Of a DNA stretch of 64,000 nt, positions 1 through 64,000 are shown piece by piece. Under the pieces are notes generated by a model. It was not told the origin of the DNA. It made no database searches and saw only the letters and a program-made list of their open reading frames with translations. A program made the position numbers and the translations under genes. Position 1 is the first letter of the stretch; every line of letters starts with the position of its first letter. Source of the DNA: Octopus sinensis (taxonomy: Eukaryota); assembly GCF_006345805.1 (NCBI RefSeq), contig NC_043002.1, forward strand, positions 102,920,001 to 102,984,000. Direction: 5' to 3'.

Positions 1-1235
1 CGCTCCTCGATATATGTATGAACGAACAGAAATTGCTATTATATATGTCAGGTTAAATGAAAACCAGATCTGTTGGTCACTTTCACCTGCAATCCAAAAT
101 GGGAGTAAATAAAATCTAGCCTCCTTCCATTGTTGCATATTCTGGTATTGCAGGTACCCTCCTCAATGGGGGAAGAACTGCTCATTCCATGTTCAAGCTC
201 CCTCTAAACATTGCAATGAAAGAATCTCAAATGTGCAACATATCCAAAACATGTGCAATGGCAACAATTCTCCAACAAACTTGTCCCACTGTTTGGCATG
301 AGTGCACTGTCACACCGTGGAGCTGCAGAAGTACTTGATCGTACCCTCCCAAGACATAAAAAGCAATAGCATGCTCATGGGATGAGTAACAGTTATTCTC
401 GCAGGAGATTTCCGCCAAGCGTTGCCTGTTGTCAAAAAAAGAAAAAAAACTGATGAGGTCAAAGCATGTTTAAAAAAAAAACGTACCTTTGGAGACGTGA
501 AGAAACTTCATCTTACAAACAACATCAGAGCACTTCTACAAGATGATCATACAACCTTCTTAAGAATGGTAATAGGATATAAACATTCAACTCAAGACTT
601 CAGCTACATGAAATTACATGCGGTCGAATGATACTTTCACCTATGGATTTTATGAATAAAGTAAATCCTAATTTACCTGTCAATTGCACTGATGTAAATT
701 GGCTATGTGAAAGAGCTTCACTAGCTTCCATCTTATGAAATAGTTGATAAACTCAATCATGAAGTTCTTTGAAAGTCTACAGATATACCAGAAATGACTT
801 TCCGTTCAATTGATAACAATCAATCAAGACCAGGTTGTCCAATACCCTGCTGAATTTCTGAACACACTTAAAACCCATTAGGATTCCACCGCATTACTTG
901 ACACTACAACTGTGCGCTCCCATTATGATGCTTACGAATCTTGACCCACATCACCAACGTAATAGAAATCTTTTAATTGTTACCTCCATGAAGCTCTAGG
1001 TCGTGCAAGCAATAAGCATAACAAGTAGTCACAAAGGAGAAAAACGACTTTATTCCAAAAATTCCACGCATGCCTACAGATGTTCCATTTGAATTCAACA
1101 CGCTTAAGCTTCCAGTCAAATTCAGTTTTGCTATTTCCTTTTAGCAAATCTCAGGGCCAATCCCTCAAGGTAGCTGGATTTGCTGTCTTTAGTACAAGCT
1201 TTTCCCATGGTCAAGCACATGTGCACTCACATGCC
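1..1235 (+). mobile_element. Helitron RepHel relic (Rep motif 1 plus PIF1-like helicase), frameshifted and internally deleted; begins before the window
   Basis: Manual translation across frameshifts: PRYMYERT...KPDLLVTFTCNPKW (Rep motif 1, ~5-105); SGIAGTLLNGGRTAHSMFKLPL (helicase Ia, ~140-205); VWHECT; GDFRQALPVV (~405-432); LHLTNNIR; YPAEFLNTL..PPHYLTLQLCAPIMMLTNLDP; IPKIPRMPTDVPFEF..LPVKFSFAI..SKSQGQSLKVAG; FSHGQAHV (~1200-1225). Confidence 0.88.
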
Positions 1236-1364
1236 TATGTGCTCGCACCCTGGTATGCACGATTACATGTAAGCGAAAATACATATGTACATATGAATAA
1301 ATACGCCTGTTTGTGTATGCTTGTATTTGTGTATATGTTAGTATGCGTGCGTGTGTATGTGTAT

Positions 1365-1470
1365 ACTAGGTTTACAAAGAGTAAGTCCTGAGGTCGATTT
1401 TTTCGACTGATAGTGGTTTTCCAGCATGGCCGCAGTGAAATAGCTGCTACAAGTAAAAATAAAAGAAAAA
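1365..1470 (+). mobile_element. 3' tail fragment of SINE family 1
   Basis: Matches 8335-8450 in this window (TTACAAAGA.TAAGTCC..GGTCGATT..TCGACT..CCAGCATGGCCGCAG..ACAAGTAAAA). Confidence 0.65.
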
Positions 1471-2544
1471 TAATAAAAGAATATATGAATGTATAAATGA
1501 ATGTGTGTATACATAGATACACGGAATCTCCTCGCTGTAACCTTTCGATTTGTTCTACATACAATCGTTCCCACTCACCAGATTGACATCTACGCTGAAA
1601 TATTCCTGGTGTCTGGAAAAAATTCGGAAATAAAAGAAAATATTATTTAGCATTATTTTAATCATATATAAAGATTCTATTTTAAGCATTGGCGTGGTTT
1701 ATTTCCTTGTCATATTTCCTTCGCTATCGACTATACTTGGCTTCCTCATTCACAGACTTTAGAAGTCTTATATTTTGCACACAGTACTCTCTAATGTCAT
1801 GACAATCCATATTTATCAGCAACGAGAGAAGCCGAAGAAAAGCAGATAAACGACCAGTGTCCATCAGCGACTATAAAAGCGGCGACTGAGTCGGTTAACA
1901 TAGCTCTTCAGCCAGCCGATAAACTGACACACCTACCAATCCAGAGGGACATCGGAGGAAGAAGTGTTTCATGATAAACTTGTACCTGGCAATCGGCAGG
2001 GACCAATAGCTGGTAATCTTACAAGAGAAGGATCTACTTAGAATGCTCATTGACCGATCCGTGAGGAGCACTTTCTCTGCTTCTTGTGTCACTCCACACT
2101 GGAGCAAATCAGTTTGCATGCATTCCATATTGAGCAATAAACTGATCTGTGGCCTTTTCAGCAGATATCGATCATTTATGTTACACACATACAAAATATG
2201 ACCGCGGAGAAGTCTTTCATGTTTTTCATTCTTTTACCAACACGGAATTTACATAAGACGCATCGGGACGACTGCTTCCTTGGTGTCCATCGAATAAAAA
2301 GCTTATCTGTCACGTATACTACAAAAGTATAGCTTGCAAGGCCAAATCCATTTTCGACTTTGACCGTTTCCTCACATATTTAGAATTACTGTTGTTGTAT
2401 CCGTCATCAGAATCGTTATTTTTGTTGTTGTTGTGGTTCTTGTTACTGTTATTATCCTTGCTATTTTTCATGTTGTTTATCTCTAGGATAACTATGATCG
2501 GCAGGACTTATGATCAATAGCAATATCTGTAAGAATACGATATT

Positions 2545-2545
<1 letters not shown>

Positions 2546-2620
<75 letters not shown>

Positions 2621-2632
2621 TATATATATGTG

Positions 2633-2666
<34 letters not shown>

Positions 2667-2755
2667 TTATATATATATATATATATGTGTGTATATATAT
2701 ATATGTATATATGTATGTATGTATTTATGTATGTATGTATGAAATATGTAAGTAT
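2546..2755. repeat. Compound (CA)n/(TA)n/(TATG)n microsatellite
   Basis: Direct inspection. Confidence 0.95.
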
Positions 2756-3140
2756 GTATGTTTGTTTCAGACATTACATGACGCTACATTTCCCGAAGAT
2801 CTAAGATCAAAGAAGGTCTCGTTGTCATCATATTGTCTTCATCCACAAAATCTAGTAAAATATGTATACAAATATTGTGTGTGCGCGTGCGTGTGCATGT
2901 GTGAGTGCGCACTTGCACCCATGTGTATGTGTGTGTGCGTGTGTGTGTGCGTTTGAAATAATAATAAAAGTTTTGAAAATTGATTAATAATGTCTGTGAA
3001 TAAAACAAAATTGATTGTCTAACATAGGAGGGACGTTTTTGCAATATATATCTACATGTACAAAAGGCAAATTCCCAAAATGTTTTCACGAGCCATGTTA
3101 TATACACGCACTTATATATACAGATGTGTATGTCTGTCTC

Positions 3141-3153
3141 CATGTGTATATAA

Positions 3154-3165
<12 letters not shown>
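3141..3165 (+). repeat. Left copy of candidate 25-bp target-site duplication (right copy 8051-8075)
   Basis: CATGTGTATATAATAATTATATATA vs CATGTATATATAATAATTATATATA, 24/25 identical; low complexity reduces significance. Confidence 0.5.
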
Positions 3166-3220
<55 letters not shown>

Positions 3221-3677
3221 TATATGTATACATATATATATATAGCAGGCATTCGTCGTGACAAGACGTACTTTTCATAGCTCCGGTAGCCAAGGAAGCA
3301 TATTTCAACTCAAGCCAGCAGAAACTCTCCTTGTTTTTAGTCCCAGTACTTTTCAATTCTTCAGTTCTACTATTCTAGTTTTTTACTACCATCGGAGGAT
3401 AAATTTATACAAATCTATATACAACCTGGAGAAAGAAATATAAACCAAAATCAAACCCAAGATTAGTTTTAAAACTAGTCCCGTGAGTACAATTCTTTTT
3501 CCTTGATCTGTATTAAACTCACAGTTCATCCTGATTTGTACTAAATACACTGAACTCTCCCACATACACTCAGATATAGCCACGCATTACCGAATATATC
3601 GACACAAACTTTTCAACGGTGTATTCACTATTATACATCAATAACTAAATATAGAGTATAATGCTGTCCCACTGAAT

Positions 3678-4864
3678 ATGGCCAATAATATTCAAAAACA
3701 CCACTGGGTTGAAAATGAAATCACTGCAATGATAAACGCTTGGTACAGTCACCACAATGAAGCTAATGTTTACAGTAAAATAGCTGAAAAATTAGCAAAA
3801 CAATCCTTTCACAGATCTGTAAAACAGATCGAAAATAAAATAAAATAAATTGTAAGAATATTTCCTATTTTCCACACGCACATGGCAACACTAGAAGCCA
3901 TCCTTGTCAATGAATGTAGTGCACCAAATGACCCAACTCCAACAGGTCGGGGGTCACTTCAACGACCCGATAGCCAGCAACAAACATCTGACCTCATTCC
4001 ACCCATTCCACAGGACTCACTATCACAACAGAGCAGCCTGCTTCTGCTACTACATCGCCAGTACCTGACCCGATTCAACCTAGCCCTGCGGTTGCAAGTC
4101 AAGTCTCACTGCTGCTACAGCAACAACAACACTCTGCTACGGCTACTACAGTCAGAATAGAAAAATCACCACTACACACATATCAAACACACTGCCGTTA
4201 CTATTCTCAAGGCAACTGTAGATTTGGCCCCAGCGGCACCAACAACAATGGACGCTGTGCTTTTTACCATCCTACCTTATGTCGTAGACTTGCTAAGGGC
4301 ACCTGTCCATATGGTATAACGGGAAAAAACTGCCCTCACCTCCACCACAAATACTGTCCTAAATACACAGAGTCTATGGTCCTGATCCCAAATATGGATG
4401 CACAAAAGGCAATGGATGCACCTTCTTCCATCCTAAACTGTGCCAAACTTCTTTGTCACTAAGAATGTGCCTGAACCGAGAATGCAACCACCACCATCGG
4501 AAGGGCACAAAACGATCGCAAAATAAATATAAACAGCAACAGAGGGGATCTTCGACAACAATAAAAAACAAAATACAACCACGTTTCTCCTCCTACAATC
4601 AAACAACAAAGACAGAACCATGAAAAAAACCATACATCAAATAACATGAACATGAAATATGTATCCTCTCACCAAGTGGCAAACCAAGGAGGTAAATCTT
4701 TTTTACTGACTTACCTAGAAAATATGAAGGCCGACTTAAGCCAGGAGATCCAACGAGCTATCAGCAACCACACATGCAAATCACAAGGACCACACACCCA
4801 CTACCAACAAGGAAATCATACACACACAGCTCCATACAAGAACTACCCACATTGTTACCACTGA
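3678..4864 (+). pseudogene. LINE ORF1: N-terminal Myb/SANT-like (trihelix) domain, Pro/Ser/Gln linker, four CCCH-type zinc fingers, C-terminal helical segment; one stop plus frameshifts
   Basis: ATG 3678: MANNIQKHHWVENEITAMINAWYSHHNEANVYSKIAEKLAKQSFHRSVKQIENKIK*IVR, in frame with ATG 3882. At 4193-4515: CRYYSQGNC..CAFYH, CRRLAKGTCPYGITGKNCPHLH, CPKY..GCTKGNGCTFFH, CQTSLSLRMCLNRECNHHH-RKGTKR. ORF 4646-4864 contains SFLLTYLENMKADLSQEIQRAI. Confidence 0.72.
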
Positions 4865-5727
4865 ACAACATAAAACACAACTTAGAACAATGCAAACATC
4901 AAACTTCCTCGACATTCCTGTTAAATGTACGTGGCATCAACCCATCAATTATTGCCCAAAAATGGAAGATCCCATATATAGAGAGCTGGCTTACCGAATC
5001 AGCACATTGCTTCTCTTTCTTTATCCTTACCGAGACACACTTGAACAACACCCATATGGAAGCCGAGATGAAAATAAAAAATTTCACCATTGTTCGTGCG
5101 GATCGCACAGACCGAAATAAGGGAGGGACAGCCATCTTTATCCTTGACTCTTTTTCACTTGATGCGAAGGACATATTTTCCAATGGCTATTGTGAATCTG
5201 TATCACTATTCAGCAAAGCCAAGGACATAATCATTGTTGGTCTTTACAGGCCTCCCCAAGCACCTCTAAAGTGCTTTGAAGAGTGCCTTAGCAAACTCAA
5301 GTCCTTCCTTCGGAAGTACCACTCGGGAAACATACTAGTGATGGGTGATTTTAACCTCCCTTATGTGAACTGGCCCACAAATACTCTGAAGTTAGGCACA
5401 TGCTCCACATCAGATAGTGCAGCAGCAGAACTGCTCTTTAATCTAATGGATGAATACTTCCTGACTCAGCTAGTGCTCGAACCAACGAGACAGAATAAAA
5501 CGATCTTGGATCTGGTATTGACCAATCACTCTAGCTTCGTTCACAGTATTTCAATTGAAAAAACTCTCCTCTCAGACCACGACATGGTACTCTGCAATTT
5601 TAATTCCCGACATATAAAAACCAAACCAGCCAATCCCACTCCATGGCACAAATTTGACAACATAAACTTCCATAAAGGATCTGCCTTTCCTCGACTGGTC
5701 TTTTACTCTCAATTCCACCCATATTGA
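4774..5727 (+). pseudogene. LINE ORF2 apurinic-type endonuclease domain
   Basis: Motifs LLNVRGI, ILTETHL, RADR..KGGTAI, GLYRPP, MGDFN, ILDLVLTN, SDHDMV. Confidence 0.93.
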
Positions 5728-6078
5728 GACCGCATGGCAGCACTTTGAAATAATGTCTCCTATACATGCTCTAAACACGCTCCCACGAAATCTACTAACA
5801 CAAACAGAAACCGGATCCCTAAAAAGAAAAAAACACTCATCAGGCGCATCAAAAGACTTAACAAAAAAAATCAACCAATTAAACTATTCCCACATACGAC
5901 ATCCACATTCAACAACAATGAAAAGGCTGGAAAAACTTCATCTGCAGAACGGCATGAATTCCTCCATTGAAAATCAAAGAGATGTGGAGGAACAGTGGGT
6001 ATTCAAAAATATCAAAATGAACCCAAAAGAGTTCTATTCTTATGCAAATAAGCATAGAACCACTGTCTCACCCATTCA

Positions 6079-7817
6079 TTGATTGATGATCACGGCATTC
6101 CCCAATACGATGCTAAAGAAATGGCAGAAATACTGCAGAAACAATACTGCTCTGTCTTTAGTGTTTCCACTGATATTGACGTAAGAGAACCGAACGAAGT
6201 TGACTCTCAACATAAAATCTCAGACGTAACCTTCATGGCCACTGACATCATAGCAGCAATAAATGAGGTCAAATACTACTCTGCTGTAGGCCCTGATAGA
6301 TTCCCCGCTAGTCTCCTGAAGGAATGTAGACACAAACTGGCAGTCCCTCTGACCAACCTCTGGAGAAATTCGTTAGACGCAGGTCATATACCGAAACAGT
6401 TTCTATCCCAGTCAGTCATCCCGGTTTTCAAACAGAGAAACAGATCCCTCGCACTCAACTATCGCCCAATCTCACTCACCTCCCACATCATCAAAGTGTT
6501 TGAAAGCGTGTTAAGATCAAGGATAGCTGACTTCCTGGAGACCCACAAACTCATAAATGCAAATCAGCATGGATTTCGCTGTGGCAGGGACTGTCTAACA
6601 CAGCTCTTACACCACATTGAAGATGTACTCAAAGCCTTGGGAACAGGTTCGAACTCTGATGTCATATACCTTGACTTCAGTAAAGCGTTCGACAGGGTAG
6701 ACCATAATATCCTACTCTCAAAAGTGGCACATGTTGGAATCTGTGGAAAAGTTCTACACTGGATCAAGTATTTCCTGGCGAATAGAACACAACATATTGT
6801 AGTTGATGGAGTCCACTCAAGCCCAGCAAAAGTCACCAGCGGTGTCCCCCAGGAGACTGTCTTGGGTCCGCTACTCTTCATAATCTACATAAACGACCTT
6901 TCCAGTGTCGTACATTACTGCAAAGTGAAAATATTTGCTGATGACACTAAGCTCCAGCAAATCGTCAATGAAGAAGCAGACCGAACTCAACTCCAGTCTG
7001 ATCTATATGCTGTGAGTCAATTGGTGGACAGAAACCAAATGCAACTGAACGAGGGAAAATTTGAGCTGATGCATTTTGGAAGAAATTCCTCAATAAAACA
7101 GCCATACTCTATTCCTTCAGGGTAACCGCTCACAACCTCTAACAATATCAGATACCTGGGTGTAATTGTTGATGACGATCTCAGTTGGAGTGCACACATC
7201 AACAAGAAGGTCGATATAGCTCGTAGGATGAGTTCCTGGATCTTAAGAACTTTCCTGTCCAGAGAACAAGGTGTCATCATACCACTTTTCTCCTTCTTTG
7301 TACAGCCACACCTCGAATACTGCTGCCAACTGAGGTCTCCCCATACAAGACAAAACATCTCGAGGATTGAATCACCCCAGAGGGCACTCACTAAATGAAT
7401 TGAAGGCATGCTGCTCTCGATTACTGGGATTGCCTTAAAGCCTTGAAACTCTACCCTCTCCAGCTTCGCCGTGAACGGTTCATCATTTGTACTATGTGGA
7501 GAATATACCGCCAACATTGCTCAAACGATCTGAACATTAGCTTCAAGGTTCATCCAAGACTGGGACCACGGGCCATACGTCCCCTGTCTAATTCAAGATC
7601 ACAACATACATGTACACTACGACATAATCTCTTTTCCTCAACAGGCCCTGCCCTATTTAACATTGTTCCGAAAGAGATCAAAGAGGAACAGGATCCCATC
7701 AACTTTAAACGGAGTCTGGATAGATTCCTTCAAGGAATACCAGATAAGCCACCCATAATTGGATACAACTCACCCAACAAAAACTCACTACTTGAATGGA
7801 CCATAAACAAAACTTGA
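6079..7817 (+). pseudogene. LINE ORF2 reverse transcriptase and C-terminal domain (interrupted)
   Basis: YRPISLTSHIIKVFE, QHGFR, YLDFSKAFDRVDH, SGVPQETVLGPLLFIIYIND, FADD; downstream YLGVIVD, PHLEYCC, RRERFIICTMW. Confidence 0.95.
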
Positions 7818-7895
7818 CTTAAACACGATTCAAATAATCCTATCAGGTGGTGCTATTAAGTTAGACATGGCCTGGACCAATCATTGGTCGAAACG

Positions 7896-7912
7896 TATCC
7901 AAGTTTATCTAA

Positions 7913-7964
<52 letters not shown>

Positions 7965-7976
7965 TTAGATAAACTT

Positions 7977-7981
<5 letters not shown>
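7896..7981. repeat. ~25-bp perfect inverted repeat of the LINE tail around a (TA)n spacer
   Basis: TATCCAAGTTTATCTAAGTTTACAT-(AT)n-ATGTAAACTTAGATAAACTTGGATA. Confidence 0.9.
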
Positions 7982-8033
<52 letters not shown>

Positions 8034-8075
8034 ATATATATACATATATACATGTATATATAATAATTATATATA

Positions 8076-8455
8076 GGCGCAGGAATGGCTGTGTGATAAG
8101 TAGCTTGCTTACGAACCATATGATACTGGGTTCAGTTCCAATAGGTGGCACCTTGGGTAAGTGTCTTCTACTATAGCCTAGGGTCGACCAATAGTTTGTG
8201 GGTGGATTTGGTAGACGCAAACTGAAAGAAACCCGTGATATATAAATATATACCAACATCACATGACAACTGATGTTGGTGTATTTACGTCCCCGTAACT
8301 TAGCTGCAATACATACCGATAGAATAAGTAGTAGGTTTACACAGAATAAATCCTGGAGACGATTTGCTCGACTGAAGGTGGTGCTCCAGCATGGCCGCAG
8401 TCAAAATGACTGAAACATGTAAAATAATACAAGAGTGAAAGAATAAAAGAATAGC
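8076..8455 (+). mobile_element. tRNA-derived SINE family 1, near full length
   Basis: A-box-like TGGCTGTGTGA and B-box-like GGTTCAGTTCC; internal (TA) tract; tail GGTGGTGCTCCAGCATGGCCGCAGTCAAAATGACTGAAAC plus AAAAGAAT repeats; a second copy lies at 18918-19310 (-). Confidence 0.85.
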
Positions 8456-8547
8456 AGAATATATAACTATTATCAACTATCATCAAATATATAACATCGA
8501 GTTGTGCGGTCAATACGGGACAGACGTGATGCCTCAACTTAAGTATC

Positions 8548-8725
8548 TGGACAAAATGTATAGCGGTATTTCGCTACACCTGAGTTCAAATTCCGCCGAG
8601 GTTGACTTTTCCTGTCATGCTTTTGGGGTTGATAAAATAAGTACTAGTTGAACACTGGTGTCCATGTAATCGACTCATCCCTCTCCTAAAATTACAGCCG
8701 TTGTGGCAAAATTTGAAATCATTAT
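8548..8725 (+). mobile_element. tRNA-derived SINE family 2 (5'-decayed) with (ATT)n tail
   Basis: B-box-like GAGTTCAAATT then CCGCCGAGGTTGACT..TCAT..GGGGTTGATAAAATAAGTAC; homologous to 36125-36345 and 55700-55835. Confidence 0.8.
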
Positions 8726-8729
8726 TATG

Positions 8730-8807
<78 letters not shown>

Positions 8808-8830
8808 TATTGTTGTTGTTGTTGTTGTAT
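8725..8830. repeat. (ATT)n-(AGT)n-(GTT)n compound microsatellite
   Basis: Direct inspection. Confidence 0.95.
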
Positions 8831-11498
8831 CAGTGGTAGTAGCAATAGTAGTATCAAGCTCACCTTCCTCCCCATCCCCCTCTTCCTTGTCATCATCATT
8901 ATCATCATCATCATGGTAAACTGGTATGTACAGCAGGTAGCCTGTGAGAGAACTATAATCTTAACAACTGTATTTTCCAGACTTTTAATTGTCCATGTTC
9001 CACAACCATATCAGAGAAAACAGAGAGAAGATATTACAACCCCTGAGCAGTTTTTATCGATGTTAATCTGCATCACCATCAGAAGAGAATTTACTTCTTT
9101 CTGTTTTTTTTTTCCTTCTTTTCACTTTCAAGAAATTAAATTAACAGGGACGTGTCTGAAATATTCTGGCACCGCTAACAGCCATGCTTGTTTCTATTAT
9201 CTTCTCCTCGACGAAAGCATCAATTTTATTACAGACGGACAGTTGGGTGGTAATAATACAATGTACTACGTTAACGCCATGACAGGCACACTGAAATTCC
9301 CCTTTCCGTACTGTACATTTTTCCTCTCATTCTATCCTTCGAGAGAAATAGATGCTCCGAAATGCGGCCGTCCTCTGATGATAATGAAATCAATTACAAC
9401 CTTTGGCGTTGGAAACTTCCAACGTGTTCTTTTTAATTTAATTTATCGCGTAAAAAGATAGACACAAATATCTTTAAGGGCAAACACAGTAAACAGAAAG
9501 TGAGTTTATCTTTCAGTTATTTGTTCTCCCAATAAACAGCATCGTATATTATTTTCCATGTTTGTTCTGTTCTTTTTTTCTTTTTCACTTCGAACAGAAT
9601 AATGCAAACTATTAGTATGGCGTGTGTGTGTGTGGCTCAGTGGCCAAGATTTAGTCGACTGAATGTTAAGTGAAGAGGCGAATGTAAGAAATGTTCTCAG
9701 ATTAATTGGTAGCGGTTTCGATATTATGTTGTATCAATTACCCCAGATGTTATCGATGCATTTCCTTAGTATCGTATCTATGGATAGTTTCACAATGAGT
9801 ACTCTATCAACCTTGATGACAGCATGCTGTTTCTTGAAATAGCAACCATATTTTCTTATCGTGAAAAGGTATGAAGGGTTTGCTTTTGGAGAGAGAAAGA
9901 GTTGAGTGGTTGGTAGAACTATTTGGGAAAAAAGAGTTGAAATAGCACCATTTCAGTATAGATACGACGAGCTGCCGGTTGTTGCATTTTTGGACGATAT
10001 AAAGCAGCATTTGTTGCAATTTTGTGTTCAGGATAAGATACAAGACTGTAAAGTAAAACTGTAATTTAAGAAACAGTAAAATGGAACTACCTACTTTGTG
10101 GGGTAGGAAAGCCATTTCATTCTCATTTTAATTATATTCATCATTCATCCGATATGTATTTTCATGTACCCCCAATGTATTGCTTTGTCTGTCCATGTGC
10201 TGTCCCCCTATGTTATGGCCGTAGTGCCAAAAAAAAAATTAAAGTAAGGTTCAATAGGATTCTGGATGCCCCTTGTTTTTTGGGCTTTGTGCTTTGTGTT
10301 AGGCATTTATGGAATTATTTTATGCTCCAGAATTCGCCAGAAGTTTTTGCTTGTCAGTTTTTAAATAATTTCTGTGTCACATCTGGGTGAGTGAAAAATA
10401 AATCTATTATGCTATGTTGTAATACTCATGTAAAATTTGAATCCTCCATTTTAGACAGGTTGTGTAGTAATTTTCCCATTATATAAATAGCTAGATGGTG
10501 TATGAATTTTTCGTTTTGTATGTGGGCTGTGTTTTTTATGCTAACATTTGATTGTTGATAATATCTTATAAAAAGACTTCATGGTGTATTGTTTTGGGTT
10601 TACCGCATCCTTGTGTGTTGTGTAAATTCGGGTTATGGCCACCAGGTCGTAACAATATATATGTGTGTATGTATCTATATAAAGTGTATTATATATGTAT
10701 GCGTACATATAATCATATGCATGCTTACAATTACCAGCATATGAACGCTCACAAAAAATCTGCTAGTGGTCCGACCCTAAAAGAAGATACGTGTCCGAAC
10801 GCTCATGGAAATTATGAACTTTCTGGAAGGCTACCTCAATACTTTCGATAAATAAATAATGAATCATTTGTTCAACATTCAACAAATTAACAGGTTTCGT
10901 TTTTACGCTAACGTCAGGTGAAATTTGAAAACATAGCGGAATATATATATATATATATATATTTGTGTATAAATCAACTGAAAATGCCAGTTCGAAATTC
11001 TATTAGCTTCGAATCATTTGTAATGGAAAATAAGTTTGTTCAACGTTTTAGATATCGTAAAACTATAGGAAATCTCAAAATATATAACTTTGTATCAGGT
11101 CAAGAAAATATAAAGGAAATGCGCAAGATTTCAGGTTTTAAAACAAACGCTTTTTAGATAATGAAAATCACAACGCCTGGATATTTCATTAGGTAAAATT
11201 CGATTGCTAAATGTTTTAAACACAAACTTTATACAGCCTTACGTCTTTGTGGTAATGGAAGTTGCACAAACATGCATGTTATATTTGCTCGCTAATGTAG
11301 CCTTGTTATAATTGTTGATGTTGTTGTTGTAGGTAATTGTTAGTGTATTCTTTTATTTTCCTCCAATGGAATGTATGTAATAATATAATTTAATGCAATA
11401 TAACTTAACACGTTTAAACACGCTGAAATTTCTAATGCTTGGATTGCCAAACAGAATTCAATTTTAAGACAGAAATTCAAGAATAAGAAGTACAAGCA

Positions 11499-11715
<217 letters not shown>

Positions 11716-12404
11716 AGGTATATGTATATATGTATATGTATGCATATATATTTATACACACACAGACACACACATATATACATATGTGTGTGTGCATAAG
11801 TGTGTGTGTGTGTTATACCATACATATTTGATAGAGGTTGTATGATAAACGCACACGCATAGACAAACACATCAACACGGGCTCATATGCACATATATGC
11901 GCTTACGTATATGCATTTTATACACAAACACACACACACACAAACGCATATATACGCATGAGTGTGACTGTGTGCGTCTAAGTACACATACCTTTATAAC
12001 CACACATATGTGCACGGGTGCAAGGGTAGGTGGCTGTGTACTTAAGTGACGTTTAAAACATGAATCACATTAGCGAGTATGGAAGCTCTAAAATATTTAA
12101 AGATTTGCAAAAAAGGAAAAGACATTTCGATTTATATTAAGTGAATAGAGCTTGTGTGTTGTACTTAAAAGAGGATTATCGGTTTAAATGTAAGAATTCC
12201 GATGTAAGTTTAAGTTCACTGGCATAACCTCGCATACACACCATAGACAATTAGATCTCATAAAACAACGGATGAACGTGTATTGCAATACATTGGTTAT
12301 TGGAGACTTTAAATCGTGGATGGCAGTGTTAGAGAAAAATGTTTAAGAATAAACTCCGTTTTCGTTGGCATACTTATTCAAGTGGTAATGGTAGTATTGC
12401 TGCA

Positions 12405-12994
12405 GCGGCAGCAGTAGTAGTAGTAGTTGCGGTGGTTTGTAGTAGTGGTAGCAATAGCGGTAGTGTAGCAGTATTAATAGTAGTAGTAGTAGTAGTAGTA
12501 GTAGTAGCAGCAGCAGTAGTAGTAGTAGTAACAGCAGTAGCAGTAGTAGTTGTAGTAATAGTAGAAGTAGTAGCAGCATCAGTAGTAGTAGTAACAGCAG
12601 TAGAAGTAGTAGTAGTTGTAATAGTAGAAGTAGTCGTAGTAGCAGTAGTATTAGTAGTAGTAGTATTGACAGCAGCAGTAGTAGTAGCAGCAGAAGTAGC
12701 GGTAGTAGTAGTAATATTAGTAGTAGTAGAAGTAGTGGCGGTAGTAGCAGTAGTAGCAGTAGTAATAGTAGAAATAGTAGCAGTATCAGTAGTAGTGGTA
12801 GTAGTATCAGTAGTAGTAGTAGTAGCAGTAGCTCTAGTAGTAGTAGTAGTGGCAACAGTAGCAGCAGCAGCGGCAGTAGTAGTAGTAGTAGTAGTAGCAG
12901 CAGTAGTAATAGTAGTAGTAGTGGTAGTAGTAATAGTAGTAGTATAGTAGTAGTAGTAGCAGCAGCAGCAGCGGTAGTAGTAACGGTAGTAGCG

Positions 12995-13051
<57 letters not shown>
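12405..13051. repeat. ~650-bp degenerate (GTA/GCA)n trinucleotide array
   Basis: Direct inspection; it accounts for the poly-Val and poly-Leu ORFs. Confidence 0.95.
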
Positions 13052-13052
<1 letters not shown>

Positions 13053-13930
13053 ACGTTTTGTTGAATTGCAGATCATCTCTTATTGAGTAAACCTAAGTTC
13101 AAATATATCTCAAGCCATATAATCTACAATTGCTTTCCAATACCATACTTGCAAGATGCTATCAAAGGATCACTTGCCTTATGGTTTTTCGTTGGGTTAG
13201 CTCTGATCGAATCTTATTTTTATGATTATTCAGCTATTTTGTAGATTGTTTACTACAATGTCAGTAGTGTGCTTTTATGATAAAATGTTTGACTTAGGGG
13301 TATTTGGCTATTAAGTATAACGGTCAGTGATCTTGTAGTAACTTCAAGAGAGAGAGAGAGACAGACACAGAGAGATAGTAAGAGAGAGAGAGAGAGAGAG
13401 AAAAGGGGAGAGCAAGTCCGGATATTAGTGAAAGGAAAAGCGGTAGCAGAATTCATAAAGAATGTAGTAGCCGATGTGCTTATAACGATCAAATCAAACT
13501 AGTAGTAACAGGGGCTGGGGAAATACTCGTCGAGGACGTGGTCGTAGCTTTACAACCTCCTCGCTAACAGACACCTTAGAATTGACACCTATTGCATTGC
13601 ACCTAGATGAAATTTGAATTAGAAGAATAGATGGTAGAATAATGATCAGGTGAGTGTTGAATGATGTAGTAATCTGTAATACGGGTGTATGGCACTGGTG
13701 CACAAGAGTTAAAATTGGTAATTGGAACAAAGCCACGTTAAGGAGCAAAAAAAATATATTAGGATGCTTAGGGTAGTTACAGTGGCCCCTGGTGTCGCAT
13801 GTTAACAGCCTGGAAAATAAGTGGTTTAAAGAGGTTATGTCTTGCCCAAAAGGCAGTGATATGTTTCGCTCTCCTGTCTGTAGCATGAGATGTACCCTGT
13901 ACAATTGTATGCAATATTCTTCATACATAG

Positions 13931-13987
<57 letters not shown>

Positions 13988-14029
13988 TATCTGTGTGTGC
14001 ATGTGTGTTTATGCATGTATGTGTGTGCG

Positions 14030-14060
<31 letters not shown>

Positions 14061-14112
14061 TATATATAGATAGATAGATACTCATACATATTTATATGTG
14101 CATACACGCAGG

Positions 14113-14145
<33 letters not shown>

Positions 14146-14270
14146 ATATTTGCATACATACACATACATATATATGTTCATGATTCAATGTACATGTGTG
14201 TGTGTCTGAGCGTATAGAGGAATATGTATTGTATACTATATGTATATTTATGAGTCAGTTATGTAACTGC

Positions 14271-14372
<102 letters not shown>

Positions 14373-15149
14373 TAGACAGATAGATAGATAGATATATAGA
14401 TATGGATAGATAGATAATGAGAGAGCAAGGGGAAGGGAGAGAAATAGATGCGGGGATGTGTGCATATAGTCCTCAAAAGGAAATCTACAACAAAATGATA
14501 AAAAAAAAATTCAAAATTAATTGCAGCGCGATGCGACGAAGACAATGAAATGATATCTGCAGAGCCATTAGGACTGAGTGAATTAATAGCTGTTGAGATC
14601 TTGTTGATATCAGCATGGCACTAATAATAAGCTTTGCTATCATTCACGACCAGCCGATTCATTGACAAAATCTGTTAGTAAGTCGTGCGGTGACAACCAA
14701 GTGACAAGCTACGAGGGCCATAAATCACATTCGCTAACGTTATCACACTCTAACTGTAAGCTATACTATAGACAGTCGATCGACATTAGATGTGAAAGCA
14801 CAGCCTGATGCCGAAGGTTAATAACTACTGGTGCCATTAAACTTAACTTTCAATGGGCTTTTATTATTTAAACATCGCGTGATAAGGATATAGATAAGAT
14901 TACCCAACGACACTTAAGTGGTAATATCTGAGAATAGATTTAAGTGGAATCTTGCGAGATAAATAAGGAAATATATATTTCAAATAACTATTGATTATTT
15001 TTTTATGCTTGACCCCGAGGTATGGTTTCTGTCTTTGAGTTGAATTTTATGCAACCTGTTTGGCGTGGATAGGTAATAGTACTGTGAAATCAGTTGTTAC
15101 ATATCACATTTCCATACATGTATATATACATACATGCAGAAACACATAC

Positions 15150-15177
15150 GTCTGTGTGTGTGTGCGTATGTGTGTGT

Positions 15178-15242
<65 letters not shown>

Positions 15243-15262
15243 TCTGTGTGTGTGTGTGTCTG
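15150..15262. repeat. (GT)n microsatellite
   Basis: Direct inspection. Confidence 0.95.
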
Positions 15263-16261
15263 TGTGGAATCTATGTGAATTCCTATCACGCTTTCATTTA
15301 ACTATTTTCCTTACCAATGTAATTCTCCGAAACAAGGAAATATAGAATTACCAATACTCATTTGTACAGCACATAGCGAAATCTGGACATTTAACAATGG
15401 TGCGCATTCATCTCATTTGTTATAGGAATATAGTAAATCAGTTTTGTTACCACAGTAAAAGTTTTATCCATCCCCAAGGCTGCTTTTCGAACTCAAAATG
15501 CAAGACACTTGTTTAAGTATTGCTTAAAATTTTATGCACATCGCTAATACAAATGGGATTGGAAAATTCCATTTCATCGTAGCCATCAGCTTGATATATA
15601 TTTTGATATACCGACCCCAAAAGAAAGCAGATAAGTACAATATGATAGAGGTCACGTGTGAGATCATGGTACAAACACGTGCAGCTATTTTATTCATTCT
15701 TTTCGCGGTTCTATTTAATATAAATATAAAAAAAGAACGTTTTAACGTATTGAGAAGTTAAGGTCGTAAAACAAATTTGCTTCATATGAATGCAGAACTA
15801 AAATAAGGCAAACGTTTGAGTGTGGTGACGTAAGGCTGTTTGTCAGCCATTGGTAATCTCATTAAATCAACGCTTATTTTACACCTTCCATTACAACTCG
15901 CCTGAGATCACCCTCATTTTATGATAAAGACTTACAGTTTAAAATAATCGAAATGGAAACGTTTCGTTCAGGTTTTCATGCTTATTTTTCTTCCAATTAC
16001 TAGTTTAATATTAACGAAGATATTTTAATAAATTCTTTCATTATTTTAAAAATTAATTAATATAGCGTTTTTTTTAAAAATAAAAATATGGTAGCAAAGT
16101 TGTAAATTATGAAAGTCTAATACTGATATATGTATAAAGTTTTTTTTATATATGAACTGTATCGATATAGCAATATTTTTTTTGTGTATCTATCTATTTG
16201 TCTATCAATCTACCTACCTACCTACATATCTATCCATTTCTGTTTCTTTCTTTCTCTAACT

Positions 16262-17300
16262 CTCTATCACACAACACACGCAAAATACAACATACCGTAC
16301 TGTCTAGGCAGAAAAATTTATACTGTGGTCGTCGATCCAATTACCAGAAACACACGACTTATAGAATTTGAATGATTTCTGCTCAAGCAAAATTACTCAT
16401 AGAAAACAGCATACAATGAGTAAAAGAGATTCCTATAGATCAACTTAGAGCAACAAGAAAATGACGAACCCATGAAAGAAACACAATACCATTTCTTGTA
16501 ACACACAATCCGCATCAGCGAAATATATTTAACATCATCAAAATAAATTTGCCAATTATAAAACAAAGTGAAATATCTATAAAAAAAAGCATAACCTAAA
16601 GAAACTATTAACAAAGGCAAAATTCAACAGGAACAAAGTGATAAAACATACACAGTAAGGATAACACATATGGAACATGCCAATATATACATACGGGTAG
16701 ATCCATTAGAACAATAAAATGGACAGATTTTGCAAACGAAGATATGAACTGTAAACGCATAAAGTTGTTCTGCTCCATGAAATGCCCGAACTGCGAGGAA
16801 ATATATATAGGCGAGAGAGGGAATGCGTTTTTCAGAACGCTTACGAGTCCATAAACAACAAATTCAGAACACGAATTTTCGCTAAATTTGATTGAGCAAA
16901 CATATAGAAACATGTGGTCAGAAAACTTTTCTAATTTTGTTTCTTTTCCACAAACTACATGGCACAATTGATGTTGGAAGTAAGATAAAAGGAAAACTGT
17001 TTATTAAAATGTCCATACCTGTTCTGAACGGCAATAACAGCAATACTATAACAACCAGGTAATGATGTGGATTAGAAAATTTCTCTAGCGTATAAATATA
17101 TACAAGTTACAGTATATCGGTACGACTGGCAAACCGTGAAGTTTAAGATGCATGAGCATTGGTGACGAAGACATTCCAAAAATTCAGCTTATTGGAACGT
17201 TCTAAGAGATACTAAAGCTGTCAAGAACTCAAACTGCCAGTTCAGCACATTTGGAATTTGATGATTACGCTATGTATGAAAGCGTTAATTCAACTTTATG
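16262..17300 (+). mobile_element. Decayed 3' portion of a Penelope-like element (RT thumb, linker, GIY-YIG), second family
   Basis: YHTTHAKYNIPYCLGRKIYTVV..RNTRL, IPFLVTHNP, KHNLKKLLTKAKF, CPNCEEIYIGE, ERLRVHKQQI, SKHIETCG; collinear with the 41760-42500 PLE protein. Confidence 0.8.
17254..17291 (+). ncRNA. Candidate decayed minimal hammerhead ribozyme
   Basis: GAAT-TTGATGA-T TAC gctat GTA T-GAAAG cg TTA-ATTC: 4-bp stem I, UUGAUGA core, short stem II, GAAA, near-palindromic stem III; lies where a 3' pLTR is expected. Confidence 0.4.
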
Positions 17301-17439
17301 AGCATTATAATATCTTTTTTTTCAATATTAAAATACCATGATAAAAACGTGAAAACCAGATGTTTTAGCTTTATTCAACAGATATATTATTCTATATATA
17401 TTCACACAAATTCGAAACATATATATATATTCAAAAAAA

Positions 17440-17700
17440 AAAGTCAAGATAGAAAATGCTAAAATAATTTTATAAATAAGATTTCAATACCGGTCTCAGT
17501 CATTGAGACTCTCTAAACTGTAACCATTAAACAATTAAATTTAGAAAAAAAGAGAAGTTTTTTTAAAAGAATATTTGTACATTGTTCAAATACAAGTGGC
17601 ATTTTCCTTGTTTCTGCCTGTCTCTGTCTCTCTTGTTTACTCTTGTTTACTCTTGCATGTCCTTGTGAATTCTTGGTAGGGAAGAAGAAGAAAAAGAAGG
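17440..17700 (-). mobile_element. Diverged pLTR/3' UTR of the 38.9-43.5 kb Penelope-like family, with decayed hammerhead (~17480-17525)
   Basis: Aligns by eye with 37520-37770 (AGAAAATGCTAAAATAATTTT..TACCGGT..TTTAGAAAAA..AAGTGGCATT..TTCTTGGTAGGG). Confidence 0.8.
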
Positions 17701-17820
17701 AGGAGGAGGAGAAGGGGAAGAAGGAGAAGAAGAAGAAAAAGAAGAAGAAGAAGAAGAAGAAGAAGAAGAAGAAGAAGAAGAAGAAGAAGAAGAAGAAGAA
17801 GAAGAAGAAGAAGAAGAAGA
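17681..17820. repeat. (GAA)n microsatellite
   Basis: Direct inspection. Confidence 0.95.
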
Positions 17821-17891
17821 ATGTCTCCGTTTTGACGTATTAAAAAGTTAGACCGGTTGAAGTAAAGTAGTTGTTAGGTTAATGTTGTTAT

Positions 17892-18240
17892 GTGTCCTCT
17901 TTTCCATTTTTGTGGTGGGCGGATAGAACAGGGGCTAAATTTTGGATTGATTTTAAAACTGATGCCAATATCATTTGTGCAGTATTGAGGGAATATTTTC
18001 CACATCATACAAATGATGTAACGCTCCTGGCGGCGTTGGAGAGAGTAGAGATTGATATTGTTTTTAGTCGATTAGAAAAACTCAAGCATTATTCTCTCGA
18101 ATGCCAGCGTGAGCGCTACATCATCTGCATGATGTGGGAAATATTCCGTCATCTTTGCCCAAATGATGATCGCATACTCATATCTCATAAAAACAATAGG
18201 GCACAGCCCTTTCACCCCAATTGGCCCCGCTCTACCACGC
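17892..18240. mobile_element. Two divergently oriented ORF2 C-terminal fragments of a LINE related to the 3.2-7.9 kb element
   Basis: Minus 17892-18012: MMWKIFPQYCTNDIGISFKINPKFSPCSIRP. Plus ~18050-18240: LEKLKHYSLECQRERYIICMMWEIFRHLCPND. Compare 7443 ORF: RRERFIICTMWRIYRQHCSNDLNISFKVHPRLGPRAIRP. Confidence 0.75.
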
Positions 18241-18917
18241 CGAACTTCGTTTCAATTATCGCATCTACAAACAGAAATAAAATTCAACTCCAAATTAATA
18301 ATAAAAGCCCAGATCATAGGATACCTAACACAACTACAAAATAACCTTAACAAGACTAAAGCTATAGATAGGAAGCCAAACAATTGCAGTTGTGAGGACC
18401 CTGAATTATTTTCGCTCGCTGGTCTATGTCTACGCAAAAATGTAATATATAAATGCACAATGGCAAATGGAAAACAGCAATCTAGGGTATATATATGACG
18501 TACGAAAGACTTCCAAAAACGGTATAGAATACACGTAAATTCCTTTAACAAAGTAAAGCATAGAAACTCTACGGCGTTAGCAAGCTATGTACACAATTAT
18601 AATTTTAATTAATAGTTGCAAAACCTTTTAATACGTTTCTGGCTCAAACGCTATTTTTTTTCTTTTTCCCTGATGATGGGTGTATTCCTTGGAAGTGAAT
18701 CTAAGATTCACATGTACTCTTTGAATGGACTCTAGAAACGGTCGTCGGGTTACTTTAGTTCCTTTAAATATGGTACCAAAAACTCTTTTTAAACAACTCT
18801 TACTCCCTCCATTCCATAATTTATTTTGAATTGTTAAAAGAAATGTCTTTCTATATTTTATTATTCTTATCTATATTTTTGGTATACTTTATTGTGTTTA
18901 TATACCGAATGTATATG

Positions 18918-19135
18918 TTCTTTTATTTGTTTCAATCATTTGACTGTGGCCATGCTGGAGCACCGCCTTTAGTCGAGCAAATCGACCCCAGGACTTATTC
19001 TTTGTAAGCCTAGTCCTAATTCTATCGGTCTCTCTTGCAGAACCGCTACGTGACGGAGACGTTAAACACACCAGCTTCGGTTGTCAAGCAATGTTTGGGA
19101 GGGACAAACACAGACACAAACATATACACGCACAA

Positions 19136-19188
<53 letters not shown>

Positions 19189-19309
19189 GGGCTTCTTTTA
19201 GGTTCCATCAACCAAATCCACTCACAAGATTCTGGTCAGCCCGAGGCTATAGCAGTGGGACTGAACCTGGAACCATGTGGTTGGTAAACAAGCTACTTAC
19301 CACACAGCC

Positions 19310-19310
<1 letters not shown>
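18918..19310 (-). mobile_element. tRNA-derived SINE family 1 (internal deletion in head region)
   Basis: Reverse-complement homolog of 8076-8455. Confidence 0.85.
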
Positions 19311-19352
<42 letters not shown>

Positions 19353-20019
19353 TGTGTATGTGTGTGTGTGTGTGTACATGTCTACATAAGTGTGGTTGTG
19401 TGCGTATTTATATACAGACAGACTGACAGATAGATAGATAGATAGAGGCATACATACAACTATACATACATGCATACCTATAGATATATTAATCTTTTAG
19501 GGTATAGCATTCATAAGATGTGCATCAACGTATAATGTCGTTTTGCTGTAGCAGGGTGTCTGAAATGTTCGTCTGTTTTGAGACTTAATGTTTCAAAATC
19601 GCTGCGTCATCCGAATGTCTGTATGTTTAATTCTTATATATTTCAAAAGACTTTCCACTGCTGTCTTCCGTATTTCATCAATCATATTCACGTCAACTCG
19701 TACCACAATATTATATAGCATGCCTCATATATCATTCTCCACTATAATTGTATTCCATTTTTATTTACTCATATATTAGAAGTTAGATATTTTCTTTATC
19801 GCTATCATTTCCTAGCAAATAACTGTTGTATTGCTTTCTAAGCGATATTTATTTGAATTGATGTCATAATTTATTTCCATACATTCAGCGGAAACTAAAG
19901 TTTGCTACATTTGAGTAAAGATGTAGGAGCTACCTGTGAAAGACTATACAAACATAGGTACACAACTCTCACGTATGCATGTATCCGGTGTAAGAAATGA
20001 TTTCTTATCCTTATCATTC

Positions 20020-20160
20020 TTTTATCTCGTATTTGTTTCAGTCATTGGACTGCTGCCATCGTGGGTCGTTTGAAGGGTTTTACTCGAAAAATCGCACAAA
20101 CCTTTTTGAAGTCTGCTACTTATTCTGTCCGTCTCTGTTGGCAAACAGCTAGGTTATAAC
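20020..20160 (-). mobile_element. Decayed SINE family 1 tail
   Basis: TTGTTTCAGTCATTGGACTGCTGCCAT..TTACTCGA..TACTTATTCTGTCCGTCTCT, similar to 18925-19040. Confidence 0.55.
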
Positions 20161-20174
20161 AGAGTTGGGACCTG

Positions 20175-20700
20175 AATACACTGAAAGCTATGCCAATACT
20201 ATGGAATGACAACAGAAAAAAGATGGTATTGGCAAACGCCAGAAAAGCTCACTGAAAATGAGAAAGCAACCCTACTCTGGGATATGCCGATACACACGGA
20301 TAGAGAAATTAAGGCCAATAGGCCAGATATAGTTGTCAGAGTTCACCGAGAAAAATGCTTTCTAAGCGATGTATCAATGCCAACACAGGACAAAGTTTCT
20401 TTAAAAGAAACGGAGAAACTTTCAAAATATAAAGATCTGGAAATAGATGTAGCTCGAATATGGAGTTTAAAAAGAGAAATAATTCCTATAATAGTAGGCA
20501 CATTAGGTATGAGGAAAAAAATATTCAGACAAATATATAAAAAAAGAAACACCAGGACTAACATACAGAAAATAGCGCGATTAGGCACGGCACACATCCT
20601 CCGTAAAAAACTGTCAATACAGTAAAAATAAGAGGATCACAACAAACCACAGCACACACCTTGGGGATAGTATCAGAACGCATCACGATGAATAATATAA
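20175..20700 (+). mobile_element. 5'-truncated R4/Dong-like RLE LINE (restriction-like endonuclease end plus 3' UTR), copy A1
   Basis: ORF 20206-20625: LLWDMPIHTDREIKANRPDIVV..DVSMP..EKLSKYKDLEI..IVGTLG..LGTAHILRK (PD-(D/E)xK-type). Confidence 0.88.
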
Positions 20701-20890
20701 ACTGAAATTGGAATTGAGTGACCTGTAGAACTATTAGAAAAGTTTTGCCTCCTTGGCACGTCCGGAATAAGCAGGAAATTATTTTAGATAGCTGAAAAGA
20801 ATGAATAACTAGGTACCGTAGGCTACAAGCAGTAAGCCCACTACGCATGCAAGAATCGAGGAGCTATAGCGAAACCTATGATAAAGAGAT
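20700..20890 (+). mobile_element. Extreme 3' end of a second RLE LINE family, copy A2
   Basis: Homologous to 51755-51930 (GAAATTGGAA..GTAGAACT..TTTTGCCT..TAGCTGAAA..GTAGGCT..TAAGCCCACTACG.ATGCAAGA). Confidence 0.75.
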
Positions 20891-20919
20891 AATACTAATA
20901 ATACTAATACTACTAATAA

Positions 20920-20921
20920 TA

Positions 20922-20994
<73 letters not shown>

Positions 20995-21065
20995 CGACGA
21001 CGACGACGACAACAACAACAACAAAAACAACAACAATAAAATGATGATGATGATGATGATGATGA
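20920..21065. repeat. (GAT)n/(GAC)n/(AAC)n microsatellite
   Basis: Direct inspection. Confidence 0.95.
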
Positions 21066-22289
21066 TTAGAAAGTGAAACCTGTCAGAAAACCAAGTTAAT
21101 TATGGGAAGTAGACTCAATGGAAAACAACAAAATCGGGGGCAATTGTTACATAGCCTGTTTCCTTAATGAGATGCGGCACCGGTATTGTTAGGTGAACAA
21201 AGACCGATCTTGCCGAAATGGACCGGAAAACTAGAAAGTTGACAACAAAGAACTACACCCCAAAAGCGATATTGAAACACTATGCTGAGACATCTTCCAG
21301 AGGTGGAAGAGGTCTCATAGGATGGAAGATCTGTGTTGCCAACGAGAAGAACAGTCTGGTATGATACGTCCCACAGAAGAGTGGATCGTTGCTTGCTGCT
21401 GGTAGAATTGACAATGAAATACCTCTCCGAAAATGTGATGCTGCCATAAACAGAGAAGAAACAAGATAAAGAAAAAAGAGAAGAAACCAATAAATGAAAC
21501 CACTACAGAGGCAATACCTCAGAGAAATCGAAGGGAAGGAGGTCAATAATTGGAGATGGCTAAAACAGAGTGATCTGAAAGGATGCACTGAGGCATTGAT
21601 ATGTAGCGCCCAGGAACAAGCTCTGAGAAGTAATTACACCAAGTTATAAAGAGATGAGTTGAGAATCACCCTGTCGCATGATCTGCGGCAGAAGAAACGA
21701 AGCAATCTCACATATCGTGAGCGAGTGTAGCAAACTGACCCCCAAAATACTACAGACCGAAGCACAATAACGTGCCAAAGTTCGTGTAAAATGTACAGCC
21801 TGAACAGAGCACGGAAATGATACGCACATGAACCAGAAGGAGTCACCGAGAACAAGGAGATCAAATATTATTGTGGTAGATAAAGGAAAACAGGAAACTA
21901 AGATCATAGATTTTGCAATACTTGGAAATGCACGCATAAGTGACACAGAAGAAGAAAAGATCAAAAAGTACAGACTACTAAAAGACGAAATTGCAAGAAT
22001 ATGGAATATGAGGAGAGTGTCTTTCGTCCTACTAGGTGTACGATCTCTAACAACCACATTCGAGAAATGGGTCAAAGAAATTTGAATTGACATGAGGGGG
22101 AGCAAGCTCCAAAACTGCTCTGCTGGGTAAAGCAAGGATTTTGCGATTGGGACCTGGATGATGAACGTCTCCGACGATAATTAAAAGTCAAGTGTCAAAG
22201 CTTATAATGTGCGAAAAGAGGCACTGTGCAACCTCTAACGGTAGGCTACAGTCCGTCGTCACAGAATCTAGCAGAACAAACAAAACCGA
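21066..22289 (+). mobile_element. 5'-truncated R4/Dong-like RLE LINE, copy B
   Basis: MDRKTRKL, GGRGL, WRWLKQSDLKGCTEALICSAQEQALR, CCHC-like C..CGRRNEAISHIVSEC, IIVVDK..IIDFA..EKIKKY; ends in (AAT)n. Confidence 0.85.
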
Positions 22290-22375
22290 ATAATAATAAT
22301 AATGATAATAGTAATAATAATAACAGTAATGATAATAATAATAATAATAATAATAATAGTAATAATAATAATATA

Positions 22376-22407
<32 letters not shown>

Positions 22408-22574
22408 TAATAATAATATAATATGATAATAATAATAATATAAAATAATAATAATAATAATGATAATAATAATAATAAATATAATAATAATATAATAAAA
22501 TAATAATAATAATAATAAAATAATAAAATAATGATAATAAAAATAATAAAAAATAATAAATAATGATAATAATA

Positions 22575-22607
<33 letters not shown>

Positions 22608-22622
22608 TAATAATAATAAATA
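22289..22622. repeat. Degenerate (AAT)n array
   Basis: Direct inspection. Confidence 0.95.
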
Positions 22623-25600
22623 ATTTCAGTTAATGATGTTGATATCACAAACCTCAACCACCTATACTATGCATCCGCGAAAATCTCAACGATCCTATGT
22701 GGTGTAAAGATTAGAAAACGGCAACAGTCCCACAAAAAGCCTTCTTGGTAAGAGCGTCTGCATCAACAAATTAAAGTATTTAGATCTGACATTGAATATT
22801 TGAAAAACCTTAAGGCTCACAAGACTACCAAACCTACAAAAACCCAAAAATTACTGAAAAAATACAATATGAAAACTATACTTGATATTGATGCCACCAT
22901 AGAAACCATCAAACAAAAGGTATCTGCCAAAGCTACCCGCATAGCGAGGTATGAAAAGCGTGTTAGATTTTTCAAGGACAACATGTTCAAAATAACACCA
23001 AGAATTTTTACAGGAAGATAGGAAAACAGCGTTTACTGCAGGGTCTGTACCATCAAAAGAAGAAGTGCAGAGTTTTGGAATAAAATCTGGGCAGAAGAAA
23101 AAAACACACAACGAAAAGGCCCCCTGGATTGACAGAATATCTACAGAACTGGACCCCTTAGAAGAGCAAAAGTGGGAGGGTGTCAAGGTAGAAGATATAA
23201 GATCTGCTCTCAGGAGGTCAAGCAAATGGAAGTCTCCAGGAAAGGATAAAATTCCTAACTTCTGGCTGAATGCCTCCCAGAGCCATGAACTGCTAACAGA
23301 ACTGTACAATGATGTCTGCAACAACACCCTAGTAGGATCCTCCTTGGCTAGTTAATGGGTTAACATTCCTGCTTCCAAAAAGTGAAGAAACAAATGAACC
23401 AAAAAACTATAGACCCATAACCTGCTTAACAACTATGTACAAAACTCTAACATCTGTCCTGACGGAATATACCTATAGTTTTTTAACAGACAACAGCATA
23501 TTCCCTAATGAACAGAAAGGATGTAAACGTGGATCCTACGCCTGTAAAGACCAACTACTCATCAATAAGATGATCTTAGAAGATTGTCACAAACGACACA
23601 AAAACTTATCAATAGCCTGGATAGACTATAAAAAGGCTTTTGATAGCCTACCACATAGCTGGATTAGGAAATGCCTTGAAATGTATAAGATAGCACCAAC
23701 TCTGCGAAACTTCTTGACTGTAAGTATGAGATCATGGAGAACCACACTAACTCTGAACAGTGACAGTGAATCCCTAAATGCTGGTGATGTAAAAATTTCG
23801 TGTGGCATTTTCCAGGGTGACTCACTGTCACCACTCCTCTTTGTTTTATCCTTAATACCTCTCTCAAAGCTGCTCAATGACGCGCAGTACGGGTATAAAA
23901 TGTTTGATAAAAATATAAATCATCTCGTTTACATGGATGATTTAAAGCTTTTTGCAAAAAATGATCAACAACTCAAGGCTTACTAGCGATAGTCAAACAA
24001 TTCAGTGACGACATCAGAATGCAATTCGGCCTCGATAAATGTGCAAAGCTACCTTTATCAAGGAAAAATGACAGAAACATCTAACGTTAACCTTGACCAA
24101 CAGAATGTCATAAAAGAACTAGACCCAGCGGAGAGCTACAAGTACCTAGGGGTAATTGAAGGGAACGGAATAAGGCATTCAAAGATGAAGGAAAGGATCA
24201 GGAGAGAATGCTATCGAAGAGTGAGAGCAATACTCAAGACAGAGCTGAATGCAAGAAACAGGATCGAAGCAAAATGCATTAGCTATACCAGTCGTGACTT
24301 ACAGTTTCAATATTGTTAACTGGTCAATTACTGAAATATGTCAGCTCGACAGGAAAATAAGGAAACTGTTGACAATGCATAGAATGCACCACCCTAAGGC
24401 AGATACAGAACGACTCTATCTGCCAAGAAAAGAGGGAGGCCGTGGTCTTTTGCAACTGGCAATAACAATGAAGATTGCTACAATTGGCCTAGACACCTAC
24501 CTGAAAAACTCTGAGGACTGGATGTTAAAACTTGTCTCAAAACATGAAACAAGAAAGCATCGTACTCAGTCACAAAACAGGCAAAGGAATATCTAAGTGA
24601 ATTCCGAATACAACCAATTTTGGAATTAGAGATAGACATACAAGAAACAAGCACAGAAAAAGCTAGGCGCATGAAACCCGTGCCAAAACTGCGGCCTTAG
24701 ATATTCTGAATAATAAATGGCAAGAAAAACCTACGGCAAATACCCAAAGAGAGCGAATAATGCAGATATCGACAAAGCCCTGACCCATTAATGGCTAATG
24801 GCCTCTGGCTTAAAATCTGAAACAGAGGGGTTTATCATAGCAGCTCAAGATCAATGCCTACCAACAAGAAACTACCAGGCCAACATATTAAAGATCAGAA
24901 GCAGTCCAACGTGTCGTGTATGCAAGCAACAAAATGAAACCATTGACCATGTGGTCTCCAAGTGCAGTCTTCTAGCGCCTACAGAGTATCTCACAGGCAC
25001 GATAGAGCTGCACAATATATTCACTGGGTAATCTGTAAAAACCTGGAGTTGCCCCATGAGAAAAACTGGTGGGAACACAAACCACCCCCAGTGCTTGAAA
25101 ATGACCACATCTCACTCCTCTGGAACTTCACCATTCAAACTGACAGGAAGATAGATGCAAATAGGCCAGACATCATATTGAAAGACTTCAAACAAAGAAC
25201 ATGCCTCCTCATTGATATGACTGTCCCAATCGATATAAACGTATCTGTCAGGACCTACAAAAACTGAGCAAATATAAAGATCTTAAAATAGAAATCAGCA
25301 AAATGTGGAAGCTGAAGACTAAAACAATACCTGTTGTCATAGGTGCCCTGGGAATGATAGCAAAAGGGCTGATAGCTACCTAACTCAGATACCAGGAAAC
25401 CCAAAAATGGCAGAAGTTCAAAAGATAGTGCTCATGGGAACTGCTCATATATCCTACGCAAAATACTCTCTATGTAACCTCAAGGTTTAAAACAACCATA
25501 ATTTTCGGTTTAAAAAAAAAAAAAAAATTTTTTTTTTTAGACATTCATTAGTACAACACATCCCCACCCCCCAAATATATGGCACACTAGGCATAACAAC

Positions 25601-25689
25601 AACATGAACTTCCAACCCTGTGTCTCTTGAGGTCTCTGGGTGAGACTTGGAGCCAACTTGTACAAATATAAAGCAAAAGTCAAACATAG
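22622..25689 (+). mobile_element. R4/Dong-like RLE LINE, copy C (5'-truncated, ~3 kb, decayed single ORF: RT, CCHC, REL)
   Basis: NYRPITCL, EQKGCK, WIDYKKAFDS, GIFQGDSLSPLLF, YMDDLKL, YKYLG, GGRGL, ETEGFIIAAQDQ, CRVCKQQNETIDHVVSKC, ANRPDIIL, KLSKYKDL; flanked by (AAT)n on both sides. Confidence 0.95.
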
Positions 25690-25818
25690 AATAATAAATA
25701 ATAATAAATAATAATAATAAAAATAATAATAATAATAATTAATAATAATAATATAATAATGGATAACAATAATAAAAATAATAATAATAATAATAATTAA
25801 TAATGAGATAAAATAACG

Positions 25819-25852
<34 letters not shown>

Positions 25853-26000
25853 TAATAATAATAATAATAATATAATAATATAATAATAATAAAATAATAA
25901 TAATAATAATAATGATAATAATAATAATAAAATAATAATAATAATGATAATATAATAATAATAACGATAATAATAATAAAAATAATAATAATAATAGTAT
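25690..26000. repeat. Degenerate (AAT)n array
   Basis: Direct inspection. Confidence 0.95.
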
Positions 26001-26298
26001 TAGATTGCAGAAAATAAACGATAGCACGGTATTGTTGAGTGCAGGTAGCAAAACCGCTACTAAAGCAAGACTCCACGATTTTCAACAAGACCTGTGATAA
26101 AAAGTTGTAATAATAGTAATGAGAAGAGGAAGAGGGAAAAGGAGAAAAAGAACAACATCAATAACAACATTGTTTTTTTGTTTTTTTTTGTTAATCATAA
26201 TTCTTATGACTATTGATACAATTCACTGCGACAACGACTAACCATCAGCTGGTTAGAAGAAATTTTTACCAACGGCGCTCTGTGATATTCCAGTTGCG

Positions 26299-26412
26299 AT
26301 GTTTTTAGTAAAAAGAGATTGTAAAAGAGCGGTGGTGCTGGCTCTGTTGCTTGTGTTGCCTGTGTTGATTCTGTTGGCTGTGATAACTGTGACCGTCCTA
26401 AATCAAAGTTAA
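26299..26412 (+). CDS. Candidate 37-aa single-pass membrane micropeptide (unverified)
   Basis: MFLVKRDCKRAVVLALLLVLPVLILLAVITVTVLNQS*; consensus donor AAC|GTGAGT at 26438; polypyrimidine-AG acceptors at 26575 and 26621. The hydrophobic stretch is encoded by a degenerate 9-nt repeat. Confidence 0.3.
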   Translation: MFLVKRDCKRAVVLALLLVLPVLILLAVITVTVLNQS

Positions 26413-28580
26413 TTGGCAGAACAGAGAACGTAAAAACGTGAGTTATCTTATTAGCTAAAATCATTAGTTCCATTCACAAAGCGAATATACACCAACAGAC
26501 CATTCTGCCTCATTTTTCTTCTTCCTCTCCACTTCCATCAACCTTTCTCTCTCGCTCACTCTGCCGTTCTCTCAGTACCATTCCATGCAATCTTATTTGC
26601 ATCGTACTTTTTTTTTCTCAGGTCAGCAACAACCTTCTGTAAACTTAAACTTTAAATGTAATTAATTGGATTTCAAAATTATACTTTTAGTTACGGAGTT
26701 TGAATAGGACCTTCACCACACTTCGTTCTTTGTGCACGCAATCATTATGGCGCCAATCGTTTAGTCTCCATCTTCTTCTTACTTGGAAACCAGTTAGATT
26801 AGTTCATGTAGGATGTACACATTTTATTTTTTGTTTCTTCCGCTTTTCTTTGTGTTAAATATTATGAAATTTCTACTTAATTTTTAATTCTCTTGTTCTT
26901 CAAGAAAACGAAATATTTATTATCAATACAAACTCCAGGTTGCTGTTCGTTGTGAGATGTTTTTAGTATATTTATTTCCCATAATAGAAACCTCCAACGA
27001 AGTTCCTAGATGTAATTTGGTAAACACTGTAGAATAAGAGACATACCAATCTGTTAAAATATGTTTCTATTAATATTCATACATGCGCTCATGTTCGTAT
27101 GCATAGGTATTTGTTATGTGTGCGTATGAGGGATGAGGCGTTCGGTCAACAAGCAGGCATCTGAAGTGACTCAATTTAGTAGAATAACGAACATGGTTCC
27201 CTCAAATTGTACGCTGCTGTTCTTAAAAACGAGATGTGTACTTCAGTAAAACATGACTAGAGCATAAAATACTCCACGACATACGGCGCTGGCACGGCTG
27301 GAAAGCATGAGGGCAAAATAATGTAGATCTGAGATTAATGAACAGCAAGTATAATATAAATGCATAAACATCAATATGATAATAGAGAAATGGATAGATA
27401 TATAGATTGATAGATTGATTATTTGATGGTGGAGTTCAACAGCAGGAATTTGATGTTACAGAAGGGAAATACTTGGGGTTTGTCTTTTTACAACACAGAA
27501 ATATTACAAACCTTCGATTTCTACATGGAGGAGGCGTGAAAGATAAAATCCAATGAGATGCAGAAAGAAAATACGCGTATGTATAATGTGCGTGCGTGTA
27601 TGCGAGCATCTGCCTGTTTGTATGCGTTTACGAGTGCAGGTGTATATAGGTGTTCTTTTTAGGTTCATGTAATCTGTATGAGAAGACTACAGATGAAACA
27701 AAGTTATCAGTTTCCTTCCGTAGACATTCTCTTTATAGAGCTTAACACAGAGGTTCCGTATACAAATATACACACATACATACATACATACATACATACA
27801 TACATACATACATACATACATACATGCACAGTACATATATAATTATATGTGTTTGTATATACATATTCATACACATAGATCCTTATAGGATCAATGCTTT
27901 CCCGAGTCAAAGGCTCGTAAAATTTCTTTCCTGGACCCTGCGATGAATACATTGACCCATCCCCAGACGAGACTGGACCTCGGGACGTCGCAGGATTTTA
28001 CCAAATATGTGGAGAGCAGCAACATCTTTTGCTCAATGAAGTCTTTCACTTATGAAGTCGTTTGCTCAAAAACATATAGCATCTCCCGGTTTTACGATCA
28101 TGCGTACAAGATTCCCTTGCGCAAGCGATAAGTGCATTTAATCTTATTTCTGTTGATTTGCCTTCAGAACGCAAGAACAAGAGATAGTTATGAGGATATC
28201 TCTAAATATCCACATTCTTTGAGAAAATTTTGCTCGTGACATTGAAATGTGTATGATATCTCTCACATCATCAGAAACTATTCATATCTGTAGGCAAGAT
28301 ACAGCCTTTCCATGAAACACATTTTGTTAAAGCTTCTACCATGTTCTGTACACGAACGATCGTCCTGGTTGCCACGCTAAATGTATGACAGAACGAGAAA
28401 GAATATTGTTACATTTTTATAAAAGCTAAATAAGGAAAAATACCAGAGCTTATTCCTATAATGTGCAAAATAAAGTAATAAAAAATAATGTAAGCACAGC
28501 AGGCCAGAGACAGTTGTGTGTGAAAGGGTGCAAAAATGTATTCATTGTTGTACAGATAAGCTGCTCGATCGATGTGAATA

Positions 28581-29194
28581 TAGATGCTTTCGATCTAATT
28601 TGGATTCTTTGCGATCAAATTTGAATTCTTTGCCATCAAATTTGAATTCTTTGCCATCAAATTTGAATTCTTTTCAATTGGTGCTCAAGTCTTGAAAAAA
28701 AAAAAAGAGTTAAACTACATCAGCCGTACGGGAATACATGTGTATCTTATTTAACTTGTCCAGTAGAGCCCACCAATTGATATCTGAAAAGTTCGATGAA
28801 ATAACTCATGAACCCTGCGATAGCTTCTATCAAAATATGCTCAACATATTTACATCGTCGACCGGTCTGGACAAGGGGAGATAATAAAAAAAGAATCATT
28901 CGTTTATTATCTCCGCTTGTCTAGACCAGTCGACGAAGTAAGTATGTTGAAGCATCTTTTGGTAGAAGCTATCGGAGTGTTCATGAGTTATTTCATCGAA
29001 ATTTCCAGATATCAATTGGTGGGCTTTACTGGACGAGTTAGATAAGATAGACATGTATTCCCTTACGGCTGATGTAGTTTAAATCTCTTTTTTTTTTCAA
29101 GGCTTGAGCACCAATTGAAAAAATTCAAATTTGATTTGATTACAAAGAATTCAAATTTGATAGAAAATAATTCAAATTAGATCGAAGACATCTA
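28581..29194. mobile_element. 614-bp foldback element / MITE made almost entirely of two ~300-bp inverted arms, flanked by TA
   Basis: Ends TAGATGCTTTCGATCTAATTT and AAATTAGATCGAAGACATCTA; arms pair to a 14-nt loop at 28889-28902; 21-bp subterminal repeats ATCAAATTTGAATTCTTTGCC; TA at 28579-80 and 29195-96. Confidence 0.85.
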
Positions 29195-30446
29195 TAACTC
29201 TTCAAACATTTATTGAAAAATATATGGACAGAGAAAGAAGAGTATAGCTCATTAATCGTTACTATAAATTTTATTTGTACCAGGTAGGTGACGTAGACTA
29301 CACTGTGGAGCAGTAAATCTGTTTAGAAACGGGGAAATGCTACGGAGTCTCCAAAACAGAACAGTGGAGTTTGATTCCTTTCCTCTAAATATAATTGCTA
29401 CTGGAACAGTAAAAAATTGGAAAATGTTGCTGGGATCCTCCATTTCCTTTTTCGGATGAATATGTGCAAACAATCATATGTAGATATGGAATACACACGC
29501 TCACACACACAAAGAGGATAATGAAACATTAGGCATTTGAGATGCCTCGTGACGCAGACGGGAGTAAATTTGTCCATACTTACACATAAGTACCACACGC
29601 ACGAATATAGAAATGCATCATCCAATTCACCGACCCCCAAATACTGCTTTGCCTTAAACAAAGAGCCTCAGTAAAATGCCAGTGGCCTGCTTATGTAAAC
29701 AGAATTCCGTTATTTATTATATTCTATTGGAAAGAGCAGAGATAGTGATTTAGTTTTTATTAGTAGAAGCAATAACGTTGGGTCCCAATCAAGAAATACG
29801 AGATGTTTTCAGTGATTGCATATTGTTTTGTATATATTTATATATTTGCGGTTAGATTTATAGCAAATTTTTACCGATGCTCTTGATATATCAGGTTTAT
29901 ATGTGAACTATCGAAATGCATGGGTTAAATCTCAGGTGAATGGATCAGATTATATGGAAAAAAAGAACTACAGAAAAAAATATCTTCCTTAATACAATAC
30001 AATTAAGCAAATATCTAACCCTACGTCTAATGCACTTTTGATGATTCGTTTATTACCAAGAGACATTGTGAAGCCAGGTTTAATATGTTCGTGTGAAGGC
30101 TGTGTTTATTAGTCTGTAGATTGTAAAGATACGATAAGAGAACGGAGATTAGTGTATATACAAAATGTATCAGCTAATTGAAAATAATACCATTGCCATA
30201 GGAATAACTGCCAGTCATTTGTCTTTCATTTAAATAGTACGTAATCACAGACAATCACATGTGCTGGAAACCTATATTTAGTTTTCATTCATATAGACAT
30301 ACCTCCATGCATACATACACATATAGGCAATTACATACACATACACGCATACATACACTTATATACGCTCACATACATACATAAAAACATACATGGATGC
30401 ATACATATATACATACATATACTTTATTTATACACACACACACACA

Positions 30447-30503
<57 letters not shown>

Positions 30504-32547
30504 CATATATATATATATGTATATATACATATCCCTCTCTGGCGCTTATATTATTGTAATATGTGTGTGTGTCTATGTACCTGCACAAGCATACACACTC
30601 ACACACTTGCACATATATTCATTCGTGTGTGCGTGTGTGTGTGTTTGTGTGTGTGCGTGTGTATGTGTGTATGCAGAGGTTTGAATATATACTATTCACG
30701 TTTGTGATTCTGTACTTATATGTGTGTGTGTGTGTGAATGTGTATGTCGGTATGTTTTTATGCTCTATATCTATATCTTCAAACACAGACCGTTGATATG
30801 ACTCAACTACTGTCTGTAGTAATTCTCCTGTGGGAAGTATTTTATCATTGAGCATCGGAGCCGTAGACTGAAGCCATATCACTATCGGGAGATATATCGT
30901 TTTCGGCCAAATGAGAGGATGGCCTCGCATATTAATCAAAAATGTTAATGGAGGTCATCACACTATAATTGAATATAAATGAGGCTGAGCATCAATGTTC
31001 GCTTCCTTTATTTTTAGGAAAATGAAATATTAACGCTATCAGAATGAGGCTATAATTAACTTGGTAGATAAATGGCCTGTGTCATTAAAGGATAGTATTT
31101 TAAAGAATGTTGACTGCGAATCTTTGATTCATAAAAAAAAAGTGCAGAATTCACTCTCACTTATAACAGTGAAAAGAATATCAAGATATTGTAATGGACC
31201 CAAATGCATATCTTTTTGTGAAAAACCAATTACACATTCAACATTGACATAGTTACTCTTCATTCTTGGCAAGAGGAGCCTTCTTACCTATATAGAAATA
31301 CAAATATCTTCTAACTCGGAGATACATTTACAAATTTAGACTTAGAACAAACCGAAGGCAATGGCAGTGAACTATCGCCCTATTGTGCATTTGATAGTTA
31401 ATACTAAAGGAAATCATCTAAAAAGAGGTGAATGTAAATGAGCTGTTCTTTTCGATTTTGAAAGACAGTTCACTGTCATAAGCAGTATTTGTGAGAAAGA
31501 GGGAGAGAGAGAGAGAGAATGTGTGTATGTGTGCGTGTATGTGCATGATTTTGTGTAGTGCGTCAGTCTTTAAGAATGTACTGGGTAGAGCCGGCGTTGT
31601 TATTCACATTGCATCTGTCTCTGTTCCGACACTTAATGTTTCGAGAAGAAAATGCATAAAAGACCTCAGCTGTTGACGAAGAAGACACTGACGTTATTAA
31701 AAACAAATTTAAAACTTTCTAAAAGTCAAAATTCACGTTTTATTACAAAGATTATATAGACACACTTTTACAATACGCCATAAAATAGAAATGACAGAGC
31801 TGTAGATGTTTTATACATAACCACATTCTCTTTAGTTCATAAATATGTTACGAAAAATATTGGTTAAAACCATCCCACTAACGTGAACTACAAATCCGGT
31901 GGTGTCACATATTGCCCTTCAACATCCAATTCGTTATATAAATAAAAACATAACAGACATGGGAAATATCATGGCTTCACGTTTATATCGAATGGAGAAA
32001 TTGCGAGAGATAATTATTTGCTGATACATCCTATAATATTACTGTATCGATACAAATGTCAACTACGTATAATATAAGAATATTAGTTGGAAACTTTACC
32101 AATTTTACAACGTTCCACATTTGAAGATTCATGAAAGAAATTGTGTAAATGTTCTTAATAGCAAATTATTGAGTGCCTGTTAAAATAAGGTAATAATACG
32201 TAGTTAAAAACTGAACAAATTTAAATATGTCGAGATCATGTATCTAGTTACGAATGCTTTCTCATCATTACTTGATATGGACAAAATATAATTTTGGAAA
32301 TCTAGTATCACTTTTAATACTTCGTCCTGAAAGATATGGTCGAAATTCAAAACATTAATAAGAAAGCAAAAAAGAAATAATAATAGAACACAATAGAATA
32401 TAACAAACACATGGGTATCAATATGATTCTCCTATATCCATTTTTTCGCTATATTCCTTTTTAAGTATTATGGTTTTTTTTTTACATTCCTGCACTGGAG
32501 AGTGCGTTGCTATTAAATTAATGTAATTCAATCATGAATTTATGTTA

Positions 32548-32548
32548 A

Positions 32549-32603
<55 letters not shown>

Positions 32604-32910
32604 GAGTATGAGATCAGTGCATGCCATCAAAGTGACACTGGGGTAAAACATACGAATCCCAGTATACCTAACATGAGTACCCGTCTGATAAGAGTACACT
32701 AGGCACATGCATCACAACCATATATGCTCGACATGGTGATCTCATATCAAGGCAGTTAGAATTTTCTTCTGGTCGTGTAGCCCATCCCGCTCAAAAGGTC
32801 CCTGAATAAGGATTGTTTAAGGATGTTGAACGAAACACCCATGTTTCCAGAGGTGAATTATTCAAACCCCAAAGAATCCCTCTCAACACATGGTTTTGAT
32901 GCTCCCCCAC
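32548..32910 (-). mobile_element. Retroposed repeat (SINE or LINE 3' end) with (AAT)n tail on the minus strand
   Basis: (ATT)n 32548-32603 abuts a GC-richer ~300-bp block; resembles an octopus interspersed repeat from memory only; no second copy in the window. Confidence 0.4.
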
Positions 32911-34227
32911 GACAAATGGGATTCGGCGAGGTGTAAATAATCCAATGAAAAGAAAAAGAGGGAAATTCTTTGACGCATTTTTAATTATAATTTATAATTG
33001 TTACTGTGCCCTGTTAATTTGGAGTTTACGCGAAAATTCTAAATGAAAATCACCAATATTTATGGTTTTAGTCATAATCGAAGCATTTCCTCTGCCTTGC
33101 ATCAAAGGTGTGTTATACCGTTGTGTGTCTTTCCGACCTTGTTTACAAAATATCAGGAAGAGACCAAAAAAGAAAAAAAATAAAGAGTGAAAGTGGAAGG
33201 AGTGGGCTAGATATTATGATGGGGTAAGGATCAAGGAGATGTATACTTATAAAAATAGAATGTAGAAAAAGAATACGTAGAAAAGGAAGGGAAAGAAGGA
33301 GGAGAAAAGGAAAAAAGGAGAAAAGGGAGGAGGAGAAAAAGGAAGAGGAAAGGAAGCAGAGAGGGGGGGGGCTAACTAACATGGATACAGTGGGCAGGGC
33401 TGCGTATAGGAAAACGGTTTATCTAGTCAGGTACTGGTAGTGTTTCAATCAGTACACAGAGAAATATTGTTGCCGAAATTCTTCTGATGGTAGAGAATGT
33501 ATTTGGCAACCAAACGGCATTAGTCGGCGACAACTGAAAATGAAAATATCTACGAGATATATAATTAGACATACATTATAAATATCCTCATTATTTATTT
33601 CCGGACAGTTGTGTAGTTATCTAATAGATTTTTTTCCCATTTAGTTGCCGCTGGCTAATGCTGTTTGATGACCAAATACATTTACTCCCATCAGATATAT
33701 TTTGGGAGTGAGAGAGAGAGAGAGTGAGAGTGAGCGAGAGAGAGATAGTACCGTGTAGTTATTATTTACTTCTCAACAGGCACGAGATTCAATGTCTTCA
33801 ATGAAACTTTGGCTGGTAAACAATTTGTTAATGGAATTTAGCTTATAGACGTTGCAAAGAATCGGGTATTTTGGGAATTGTTTTGGGGAAACAAGTGTCT
33901 GTGTTAAAGTTTAACCTTATGAACGACGGTGTTACAGTGCAACATTCTATATTTATTAAGAAAATAAAATATGGATACTGATAAGAATTTGTTCGGACTG
34001 TACTGGATGAAATATGCACCAGATTGAAATATTTTGCGAGCAGTGTAATGTTATAATCGACAAACACCCTTCAAGTCATGGCTTTGCATAATTCAATTTA
34101 TCGACAGAAAGCAGTGGGAGATTAAATGGACACACACACATACGTGCACACACACATATTCGTGCACGCACATATGCATGCACCCATATATATGTATACG
34201 TTTATCTTCCTGTACCTCTCCCTTTGT

Positions 34228-34306
<79 letters not shown>

Positions 34307-34884
34307 ATATATATATTTCCAATAACTAATAATCGGAAGCCGTACTTGATTTAAATCTCATCGTTTCTATATGTCATACCCTCCTTTTAAATATCTTCAC
34401 ATTTTCTTCATCCTCCACCTTAAGGCTGCAGCGATAACCTAGTAAAGAACCGGGGAAATTCTTTTATTATCTGTCAAACATGATATTTGTAATGTTCAGA
34501 ATCTTCATGGAGCTTCCGCTATAATCAGCAAATGTGTTTCGCCTCGAGCCAAGTTACTCCTTCGACAGATTCCCTAATGTAGAAATAGGATTAGAGCAGA
34601 ACATCTTCCCCTCATTCTTATTAATATTACATAACAATACATATATTTGAATAAATCGAATATCTGATTTCAGAAAATTCAAAATTTACACATGTTTAGA
34701 AATATTTCGTCCACCTTCTGAAAATATAATTCTATTTACACTTGATATTTCTTTCTTCTTCTCTCGCTCTGGACATTTTTTTCTTTTAGGGTTTTTTTTT
34801 GTAATTCATGAAATTGTATTCACTAATTACATTGTGGCGAGAATTCGATCGAGGGCTAAAATTTCCAAACGACAGTAAACAAGT

Positions 34885-35010
34885 GTTTAAGGTTTCAAAT
34901 AGGCCATCTCACACACTAAGTTGTAATAATAATAGGTCCCCTGAAATCAATGTGAAAAATCATTCCTCTTGACTACATTTTATGGGAACTTCTGTCATGT
35001 ACCTCCAACT
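34885..35010 (+). mobile_element. Possible highly decayed Tc1/mariner-superfamily transposase catalytic fragment
   Basis: AISHT then RSPEIN..IPLDYILW, reminiscent of GAPxH..RSPDLNPLDFxLWG; short and frameshifted. Confidence 0.3.
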
Positions 35011-35323
35011 TATTCGCTGGACATTGAAAATACTCGTTAATCTCGTGTAATAATGCACGAAATATGCTGTTTGTAACGGTGGAGCACAAAGTAGATAATG
35101 CTATAAAAATGCGCGTAAATATTTGGTTTAAATCCATAATGTGTGTACTTCCATGCTTAGCTATAGATTTACCAACTCTGAATTCAAACTTTCAAAACCA
35201 AATTATTACACGACTCTTGAAGTTTCTATATTATTCTACGTAAACAATAAATATTTTCCGCTATGGAGCCAACTAATTAATTGCCTGCATCAACTGTAAT
35301 ACGAAAGTGAACAACGGTGGTGC

Positions 35324-35375
35324 ATCAGCATGGCCGCAGCTCTGAGTTGAAGCAAAAAAAAAGAGAAAAAAACTC
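35324..35375 (+). mobile_element. Short SINE family 1-type tail
   Basis: GGTGGTGCATCAGCATGGCCGCAGCTCTGAGTTGAAGC plus A-rich run. Confidence 0.55.
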
Positions 35376-36124
35376 TGAGCCATATTTGTAAAAAGTCACG
35401 TTGCTAAGGTCCTAACCTTCAAAGCACTGCCATTACGGGAATAGAGCAGTGCTGTTTTCTTGAAGACAATTTTTTCTCCGTGAAGTTACACAGCTTATAA
35501 AATATTTAGATATCATATATATGATTGATGCCTAAGGGGTCTGAAAAGATGTAGCCCTCAGGCCTAGAAGATATTCGATCATGCGCTTCATTTATTGAAT
35601 CCCATACACTGCTAAACACAATCTTCAATTTGTTGTCAGGTATTTGCCAGATTTGGTTTGTTTAGGTGTCATATAATTCAGCTGGTAATATTCGAGAAAT
35701 TACCAGCATGACAAAAAACAACATTTTTTCAAATTATCAGTAAATATGTATCATACAGCAGTGTTTTCTTTACACCAGTCAGTGGAAGAAGATTGCCCAA
35801 TGCTTGCCGTGTCATTTTAGTGCTCAATTTCAGTATTTCCTATCTATTTATTTCTTCTTATTGATCTATAGAAATGTTTGCAGAGTTTGATAATCAGCAA
35901 TTACTACCATAAATATAAAATAACAAACACGTCAATTTGATACAGATGAACCGTTTGAATGTAACCATGCTGGCCATTCTGCTCTCAATCGTTATTTGTT
36001 ATGTGCCAACAGAGGAAACACCGCGGATTTGCTTGAATTTTATAAAATATGAGATGAATATTCTACAATCACTTTAAAAAGGCAGTATTATATATTGCTT
36101 TCTGTGCATACCACTATTTGTCTA

Positions 36125-36460
36125 AGGCGGCGAGTTGGCAGAATCGTTAGCACGCCGGGCGAAGTGCTTAGCTGTAATTCGTCTGCAGCTACGTTATGAG
36201 TTCAAATTTCGCAGAGGTCGACTTTGCCTTTCATCCTTTCGGGGTCGATTAAATAAATACCAGTTACGCACTGGGGTCGATGTAGGCGACTTAATCCCTT
36301 TGTCTGATCTTGTCTGTCCTCTCGGTGAATAGCTCCTTGTGAGCAGTAAAGAAATGGAAAGCCGCCCATGTCCACTTTGCAACTCATTCTTTCGGGGTCG
36401 ATTAATTAAGTTCCAATTGCGTACTGGGGTCGATATAATCGGCTGTCCCCCTCCCCAATG
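36125..36460 (+). mobile_element. tRNA-derived SINE family 2, full head, plus partial internal duplication (36385-36460)
   Basis: GGCGGCGAGTTGGCAGAATCGTTAG (A-box-like), GAGTTCAAATT (B-box-like), GAGGTCGACTTTGCCTTTCATCCTTTCGGGGTCGAT central block. Confidence 0.85.
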
Positions 36461-36469
36461 ACCACCTTC

Positions 36470-36487
36470 TTCTTCTCTTCTCTTCTT

Positions 36488-36518
<31 letters not shown>

Positions 36519-36582
36519 TTATTATTATTATTATTATTATTATATTATTATTATTATTATTATTATATTATTATTATTATTA
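36470..36582. repeat. (CTT)n-(ATT)n microsatellite
   Basis: Direct inspection. Confidence 0.95.
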
Positions 36583-37099
36583 CACACACACATACACGTA
36601 TGTATGAAAGTGAGAGTGTGAGAGATTAGGTCATATATATATATAAATAAATATATAAATATATATGTGTATAGTGTTTTCTAGAAAGTTATCTCGTTAT
36701 ACTTAATTGGTTGATTGGCTATGTATCAGTATATTCACTTCTTTGTGTGTGTATGTGTGTATATATATTTTCACATATATATATCCCAGAAAAATTGAAA
36801 CCATATTTTCTCACTCATTCTGAACTTGAGTCTCTACCTCTGCCTCTGCCTATTTTTCTTGCTTGTTAAATTGTAAGTAATATTAATGTGTATTGTATTG
36901 AGTTTTTTTATTTTTGCTGAAGGAAAGAAAAATATTGGAAATATTTTCATGATGAAAACATTTCCAATGTATTATATTATTTCTTATTAATTAGTTTCCC
37001 ACAGTCAAAGAAAAGACGTAAACAAAATTAATTAGATGTAAATTATGCAATTTACGATATGTTTCACATTCGTTTTATGAATAATGTAATATTTCATGT

Positions 37100-37130
<31 letters not shown>

Positions 37131-37504
37131 TGGGTTATTTGTGTAGTAAAAATTAACACCAGAAACCAGAAAGCAATTTGTTATTTGTGACAAATATATA
37201 TTTGTTGCATGAAAAATAAGGTATACCTTGTTCATGTGTTTAATATTTTGAGGTTATTTTTGTGTTTCGCAGCTATGCGATTTATGATTCGCATGTTCTC
37301 AACGTATTACACAAACGTCAGTTTTCATGTCCACTGCTCCATCAAAGCCTCAAGGAAATTTTACCGATCGCGTCATACAGAGCGAAATCTACGTTGATGC
37401 TTGACACAACATTGTTTCGTTTCATCACATGTGTGTGTGTGTGTGTGTGTGTAAATATGTATATATATAGATATATATGCGTGTATATATGTATATATAT
37501 ATAT

Positions 37505-38860
37505 ATATATGAAAAAACATGTCAAAAATAGAAAATGCTAAAATAATTTTATAGTGAACATTTCAGTACCGGTTTCGGCCATTTTGAGACCTTTTCAACT
37601 GTAACGATTAAATAATTAAATTTAGAAAAATTAGAAGAAAAGTTTTTTTAAAAGAATATTTCTATAGTAGTGTTCAGATTTAAGTGGCATTCTGCCTTTC
37701 TCTGACTCCCTTGTTTGCACTTGTGTGTTGGAGGTCGTTGTGAGTTCTTGGTAGGGTAGTAGAGGAAGAAGGCTGGTGAGGAAAGGGGGGGTGGGAGAAT
37801 CTGGGAGTGCCCTGATGGTCGTATTTTGAATGGTCAGTGGCGGCTGGCAGTCTCAGTTCAATTCAGGAGAATATTTATATTGACAGGCTTGTTTATAGAA
37901 TTAGCGTAGGTGTTATACTAAAAAACATTAGTGACAAAGTTAAGGGGTAGGGGGTGGAGAAGTAGAAGAAGAAGAAGAAGAAGAAGAAGAAGAAGAAGGA
38001 GAAGGAGAAGATGACGATGATGGTGATGGTGGTGATGATTATGACGACGATGATGATGATAATGATGATGATGAAGAAGAAGAGAAGAAGAAGAAGAAGA
38101 AGGAGGAGAAGGAGAAGATGGTGGTGATGATGGTGGTGATGATGATGACGACGATGATGATGATAATGATGATGATGAAGAAGAAGAAGAGGAAGAAGAA
38201 GAAAAAAAAACAGAGAAGGGAGAATATGAATGGGTGTAAGTATAGCTATGAAGGGGCTGATTGATTAGTAATGGATTCTATGGAGTGTAATATTTGTGTG
38301 TGTGTATATATTTTTCTTTTATTCTAAAGTTGAGGTATATTAATTGTTTGTCGTAGACCCGTTAAGAAGTGGCTTGTATTTTGTAATAAAGAGATTTTCT
38401 TTACTTATTCGTTGTCTCGAGGTTGTATCGTCCCTAAATTGGTAGAGGGGGAAAATTCTGAAGTTTGGTGTTTTTTTGTTGGCGCAGTATCTATGTGTTG
38501 GCTGAAAGCTATTTTTCTGTTTTGGGGAATTTTTATCTGGGATCTGTGCAGGGCCATTCGTTTACGCAAACCATTTTTTGTTTGGCCTATGTACTGCTCT
38601 TGACACCCGGAGCAGGTTAGTGAGTATATTAGGTTCTCCGAAGCACATGTGAAGTTGCTTTTCACTGTAAACCGTTGTCCCTGTTTGAAGGAGAACTCTG
38701 ATCCCTCAATTAGATAGTCGCATATCCCGCAATTGGGTCTTCCACATTTTTTTACTGTCGGCTTCTGTGTTGAAGAGTGAATTCGGGCTTGTGTAAGGAG
38801 ACTTTTCATGGATCTAGGCTGTCTTTTGCTTTTTATGATCGTGTGTGTTTGGAGGATTGT
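37505..38860 (-). mobile_element. Inverted 3' arm of the adjacent Penelope-like element (GIY-YIG, 3' UTR, pLTR)
   Basis: Reverse complement of ~42092-43430; ORF 38405-38809 is nearly identical to ORF 42142-42516; junction at 38860/38861. Confidence 0.95.
37559..37606 (-). ncRNA. Minimal hammerhead ribozyme (U3-A8 variant), inverted pLTR copy
   Basis: Reverse complement CGTTACAG-TTGAAAA-GGTC tcaaaat GGCC-GAAAC cg GTA-CTGAAATG; stem II retained via a U-G wobble. Confidence 0.75.
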
Positions 38861-38923
38861 CTGAACACTACTATAGAAATATTCTTTTAAAAAAACTTTT
38901 CTTCTAATTTTTCTAAATTTAAT

Positions 38924-38971
38924 CGTTACAGTTGAAAAGGTCTCAAAATGACCGAAACCGGTACTGAAATG
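38924..38971 (+). ncRNA. Minimal type I hammerhead ribozyme (U3-A8 variant) in 5' pLTR; predicted cleavage after 38963
   Basis: Stem I CGTTACAG/CTGAAATG; core TTGAAAA 38932-38938; stem II GGTC/GACC; GAAA 38954-57; palindromic stem III ACCGGT; GUA triplet. Confidence 0.8.
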
Positions 38972-39086
38972 TTCACTATAAAATTACTTTAGCATTTTCT
39001 ATTTTTGACTTGTTTTTTCATATATATCAACTCGTGTGTTCCTTTTCACCCTTATACATATCATTAACCCACACGAGATACAGCAA

Positions 39087-42000
39087 ATGCCAACAAAAAC
39101 AGACACAATCACCTCCATAAACGAAGAAATACTGAAAGAACTCAAGAAAATCAACACAAATTTGTCAACTTTTTTGAACAAATTCGACTCGACACTTCAA
39201 CCCAATCGAGAGAACAATGAAGAAGAAGAAGAAACAGATACGAAAAATACAACCTCCGAAATTGTCGAAAACCTTGGAAACTTATGCGAAACAATTAGAA
39301 CATTTTTCTCTAACAACGCTAACCAAGGACCGCAATATATGGGATCAATACTCTCTAACAACATACCAAATGAAACACCACATAATACCACAATGGAACA
39401 AATCACTCAGAGATAGAAAGTTCGCCTTTTGGAAGATGATCCAAAACAACAACAAAGCAGATATACGAAAAATGGCTCAACCGGACCCCGTTAATCCTCC
39501 CACGTAAATTCCAGTTCAAAGCTATTACAGAAGAACCTGAAACACAAAGACACCTCAGGGAGAGAGAATGGCACTGGAAAAAATGAAAATGGAAATAGAA
39601 CTTCTGAAATTGAGGGCCCAAACGAATGAGGATAAAATAAAATCCACCGATGAAGATATCAACGAAGAAATTCGCAAAATGACCCAAGGCCCAGATCAAG
39701 AGAAGTTCTCCAAACTATGGAAAGAGGACTGTGAAAAAGAAGAACTAAAATCTCTCCAACGCTGGGAGAAAAGCGCCACTTGGTTCTCAGACTATGAAGC
39801 CGTCTTTCAAACAGAGCACGCCTCCAACAACCCTTTCCAGAAAATAAGAAAACCAAAACAACACCCAAACACCGATACACACCTGTCTAAAAATCGGAAC
39901 CTTCACTACTATCAAAAAAAGAATACAGGACCTAACCCTAACTCTGTAAGCAGCCAGCGATACAATATCAGGAATACCCCCACTTCAAGCAGAGAAAGGA
40001 TAAATCAACACCCACAGCATAGACACTGCAACCTCATCCCCACCCAAAGGGAGTTACCAACGAAATCTTCGTCCCATTAACCGGTTAAACAACCATGCAC
40101 AACAAACCCACACCACTTGCAATGATTACCAACGAAGGCCTCCTAGAACACCACATCCGAATATGGGATATCGGGATGCTCTCCTCAATACTGCTCCAAG
40201 AACACACACCATAAATCACAACAGGAGACCCCTAATCAAAAAAGAACAACTATATACTAGCTACCGTCCCAACCACCGCATTCATTTTTTAGACCCAATA
40301 CGCAAACACAGAGACACAAGATAGCACCAAACAAGCAGGAGGAACCAAAAGTAATAAAAATTATTAATCTAACTCACAAGGAACTAACAGCAAACCAAAT
40401 AAACATACTTTCCAAAGGACTCAAGTTTACACCCACCCCACAACACCCCAACTACAATGAAATGAAAGAAGACATCGCAGAATTCTGCAGAAAATTAAGA
40501 CTTACTGAGGAGCTATACGATAAATACAACGAGGACGAATCGTTAGCCAGAAATAGGAGTAACTACACCCCCTCGAAAGGTAAGAATAAAACACTTGATG
40601 ATTTCTGTGACCACATATCAAATTACCCATATCAACATATGCACAAACAAAAACACAAACCAAACTTCAGCAAAAAAGAATGGGCTGAGTTGAACAAATT
40701 AAAACTAGATAAAACAATAACAATCAAAGAGGCCGATAAAGGGAGTGCTGTTGTCTTAATGGATACGACATTTTACATAACTTTGGTACTTTCTATGCTG
40801 GAAGACACAACATCCTATGAAAAGGCACAAAACTACAGTCAACAAAAAATAATGAGGGAACTAAAATCCATATAAACCCATACAAAGCAGGGCTCACCGA
40901 CAAGAATATGATTATATGACCAATTTCACAAGTAAAACTAGCCAATTCTACGGTATACCTAAGATCCACACAAAGTGAAAAAATAAGCAACGCATGCAAG
41001 ACAGCTACAGACAAAATAATTAAAGTCCCTAATCCTAATGACCTCAAATTGAGACCCATAATAGCAGGTCCCGCATGCGAAACCCACCGCCTCAGTAACT
41101 TTTTAGACACCCTGTAAAAAAACACTCCTCAAACATGTCAAAAGCTATATAAGGGACGACTTAGATATGCTCAATCACCTACCGAATACTATAACAAAAA
41201 CACCATACTGGTATCCTTCGATGTAGTCAACCTCTACTCCAATATCCCACAACCTAGGACTAGAGGCAATCCAATTCTGGCTAGAGAATCACGCCAACGA
41301 ACTACCACACCGCATCAAAAAAGAATTTGTGATAGAAGGGGTTAAATTCATCCTGGAAAATAACTTCTTCGCCTTCAATGACAACTTCTACCGACAAAAA
41401 TCGGGGACTGCGATGGGTACACGAATGGCCCCCTCCTTTGCCAACCTAGTCATAGGATACCTAGAGATCAGTCTGTATCGTAAGGTTCTAGAAAGATATG
41501 GCAGCCCTTTCTCCATCTACATAGAAATCAACTGGAAGAGATATCTAGATGACTGTTTCATCCTTTGGCATAAAAATATAGAAAAACTCATAGAATTCCA
41601 GAAAAATTTTAAACGGACTGGACGTAAACATCCAATTCACGATGGAATATAGCCAACAACAACTCCCCTTCCTCGATATCCTCATTAAGAAAGCTAATAA
41701 TATAATAGAAACAGACATATACTATAAGCCTACAGACTCTAAGCAATATCTTCCATTCATTCATGCCACCCCAGACACACCAGGATGAATATTCCCTTCA
41801 ATCTAGCAAAAAGGATATGCACTATAGTCTCTAACGCAAACACCAGAGACACACGACCTACAAGAACTAAAAGATACCCTAATCACCAGGAACTATCCAC
41901 CTTCACTTATTGACAAGTGCATTCAACGTGCCCTTCAACTTAACATCAAGGAACTGAGACATCCCAAATCAAAGAAAAACTTACAACCAAAAGACTTACC

Positions 42001-42610
42001 ATACATCTCCACACACAACCCTCTCAATAACGAAGCCATCGACACCATCCTCCACAACATACCCCTCCTAAAAAAATACCACAGAATGAACACAATCCTC
42101 CAACACACACGATCATAAAAAGCAAAAGACAGCCTAGATCCATGAAAAGTCTCCTTACACAAGCCCGAATTCACTCTTCAACACAGAAGCCGACAGTAAA
42201 AAAATGTGGAAGACCCAATTGCGGGATATGCGACTATCTAATTGAGGGATCAGAGTTCTCCTTCAAACAGGGACAACGGTTTACAGTGAAACGCAACTTC
42301 ACATGTGCTTCGGACAACCTAATATACTCACTAACCTGCTCCGGGTGTCAAGAGCAGTACATAGGCCAAACAAAAAACGGTTTGCGTAAACGAATGGCCC
42401 TGCACAGATCCCAGATAAAAATTCCCCAAAACAGAAAAATAGCTTTTAGCCAACACATAGATACTTGCGCCAACAAAACACACCAAACTCAGAATTTTCC
42501 CCCTCTACCAATTTAGGGACGATACAACCTCGAGACAACGAATAAGTAAAGAAAATCTCTTTATTACAAAATACAAGCCACTTCTTAACGGGTCTACGAC
42601 AAACAATTAA
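39087..42610 (+). pseudogene. PLE polyprotein (long N-terminal region, RT, Cys linker, GIY-YIG endonuclease), multiple frameshifts and stops
   Basis: Pieces at 39036-39416, 39568-40080, 40462-40875, 41329-41652 and 42142-42516; terminal TAA 42608-42610. Confidence 0.9.
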
Positions 42611-43325
42611 TATACCTCAACTTTAGAATAAAAGAAAATATATATACACACACAAATATTACACTCCATAGAATCCATTACTAATCAGCCCCTTCATAGC
42701 TATACTTACACCCATTCATATTCTCCCTTCTCTGTTTTTTTTTTCTTCTTCTCTTCTTCTCTATCATCATTCTTATCATCATCATCGTCGTCATCATCAT
42801 CACCATCATCACCACATCTTCTCCTCTCCTTCCTTCTTCTTTCTTCTTCTCTTCTTCTTCTTCGTCTTCTTTTCTTCATTCACATCATTATCATCATCAT
42901 CGTCGTCATAATCATCACCACCATCACCATCATCGTCATCTTCCCTTCTCCTTCTTCTTCTTCTTCTTCTACTTCTCAACCCCCTACCCCTTAACTTTGT
43001 CACTAATGTTTTTTAGTATAACACCTACGCTAATTCTATAAACAAGCCTGTCAATATAAATATTCTCCTGAATTGAACTGAGACTGCCAGCCGCCACTGA
43101 CCATTCAAAATACGACCATCCGGCACTCCCAGATTCTCCCACCCCACATTCCTCACCAGCCTTCTTCCTCTACTACCCTACCAAGAACTCACAACGACCT
43201 CCAACACACAAGTGCAAACAAGGGAGTCAGAGAAGCAGCAGAATGCCACTTAAATCTGAACACTACTATAGAAATATTCTTTTAAAAAAATTTTCTTCTA
43301 ATTTTTCTAAATTTAATTATTTAAT

Positions 43326-43373
43326 CGTTACAGTTGAAAAGGTCTCAAAATGACCGAAACCGGTACTGAAATG
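43326..43373 (+). ncRNA. Minimal hammerhead ribozyme (U3-A8 variant) in 3' pLTR; predicted cleavage after 43365
   Basis: Identical to 38924-38971. Confidence 0.8.
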
Positions 43374-43457
43374 TTCACAATAAAATTATTTTAGCATTTT
43401 CTATTTTTGACTTGTTTTTTCATATATATCAACTCGTGTGTTCCTTTTCACCCTTAT

Positions 43458-43497
<40 letters not shown>

Positions 43498-43498
43498 A

Positions 43499-44461
43499 TA
43501 TAGTGTCAAGCCAAAATTAACGCGGTTTTTCAATTGTAGGGAGTAAAGGCCTGAGTAGGGACGAGACCAACTACCTGCGCCAAGTTGCTCTAAAGCAGGT
43601 AGGTTGTAATTTAACCTTGTGCTTATTCTTGGTGCAACGACTTAAAAGTGCAGTTCGACTTTAAGTGATATTTTTCATAGTTATAATGGAAGTAAAAATG
43701 GGATATATTCGCCATATTTTGCTTAAAAATTTCAATGAAGGCAACAACGCAACGGAAAGTGCTAGGAGTATCAATGCTGTATATTGCGACCGGACAATTG
43801 ACGTAAACCTGTGTAGATAGTGGTTCCAGTAATTCCGAGCCGGAAACTACAAACCAGGAGATGGGCCTTTTCCTGGAAAATCTGTAAACTTCAACGAGGA
43901 AATCCTGTAAATGCTAGCGGAACAAAATCCGATCATAATTGTTAAGCTACTACCAGGGAGGCTTGGATTTGGTCAACCACGTATTATGTTGGTTTCTGTT
44001 TGGTGGGATGTGAAAGATGTAATCCACTCTGAACATTTAAACCAAACTGCGAGCAGCTGGAGCGGTTTAAGCGAGAGCTTGAAGAAAAAGGACCGTCTTT
44101 GGTTGCAAGAGGAAAGGTGCTTATCCATCAGGATAACGCTCGGCTACATACATCGACGATGGCATTCGAAAATCTAGAGCATTTTGAATGGGAAACGATG
44201 CCCCTTCTGATTATCATTTATTCTGCAGTCTTCAAAATCATTTCGACGGAAATTCTCTGGACGAGGTCAGAACAGAACTGGAGTAGTATTTTTCGTCACG
44301 GACAAGTGAATTTGTGAAGATGAGCCTTTCAAGCCCACCAGATAGATGAAAGAGCATTGTCCAAAATGAGAGAGAGAGTAAATTTTAGATTAAAAAGGAA
44401 CTTTATTTTAATTTTGAAAAATAAAAGAAATAAACCGTATTATTTATGGGATGAACCAGTA
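43499..44461 (+). mobile_element. Internally deleted mariner (Tc1/mariner) transposon relic with degenerate TIRs
   Basis: ATG 43686: MEVKMGYIRHILL..GNNATESARSINAVY..WF..FRAG (HTH); SVWWDVK; HQDNARLH; DYHLF; ~20/30 match between the termini; TA at the ends. Confidence 0.88.
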
Positions 44462-44574
44462 CACATACACACACACACACACACACATACACACACATAC
44501 ACAAGCAGTCCAAATTCATGGAAAAACAAAGGCTGACATCAGTGTACGAACAACAAGCAAGTTTTTGACGCTCG

Positions 44575-44620
44575 GTGAGTCTTACATTTCGAGTCTACGC
44601 ACTTCGACAGAAAGGATGAA
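44575..44620 (-). ncRNA. Possible decayed hammerhead-like motif of another pLTR-type repeat
   Basis: Reverse complement CTTT-CTGTCGAA-GTGC gtag ACTC-GAAAT-GTA-AGAC; several core and stem deviations. Confidence 0.3.
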
Positions 44621-44663
44621 CAGGATATAAACAGAGAGAAAATGACGTGTTGAGTTTAGTGTT

Positions 44664-44734
<71 letters not shown>

Positions 44735-45100
44735 ATACTTATTATAGACACACATATACATATATACATATATATACACATACATATATACATACAGACT
44801 CAAAGTCCGAGAATTTCGTGTAATGGCACTTATTAAACTAGTCACAGGTCGAGAGTTTATACAGCAGTGTATGTATAGCTATATGAACACACAGATTTTC
44901 CACATGCAACTAATTTGGTACATGCCATCGCATGAAACGTCCGATCCTTGAGTCACACTGCTACTTCTGCTAAACATCCATATAAGTATGCATATATTCT
45001 GTTTTCTATCTCTCCTGTTTACGTCAACATATCTATATTCATATTTCGATATCTACATCTCTCTCTCTTTCTCTTTCTCACTCTCTCTCTCTCTATTTTG

Positions 45101-45227
<127 letters not shown>

Positions 45228-45228
<1 letters not shown>

Positions 45229-45548
45229 AATCAAAATAAGCAACAAGAATAACTTTGGTAATTTGGTACCATCGTTTCGCACTACATCATTTTATTAAAT
45301 GTTGTAAGCATTACAACAATTTTAAAATGCTGAGCACTCATCAGCCATTATTAATAGAGGATTTCCATGAATACATAATTTTCATATCAAGTGATAAGCT
45401 TATATAGAAGGTTGATATATAGACAAAGATGGGGATTAAAAATTTTTAGAACGTTTAAGCCAGTGGAGTTTATCAACTGACTCAACTGATGTAGTGCGAA
45501 ACGATCGTACCAAATTACCAAAGTTATTCCTGTTGCTTATTTTGATTA
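45228..45548. mobile_element. ~320-bp MITE with 62-bp TIRs (60/62 identical), TA at both ends
   Basis: 45228-45289 TAATCAAAATAAGCAACAAGAATAACTTTGGTAATTTGGTACCATCGTTTCGCACTACATCA vs reverse complement of 45487-45548. Confidence 0.9.
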
Positions 45549-46507
45549 CAATCACCCCGTGGATTTATATGGATAACACCATTCAAAATTCGTGTGCATC
45601 TAACTTAAGTACCATATTCATTTGAATCTAAATTTTGCTGAAATTATATGTATATATATGTATATATAAATATATCAAAGATATCTTTGTTGGTGAATGA
45701 ATCTGTTCGTTTACTTGCTAGTTCCTTCGGAATTAATATCCTAACAAGTTAATATAGTGCATTATTTACTAAGACGGAATGGCCTCTAACTCATTATTGT
45801 CCCAGCTGTCCTCGCCTATGAACTACATTAGTGAAAATTTACTCGGTAATCTGTAATCAACCACTTTGCAAAAATACATGATACTAAATAGAAATATATA
45901 GGCCAAGGCTTCAGTTTTTGTTTAAAAGTTTCTGCAACAGTTCAGTATGTCTATTCAAGAAATAATATAATTTTACAAGCAAATCTTTTCCGCTCTAACC
46001 ATTCCAGGTAGAAACAACCCTCTACATAATTTCACTCTCGTCGTAAATGTGAGAAGTTCAGCGCTATCAGACGAAATATTTTCACACATTATGCACCTCA
46101 AAATAAGCCAGGATATAGAATGAATACCAAATATGACCACGACTTTTATAAAAGGATATGGGCTTAAAATAAAAATAAGCATACAAATCTAACCATAATT
46201 AATTGTAAAATTACATGAAACGCGTTGTACACAAAATACTTAAAAGAAACACTTTATAAAAGAATAAATAAAAATTAATAAACTCACAAGAGAAAACTTT
46301 TTTCAACTTGATCGCGTAAATCTATGGCAAATATTGTTACTTGTCTATTGATAATCTAAAGAGTGTAGTGTTAAATGTTGGCAAATATGTAAAGAGCTAA
46401 ATTGGGAACAATTAATAAGAAAGTTATTAGCATTGGATGGAGGAGTTGGCAAATCCATAAACAAGTAATTTGATATTTTTCTATCGTTGGTGGTGTTTAA
46501 TTGATTT

Positions 46508-46508
46508 C

Positions 46509-46556
<48 letters not shown>

Positions 46557-46618
46557 TTGTGTGTGTGTGGTGTGTGTGTGTGTGTGTGTACATATATATA
46601 TGTACCCATATGTGTGTA

Positions 46619-46677
<59 letters not shown>

Positions 46678-46685
46678 TATATATG

Positions 46686-46732
<47 letters not shown>

Positions 46733-46760
46733 ATATACATACATATATATATATATATAG
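46508..46760. repeat. (TA)n/(GT)n compound microsatellite
   Basis: Direct inspection. Confidence 0.95.
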
Positions 46761-47256
46761 CTTGAAGAAGAGAAGAAAGCAAGTTGCAACGGTGACCGAG
46801 AAACGTGTTGCAGAAAATATTTATACAAAACAAGGCGAAAACGAAAAGAAAAAAAAAAGTATAATGTCTCGCCAAGTAAATGTCCGTCATACTTTTCTAA
46901 TATCTCACAGACTCTATGAATTTTTCTTGCACTAACAATGACCATTTTTAGCTTTTTCTCTTTACATACGTAAATTTATACACGCACACAAAGGCACAAA
47001 CACGCATACATACACGCACTCACACAGAGACACACACATATATATATATATATAAGCATGCCCTTCAACGCAGACGCATATAGGTATGTCTTTATTCATG
47101 TTCGATATATATGTGTTTGTGTGCGTATATTTGTATATATATATTGCCAACACAGTTTTTATTATCTTTAAGCATTGAAAAATGAAGCTGATGTCTTTAT
47201 ATAGACAAATATACATGTGCACATTACAGGCATACATTCGCTTGCACATGCACACG

Positions 47257-47302
<46 letters not shown>

Positions 47303-47639
47303 CACTCACATATGATACATAGCATAGGATATTTTTAAAATACGTCGTGCAATGTCTTATAGTATCTGTTTCAGTCCTCTGTATTTTTCGTTGAGTATGT
47401 ATGTATATATGTATTTATTTGTAGGTATGTCTTTATTCAGTTTATTTCAAGATTTCTTGCCAATAGAGAAAGGACCGGTCTCTAACCTAGATCCAATGTT
47501 CCTTCATTGGAATTTCAACATCAACAACAGGGTATTTTTGTATGTGTGCATACAGGCATGTATGTATGTGCAGATTTGTATGTTTAATCTATGTATGCCC
47601 ATGCGTATAGTTACATATAAAGATATGCTCATATATATT

Positions 47640-47960
47640 TAAATGATAAACGCCTGGAAAGTTTTACAAATATTCACAGTTCCGGTGATGGATTCGATCT
47701 CTAGTCTTCGAATTAGCTTTGTCGCTTCTGCTTTTGAGAAAGCCTAATTTATCAAGATTGGTATTTAGGCAGTGTTTTACATATCTCAGATCACAAATAA
47801 TTACAGGTATAAACGTTAAGTTGTAATCTGGATAGTGTAACTTCAGATTTTCCAATAGTTCAGCGTAGGTGTTCTCTTTTTCACTGGTATTCAGCTTTAT
47901 GTTAACATCCACTGTATCTATGTATGAGTCCGTGTGCTTCAACTCCCTCCATTAACAACT
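47640..47960 (-). mobile_element. 3' fragment of an RLE-type non-LTR retrotransposon (distinct family)
   Basis: ORF 47664-47942: DVNIKLNTSEKENTYAELLENLKLHYPDYNLTFIPVIICDLRY, resembling the REL C-terminal D..(E)K..KY..L...IPVIIGALG pattern. Confidence 0.55.
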
Positions 47961-49988
47961 TTTCGAATAACTATTTAAAATGACGTATGATGGCCGTAAG
48001 CTTAGTCGAGACGAATACGCTGTGATTGAGGCTCAGACAAAAAATCCCTGAATTCCCATATGTACTCGTTTGAACATACAGAGCAAAATTGATCTGGTTC
48101 GTTCCAGTTTTCACATTGTTTACACCTTCGTTTACGTCTCAATTATCCTGACCAGCGTTTCTGTTTGTAAATAAATATAAACAGACCGGTAACTATGAAA
48201 CTTCTTATTATACAGAGTTTTCCTGTAATTTTATTATTTGTTTGACATTGTATACTTGTGGACTCTTGATTTCGCACACCAGTAAGGTTCGATTCATATC
48301 TAAGTGTATTCGGTAAAAATCTAAATTAATTGTCAGAGCAACTAATGAATCCTGGTTATGTGGTATAACTTGAGTCACATATCTATAGATGGATATACGC
48401 TGTGTTTCTCACGACGTTGTGCATTTATTTCACCGCATAAGCTTTAATAATTGAAACACACGACTTCAATTGAAGTAAGCCTATGATAGGAGACAATTGC
48501 CCAATGTGTAACAAACTAGGATGGAATGGAACACACTTTGTTGTCAAGGGAGCGTCTTAATTTCAAGATAATATAGTAAGTACTGTCACGAGACCCAGCA
48601 TTCAGCGTCCATTAGCCACATTTTTCATGTTAAATATGTGATTCATCTCACAATACCTCCTCGAAGAGGGACTCAAAACACTTCGTAAGTTTCCATATTT
48701 ACTGCTGAATGGCTCTGGAAATGAAATCTAATCTTGAATGTAACACACAAACCATAACGCTTCGCCCCTTCGCCACGGTATCATCTGGTTGTTTTCTTTT
48801 CATTTTAAATATATGAGTAAAGCAAAGAGTTATGATGAATATGTTCTATCTTGAAATGTGTGAATAGAAGTTGTATATCTCTCAACTCCCAACCTCTGCT
48901 GAAAAATACCAGAACGAGTTTTATCAAAATTCTAATGCGACAGCCACCTTTGGAGTAAAACGTTTGAAACGACGGGGACCAGTCTACTTCACACGGTCGT
49001 TCATACCTCAATTAAAAGGAGTTAATCTCATCAAAACCACTCCGCAATTCTTTGAAAAAAGAAAAGAAACACATATCCGATAATTACGTTCGCGATGCAC
49101 TCTGTCTGAAAGGAATATGAACTGATCATTATTAAATTGTCGATCACAGCTGATTTGTGGCTTTAAAAAACCACAGCAAATCAATAACATTGGATTAAAG
49201 GTGTCATTTTCCGGAGAATTGAATATCAATTTTGGCAAATTAAAAGAAACATAAATTACCATTTTCAAGGAAGAAAACGAATTTTTAATAATCTGGAGAC
49301 CGTGTGTGAATTAAGATTTAAATAAGGAAGGAAGGTTCAGAGGATGGAGAAATAAGGAAGGGAAATAAAGGTGATGGAGAAAAGTGAATGTAACATTTGC
49401 AAGTGTAGAGGATGGTTCTGTTTTAGTGACAGATTAAGACTGATATCTCTGACTAATAATCGAAGATATTCAAATCACCTCAACCACTTTTTGTTTGATG
49501 ACATGAAATTTTAAAGAATATATTTCGAATATTTCATGTATTTTGTACGACGGCATAAGAATGATCTGTTGAAATATGTTTAGCGCCTATTTCTTGCAAG
49601 TAGAGAGGTCGCTAACTCGTGGCACTTTTAGAGTGTTATTGCTAGTTTAGTTTATGGTATTCTTGACGTTGAAGTTTTACCATAAAGCACATTCAACTGG
49701 TGAATCCCGCTGTCATATGGCGAGAGAATTATCATCGAGGAGAAAGAGTTTTTTTCTAGATTTCGCTTTCCGTAAGGTTTATGAATGATTACACTATCCA
49801 ATGATTCTGTAATTTTGGATTATAGTCGTTGTATTCTAAGTTACATCTAACTCTGCCAATGTGAGCATCTTACGATAAACTCGTAATCTATCTGGCAACG
49901 GAGAGTTTCTTTACGCCAATATATAGGGTGCGGCGAGTTGTATTTTGCAAATATTTGTCTTTCTCTGTACTTAAGTATTTATCTATCT

Positions 49989-50039
<51 letters not shown>

Positions 50040-51078
50040 CTTTTTGCCCTCCCTAAATATAACATGTCCAGTAATGGGAATTTCCTTTCCATCACATATT
50101 GCATTACCATTGAAGAAACTAACTACTTCACTGAATATCTGTCATTGCATCTTTTATTCGAATTCATAAGCGTAAACATATCAGAAGGTGAAATTCTGTG
50201 ATAACTCTCGCATGGTATATTTTGAAATCGTTCCTATTTGTTCTCAATCTTTCTTAACACATTCTTATGACTTCAAGTCAATTCCAGGTCATTTCGTTAT
50301 ACGACAAAGGCAACATTACTTACAGGTAGACTCTATACAATAGAAACTTGATTGAGCTCTATCGTTGATGTCTGCTTTCAGGCGCAACATAATTGCTATG
50401 ATTTCTAACAGAATATCTCTATTACAATCTGCCATCTTTTAACGAATTGTAAAAGTTGTATTTACTTTGAATGTCCATGAAAAGGACAATAAGTATTTTT
50501 AGAAACATCATAGGAAATATATATAAAATCCATTTTGTGGAAATCTCTTCTCTCGGGATTAATGTTCTCAATTATATTAATTCAGTCTAGTGGTGCAGAA
50601 AATATGAACATCAAAAATGATGACAAGTCAAGAATTTCCCGTTTGCTTCACATCTGAATTAGACATTTTGAAACCCTTCAATGAATGTTATAAATACAAA
50701 TTTTGCATTCGTAACAAATTGTTTCTTTCATATATTTAAAAGGGAGAATGTTCATCCCTGTACAAATCTAATGGTTTCTGAATATATTTGACGAATATTC
50801 AACGTCACGAGTACTTCCGGTTGTTGTCAGAAAAACTATTCTACATCAGGGAAGGAACAGCTGACCTGGTAAGTGTAAATATATTTCGATAATGGTTTTG
50901 ATGTGCGCAACTCCTAAGGAGAGACGTGAGAAAATTGAATTGTGATTCGATACGAGGGAATAATAATAGCTGCGACAAACTGTTGATGTAAAAGGGAATT
51001 AAATAATTTAGAATTTCCTTCGTTTTAAGAAAAACAATTTTCTTTAAATAAATTATAATAATAATAATAATAATAATA

Positions 51079-51170
<92 letters not shown>

Positions 51171-51174
<4 letters not shown>

Positions 51175-51940
51175 ATAAAAAAAAGAGGCCGAGAGCTCTA
51201 TACCGGCAGCATAAGACAAAGTTTTGGCTACGAACTGGAGGGTCAAACTTAGGAATGAGCAAGTGTTTCCGCTATGCCGCATCTGCAATAGAGGAGAGAA
51301 TCATTGCCCATATCATGAAAGGATGCCCTAGACACTCCCCAAATTCCTACAAGGTGTGGTGATACCACCAGGTAGCGAAAGGGCATCACTGGAAAATGTG
51401 TAAAAGGTGGGGGCTAGAGAGAAGCACGACGTGTTATGAGCACAAACCGCCGGCAGTAGCAGTGAAGCAGACTGGCAAAATCCCCTGGGATTTTCCAATC
51501 CAAACAAATTAGGTGCTAGAGCATTACAGACCTGACATAGCGGTGATGGAGAAGGTGCAGCACATATGCTAGTTAGTTCATGTTGCATGATCATTTGACC
51601 CATGAATGGTCAAGAATGAAAGGGAACAGAGAGATAGATATAATCCTCTTAAATAAAATACAGCCCGGTTATGGAAAATGAGGAAGGTGTAGACAGTACC
51701 AAGTACTGTTGGGTCCTTGGGAACAGTATCAGAAGGCATCGAGAGAAATATAAAGGAAATTGGAAAAAATGCCCAGTAGAACTGTTACAAACATTTTGCC
51801 TACTGGACACGGCCAGAATAATCAGGAAACTACCAAGTAGCTGAAACGGAACGAATAGCCTGGTACGGTAGGCTTCAGGTAATAAGCCCACTACGTATGC
51901 AAGACGCCCAGAGGTCCAACAACACCTGTAATAAAGAGGA
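51171..51940 (+). mobile_element. 5'-truncated R4/Dong-like RLE LINE, copy D, between (AAT)n tracts 51052-51170 and 51940-52070
   Basis: CRIC..IAHIMKGC (CCHC), HWKMCK, WDFPIQT, EHYRPDIAV; 3' tail shared with 20700-20890. Confidence 0.85.
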
Positions 51941-52021
51941 AATAATAATAATAATAATAATGATAATAATAATAATAATAGTAATAATAATAATAATAAT
52001 AATATAATAATAATAATAATA

Positions 52022-52068
<47 letters not shown>

Positions 52069-52099
52069 GCAACCATAATAGTAATAGTGTTAATAATAT

Positions 52100-52240
52100 C
52101 GAAAAATACCTTAGAAATGAGAACCCAGGTTCATAATTTCCACAAGACGCATGATGAAGCTGGAAGGTATATCAGCCGAAACGTTGTGTTAACAACAAAG
52201 AAGGTGAGGACAAATATCGTCAATTGTAAATAATGTAGGA
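52100..52240 (+). mobile_element. Probable solo pLTR of another Penelope-like family containing a decayed hammerhead (52146-52190)
   Basis: GACGC-ATGATGA-A GCTG gaaggtatat CAGC C-GAAAC-GTT-GTGTT: C3-to-A core change, palindromic AACGTT stem III. Confidence 0.65.
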
Positions 52241-54915
52241 TGAAATATATATAAGAATTTATCACGTTAGCATGAAAAGCTATATAAATGAAAAAATTGT
52301 AATTATTCCTTTAAAATGCATGTTATATTAAGGGTATTTCTTACACGCAAATACCCCAGTATACCGACAGCGAGGTAAAGCAACTTGGAAGCCGTCCCTT
52401 AAACACATTATTATGGTAAATTGTTCCTCATAGCGTAAGGCATTTACGTGTAGTAAGCCCTTAATATAATAAATAAATAAATAAAGTCATAGACTACTGA
52501 TTTGATTCGTTCCATGTTCAATCAGGCACGTGGTGTTGAGAAGCCACAAAAATGTCGAAATATCGATATTTAACACTCCTGAATACGATCGAAGTGGAAA
52601 TGTCTCGTCTCTCTATGACATTCACATGTCTGAACACCAAGATTTAAGAGAGAGTCGTCTCCCAGGTGCTATACCTTCGCAACCCTGCGAACAAATAAAA
52701 CACATTAAGTATGCTCGGTCGAGGGGTATTACAACAGCAGTATTGCTTTTAATTCGTTATTGAATTTTATCTTACATATACATCTCCGTGGCACCCCAAC
52801 AAAGAACTTTTGCGCTATTTTCTTACACTGTTTAATTTTTTTTTCTTTGTACAGGCATGAAATTTCCAAGATTACATAATGCAAAGTGTTTTTGTTTTCA
52901 TATTTTTAAGACATTGGGATGGCTTATTAGGGAGGAATATGAGCTAATTCTAAAAGAGAGATTGGTCCCATAACGGGTCACTTTTCTAGTGACGATCAAG
53001 TTGTTTGAAACAAAGGAATCGAGACAGAAATGCGTGGTTATGTCCCTATTTACAACAGCGAGTTCAGCCTATTGAATATTCATCCAATACTCAACAACCA
53101 AATCGTTATAGCTGTATTTGTTGAATGACTCGTCATTTTAATCACTGCTAAACAGATGACTATTTCACCGTCTCTAGTCAGTGAATTCAGATCTACTCTA
53201 GAAGCCATTCACGTTTAAGAGTGCATCTGTAAATCGCCAAGTCACCAACATCAGTGTAAGGAATATTTAAATATACAAAACATCGCAACTACACAAACAT
53301 ACCACACATGGACATTCACACTTACCTGACTACCTCCACACTTACACACATCTCCACACATCTCTCTCCAGATTTGTCTGTTTATATCTACCTTGCTAAA
53401 TATAGAAAACTTATGACAAATAGGAAATAAACAGAGAACGAAGAAACATTTTAGCTTCCCACTCGTAAACTTACATATCTATTTTCTGTCTCTTAATGTT
53501 TGAAATACCTTTCTTAATCCCTAAAGCGAACGGAGCCAAATAGGCAAATGCCCAAAGACACGTTGGCAGCGACACAACATTAGACTATAGTTAGATTTTT
53601 AGTTGATAGAAAGAGCAGATAATTCGTGCTTGCCTCAAATAATGCAACTTGTCAAAACAAAGTTGCTTCAGCCATAACATCAGTAACCTTTCTTCATTGC
53701 AGATTATTTTCGGCCTAATTTACTTGGAGTCAGATTGAAATATAAATGATTATAATAGACGATTGTATTTGCTTAAACATTTATTCCCATATTCTTTCTA
53801 TTATTAGGACTTTCCCTTGTACGTCAGTGACTAAATCGTATCTTCTTTTATGCGTTGACGGACTCTTAATTGATTTTCATTTGAGGATAATAATTTTTTT
53901 TTCTTTTTCTCCCAAGTGTCTCTTTTATCAATCATAACTGTCATTTATTACATTTAAATATATATCACAATTCGTATTTCACACTTCACTATAGAAAATC
54001 ACATAACGATTGTCAAGCATATATAATCGCGCGCAAAAAAACATACGTACACTCCTACACACAAATGCACACTTACACAAACACGAACACACACTTTCTT
54101 AAGAACGAAAGGAGTATCATATTAACCGCCACTAAGCACTCAATAACAGACGCCTAAACTACACACACACACACATGCACAGACACACACACAGATACAC
54201 ACATATTCACACACATACATAAGCGCACAAATGCATATATACATAAGTATTGGTAAGCATTTAACCAGACGTGCACATACAAACAATGAAATTCACACGT
54301 ATTAATGCAGAGAGCTATGGAAATGCATATTATATGAAACATTTCTTTCGCATAGAAATCTTAATTTATCATTTTCTAATTTACTCAGAGGAACAAGATT
54401 GATAAATTTACCGTTGCTATTATATTGGGAATATCAATATGGGTCGTGTTTATTATGAAATCCGAGCTAACTGACTTAAGCAGAATTGTATGTGGATCCG
54501 GTTGGATATAGTTTTGTGAATAAGAAAAGGAGAAATTTGCTTCTTTGATGCTTCAATGGTGATGAACACTACCAGTGATGTGAGGAGCAAACAGACTTCT
54601 ATTTTGGTGGGGATCTAAACTGGGAAATGCCTACTAACTTCAAAGCACCTCTAGGAAATATGGGAACTGCATGATTAGCAGAGAAGAAATACAAAACGCA
54701 AAATGCATCCTTGGTGGGTGGGTGTTTTTGAGTGAAATAAAATGATGTATTCTGTATGGATTTGATGTCGAAAAATCTGTGTCCCATGAGTTGCAGCGTC
54801 ATCCCTAATTTATGATGTTCCCCAAAATTAATAACACACTCTTTCTAGAATGCTCACAACACAACAGAAACAATTAAACTCATTAACAAAATTCACGAAC
54901 TCACTAAACACGAAC

Positions 54916-54949
<34 letters not shown>

Positions 54950-54953
54950 ATAG

Positions 54954-55364
54954 TGGAGGCGCAATGGCTGAGTGGTTAGGACAGCAGACTCGCGATCGGA
55001 GGACGCGGTTTCGATACTCAAAGTGGATGTTGTTAGTATTTATTGAGCGAAAACACGTAAAGCTACACGAAGATCTGGTCCTGGGTGTTGGCGAACCCTT
55101 CTGTATTCTTTCACTACAACTTTCTCTCTCTCTCTTTCTCTCTCTCTCTCGCTCCCCTCCCACTTTCTTCCTGTTTCTGTTATAATTGTATTTCAAAGGG
55201 CCAGCCTTGTTACACACTGTGTCAGTCTGAACCTACCCGAGAACAATATTAAGGGTTACACGTGTCAGTGGAGTAATCAGGCACTTGCACGATAATTTCC
55301 TGAGCAAGCTGTTCCGTTGATCGGATCAACAGGAACCCTCGACTTTGTAACCGACGGAGTGCCA
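54954..55364 (+). mobile_element. tRNA-derived SINE family 3, full length
   Basis: GGAGGCGCAATGGCTGAGTGGTTAGG (A-box), GGTTTCGATAC (B-box-like), internal (CT)n, GC-richer body ending ACCGACGGAGTGCCA. Confidence 0.8.
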
Positions 55365-55699
55365 CCATATATATACATATAAACAAAAATTTTGATTCAG
55401 AGGAATATGGTACTTGAGTTGAGGCACCACAATTTAGTGTTGTATTATCCATACAATTTCAAAATAAAGTGATTTGAATCAAAATAAGTAAGGATATCCA
55501 GAGGTAATGCAGTACAAGCGTTTCACTCAACTCCACTTAATTGAACAATGCAACCATTACATTTATTTAAATGCAGAGCAATCCTCAGCTGCACAAAGAC
55601 ATAGAAATTAACTAATTCAAAACAGATGGACATATTAGTATAATTTTAACTAAATTTATACTAATGTGTCCATCTGTTTTGATTTAATTAAATTTTATG

Positions 55700-55835
55700 T
55701 CTTTGCGAGTTCAAATTCCGCCGAGGTCAACTTTGCCTTTCATCCTCTCGGTGTCGCTGAAATAAGTACCAGTTATGCAGTGGGGTGGATATAATCGATT
55801 AGTCTCCTTGCCCCCAAATTTCCAAGGCCTTCTGA
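55700..55835 (+). mobile_element. SINE family 2 fragment
   Basis: GAGTTCAAATTCCGCCGAGGTCAACTTTGCCTTTCATCC..AAATAAGTACCAGTT, homologous to 8580-8690 and 36200-36290. Confidence 0.8.
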
Positions 55836-56602
55836 ATTAAGTAGAAATGGTTATGAAACTAATGCTTTTTAGCGTTTTTTTTTTTGAATTTTGATTCTTA
55901 AAGAATGGTTACTCTTTATGTAAGAGTTTTATGTATTTTCTTTAACGGGAGAAAGAAATCAGACGACGTTCACATATAAACAATGTTGTGAAACAATTTT
56001 ATTTCCTTAATGGGAATATTTTCCCGAGTCGCCGTAAATTCCACAAGATATTTACAAAATACATTAAACAACTTCATGGGTGTGCAAAATAATGCCTCAA
56101 GCTATCACGAATCACAACACAAATATCTTTGACAAAACATATTGTCAAGTTAAGCGACGAGCTATTGGCAAAAATATTATCCCTCTACCGAAAGTTCAAA
56201 AGCTTAGAGAAAGCCTTTTATTCTTGTCTGCTATTACCATTTGGTACTCATCCGCAGTTTTCTTATCATCTCTATATTAGTACTGTAATCGCTGATACAG
56301 TTATGATCGTCACTTGTAACTCTGTCTAAGGCAGTTTCAAACAAATTTGGAAATCGGGAAACACCATGATGAGGTCAACTGCGTTACATGGATTTTAGAC
56401 AACGCTTGTATTGAAAATGAATCAAACGTCTACGATGTTTGTCTGACACGAATCCGATGTTAATACGATATAAGCAACCATAATAATTAGATTCACTTCA
56501 GCATTTAAATTTAACTTGTCAAAATATTTTCGTCGCTTTGGGACCGCGACCTGTTCCCTAACAAAACTTCGTGCTGCAGCACCTTCCACGCTGCAATTGT
56601 TT

Positions 56603-56987
56603 TCATATATATATATAAACGGCAGTTTGTCTGTGCGTGTTTCTGTGCGTCTGTTTGGTTGTACCCTCACCCTGACCACGGCTTTCAACCGATTCTGATG
56701 AAACTTGACACACACATAGCCCAATGTCATAATTCAAATCTAACGCAGCGAAAATTTTGAAAAGTTCTCCCAGTTCTGAAAAAGATCGATAAATTCGACA
56801 TGGGGTCGACAATCAGAAACACAAACCACAGATGGTCTAGGGGACGCAACTCGACCTTTTTAACTATCAAAACAAATTTACCATCATTTTTTTTCCCATT
56901 TTTTGCTATTTTTTGGCTATAACTCTCTAAAAATGCTTTATAGTTATTTCCCTTACAAACCCGAGCAACGCCGGGCGATACTGCTAG
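56603..56987 (+). mobile_element. Non-autonomous Helitron (5' end approximate)
   Basis: 3' subterminal GC hairpin CCCGAGCAACGCCGGG (56960-56975), then CTAG (56984-87) followed by T; TC/(TA)n-AAACGG-microsatellite-like 5' end. Confidence 0.75.
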
Positions 56988-58749
56988 TATATATATATAT
57001 ATATATATATATGCATACATATATACATATACAGAGAGAGACAGACCGACAGACAGGTACAGATTTCACAGATAGGAAGACACATGATGGTGCTCAAAAT
57101 ATTGAAACTTAGTCCCCGATGTCATTATAGGGTTTCCTTCAATAAAGTAGAGAAAGGCTATTAGAGGGAACAGGTTTAGTGAGGATGGAATCACATTTTG
57201 GGCCAACGTAAATTAGACACATCAGATATGTTAAACATTAACTGCATCAAATATAAAATAAGTGTAGATGTACAGATGCAAAATGAAATAAAGTGAAAAG
57301 AGGGAATTTCAGAAGATGAATGATGAAATTATTTGTTTAAAGTTTTATATATTTATATAAATATATATAAATTTATACATATATATACGTATATGTGTGT
57401 GTGTGTGTGTGTTTGTGTAACAAGACTGATATACGTTACAAGAGTGAATTTCAGTAAAGAAATTCATGTAGCTGAATTCGAGGAACGGTTGAGAATGAAG
57501 AAAGAAAGAAAACGAAAAAGAGAGAGAGAGAGAATTATTGTGTTTTGAAGTATTTTATTCAAAGTAAGGGGAAATCACAAGACCAAGAGTCTTATAAGCA
57601 CCCACACAAATAAAGTTTTCGTAATAATTGTTGAGAAACCTCAAAATACTATCAATTTGAGTGGGATATCGAATTTTTGAAATCATAATATTTCTCGTCA
57701 AAAACTACTTCACAATTGATATATAGAGATACAACGATCTTCTCCGGTTTTGTATTTCACTTTGAAAGCAGACAAACATACGTAGGACTTACGAGACGGA
57801 TTGTATAAGACGCTAAGTGAGAATGTAATTCGATTTGCCAAGTATTTAGATATGCAAATATATGTTTGGAATTGAACAACCAGGGAACATCTTGTGAAGT
57901 AACACTTCTAATATGATAATAGTGAATCTATTTACATTTTTCTTATTTTGCTCTATTTACCAATCTACGTATGGTTTACTGTAATGGAAGAGTATATTGA
58001 AGTAGAATTTGTTGAGATAATTATGGATACAAACAATGTATGTGTAAACCTCCCTGCGGTAATGGAAAGCCGAATTTCTTTAAATAATTGCCAGCATTTA
58101 CACGACTGTACATTTTCATTACCCGATGATGTCAAAATCATAATTCGTTCATAATTACTATATCTCTGGCGCAGAAAATAAAACTGTTTTCATGTAAGTA
58201 TAGAGTAAAGTCTATTTAATTGACTCTTGACACAAAGTTTGTGTGATTGAGTTTAATTATCGTAGACAAATGAAAGAGAATTCAAAGGCAATAGCAATGT
58301 TCACAGAACGGAGAAAGATTGTTGCACTAAATCTAATCTAGAGACAATGGAATTTTTCTAGTTGGAGAAAAAATATTATACAACTATTCCGTTGAAATTC
58401 TAAATGGTAACAGAGTGAATCTGCATTTGATTCCAAATTTATGTACGCACCACACATAAACATCTATTTTTGCGCGGATGTATAGAAACAAACACTGGTA
58501 TTCGTGTGTAGCTGTGTGTATATGTATGTAATTCTATAGAAGTAGAGCTGAAACTAAACGAAAATATCAAACGTACATAATATATTCTACATTGGTGTAC
58601 GATGTGCACGTTACATCATTTAAGGTCGATAAGTAAAGTTCATTCCAATTATTAGTCATTTAGTCTTACTCCTTATTCTCTCTCTTCCTTCCCTCCTTGC
58701 TTGTCACTCTCTCTCTCTCTCACTCTCTCTCTCTTCTTCCTATCTCCGT

Positions 58750-59112
58750 AATTGTAGTCGACTTGTTATACTTTGAGACGTTGATAAAAATCATGTGAAC
58801 TAATAAATTTTTTGTCTTGTTTCAGAATAGTTTTTGACAGATAGTTTCGTCGGCTGAAGTTCACATCCTTCCGTTTTGTTAAAGAATTTTCACTACTTCA
58901 TATGTATAATCTCTTACGATATTCTTTTTCCATAACGCTAATAATTAGCTTCTATTTCATCGCGTCACCTGCTAGAACTAGTATTGATATGTCTCCATTC
59001 ACCTTCTTTACTAGAGAACGGTAAGAGGGAGATGTCAGTGGTATCAAGGCTCATTCAACTTCACAGACAATTTATGAAACTACATTATATTTTACAGATT
59101 GTTACATACACA
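58750..59112 (+). repeat. Copy 1 of a ~350-bp direct duplication (copy 2 at 60865-61205)
   Basis: Shared blocks AATTGTAGTCG, GAAGTTCACATC, GATATTCTTTTTCCATAACGC and near-identical TCACCTGCTAGAACTAGTATTGATATGTCTCCATTCACC..AGAGAACGGTAAGAGGGAGATGTCAGTG..GTTACATACACA. Confidence 0.92.
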
Positions 59113-60864
59113 TGACCTCAACATAAGAGACTGCGTGGTGATGAGTGCAAATGTATTTGATAAACATTATTCTACAAAACAATTGATTTAAACATGAACT
59201 GCGAAACCGTAAGTCAACTGTCGACTCTGTACATACATGGATGGCATCAACTTTCATGGAAACAACACCCAAAGATTAGAATGCATAATCAAGGAAAAAA
59301 TGGTTCTTAAAAACAACAACAATAACAACACCATCCGAAACTCATTTAGACAAGTAGGAATTATTTGTAGTAAATTATGTAGAAAATAGTTTAACCATAA
59401 AATATATATCAATACTAGTCTTAGAGTTCATATACTTTACTTTTTAGGCGAATAAAAAAGTTATGGAGTTATAGCTTGGTCAACATAGCGTGAACGAGTT
59501 AATTTAGAACAATACGGAAGCGAACCATGAATTATAGAGTTGAAATCAAATGATAGTTTACAATAAAATTTCGTTCTAGCGAGACAGCATAAAAGTGTTA
59601 TTAAAGGTTAGGTGCATCAATGTGAGAGCAATATTCTTGAGTTGGTTTATATGTTCGTCGGAAAGCATAAACTTTATAACATATGTCTTTGGTTCATAGC
59701 CAATTAGCAAGACTGAATATATTCGCAACGTAAAACACATACAAAAATAAAAAAAAAAAGATAAACAACAATAACAGCGTCGATAAAAATAATATTCAAG
59801 TATGATAAAATCATATCCGACTAATAGCAGAGTTACAACTTGGGAGGAGAAACTAGAAAACTCAATTCAATATTGATGATGTTTAATTTTATCCTATTGT
59901 CTGTTGTGTTAGAATATGTGGCTTGACACAATATTTGAATCAGAAAACATTGCGTATGCATGTGTACACAGAATATATCATTAAGTATATAGGTGCATAT
60001 ACGCACACGCGCACATATGTGTATATACACACACATATATATATACACATATACACACACAGATATGTCTGTATATATACATACATATGTGGGTGTGCGC
60101 GTGTGTGCATGTATCTCTCTCTCTTTATCTGTGTATATATATATATATACATATATACATACACACAAATATGTACAGATATACACACACATATATATGG
60201 GCGTATGTATATATTTATACATATATATATATTTTTGAGGACGTATGTATATGTGTCTATGTGTGTGCAAGTGTAGTTTTTGGTGTATATATGTATAAAT
60301 ATTTATACTTGCGGAGTCTTTTTTTTTTCGTATTTTTAAGCATTGAGAAACTTCAAAATACGAAGTTATTCCAATATAAATGTTGCTATAAGTTATAGCT
60401 TATTAAATAAATATTTAGATTAAAATAGTCTTCGAAATAAAAAGTGGACAAAATCATTCGCATAACTACTTACACACATACATGCATACAGAAATACATA
60501 GGTACGTACGTAGGTATGTATATGTGTATACGCGTAATTTAAAGCAATTCTGTTTCTACATAAACCTGAAAAGTCGATAGTTTCCAGTGTGGCTTAAAGA
60601 AAACTGATTCTATGTATTATTTCGTATATTATATAATATATTCCACAATAATCTGGTAAAGATTCGATAAAGCTGTTGTGGAAATATTCATTAAAACAAA
60701 GTGCTTACTCCATTCTCTTTATTAATGTTTATGGAATCTCCACGAATAATGAAGGATCTTCAGGTACCATCGGAAAAAGACCTATGTTTGTTATGTCCTA
60801 TTATCTTAACCGATACGTGTGGGCAGGCTTTGAAAAGCAGACTACAAGGTTCAAACCTAAATTG

Positions 60865-61205
60865 AATTGTAGTCGAAATGTTATATCTTAAGACGTTGGT
60901 AAAAATAAATGTGTGAACAAAAAAGTCATAGCTTCAGAATAATTTTCGACAGACAGTCTCATGGGTTGAAGTTCACATCTTTCTGTTTTGTTAAATTTAA
61001 GATTTTTAATGATATTCTTTTTCCATAACGCAAAAAAGGAGCTTCCATTCCATCGCATCACCTGCTAGAACTAGTATTGATATGTCTCCATTCACCTTTT
61101 TTATTAGAGAACGGTAAGAGGGAGATGTCAGTGCTATCAAAGCTCATTCAACTTCACAGATAGTTTATGAAACTGCATTATATTTTACAGACTGTTACAT
61201 ACACA
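60865..61205 (+). repeat. Copy 2 of the ~350-bp direct duplication
   Basis: See 58750-59112. Confidence 0.92.
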
Positions 61206-63119
61206 TAATACTATGTGTGCGAGTGTGTGTCTACGTGTGTGAGTGTGTGTGTCTATGTGTGTAAGTGTCTGTATCTATGTTTGCCCTTGTGTGTTTGTGC
61301 GTGTATGCATTTATGTATGTTCACACACACAGAGCAAGAAGCAAGACAGACGGTGAAAGAAAACATAAAGGCAGAGGATTTGTGAACAGGTGCCTTTACA
61401 AACGAAAAGAGAACCGATAACATTTACACTCATAATCAACACCGTAATAACTTCATTCTAATTTGTGATAAATTCGTATAGTATTATGTATGGGAAACTT
61501 TCCTCGCACGCATTCGACATCGCCAATGAGGTTCTGTTCCATTGTATAAAATTTGTTTATGTTTAGCTATTTCAGGTAACCAAATTCCTAATTGCATGTT
61601 ATTTGCACGCTGTATCCTTCAGAGGAGAATGTGAAATATTCCTGACCTGGGTATAAGATAAATTTGAAGGCTGCATTTATTAAAGCAATAATAGTAACCT
61701 ATTCTGACTCATTGTTAATTATAATTATCTATCGTATCTAGAGATGATTGGTATCTCAGTGTTTTCGATAGCAATATAGTTATTGAATTATATTCGATGT
61801 AAGGGGTTTGTAGAATTTTCTCTTTGATATTTACGTCTCTTCGTTGTTGTGTTAATAATAGACTTTGAATACGTTTCAATTCATTAGTCGCTGCTCATCA
61901 CTCAGCAATGCACTATGAAATTGACAAATTATATTACAGAAACATGTATTAACGAGTTAATTGTACATGTTATCATGTACCAATGCATTTCCAATGATTT
62001 TGTTCTGTAGAGTAAATCGTAATCACTCTTGGATTACGACTTACTTTGATAATATGCTATTGTAAAATCCAGTCTCATCAGGATTCGTAGCCTCTCCGAA
62101 AAATCGTCATTAGAGACCATTCCCCTTGTTAATGATAATATACGTTTATTAGTTTAATTATTATAAAATTATAGAATTCTCGCTCGAAATATAAGAAAGC
62201 TACATAAACGAATGAATAGAAACTTGAAACTTTTAATGGCTTTTCTTTCCTGATCTGCGGAAACTCTGAAATGTTCCGCTTGATGCTTAGTCTCACTTTA
62301 ATCCTGCCGAAGGAAACTTGTGATCATAAGCATTCAGGCGTTGACTATCGTGTCATTAAGTAGGAGTGTCTACAAATACATTATGAAATGTGTCCTTTTT
62401 TTAAAACCGTGCGGATACTAATAAGACGAATCGAATTATACTACACATAAGTTCTAAATTTATCGAAATCATCTATCATTCGAGAGAAGTTAATCGTACT
62501 CCTTGTAGCATTTGTAACTGATTGTAAGGAAAAGAGGAGAAAAGCCCAAGAGCCAAAAAGATTGCAAAACTAGTATGTTATTAAATAAATGTAGAATTAG
62601 TTTTTCCAAAATCAAGCAAACTGTTGTTGGATGAACTATGTCTCAAAGCCATGATGACGAATAGATCTGGCCTCACACATTAACCATACAATCTCTTTCA
62701 TAAATAAACAGTCACATCATCGAAATTTTCAAGCTACGAGATAATGCATGATTAGTTTAAAACAATGTAAATAAATGTGTATTACATTTGACAATGTCAT
62801 TTGAATGCTCGTGGGTTCATATTTCAGCCAGATTGTTAGAGGCGGCAAATCATCTGCTTCGCTATAAATTACCACCATTGCGATTGCATTTGTTTTATTT
62901 CAAGAAGATTTTTATTCTCTTATGGAAGTGTTGTGTTCTACTAATCTCGCGTTCAATGTGCAATCTACACAATCTGCGTTTTATAGAAGAATAGTTTGGA
63001 GGAAAAGATAGAAATTCTTTGGAAAGAAAATTCGGCCCATGAATGTTCAATGGCTTCACGAAATCCAGTGTGTTTGTGAAAAATTCGTACTATTGCGGGG
63101 ACATGGTTTCATACAAACT

Positions 63120-63450
63120 TTGGAAACAAATCCGATTCACGGAAATTCTGTCAAGAGGACTTGTGCGACGCAAAAATATAACGACGAAGCCTTTTTGCAT
63201 ACAATCATACATTAGTATCTGGATATTCATGAATGATACATCAAGACTGGACGAGTTGTTGTTGTCAAGCGCAGGACGGAGTCGTTCATCGACTGAATCC
63301 AACATAAATATCGTTGCACAACCTTCTATTGGTGACAAAGTGGTTTTGCTTCATTGGCGATGACAAGTAAAGAGGTGGTCTGCACGACGAAACTTACTTG
63401 TACGACGAGGAACACTTTCCACTTTGGTCAACACTTTATCAATCTACTTT
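63120..63450 (+). mobile_element. Possible very old Tc1/mariner-superfamily transposase relic
   Basis: Across frameshifts: HGNSVKRT, KTGRVV..AGRSRSSTESNINIVAQ (like TGSV..RxGRPR..T.ENI), YDEEHF (like SDEAHF); weak. Confidence 0.3.
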
Positions 63451-64000
63451 TTAAAAATTTTATCTGCGAAAGAAGGAGTCAGTGACATAAGTAGCGCTAC
63501 CAACCGATGGAATTCATTAAAAGTCGGACACAGTAGAAACCATGCTACTTATATAAGGATCTACTCAGAGGATACTCTTGTAGACAAAGAATCAGAGATG
63601 ATAGTTTTCCCTTAAACTTACATTTTGGGCCGATTCAAATCTTATGACGTTTCCTTTATTTTCATAAGTTCGTCTCTCCAATGAAGGATTCCAACTTGCT
63701 AATTTTAGTTTAATTATCCCACTTACACGTTCTCTTTAGGTCCTACTATGGTTATTAGGGGCTGTTGAAATATCAGGTGTCGCAGTACGTTGTCTTTCTT
63801 CTTTTTGTCGATTGTCTCCGGTGAAATCCCACCTGTGGAAGTGTTGCCTTTCAGCCGGGCAATGAAGAGAGATTGTAGTCAAATGTGGCCTTTGATGTCA
63901 ACGACTTGACCGTTTTTCTCAAAATAGCTTACTTTCTCTGTCTGAATCACAAACCATCGATGATGACGTACTGAGATCAAATTTCAGCTATATCAAATTC

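What the first reader, a model, noticed from the sequence alone, without database searches (positions are those of the whole stretch)
3678..4864. LINE ORF1 with a Myb/SANT-like DNA-binding domain fused to four tandem CCCH zinc fingers
Seen: a 56-aa frame from ATG 3678, below the ORF-track cutoff, reads HHWVENEITAMINAW...NVYSKIAEKLAKQSFHRSVKQIENKIK. It follows the W-x-x-x-E-x-x-x-hh-x-x-W ... Y/W-x-x-IAEKL...R-S/T-x-x-Q-x-x-x-K pattern of trihelix Myb/SANT-like domains (Myb_DNA-bind_4/MADF type). One TAA (3846-48, plausibly from CAA) separates it, in frame, from ATG 3882. After a Pro/Ser/Gln linker come four C-C-C-H motifs (4193-4515). Established: described LINE ORF1 types use RRM+CCHC, L1 transposase-22, PHD or esterase modules, while Myb/SANT-like proteins are typical of PIF/Harbinger DNA transposons and MSANTD/trihelix factors. 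Inference: this ORF1 pairs a dsDNA-binding HTH with an RNA-binding CCCH array. It could act as a self-regulating transcription factor or tether the RNP to targets such as (TA)n. I do not know of this combination being described.
Basis: partly seen in the sequence, partly recalled or inferred. Interest (0 to 1): 0.8.

Follow-up and report, generated by a model that had tools for sequence, protein, structure and literature searches.

The report
LINE ORF1 with Myb-like domain
A dead copy of a LINE retrotransposon carries a first gene that once joined a Myb/SANT-like DNA-binding domain to a row of CCCH zinc fingers. I did not find this domain combination in the papers I could search, and related LINEs carry a PHD-like finger where the Myb-like domain sits.

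Summary
Window 3246-7975 is one decayed APE+RT LINE lying between TA-rich flanks that look like a target-site duplication. Residues 8-62 of the frame from ATG 3678 match Pfam Myb_DNA-bind_4 above the curated cut-off (E 6.7e-9). An AlphaFold model is closest to the Arabidopsis GT-1 trihelix domain. The TAA at 3846 lies inside helix 3, so it is a secondary mutation.

Four CCCH units sit at 4193-4497. Their Cys and His residues are invariant across ORF1 homologues that lie directly upstream of APE/RT ORF2s.

Distant relatives carry a non-homologous helical plus PHD-like module in place of the Myb domain. This looks like a module swap within a PHD-CCCH ORF1 family that the papers I read do not describe.

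Support that the Myb domain is a family feature is moderate. A second copy shares the 5'UTR, ATG, Myb and linker collinearly without the stop. A third copy links the linker motif to the CCCH array and APE. No copy other than the window spans Myb to CCCH.

DNA or chromatin tethering is inferred, not tested. I rate this a new variant of a known kind, of moderate interest.

The parts
3144..3245 (.). TA-rich 5' flank, near-duplicate of 7975-8076 (looks like a target-site duplication)
   Evidence: Local alignment of the two flanks shares non-TA signatures and the same end...TATATATAG
3246..3677 (+). 5' UTR of the LINE
   Evidence: Lies between the flank duplicate and ATG 3678. Positions 3468-3677 align collinearly with L003 upstream of its homologous ATG
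3699..3863 (+). Myb/SANT-like (Myb_DNA-bind_4, trihelix-type) domain, frame A, ORF1 residues 8-62
   Evidence: Pfam E 6.7e-9, 36.5 bits against a cut-off of 27. AF2 pLDDT about 90 over residues 11-60. Top PDB fold match is the GT-1 trihelix domain 2jmw, TMq 0.62
3846..3848 (+). In-frame TAA inside helix 3 of the Myb-like domain (secondary mutation)
   Evidence: In alignment A4 the stop falls between K56 and I58...F62, which match the family's K-x-L...Y/F positions. The L003 copy has a sense codon here
3882..3884 (+). In-frame ATG (Met69), conserved in the L003 copy
   Evidence: Invariant M69 in alignment A3
3864..4192 (+). Pro/Ser/Gln-rich linker with two DLIP-type motifs (3987-4010 in frame A, 4064-4087 in frame C) and a frameshift between 4011 and 4063
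   Evidence: The motifs are 77 nt apart here and 102 nt apart, in frame, in L001
4193..4270 (+). CCCH unit A (C-x7-C-x12-C-x3-H), frame C, found only in the window and P0001
4280..4345 (+). CCCH unit B (C-x7-C-x8-C-x3-H), frame C. The second and third Cys and the His are invariant in all 9 homologues; the first Cys is present in 8 of 9
4355..4431 (+). CCCH unit C (C-x13-C-x5-C-x3-H once the 2 extra nt at 4367-4368 are discounted), frame C then B
   Evidence: P0002 reads CPKFRVYGPDP without a break. C, C and H are invariant
4441..4515 (+). CCCH unit D (C-x8-C-x4-C-x3-H) followed by the conserved KGTKR, frame B
   Evidence: Invariant C256, C265, C270, H274, K276, T278, R280 in A1
4555..4565 (+). 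Approximate site of the third ORF1 frameshift (B to C), in an A-run
   Evidence: P0001 is in frame across this point
4697..4762 (+). Conserved C-terminal segment SFLLTYLENMKADLSQEIQRAI, a possible oligomerisation helix
   Evidence: Invariant among the window, P0001 and P0002, and recognisable in P0003-P0005
4862..4864 (+). ORF1 stop codon
   Evidence: Follows ...HCYH, which is homologous to ...QCCH at the ends of P0001 and P0002
4774..7817 (+). ORF2 with APE (about 5023-5589) and RT (about 6457-7083), decayed
   Evidence: Pfam Exo_endo_phos_2 3.5e-14 and RVT_1 1.7e-26. Aligns to residues 3-959 of the 970-aa ORF2 of L006 at 35-41%. Stops and frameshifts listed
7818..7975 (+). 3' UTR ending in a 20-nt perfect inverted repeat around (AT)20 (7899-7918 and 7959-7978)
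7975..8076 (.). TA-rich 3' flank, near-duplicate of 3144-3245

Best explanation
Window 3246-7975 is a dead, full-length copy of an APE+RT LINE.

In its active ancestor, ORF1 encoded a single protein of about 395 residues. It had four parts in order:
- an N-terminal Myb/SANT-like three-helix domain;
- a Pro/Ser/Gln-rich linker of about 100 residues;
- four CCCH zinc-finger units, three shared by the whole family and one duplicated in this lineage;
- a conserved C-terminal helical segment.

The CCCH array and the C-terminal segment are the family's core. I infer that they bind the LINE RNA and assemble the ribonucleoprotein particle.

The N-terminal position is an exchangeable accessory slot. 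Distant relatives hold a helical plus PHD-like (chromatin-reader type) module there. This lineage holds a Myb/SANT-like module instead. I infer that it tethers the particle to DNA or chromatin, at the target or in the nucleus.

Shown: the domains, their order, the conservation, the LINE context and the decay.
Inferred: translation as one protein in the ancestor, RNA binding by the fingers, and DNA or chromatin binding by the Myb-like domain.
For: Myb-like domain:
- Pfam match above the curated cut-off.
- AF2 model with pLDDT about 90 over residues 11-60. Its best PDB match is the GT-1 trihelix domain, followed by Zeste and the ZZZ3 Myb-like domain.
- The stop codon falls inside helix 3, with I58 and F62 on the family's conserved hydrophobic positions.

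One insertion:
- The flanks 3144-3245 and 7975-8076 are near-duplicates.
- No inverted or direct repeats flank the Myb block.

Other copies:
- L003-L005 align collinearly to 3468-3986 (E 1e-24). They share the 5'UTR, the ATG, the Myb C-terminal half, Met69 and LEAILVN.C.AP.D, with identical spacing and no stop at 3846.
- L001 is a LINE copy 70% identical over 4208-5886. Its reading frame is open from the contig start and holds two in-frame DLIP motifs like the window's linker.

Selection (dN/dS):
- Myb-linker, window against L003: 0.48.
- CCCH region, window against L001: 0.16-0.23.
- ORF1 C-terminal region: 0.47.

CCCH family:
- Nearly all Cys and His residues of units B-D are invariant in 9 homologues. 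The exceptions are the first Cys of unit B (8 of 9) and of unit C (absent in P0001).
- L006 and L007 carry such ORF1s directly upstream of APE or APE+RT ORF2s.
- The weak best PDB matches are all RNA-binding tandem CCCH proteins: MBNL1, CPSF30 and ZC3H12A.

Module swap:
- hhalign finds no homology between the Myb module and the relatives' N-terminal module (probability 0.2%).
- That N-terminal module has a C4HC3 PHD-type pattern. Its best PDB match is the MTF2 PHD finger, E 0.19.
Against: - Only the window joins Myb and the CCCH array on one stretch of DNA, and there a stop and three frameshifts interrupt it.
- L003 loses similarity after about 4010 and shows no CCCH in its last 290 nt. It could be a relative of a donor sequence rather than a LINE copy.
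- The overlap between L003 and L001 is only the short DLIP motif.
- L003 itself is degenerate. It has two TGA and one TAG in the standard code, and its Pfam Myb match is only E 0.16.
- The dN/dS for the Myb-linker rests on 59 codons and is of borderline significance.
- The AF2 alignment was made from Myb_DNA-bind_4 repeats, so the model leans toward that fold. All Foldseek E-values are above 0.3.
- The Pfam CCCH matches are below the curated cut-offs.
- No intact copy, transcript or protein was seen. No function was tested.
Confidence: 0.62

Rival explanations
1. One-off or dead-end chimera. A fragment of a Myb/SANT-like gene, from the host or from a PIF/Harbinger-type element, was joined to the 5' part of this LINE lineage by template switching, 5' transduction or recombination. 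It never served as an ORF1 domain of an active element.
For: - No copy other than the window spans Myb to CCCH.
- The block shared with L003 (3468-4010) has ends that coincide with loss of similarity on both sides.
- All database scans for more Myb-bearing copies found nothing.
Against: - The block is on the sense strand and starts with a conserved ATG. It is in frame with the linker, which L001 shows to be LINE sequence.
- No TIRs or TSDs surround it.
- It sits where relatives have an N-terminal module.
- dN/dS of 0.48 is below 1.
- No close donor exists among 1.8 billion representative proteins. The best non-family hits are generic repeat proteins at 34% identity or less.
Confidence: 0.17
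2. Separate upstream ORF. The Myb-like peptide is encoded by its own short ORF (3678-3848), and ORF1 proper starts at the conserved ATG 3882. The element would then make two proteins rather than a fusion.
For: - The TAA at 3846 is followed 33 nt later by an ATG that is conserved in L003.
- The 56-residue peptide alone still scores 34.9 bits against Myb_DNA-bind_4.
Against: - The Pfam match and alignment A4 continue across the stop. I58 and F62 occupy conserved helix-3 positions, so a 56-residue product would lack the end of the recognition helix.
- L003 has a sense codon at that position and identical spacing.
Confidence: 0.1
3. The CCCH part is normally expressed on its own, and the Myb-linker part is a dispensable or decaying leader in this lineage.
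For: L001 looks young: its CCCH ORF is intact for 237 codons and its APE has one stop. Yet it has its own frameshift between the linker and the fingers, and an ATG 16 codons before the first Cys.
Against: - The window has no ATG in the CCCH frame before the fingers.
- The frameshifts of the window and L001 lie at different places, so they are independent events.
- Distant relatives have one continuous ORF1 of 436-477 aa.
Confidence: 0.08
4. The Myb-like resemblance is due to chance.
For: The domain is short, lacks about 9 residues of the helix 1 to helix 2 loop, and has no significant PDB sequence match.
Against: The Pfam E-value is 6.7e-9 and above the curated cut-off. phmmer against 1.8 billion proteins returns only Myb_DNA-bind_4-type repeat proteins and the family copy. 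The best fold match is the archetypal trihelix domain.
Confidence: 0.02

Closest known systems
Type III (PHD-containing) ORF1 of CR1/L2-lineage LINEs (Khazina and Weichenrieder classes, as summarised by Metcalfe and Casane 2014, PMC4120745)
   Same: - ORF1 of an APE+RT LINE with an N-terminal accessory reader-type module.
- The window's distant relatives (P0003, P0005, P0007, P0008) have a C4HC3 PHD-type pattern at the N-terminus.
- Modular exchange of ORF1 domains is the published theme.
   Different: - The window's ORF1 has no PHD. It has a Myb/SANT-like domain that is not homologous to the relatives' module.
- That paper does not mention CCCH fingers or Myb (0 occurrences).
- The RT clade of the window's element was not determined.
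R2 element protein N-terminus (zinc fingers plus a Myb domain that bind the rDNA target; PMC12503042)
   Same: A LINE-encoded Myb-type domain next to zinc fingers at a protein N-terminus. In R2 these bind target DNA upstream of the nick.
   Different: - R2 has a single ORF, a restriction-like endonuclease, and C2H2-type fingers that act on DNA.
- Here the Myb-like domain is of the Myb_DNA-bind_4 (trihelix) type, sits in ORF1 of an APE LINE, and the fingers are CCCH, a type that usually binds RNA.
Myb-like DNA-binding protein of PIF/Harbinger DNA transposons, and the trihelix/MSANTD factors of the Myb_DNA-bind_4 family (from my own knowledge, not tested here)
   Same: The same Pfam family and fold type as the window's N-terminal domain. 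It is a transposon-encoded accessory DNA binder.
   Different: - No DDE transposase, TIRs or short TSD surround the block.
- It is fused to a LINE ORF1.
- No close Harbinger-type donor was found.
Tandem CCCH RNA-binding proteins (MBNL1, CPSF30, ZC3H12A)
   Same: Cys-Cys-Cys-His units in tandem. These are the only kind of protein among the best, weak PDB profile matches.
   Different: - E-values are 0.02-0.4 and Pfam scores are below the cut-offs.
- Spacings are unusual (x12, x8 and x13 loops).
- RNA binding was not tested.

Membership tests
Myb_DNA-bind_4 (PF13837; Myb/SANT-like, trihelix type) | Profile match at or above Pfam's gathering score | tested here: met
   36.5 bits against 27, E 6.7e-9, residues 8-62, profile positions 2-66 of 89. 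34.9 bits for the 56-aa ORF alone
Myb_DNA-bind_4 (PF13837; Myb/SANT-like, trihelix type) | Three-helix bundle fold like solved trihelix or Myb-like domains | tested here: met
   AF2 helices at 12-25, 31-41 and 48-55+, with pLDDT about 90. The top Foldseek hit is the GT-1 DNA-binding domain 2jmw (probability 0.99, TMq 0.62, rmsd 2.2). Caveats: the alignment was drawn from the same family, and E is 0.37
Myb_DNA-bind_4 (PF13837; Myb/SANT-like, trihelix type) | Sequence-specific binding to double-stranded DNA | not testable with these tools
   Needs EMSA or SELEX with a domain built from a family consensus
Tandem CCCH (C3H1) zinc fingers | Cys-Cys-Cys-His ligand sets conserved among homologues | tested here: met
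   Nearly all ligand residues of units B-D are invariant in 9 sequences at 20-53% identity. The first Cys of unit B is present in 8 of 9, and that of unit C is missing in P0001
Tandem CCCH (C3H1) zinc fingers | Profile match at or above Pfam's gathering score, with canonical C-x7-8-C-x4-5-C-x3-H spacing | tested here: inconclusive
   The best match is zf-CCCH_4 at 19.1 bits against 24.6. P0008 reaches zf-CCCH at 20.6 against 20.5. Only unit D has canonical spacing
LINE ORF1 (first ORF of an APE+RT non-LTR retrotransposon) | Lies directly upstream of, and on the same strand as, an ORF2 with APE and RT domains, within one insertion | tested here: met
   The homologues' ORF1s sit the same way in L006 and L007
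ORF1 Type I (RRM + CCHC), Type II (Transposase_22) and Type IV (esterase) | Presence of the named domains | tested here: not met
   No RRM, zf-CCHC, Transposase_22 or esterase match at E up to 10 in any ORF1 piece
ORF1 Type III (PHD) | PHD finger in ORF1 | tested here: not met
   The window's ORF1 has no C4HC3 pattern. Relatives P0003, P0005, P0007 and P0008 have one, with a weak match to the MTF2 PHD finger at E 0.19
PIF/Harbinger element (Myb-like ORF plus DDE transposase) | TIRs and a short TSD around the Myb-coding unit, with a DDE transposase nearby | tested here: not met
   No inverted or direct repeats flank 3246-4300. The neighbouring ORFs are LINE APE and RT
CR1, L2 or Jockey clade (by RT phylogeny) | Placement of the RT domain in a reference LINE phylogeny | not tested
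   No reference set of LINE RTs was available. The only pointers are the Pfam Exo_endo_phos_2 match and the PHD-type ORF1 of relatives

The most novel reading that the evidence does not exclude
The Myb/SANT-like domain is a working, sequence-specific DNA binder that gives this LINE lineage a target preference, for example for the (TA)n tracts in which this copy sits, or that drives its own 5'UTR promoter. ORF1p would then choose the target or regulate transcription, rather than only packaging RNA. The PHD-to-Myb swap would be a natural experiment in retargeting a LINE.
Probability: 0.15. Interest if true: 0.7.

Novelty: new variant of a known kind. Interest (0 to 1): 0.45.

Why it matters
LINE ORF1 proteins are known to be modular, but the published catalogue I could read (RRM+CCHC, Transposase_22, PHD, esterase, coiled coil) lists neither a Myb/SANT-like domain nor a CCCH array. 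The data here suggest two additions.
- A widespread ORF1 type built on three conserved CCCH fingers, usually preceded by a PHD-like finger.
- A lineage in which that chromatin-reader slot is filled by a DNA-binding-type domain.

If the N-terminal slot does tether the particle to chromatin or DNA, comparing the PHD and Myb versions would give a direct way to test how ORF1 proteins affect where LINEs integrate. For genome annotation, the practical point is that Myb_DNA-bind_4 hits in such genomes can come from LINE ORF1 remnants rather than from host factors or Harbinger elements.

Tried and rejected
- Other copies in the window: tblastn of the conceptual ORF1 against the window finds only the locus itself.
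- Word-indexed protein searches with the Myb-linker, alone and as an alignment with P0011, returned nothing beyond P0011.
- Scans of metagenome, prokaryotic-genome and viral contig collections with the ORF1 and Myb alignments gave no confirmed relatives. Two alignments were too diverse to scan with.
- Exact look-ups of three window ORFs, meant to identify the source genome or twin copies, were not on record. The organism remains unidentified.
- AF2 with a two-sequence alignment gave pLDDT 52, which is unusable. It was replaced by a 16-sequence alignment.
- A PDB sequence search with the Myb alignment gave only coiled-coil noise, with B-MYB at E 0.06.
- Programmed -1 frameshift between the Myb-linker and CCCH frames. 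I considered this because the window and L001 show the same frame offset. I rejected it because the DLIP motifs place the two shifts at different positions: in the window between motifs 1 and 2, and in L001 after motif 2 with a 13-nt gap.
- A conserved 3'UTR motif between the window and L006 scored no better than shuffles.
- Rfam found nothing in 1-12000.
- Khazina and Weichenrieder 2009 is not held in the library.

Full report
**What is there**

Window 3246-7975 is one non-LTR retrotransposon on the + strand.
- Pfam finds an APE endonuclease (Exo_endo_phos_2, 3.5e-14) in the frame from 4774 and a reverse transcriptase (RVT_1, 1.7e-26) in the frame from 6079.
- The whole ORF2 aligns to residues 3-959 of the 970-residue ORF2 of a full-length LINE from a marine metagenome (L006) at 35-41% identity.
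- The element lies between two TA-rich stretches, 3144-3245 and 7975-8076. They share non-TA signatures and the same last bases. I read them as a long target-site duplication in a (TA)n tract, although low complexity makes the exact edges uncertain.
- The copy is dead. ORF2 has frameshifts near 5740, 6075 and 7400 and several stops.

**The Myb-like segment**

- ATG 3678 opens a 56-codon frame that ends at TAA 3846.
- With the stop masked, residues 8-62 match Pfam Myb_DNA-bind_4 at 36.5 bits (cut-off 27, E 6.7e-9). The 56 residues alone give 34.9 bits.
- phmmer against 1.84 billion representative proteins returned seven hits. Six are long proteins made of repeated Myb_DNA-bind_4 domains. The seventh is a 101-residue protein, P0011, which is a second copy of this same unit.
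- In an alignment with those repeats (A4), the stop falls inside helix 3. K56, I58 and F62 occupy the family's conserved K-x-L...Y/F positions. The window lacks about nine residues of the loop between helices 1 and 2.
- An AlphaFold model from that alignment has pLDDT about 90 over residues 11-60 and three helices.
- Its best PDB match is the DNA-binding domain of Arabidopsis GT-1, the archetypal trihelix (probability 0.99, TMq 0.62, rmsd 2.2 Å). Zeste and the ZZZ3 Myb-like domain follow.
- The E-values are weak, as expected for a 60-residue domain, and the alignment biases the model toward this fold. The Pfam match is therefore the primary evidence.

**The CCCH array and the frames**

- The four units are at 4193-4270, 4280-4345, 4355-4431 and 4441-4497, followed by KGTKR.
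- They are not in the Myb frame. The reading frame changes from A to C in the linker, from C to B through two extra bases at 4367-4368 inside unit C, and from B to C near an A-run at about 4560.
- The last two shifts are private to this copy, because the homologues P0001 and P0002 read straight through.
- A search of 5.8 billion proteins with the conceptual ORF1 found eight homologues.
  - Two are close: P0001 at 54% and P0002 at 44% identity. Their DNA is about 70% identical to the window from the fingers into the APE region.
  - Six are distant, at 33-50% identity.
- Across all nine sequences, nearly all Cys and His residues of units B, C and D, and K-T-R of KGTKR, are invariant. The first Cys of unit B is present in 8 of 9, and that of unit C is missing in P0001. 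Unit A exists only in the window and P0001.
- Pfam CCCH matches are below the cut-offs.
- A family profile finds only tandem CCCH RNA-binding proteins at the top of the PDB list: MBNL1 at E 0.018, then CPSF30 and ZC3H12A.
- These proteins are true LINE ORF1s. In L006 the 450-residue P0003 lies 104 nt upstream of a 970-residue APE+RT ORF2. In L007, P0007 is followed by an APE ORF.
- Between the window and L001, dN/dS is 0.16-0.23 over the fingers.

**What sits at the N-terminus in relatives**

- The four full-length distant homologues have about 170 N-terminal residues: a helical region and a C-x2-C...C-x2-C-x4-H-x1-2-C...C-x2-C pattern.
- The best PDB match of that pattern is the PHD finger of MTF2, at a weak E of 0.19.
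- Profile-profile comparison finds no homology between this module and the Myb module (probability 0.2%).
- The window's lineage therefore has a different module in the same slot. This fits the published picture of reticulate, modular ORF1 evolution in the Jockey/CR1/L2 superfamily, where PHD is common (PMC4120745).

**Is the Myb domain a family feature or a one-off?**

In favour:
- The block lies inside the TSD-flanked insertion, on the sense strand and behind a 432-nt leader. No inverted or direct repeats surround it.
- Contigs L003-L005, from three sequencing runs of another sample set, align collinearly to 3468-3986 (59% identity over 534 columns, E 1e-24; shuffles score at most 28 bits against 99.7). 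The aligned region covers 210 nt of 5'UTR, the same ATG, the Myb C-terminal half, a sense codon where the window has TAA, the same Met69, LEAILVN.C.AP.D and a DLFP motif, with identical spacing.
- L001, which continues into the CCCH array and APE, has a frame open from its first base containing two in-frame DLIP motifs 34 codons apart. The window has the same two motifs 77 nt apart. This locates the window's first frameshift between 4011 and 4063 and shows that the linker is LINE sequence.
- dN/dS between the window and L003 over 59 gapless codons is 0.48, similar to the ORF1 C-terminal region at 0.47.

Against:
- No second stretch of DNA joins Myb to CCCH.
- L003 loses similarity after about 4010 and is itself degenerate. 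It has two TGA and a TAG, and P0011 was called only because TGA was read as Trp.
- The link between L003 and L001 rests on a five-residue motif.
- Every further search for copies failed.

I put the family-feature reading at about 0.6.

**How it most likely works**

- Shown: the domain order Myb-like, linker, CCCH x4 and conserved C-terminal segment, in an ORF1 upstream of APE+RT.
- Inferred from what these domain families do elsewhere: the CCCH array binds the element's RNA, the C-terminal amphipathic segment helps assembly, and the N-terminal module tethers the particle to DNA or chromatin.
- The swap between a PHD-type reader and a Myb/SANT-type module suggests that the slot serves chromatin or DNA contact rather than RNA packaging.
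- A role in choosing (TA)n targets or in activating its own promoter is possible but rests on a single insertion.
- In R2 elements, an N-terminal Myb domain with zinc fingers binds target DNA (PMC12503042). That is a functional precedent, not a relative.

**Novelty**

- Full-text searches for ORF1 with Myb, SANT, Myb_DNA-bind_4 or CCCH found nothing relevant.
- The main ORF1 survey, a 2026 CR1-group survey and a gastropod LINE survey mention neither.
- The library is incomplete. Khazina and Weichenrieder 2009 is not held, and Kapitonov and Jurka 2003 was not checked.
- I rate this a new variant of a known kind: a new ORF1 architecture within the known principle of modular ORF1s.
- Interest is moderate. 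The evidence comes from decayed copies, the clade and host are undetermined, and no function was tested.

Noticed in passing
window 7899-7978: A perfect 20-nt inverted repeat, CCAAGTTTATCTAAGTTTAC, flanks (AT)20 at the 3' end of the LINE. These are the only two copies in the window (0.02 expected by chance). It could be a tiny inverted, 5'-truncated second insertion sharing the (TA)n tail, or a hairpin-forming 3' end.
   Followed up: partly
window 3144-3245 and 7975-8076: The element is flanked by TA-rich near-duplicates of about 100 nt with shared non-TA signatures. This would be an unusually long target-site duplication within a (TA)n microsatellite. L003 also starts with (TA)n about 590 nt upstream of its Myb ATG.
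   Followed up: partly
L001 positions 1-240: This fairly intact LINE copy (CCCH ORF intact, one stop in the APE) has its own frameshift between the linker and the fingers, and an ATG 16 codons before the first Cys. The CCCH part may be expressible without the N-terminal part in that lineage.
   Followed up: partly
L003-L005 (P0011): The 101-aa protein in the database exists only because the gene caller read TGA as Trp. In the standard code the copy has two TGA and one TAG.
   Followed up: yes
window 23360-23953 (+) and 17916-18056 (-): Two further LINE fragments from a different family: an RT piece and an ORF2 C-terminal piece, at 24-40% identity to the ORF2 of L006.
   Followed up: no
window 37503-38849 and 42102-43429: A large inverted duplication with arms 96-100% complementary in several blocks and about 3.2 kb between them.
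   Followed up: no
window 8582-8673, 36198-36289, 36351-36442, 55707-55798; also 1364-1440, 8329-8405, 18939-19040: Two short interspersed repeat families (73-85% and 82-86% identity), probably SINE-like elements. One copy begins just after the LINE's 3' flank.
   Followed up: no
window 8700-8830, 12385-12920, 17630-17890, 20876-21050, 37900-38210, 42716-42950: Long imperfect trinucleotide arrays (ATT/AGT, AGT/AGC, GAA, GAT/GAC). They create spurious long ORFs such as 8703-9461.
   Followed up: no
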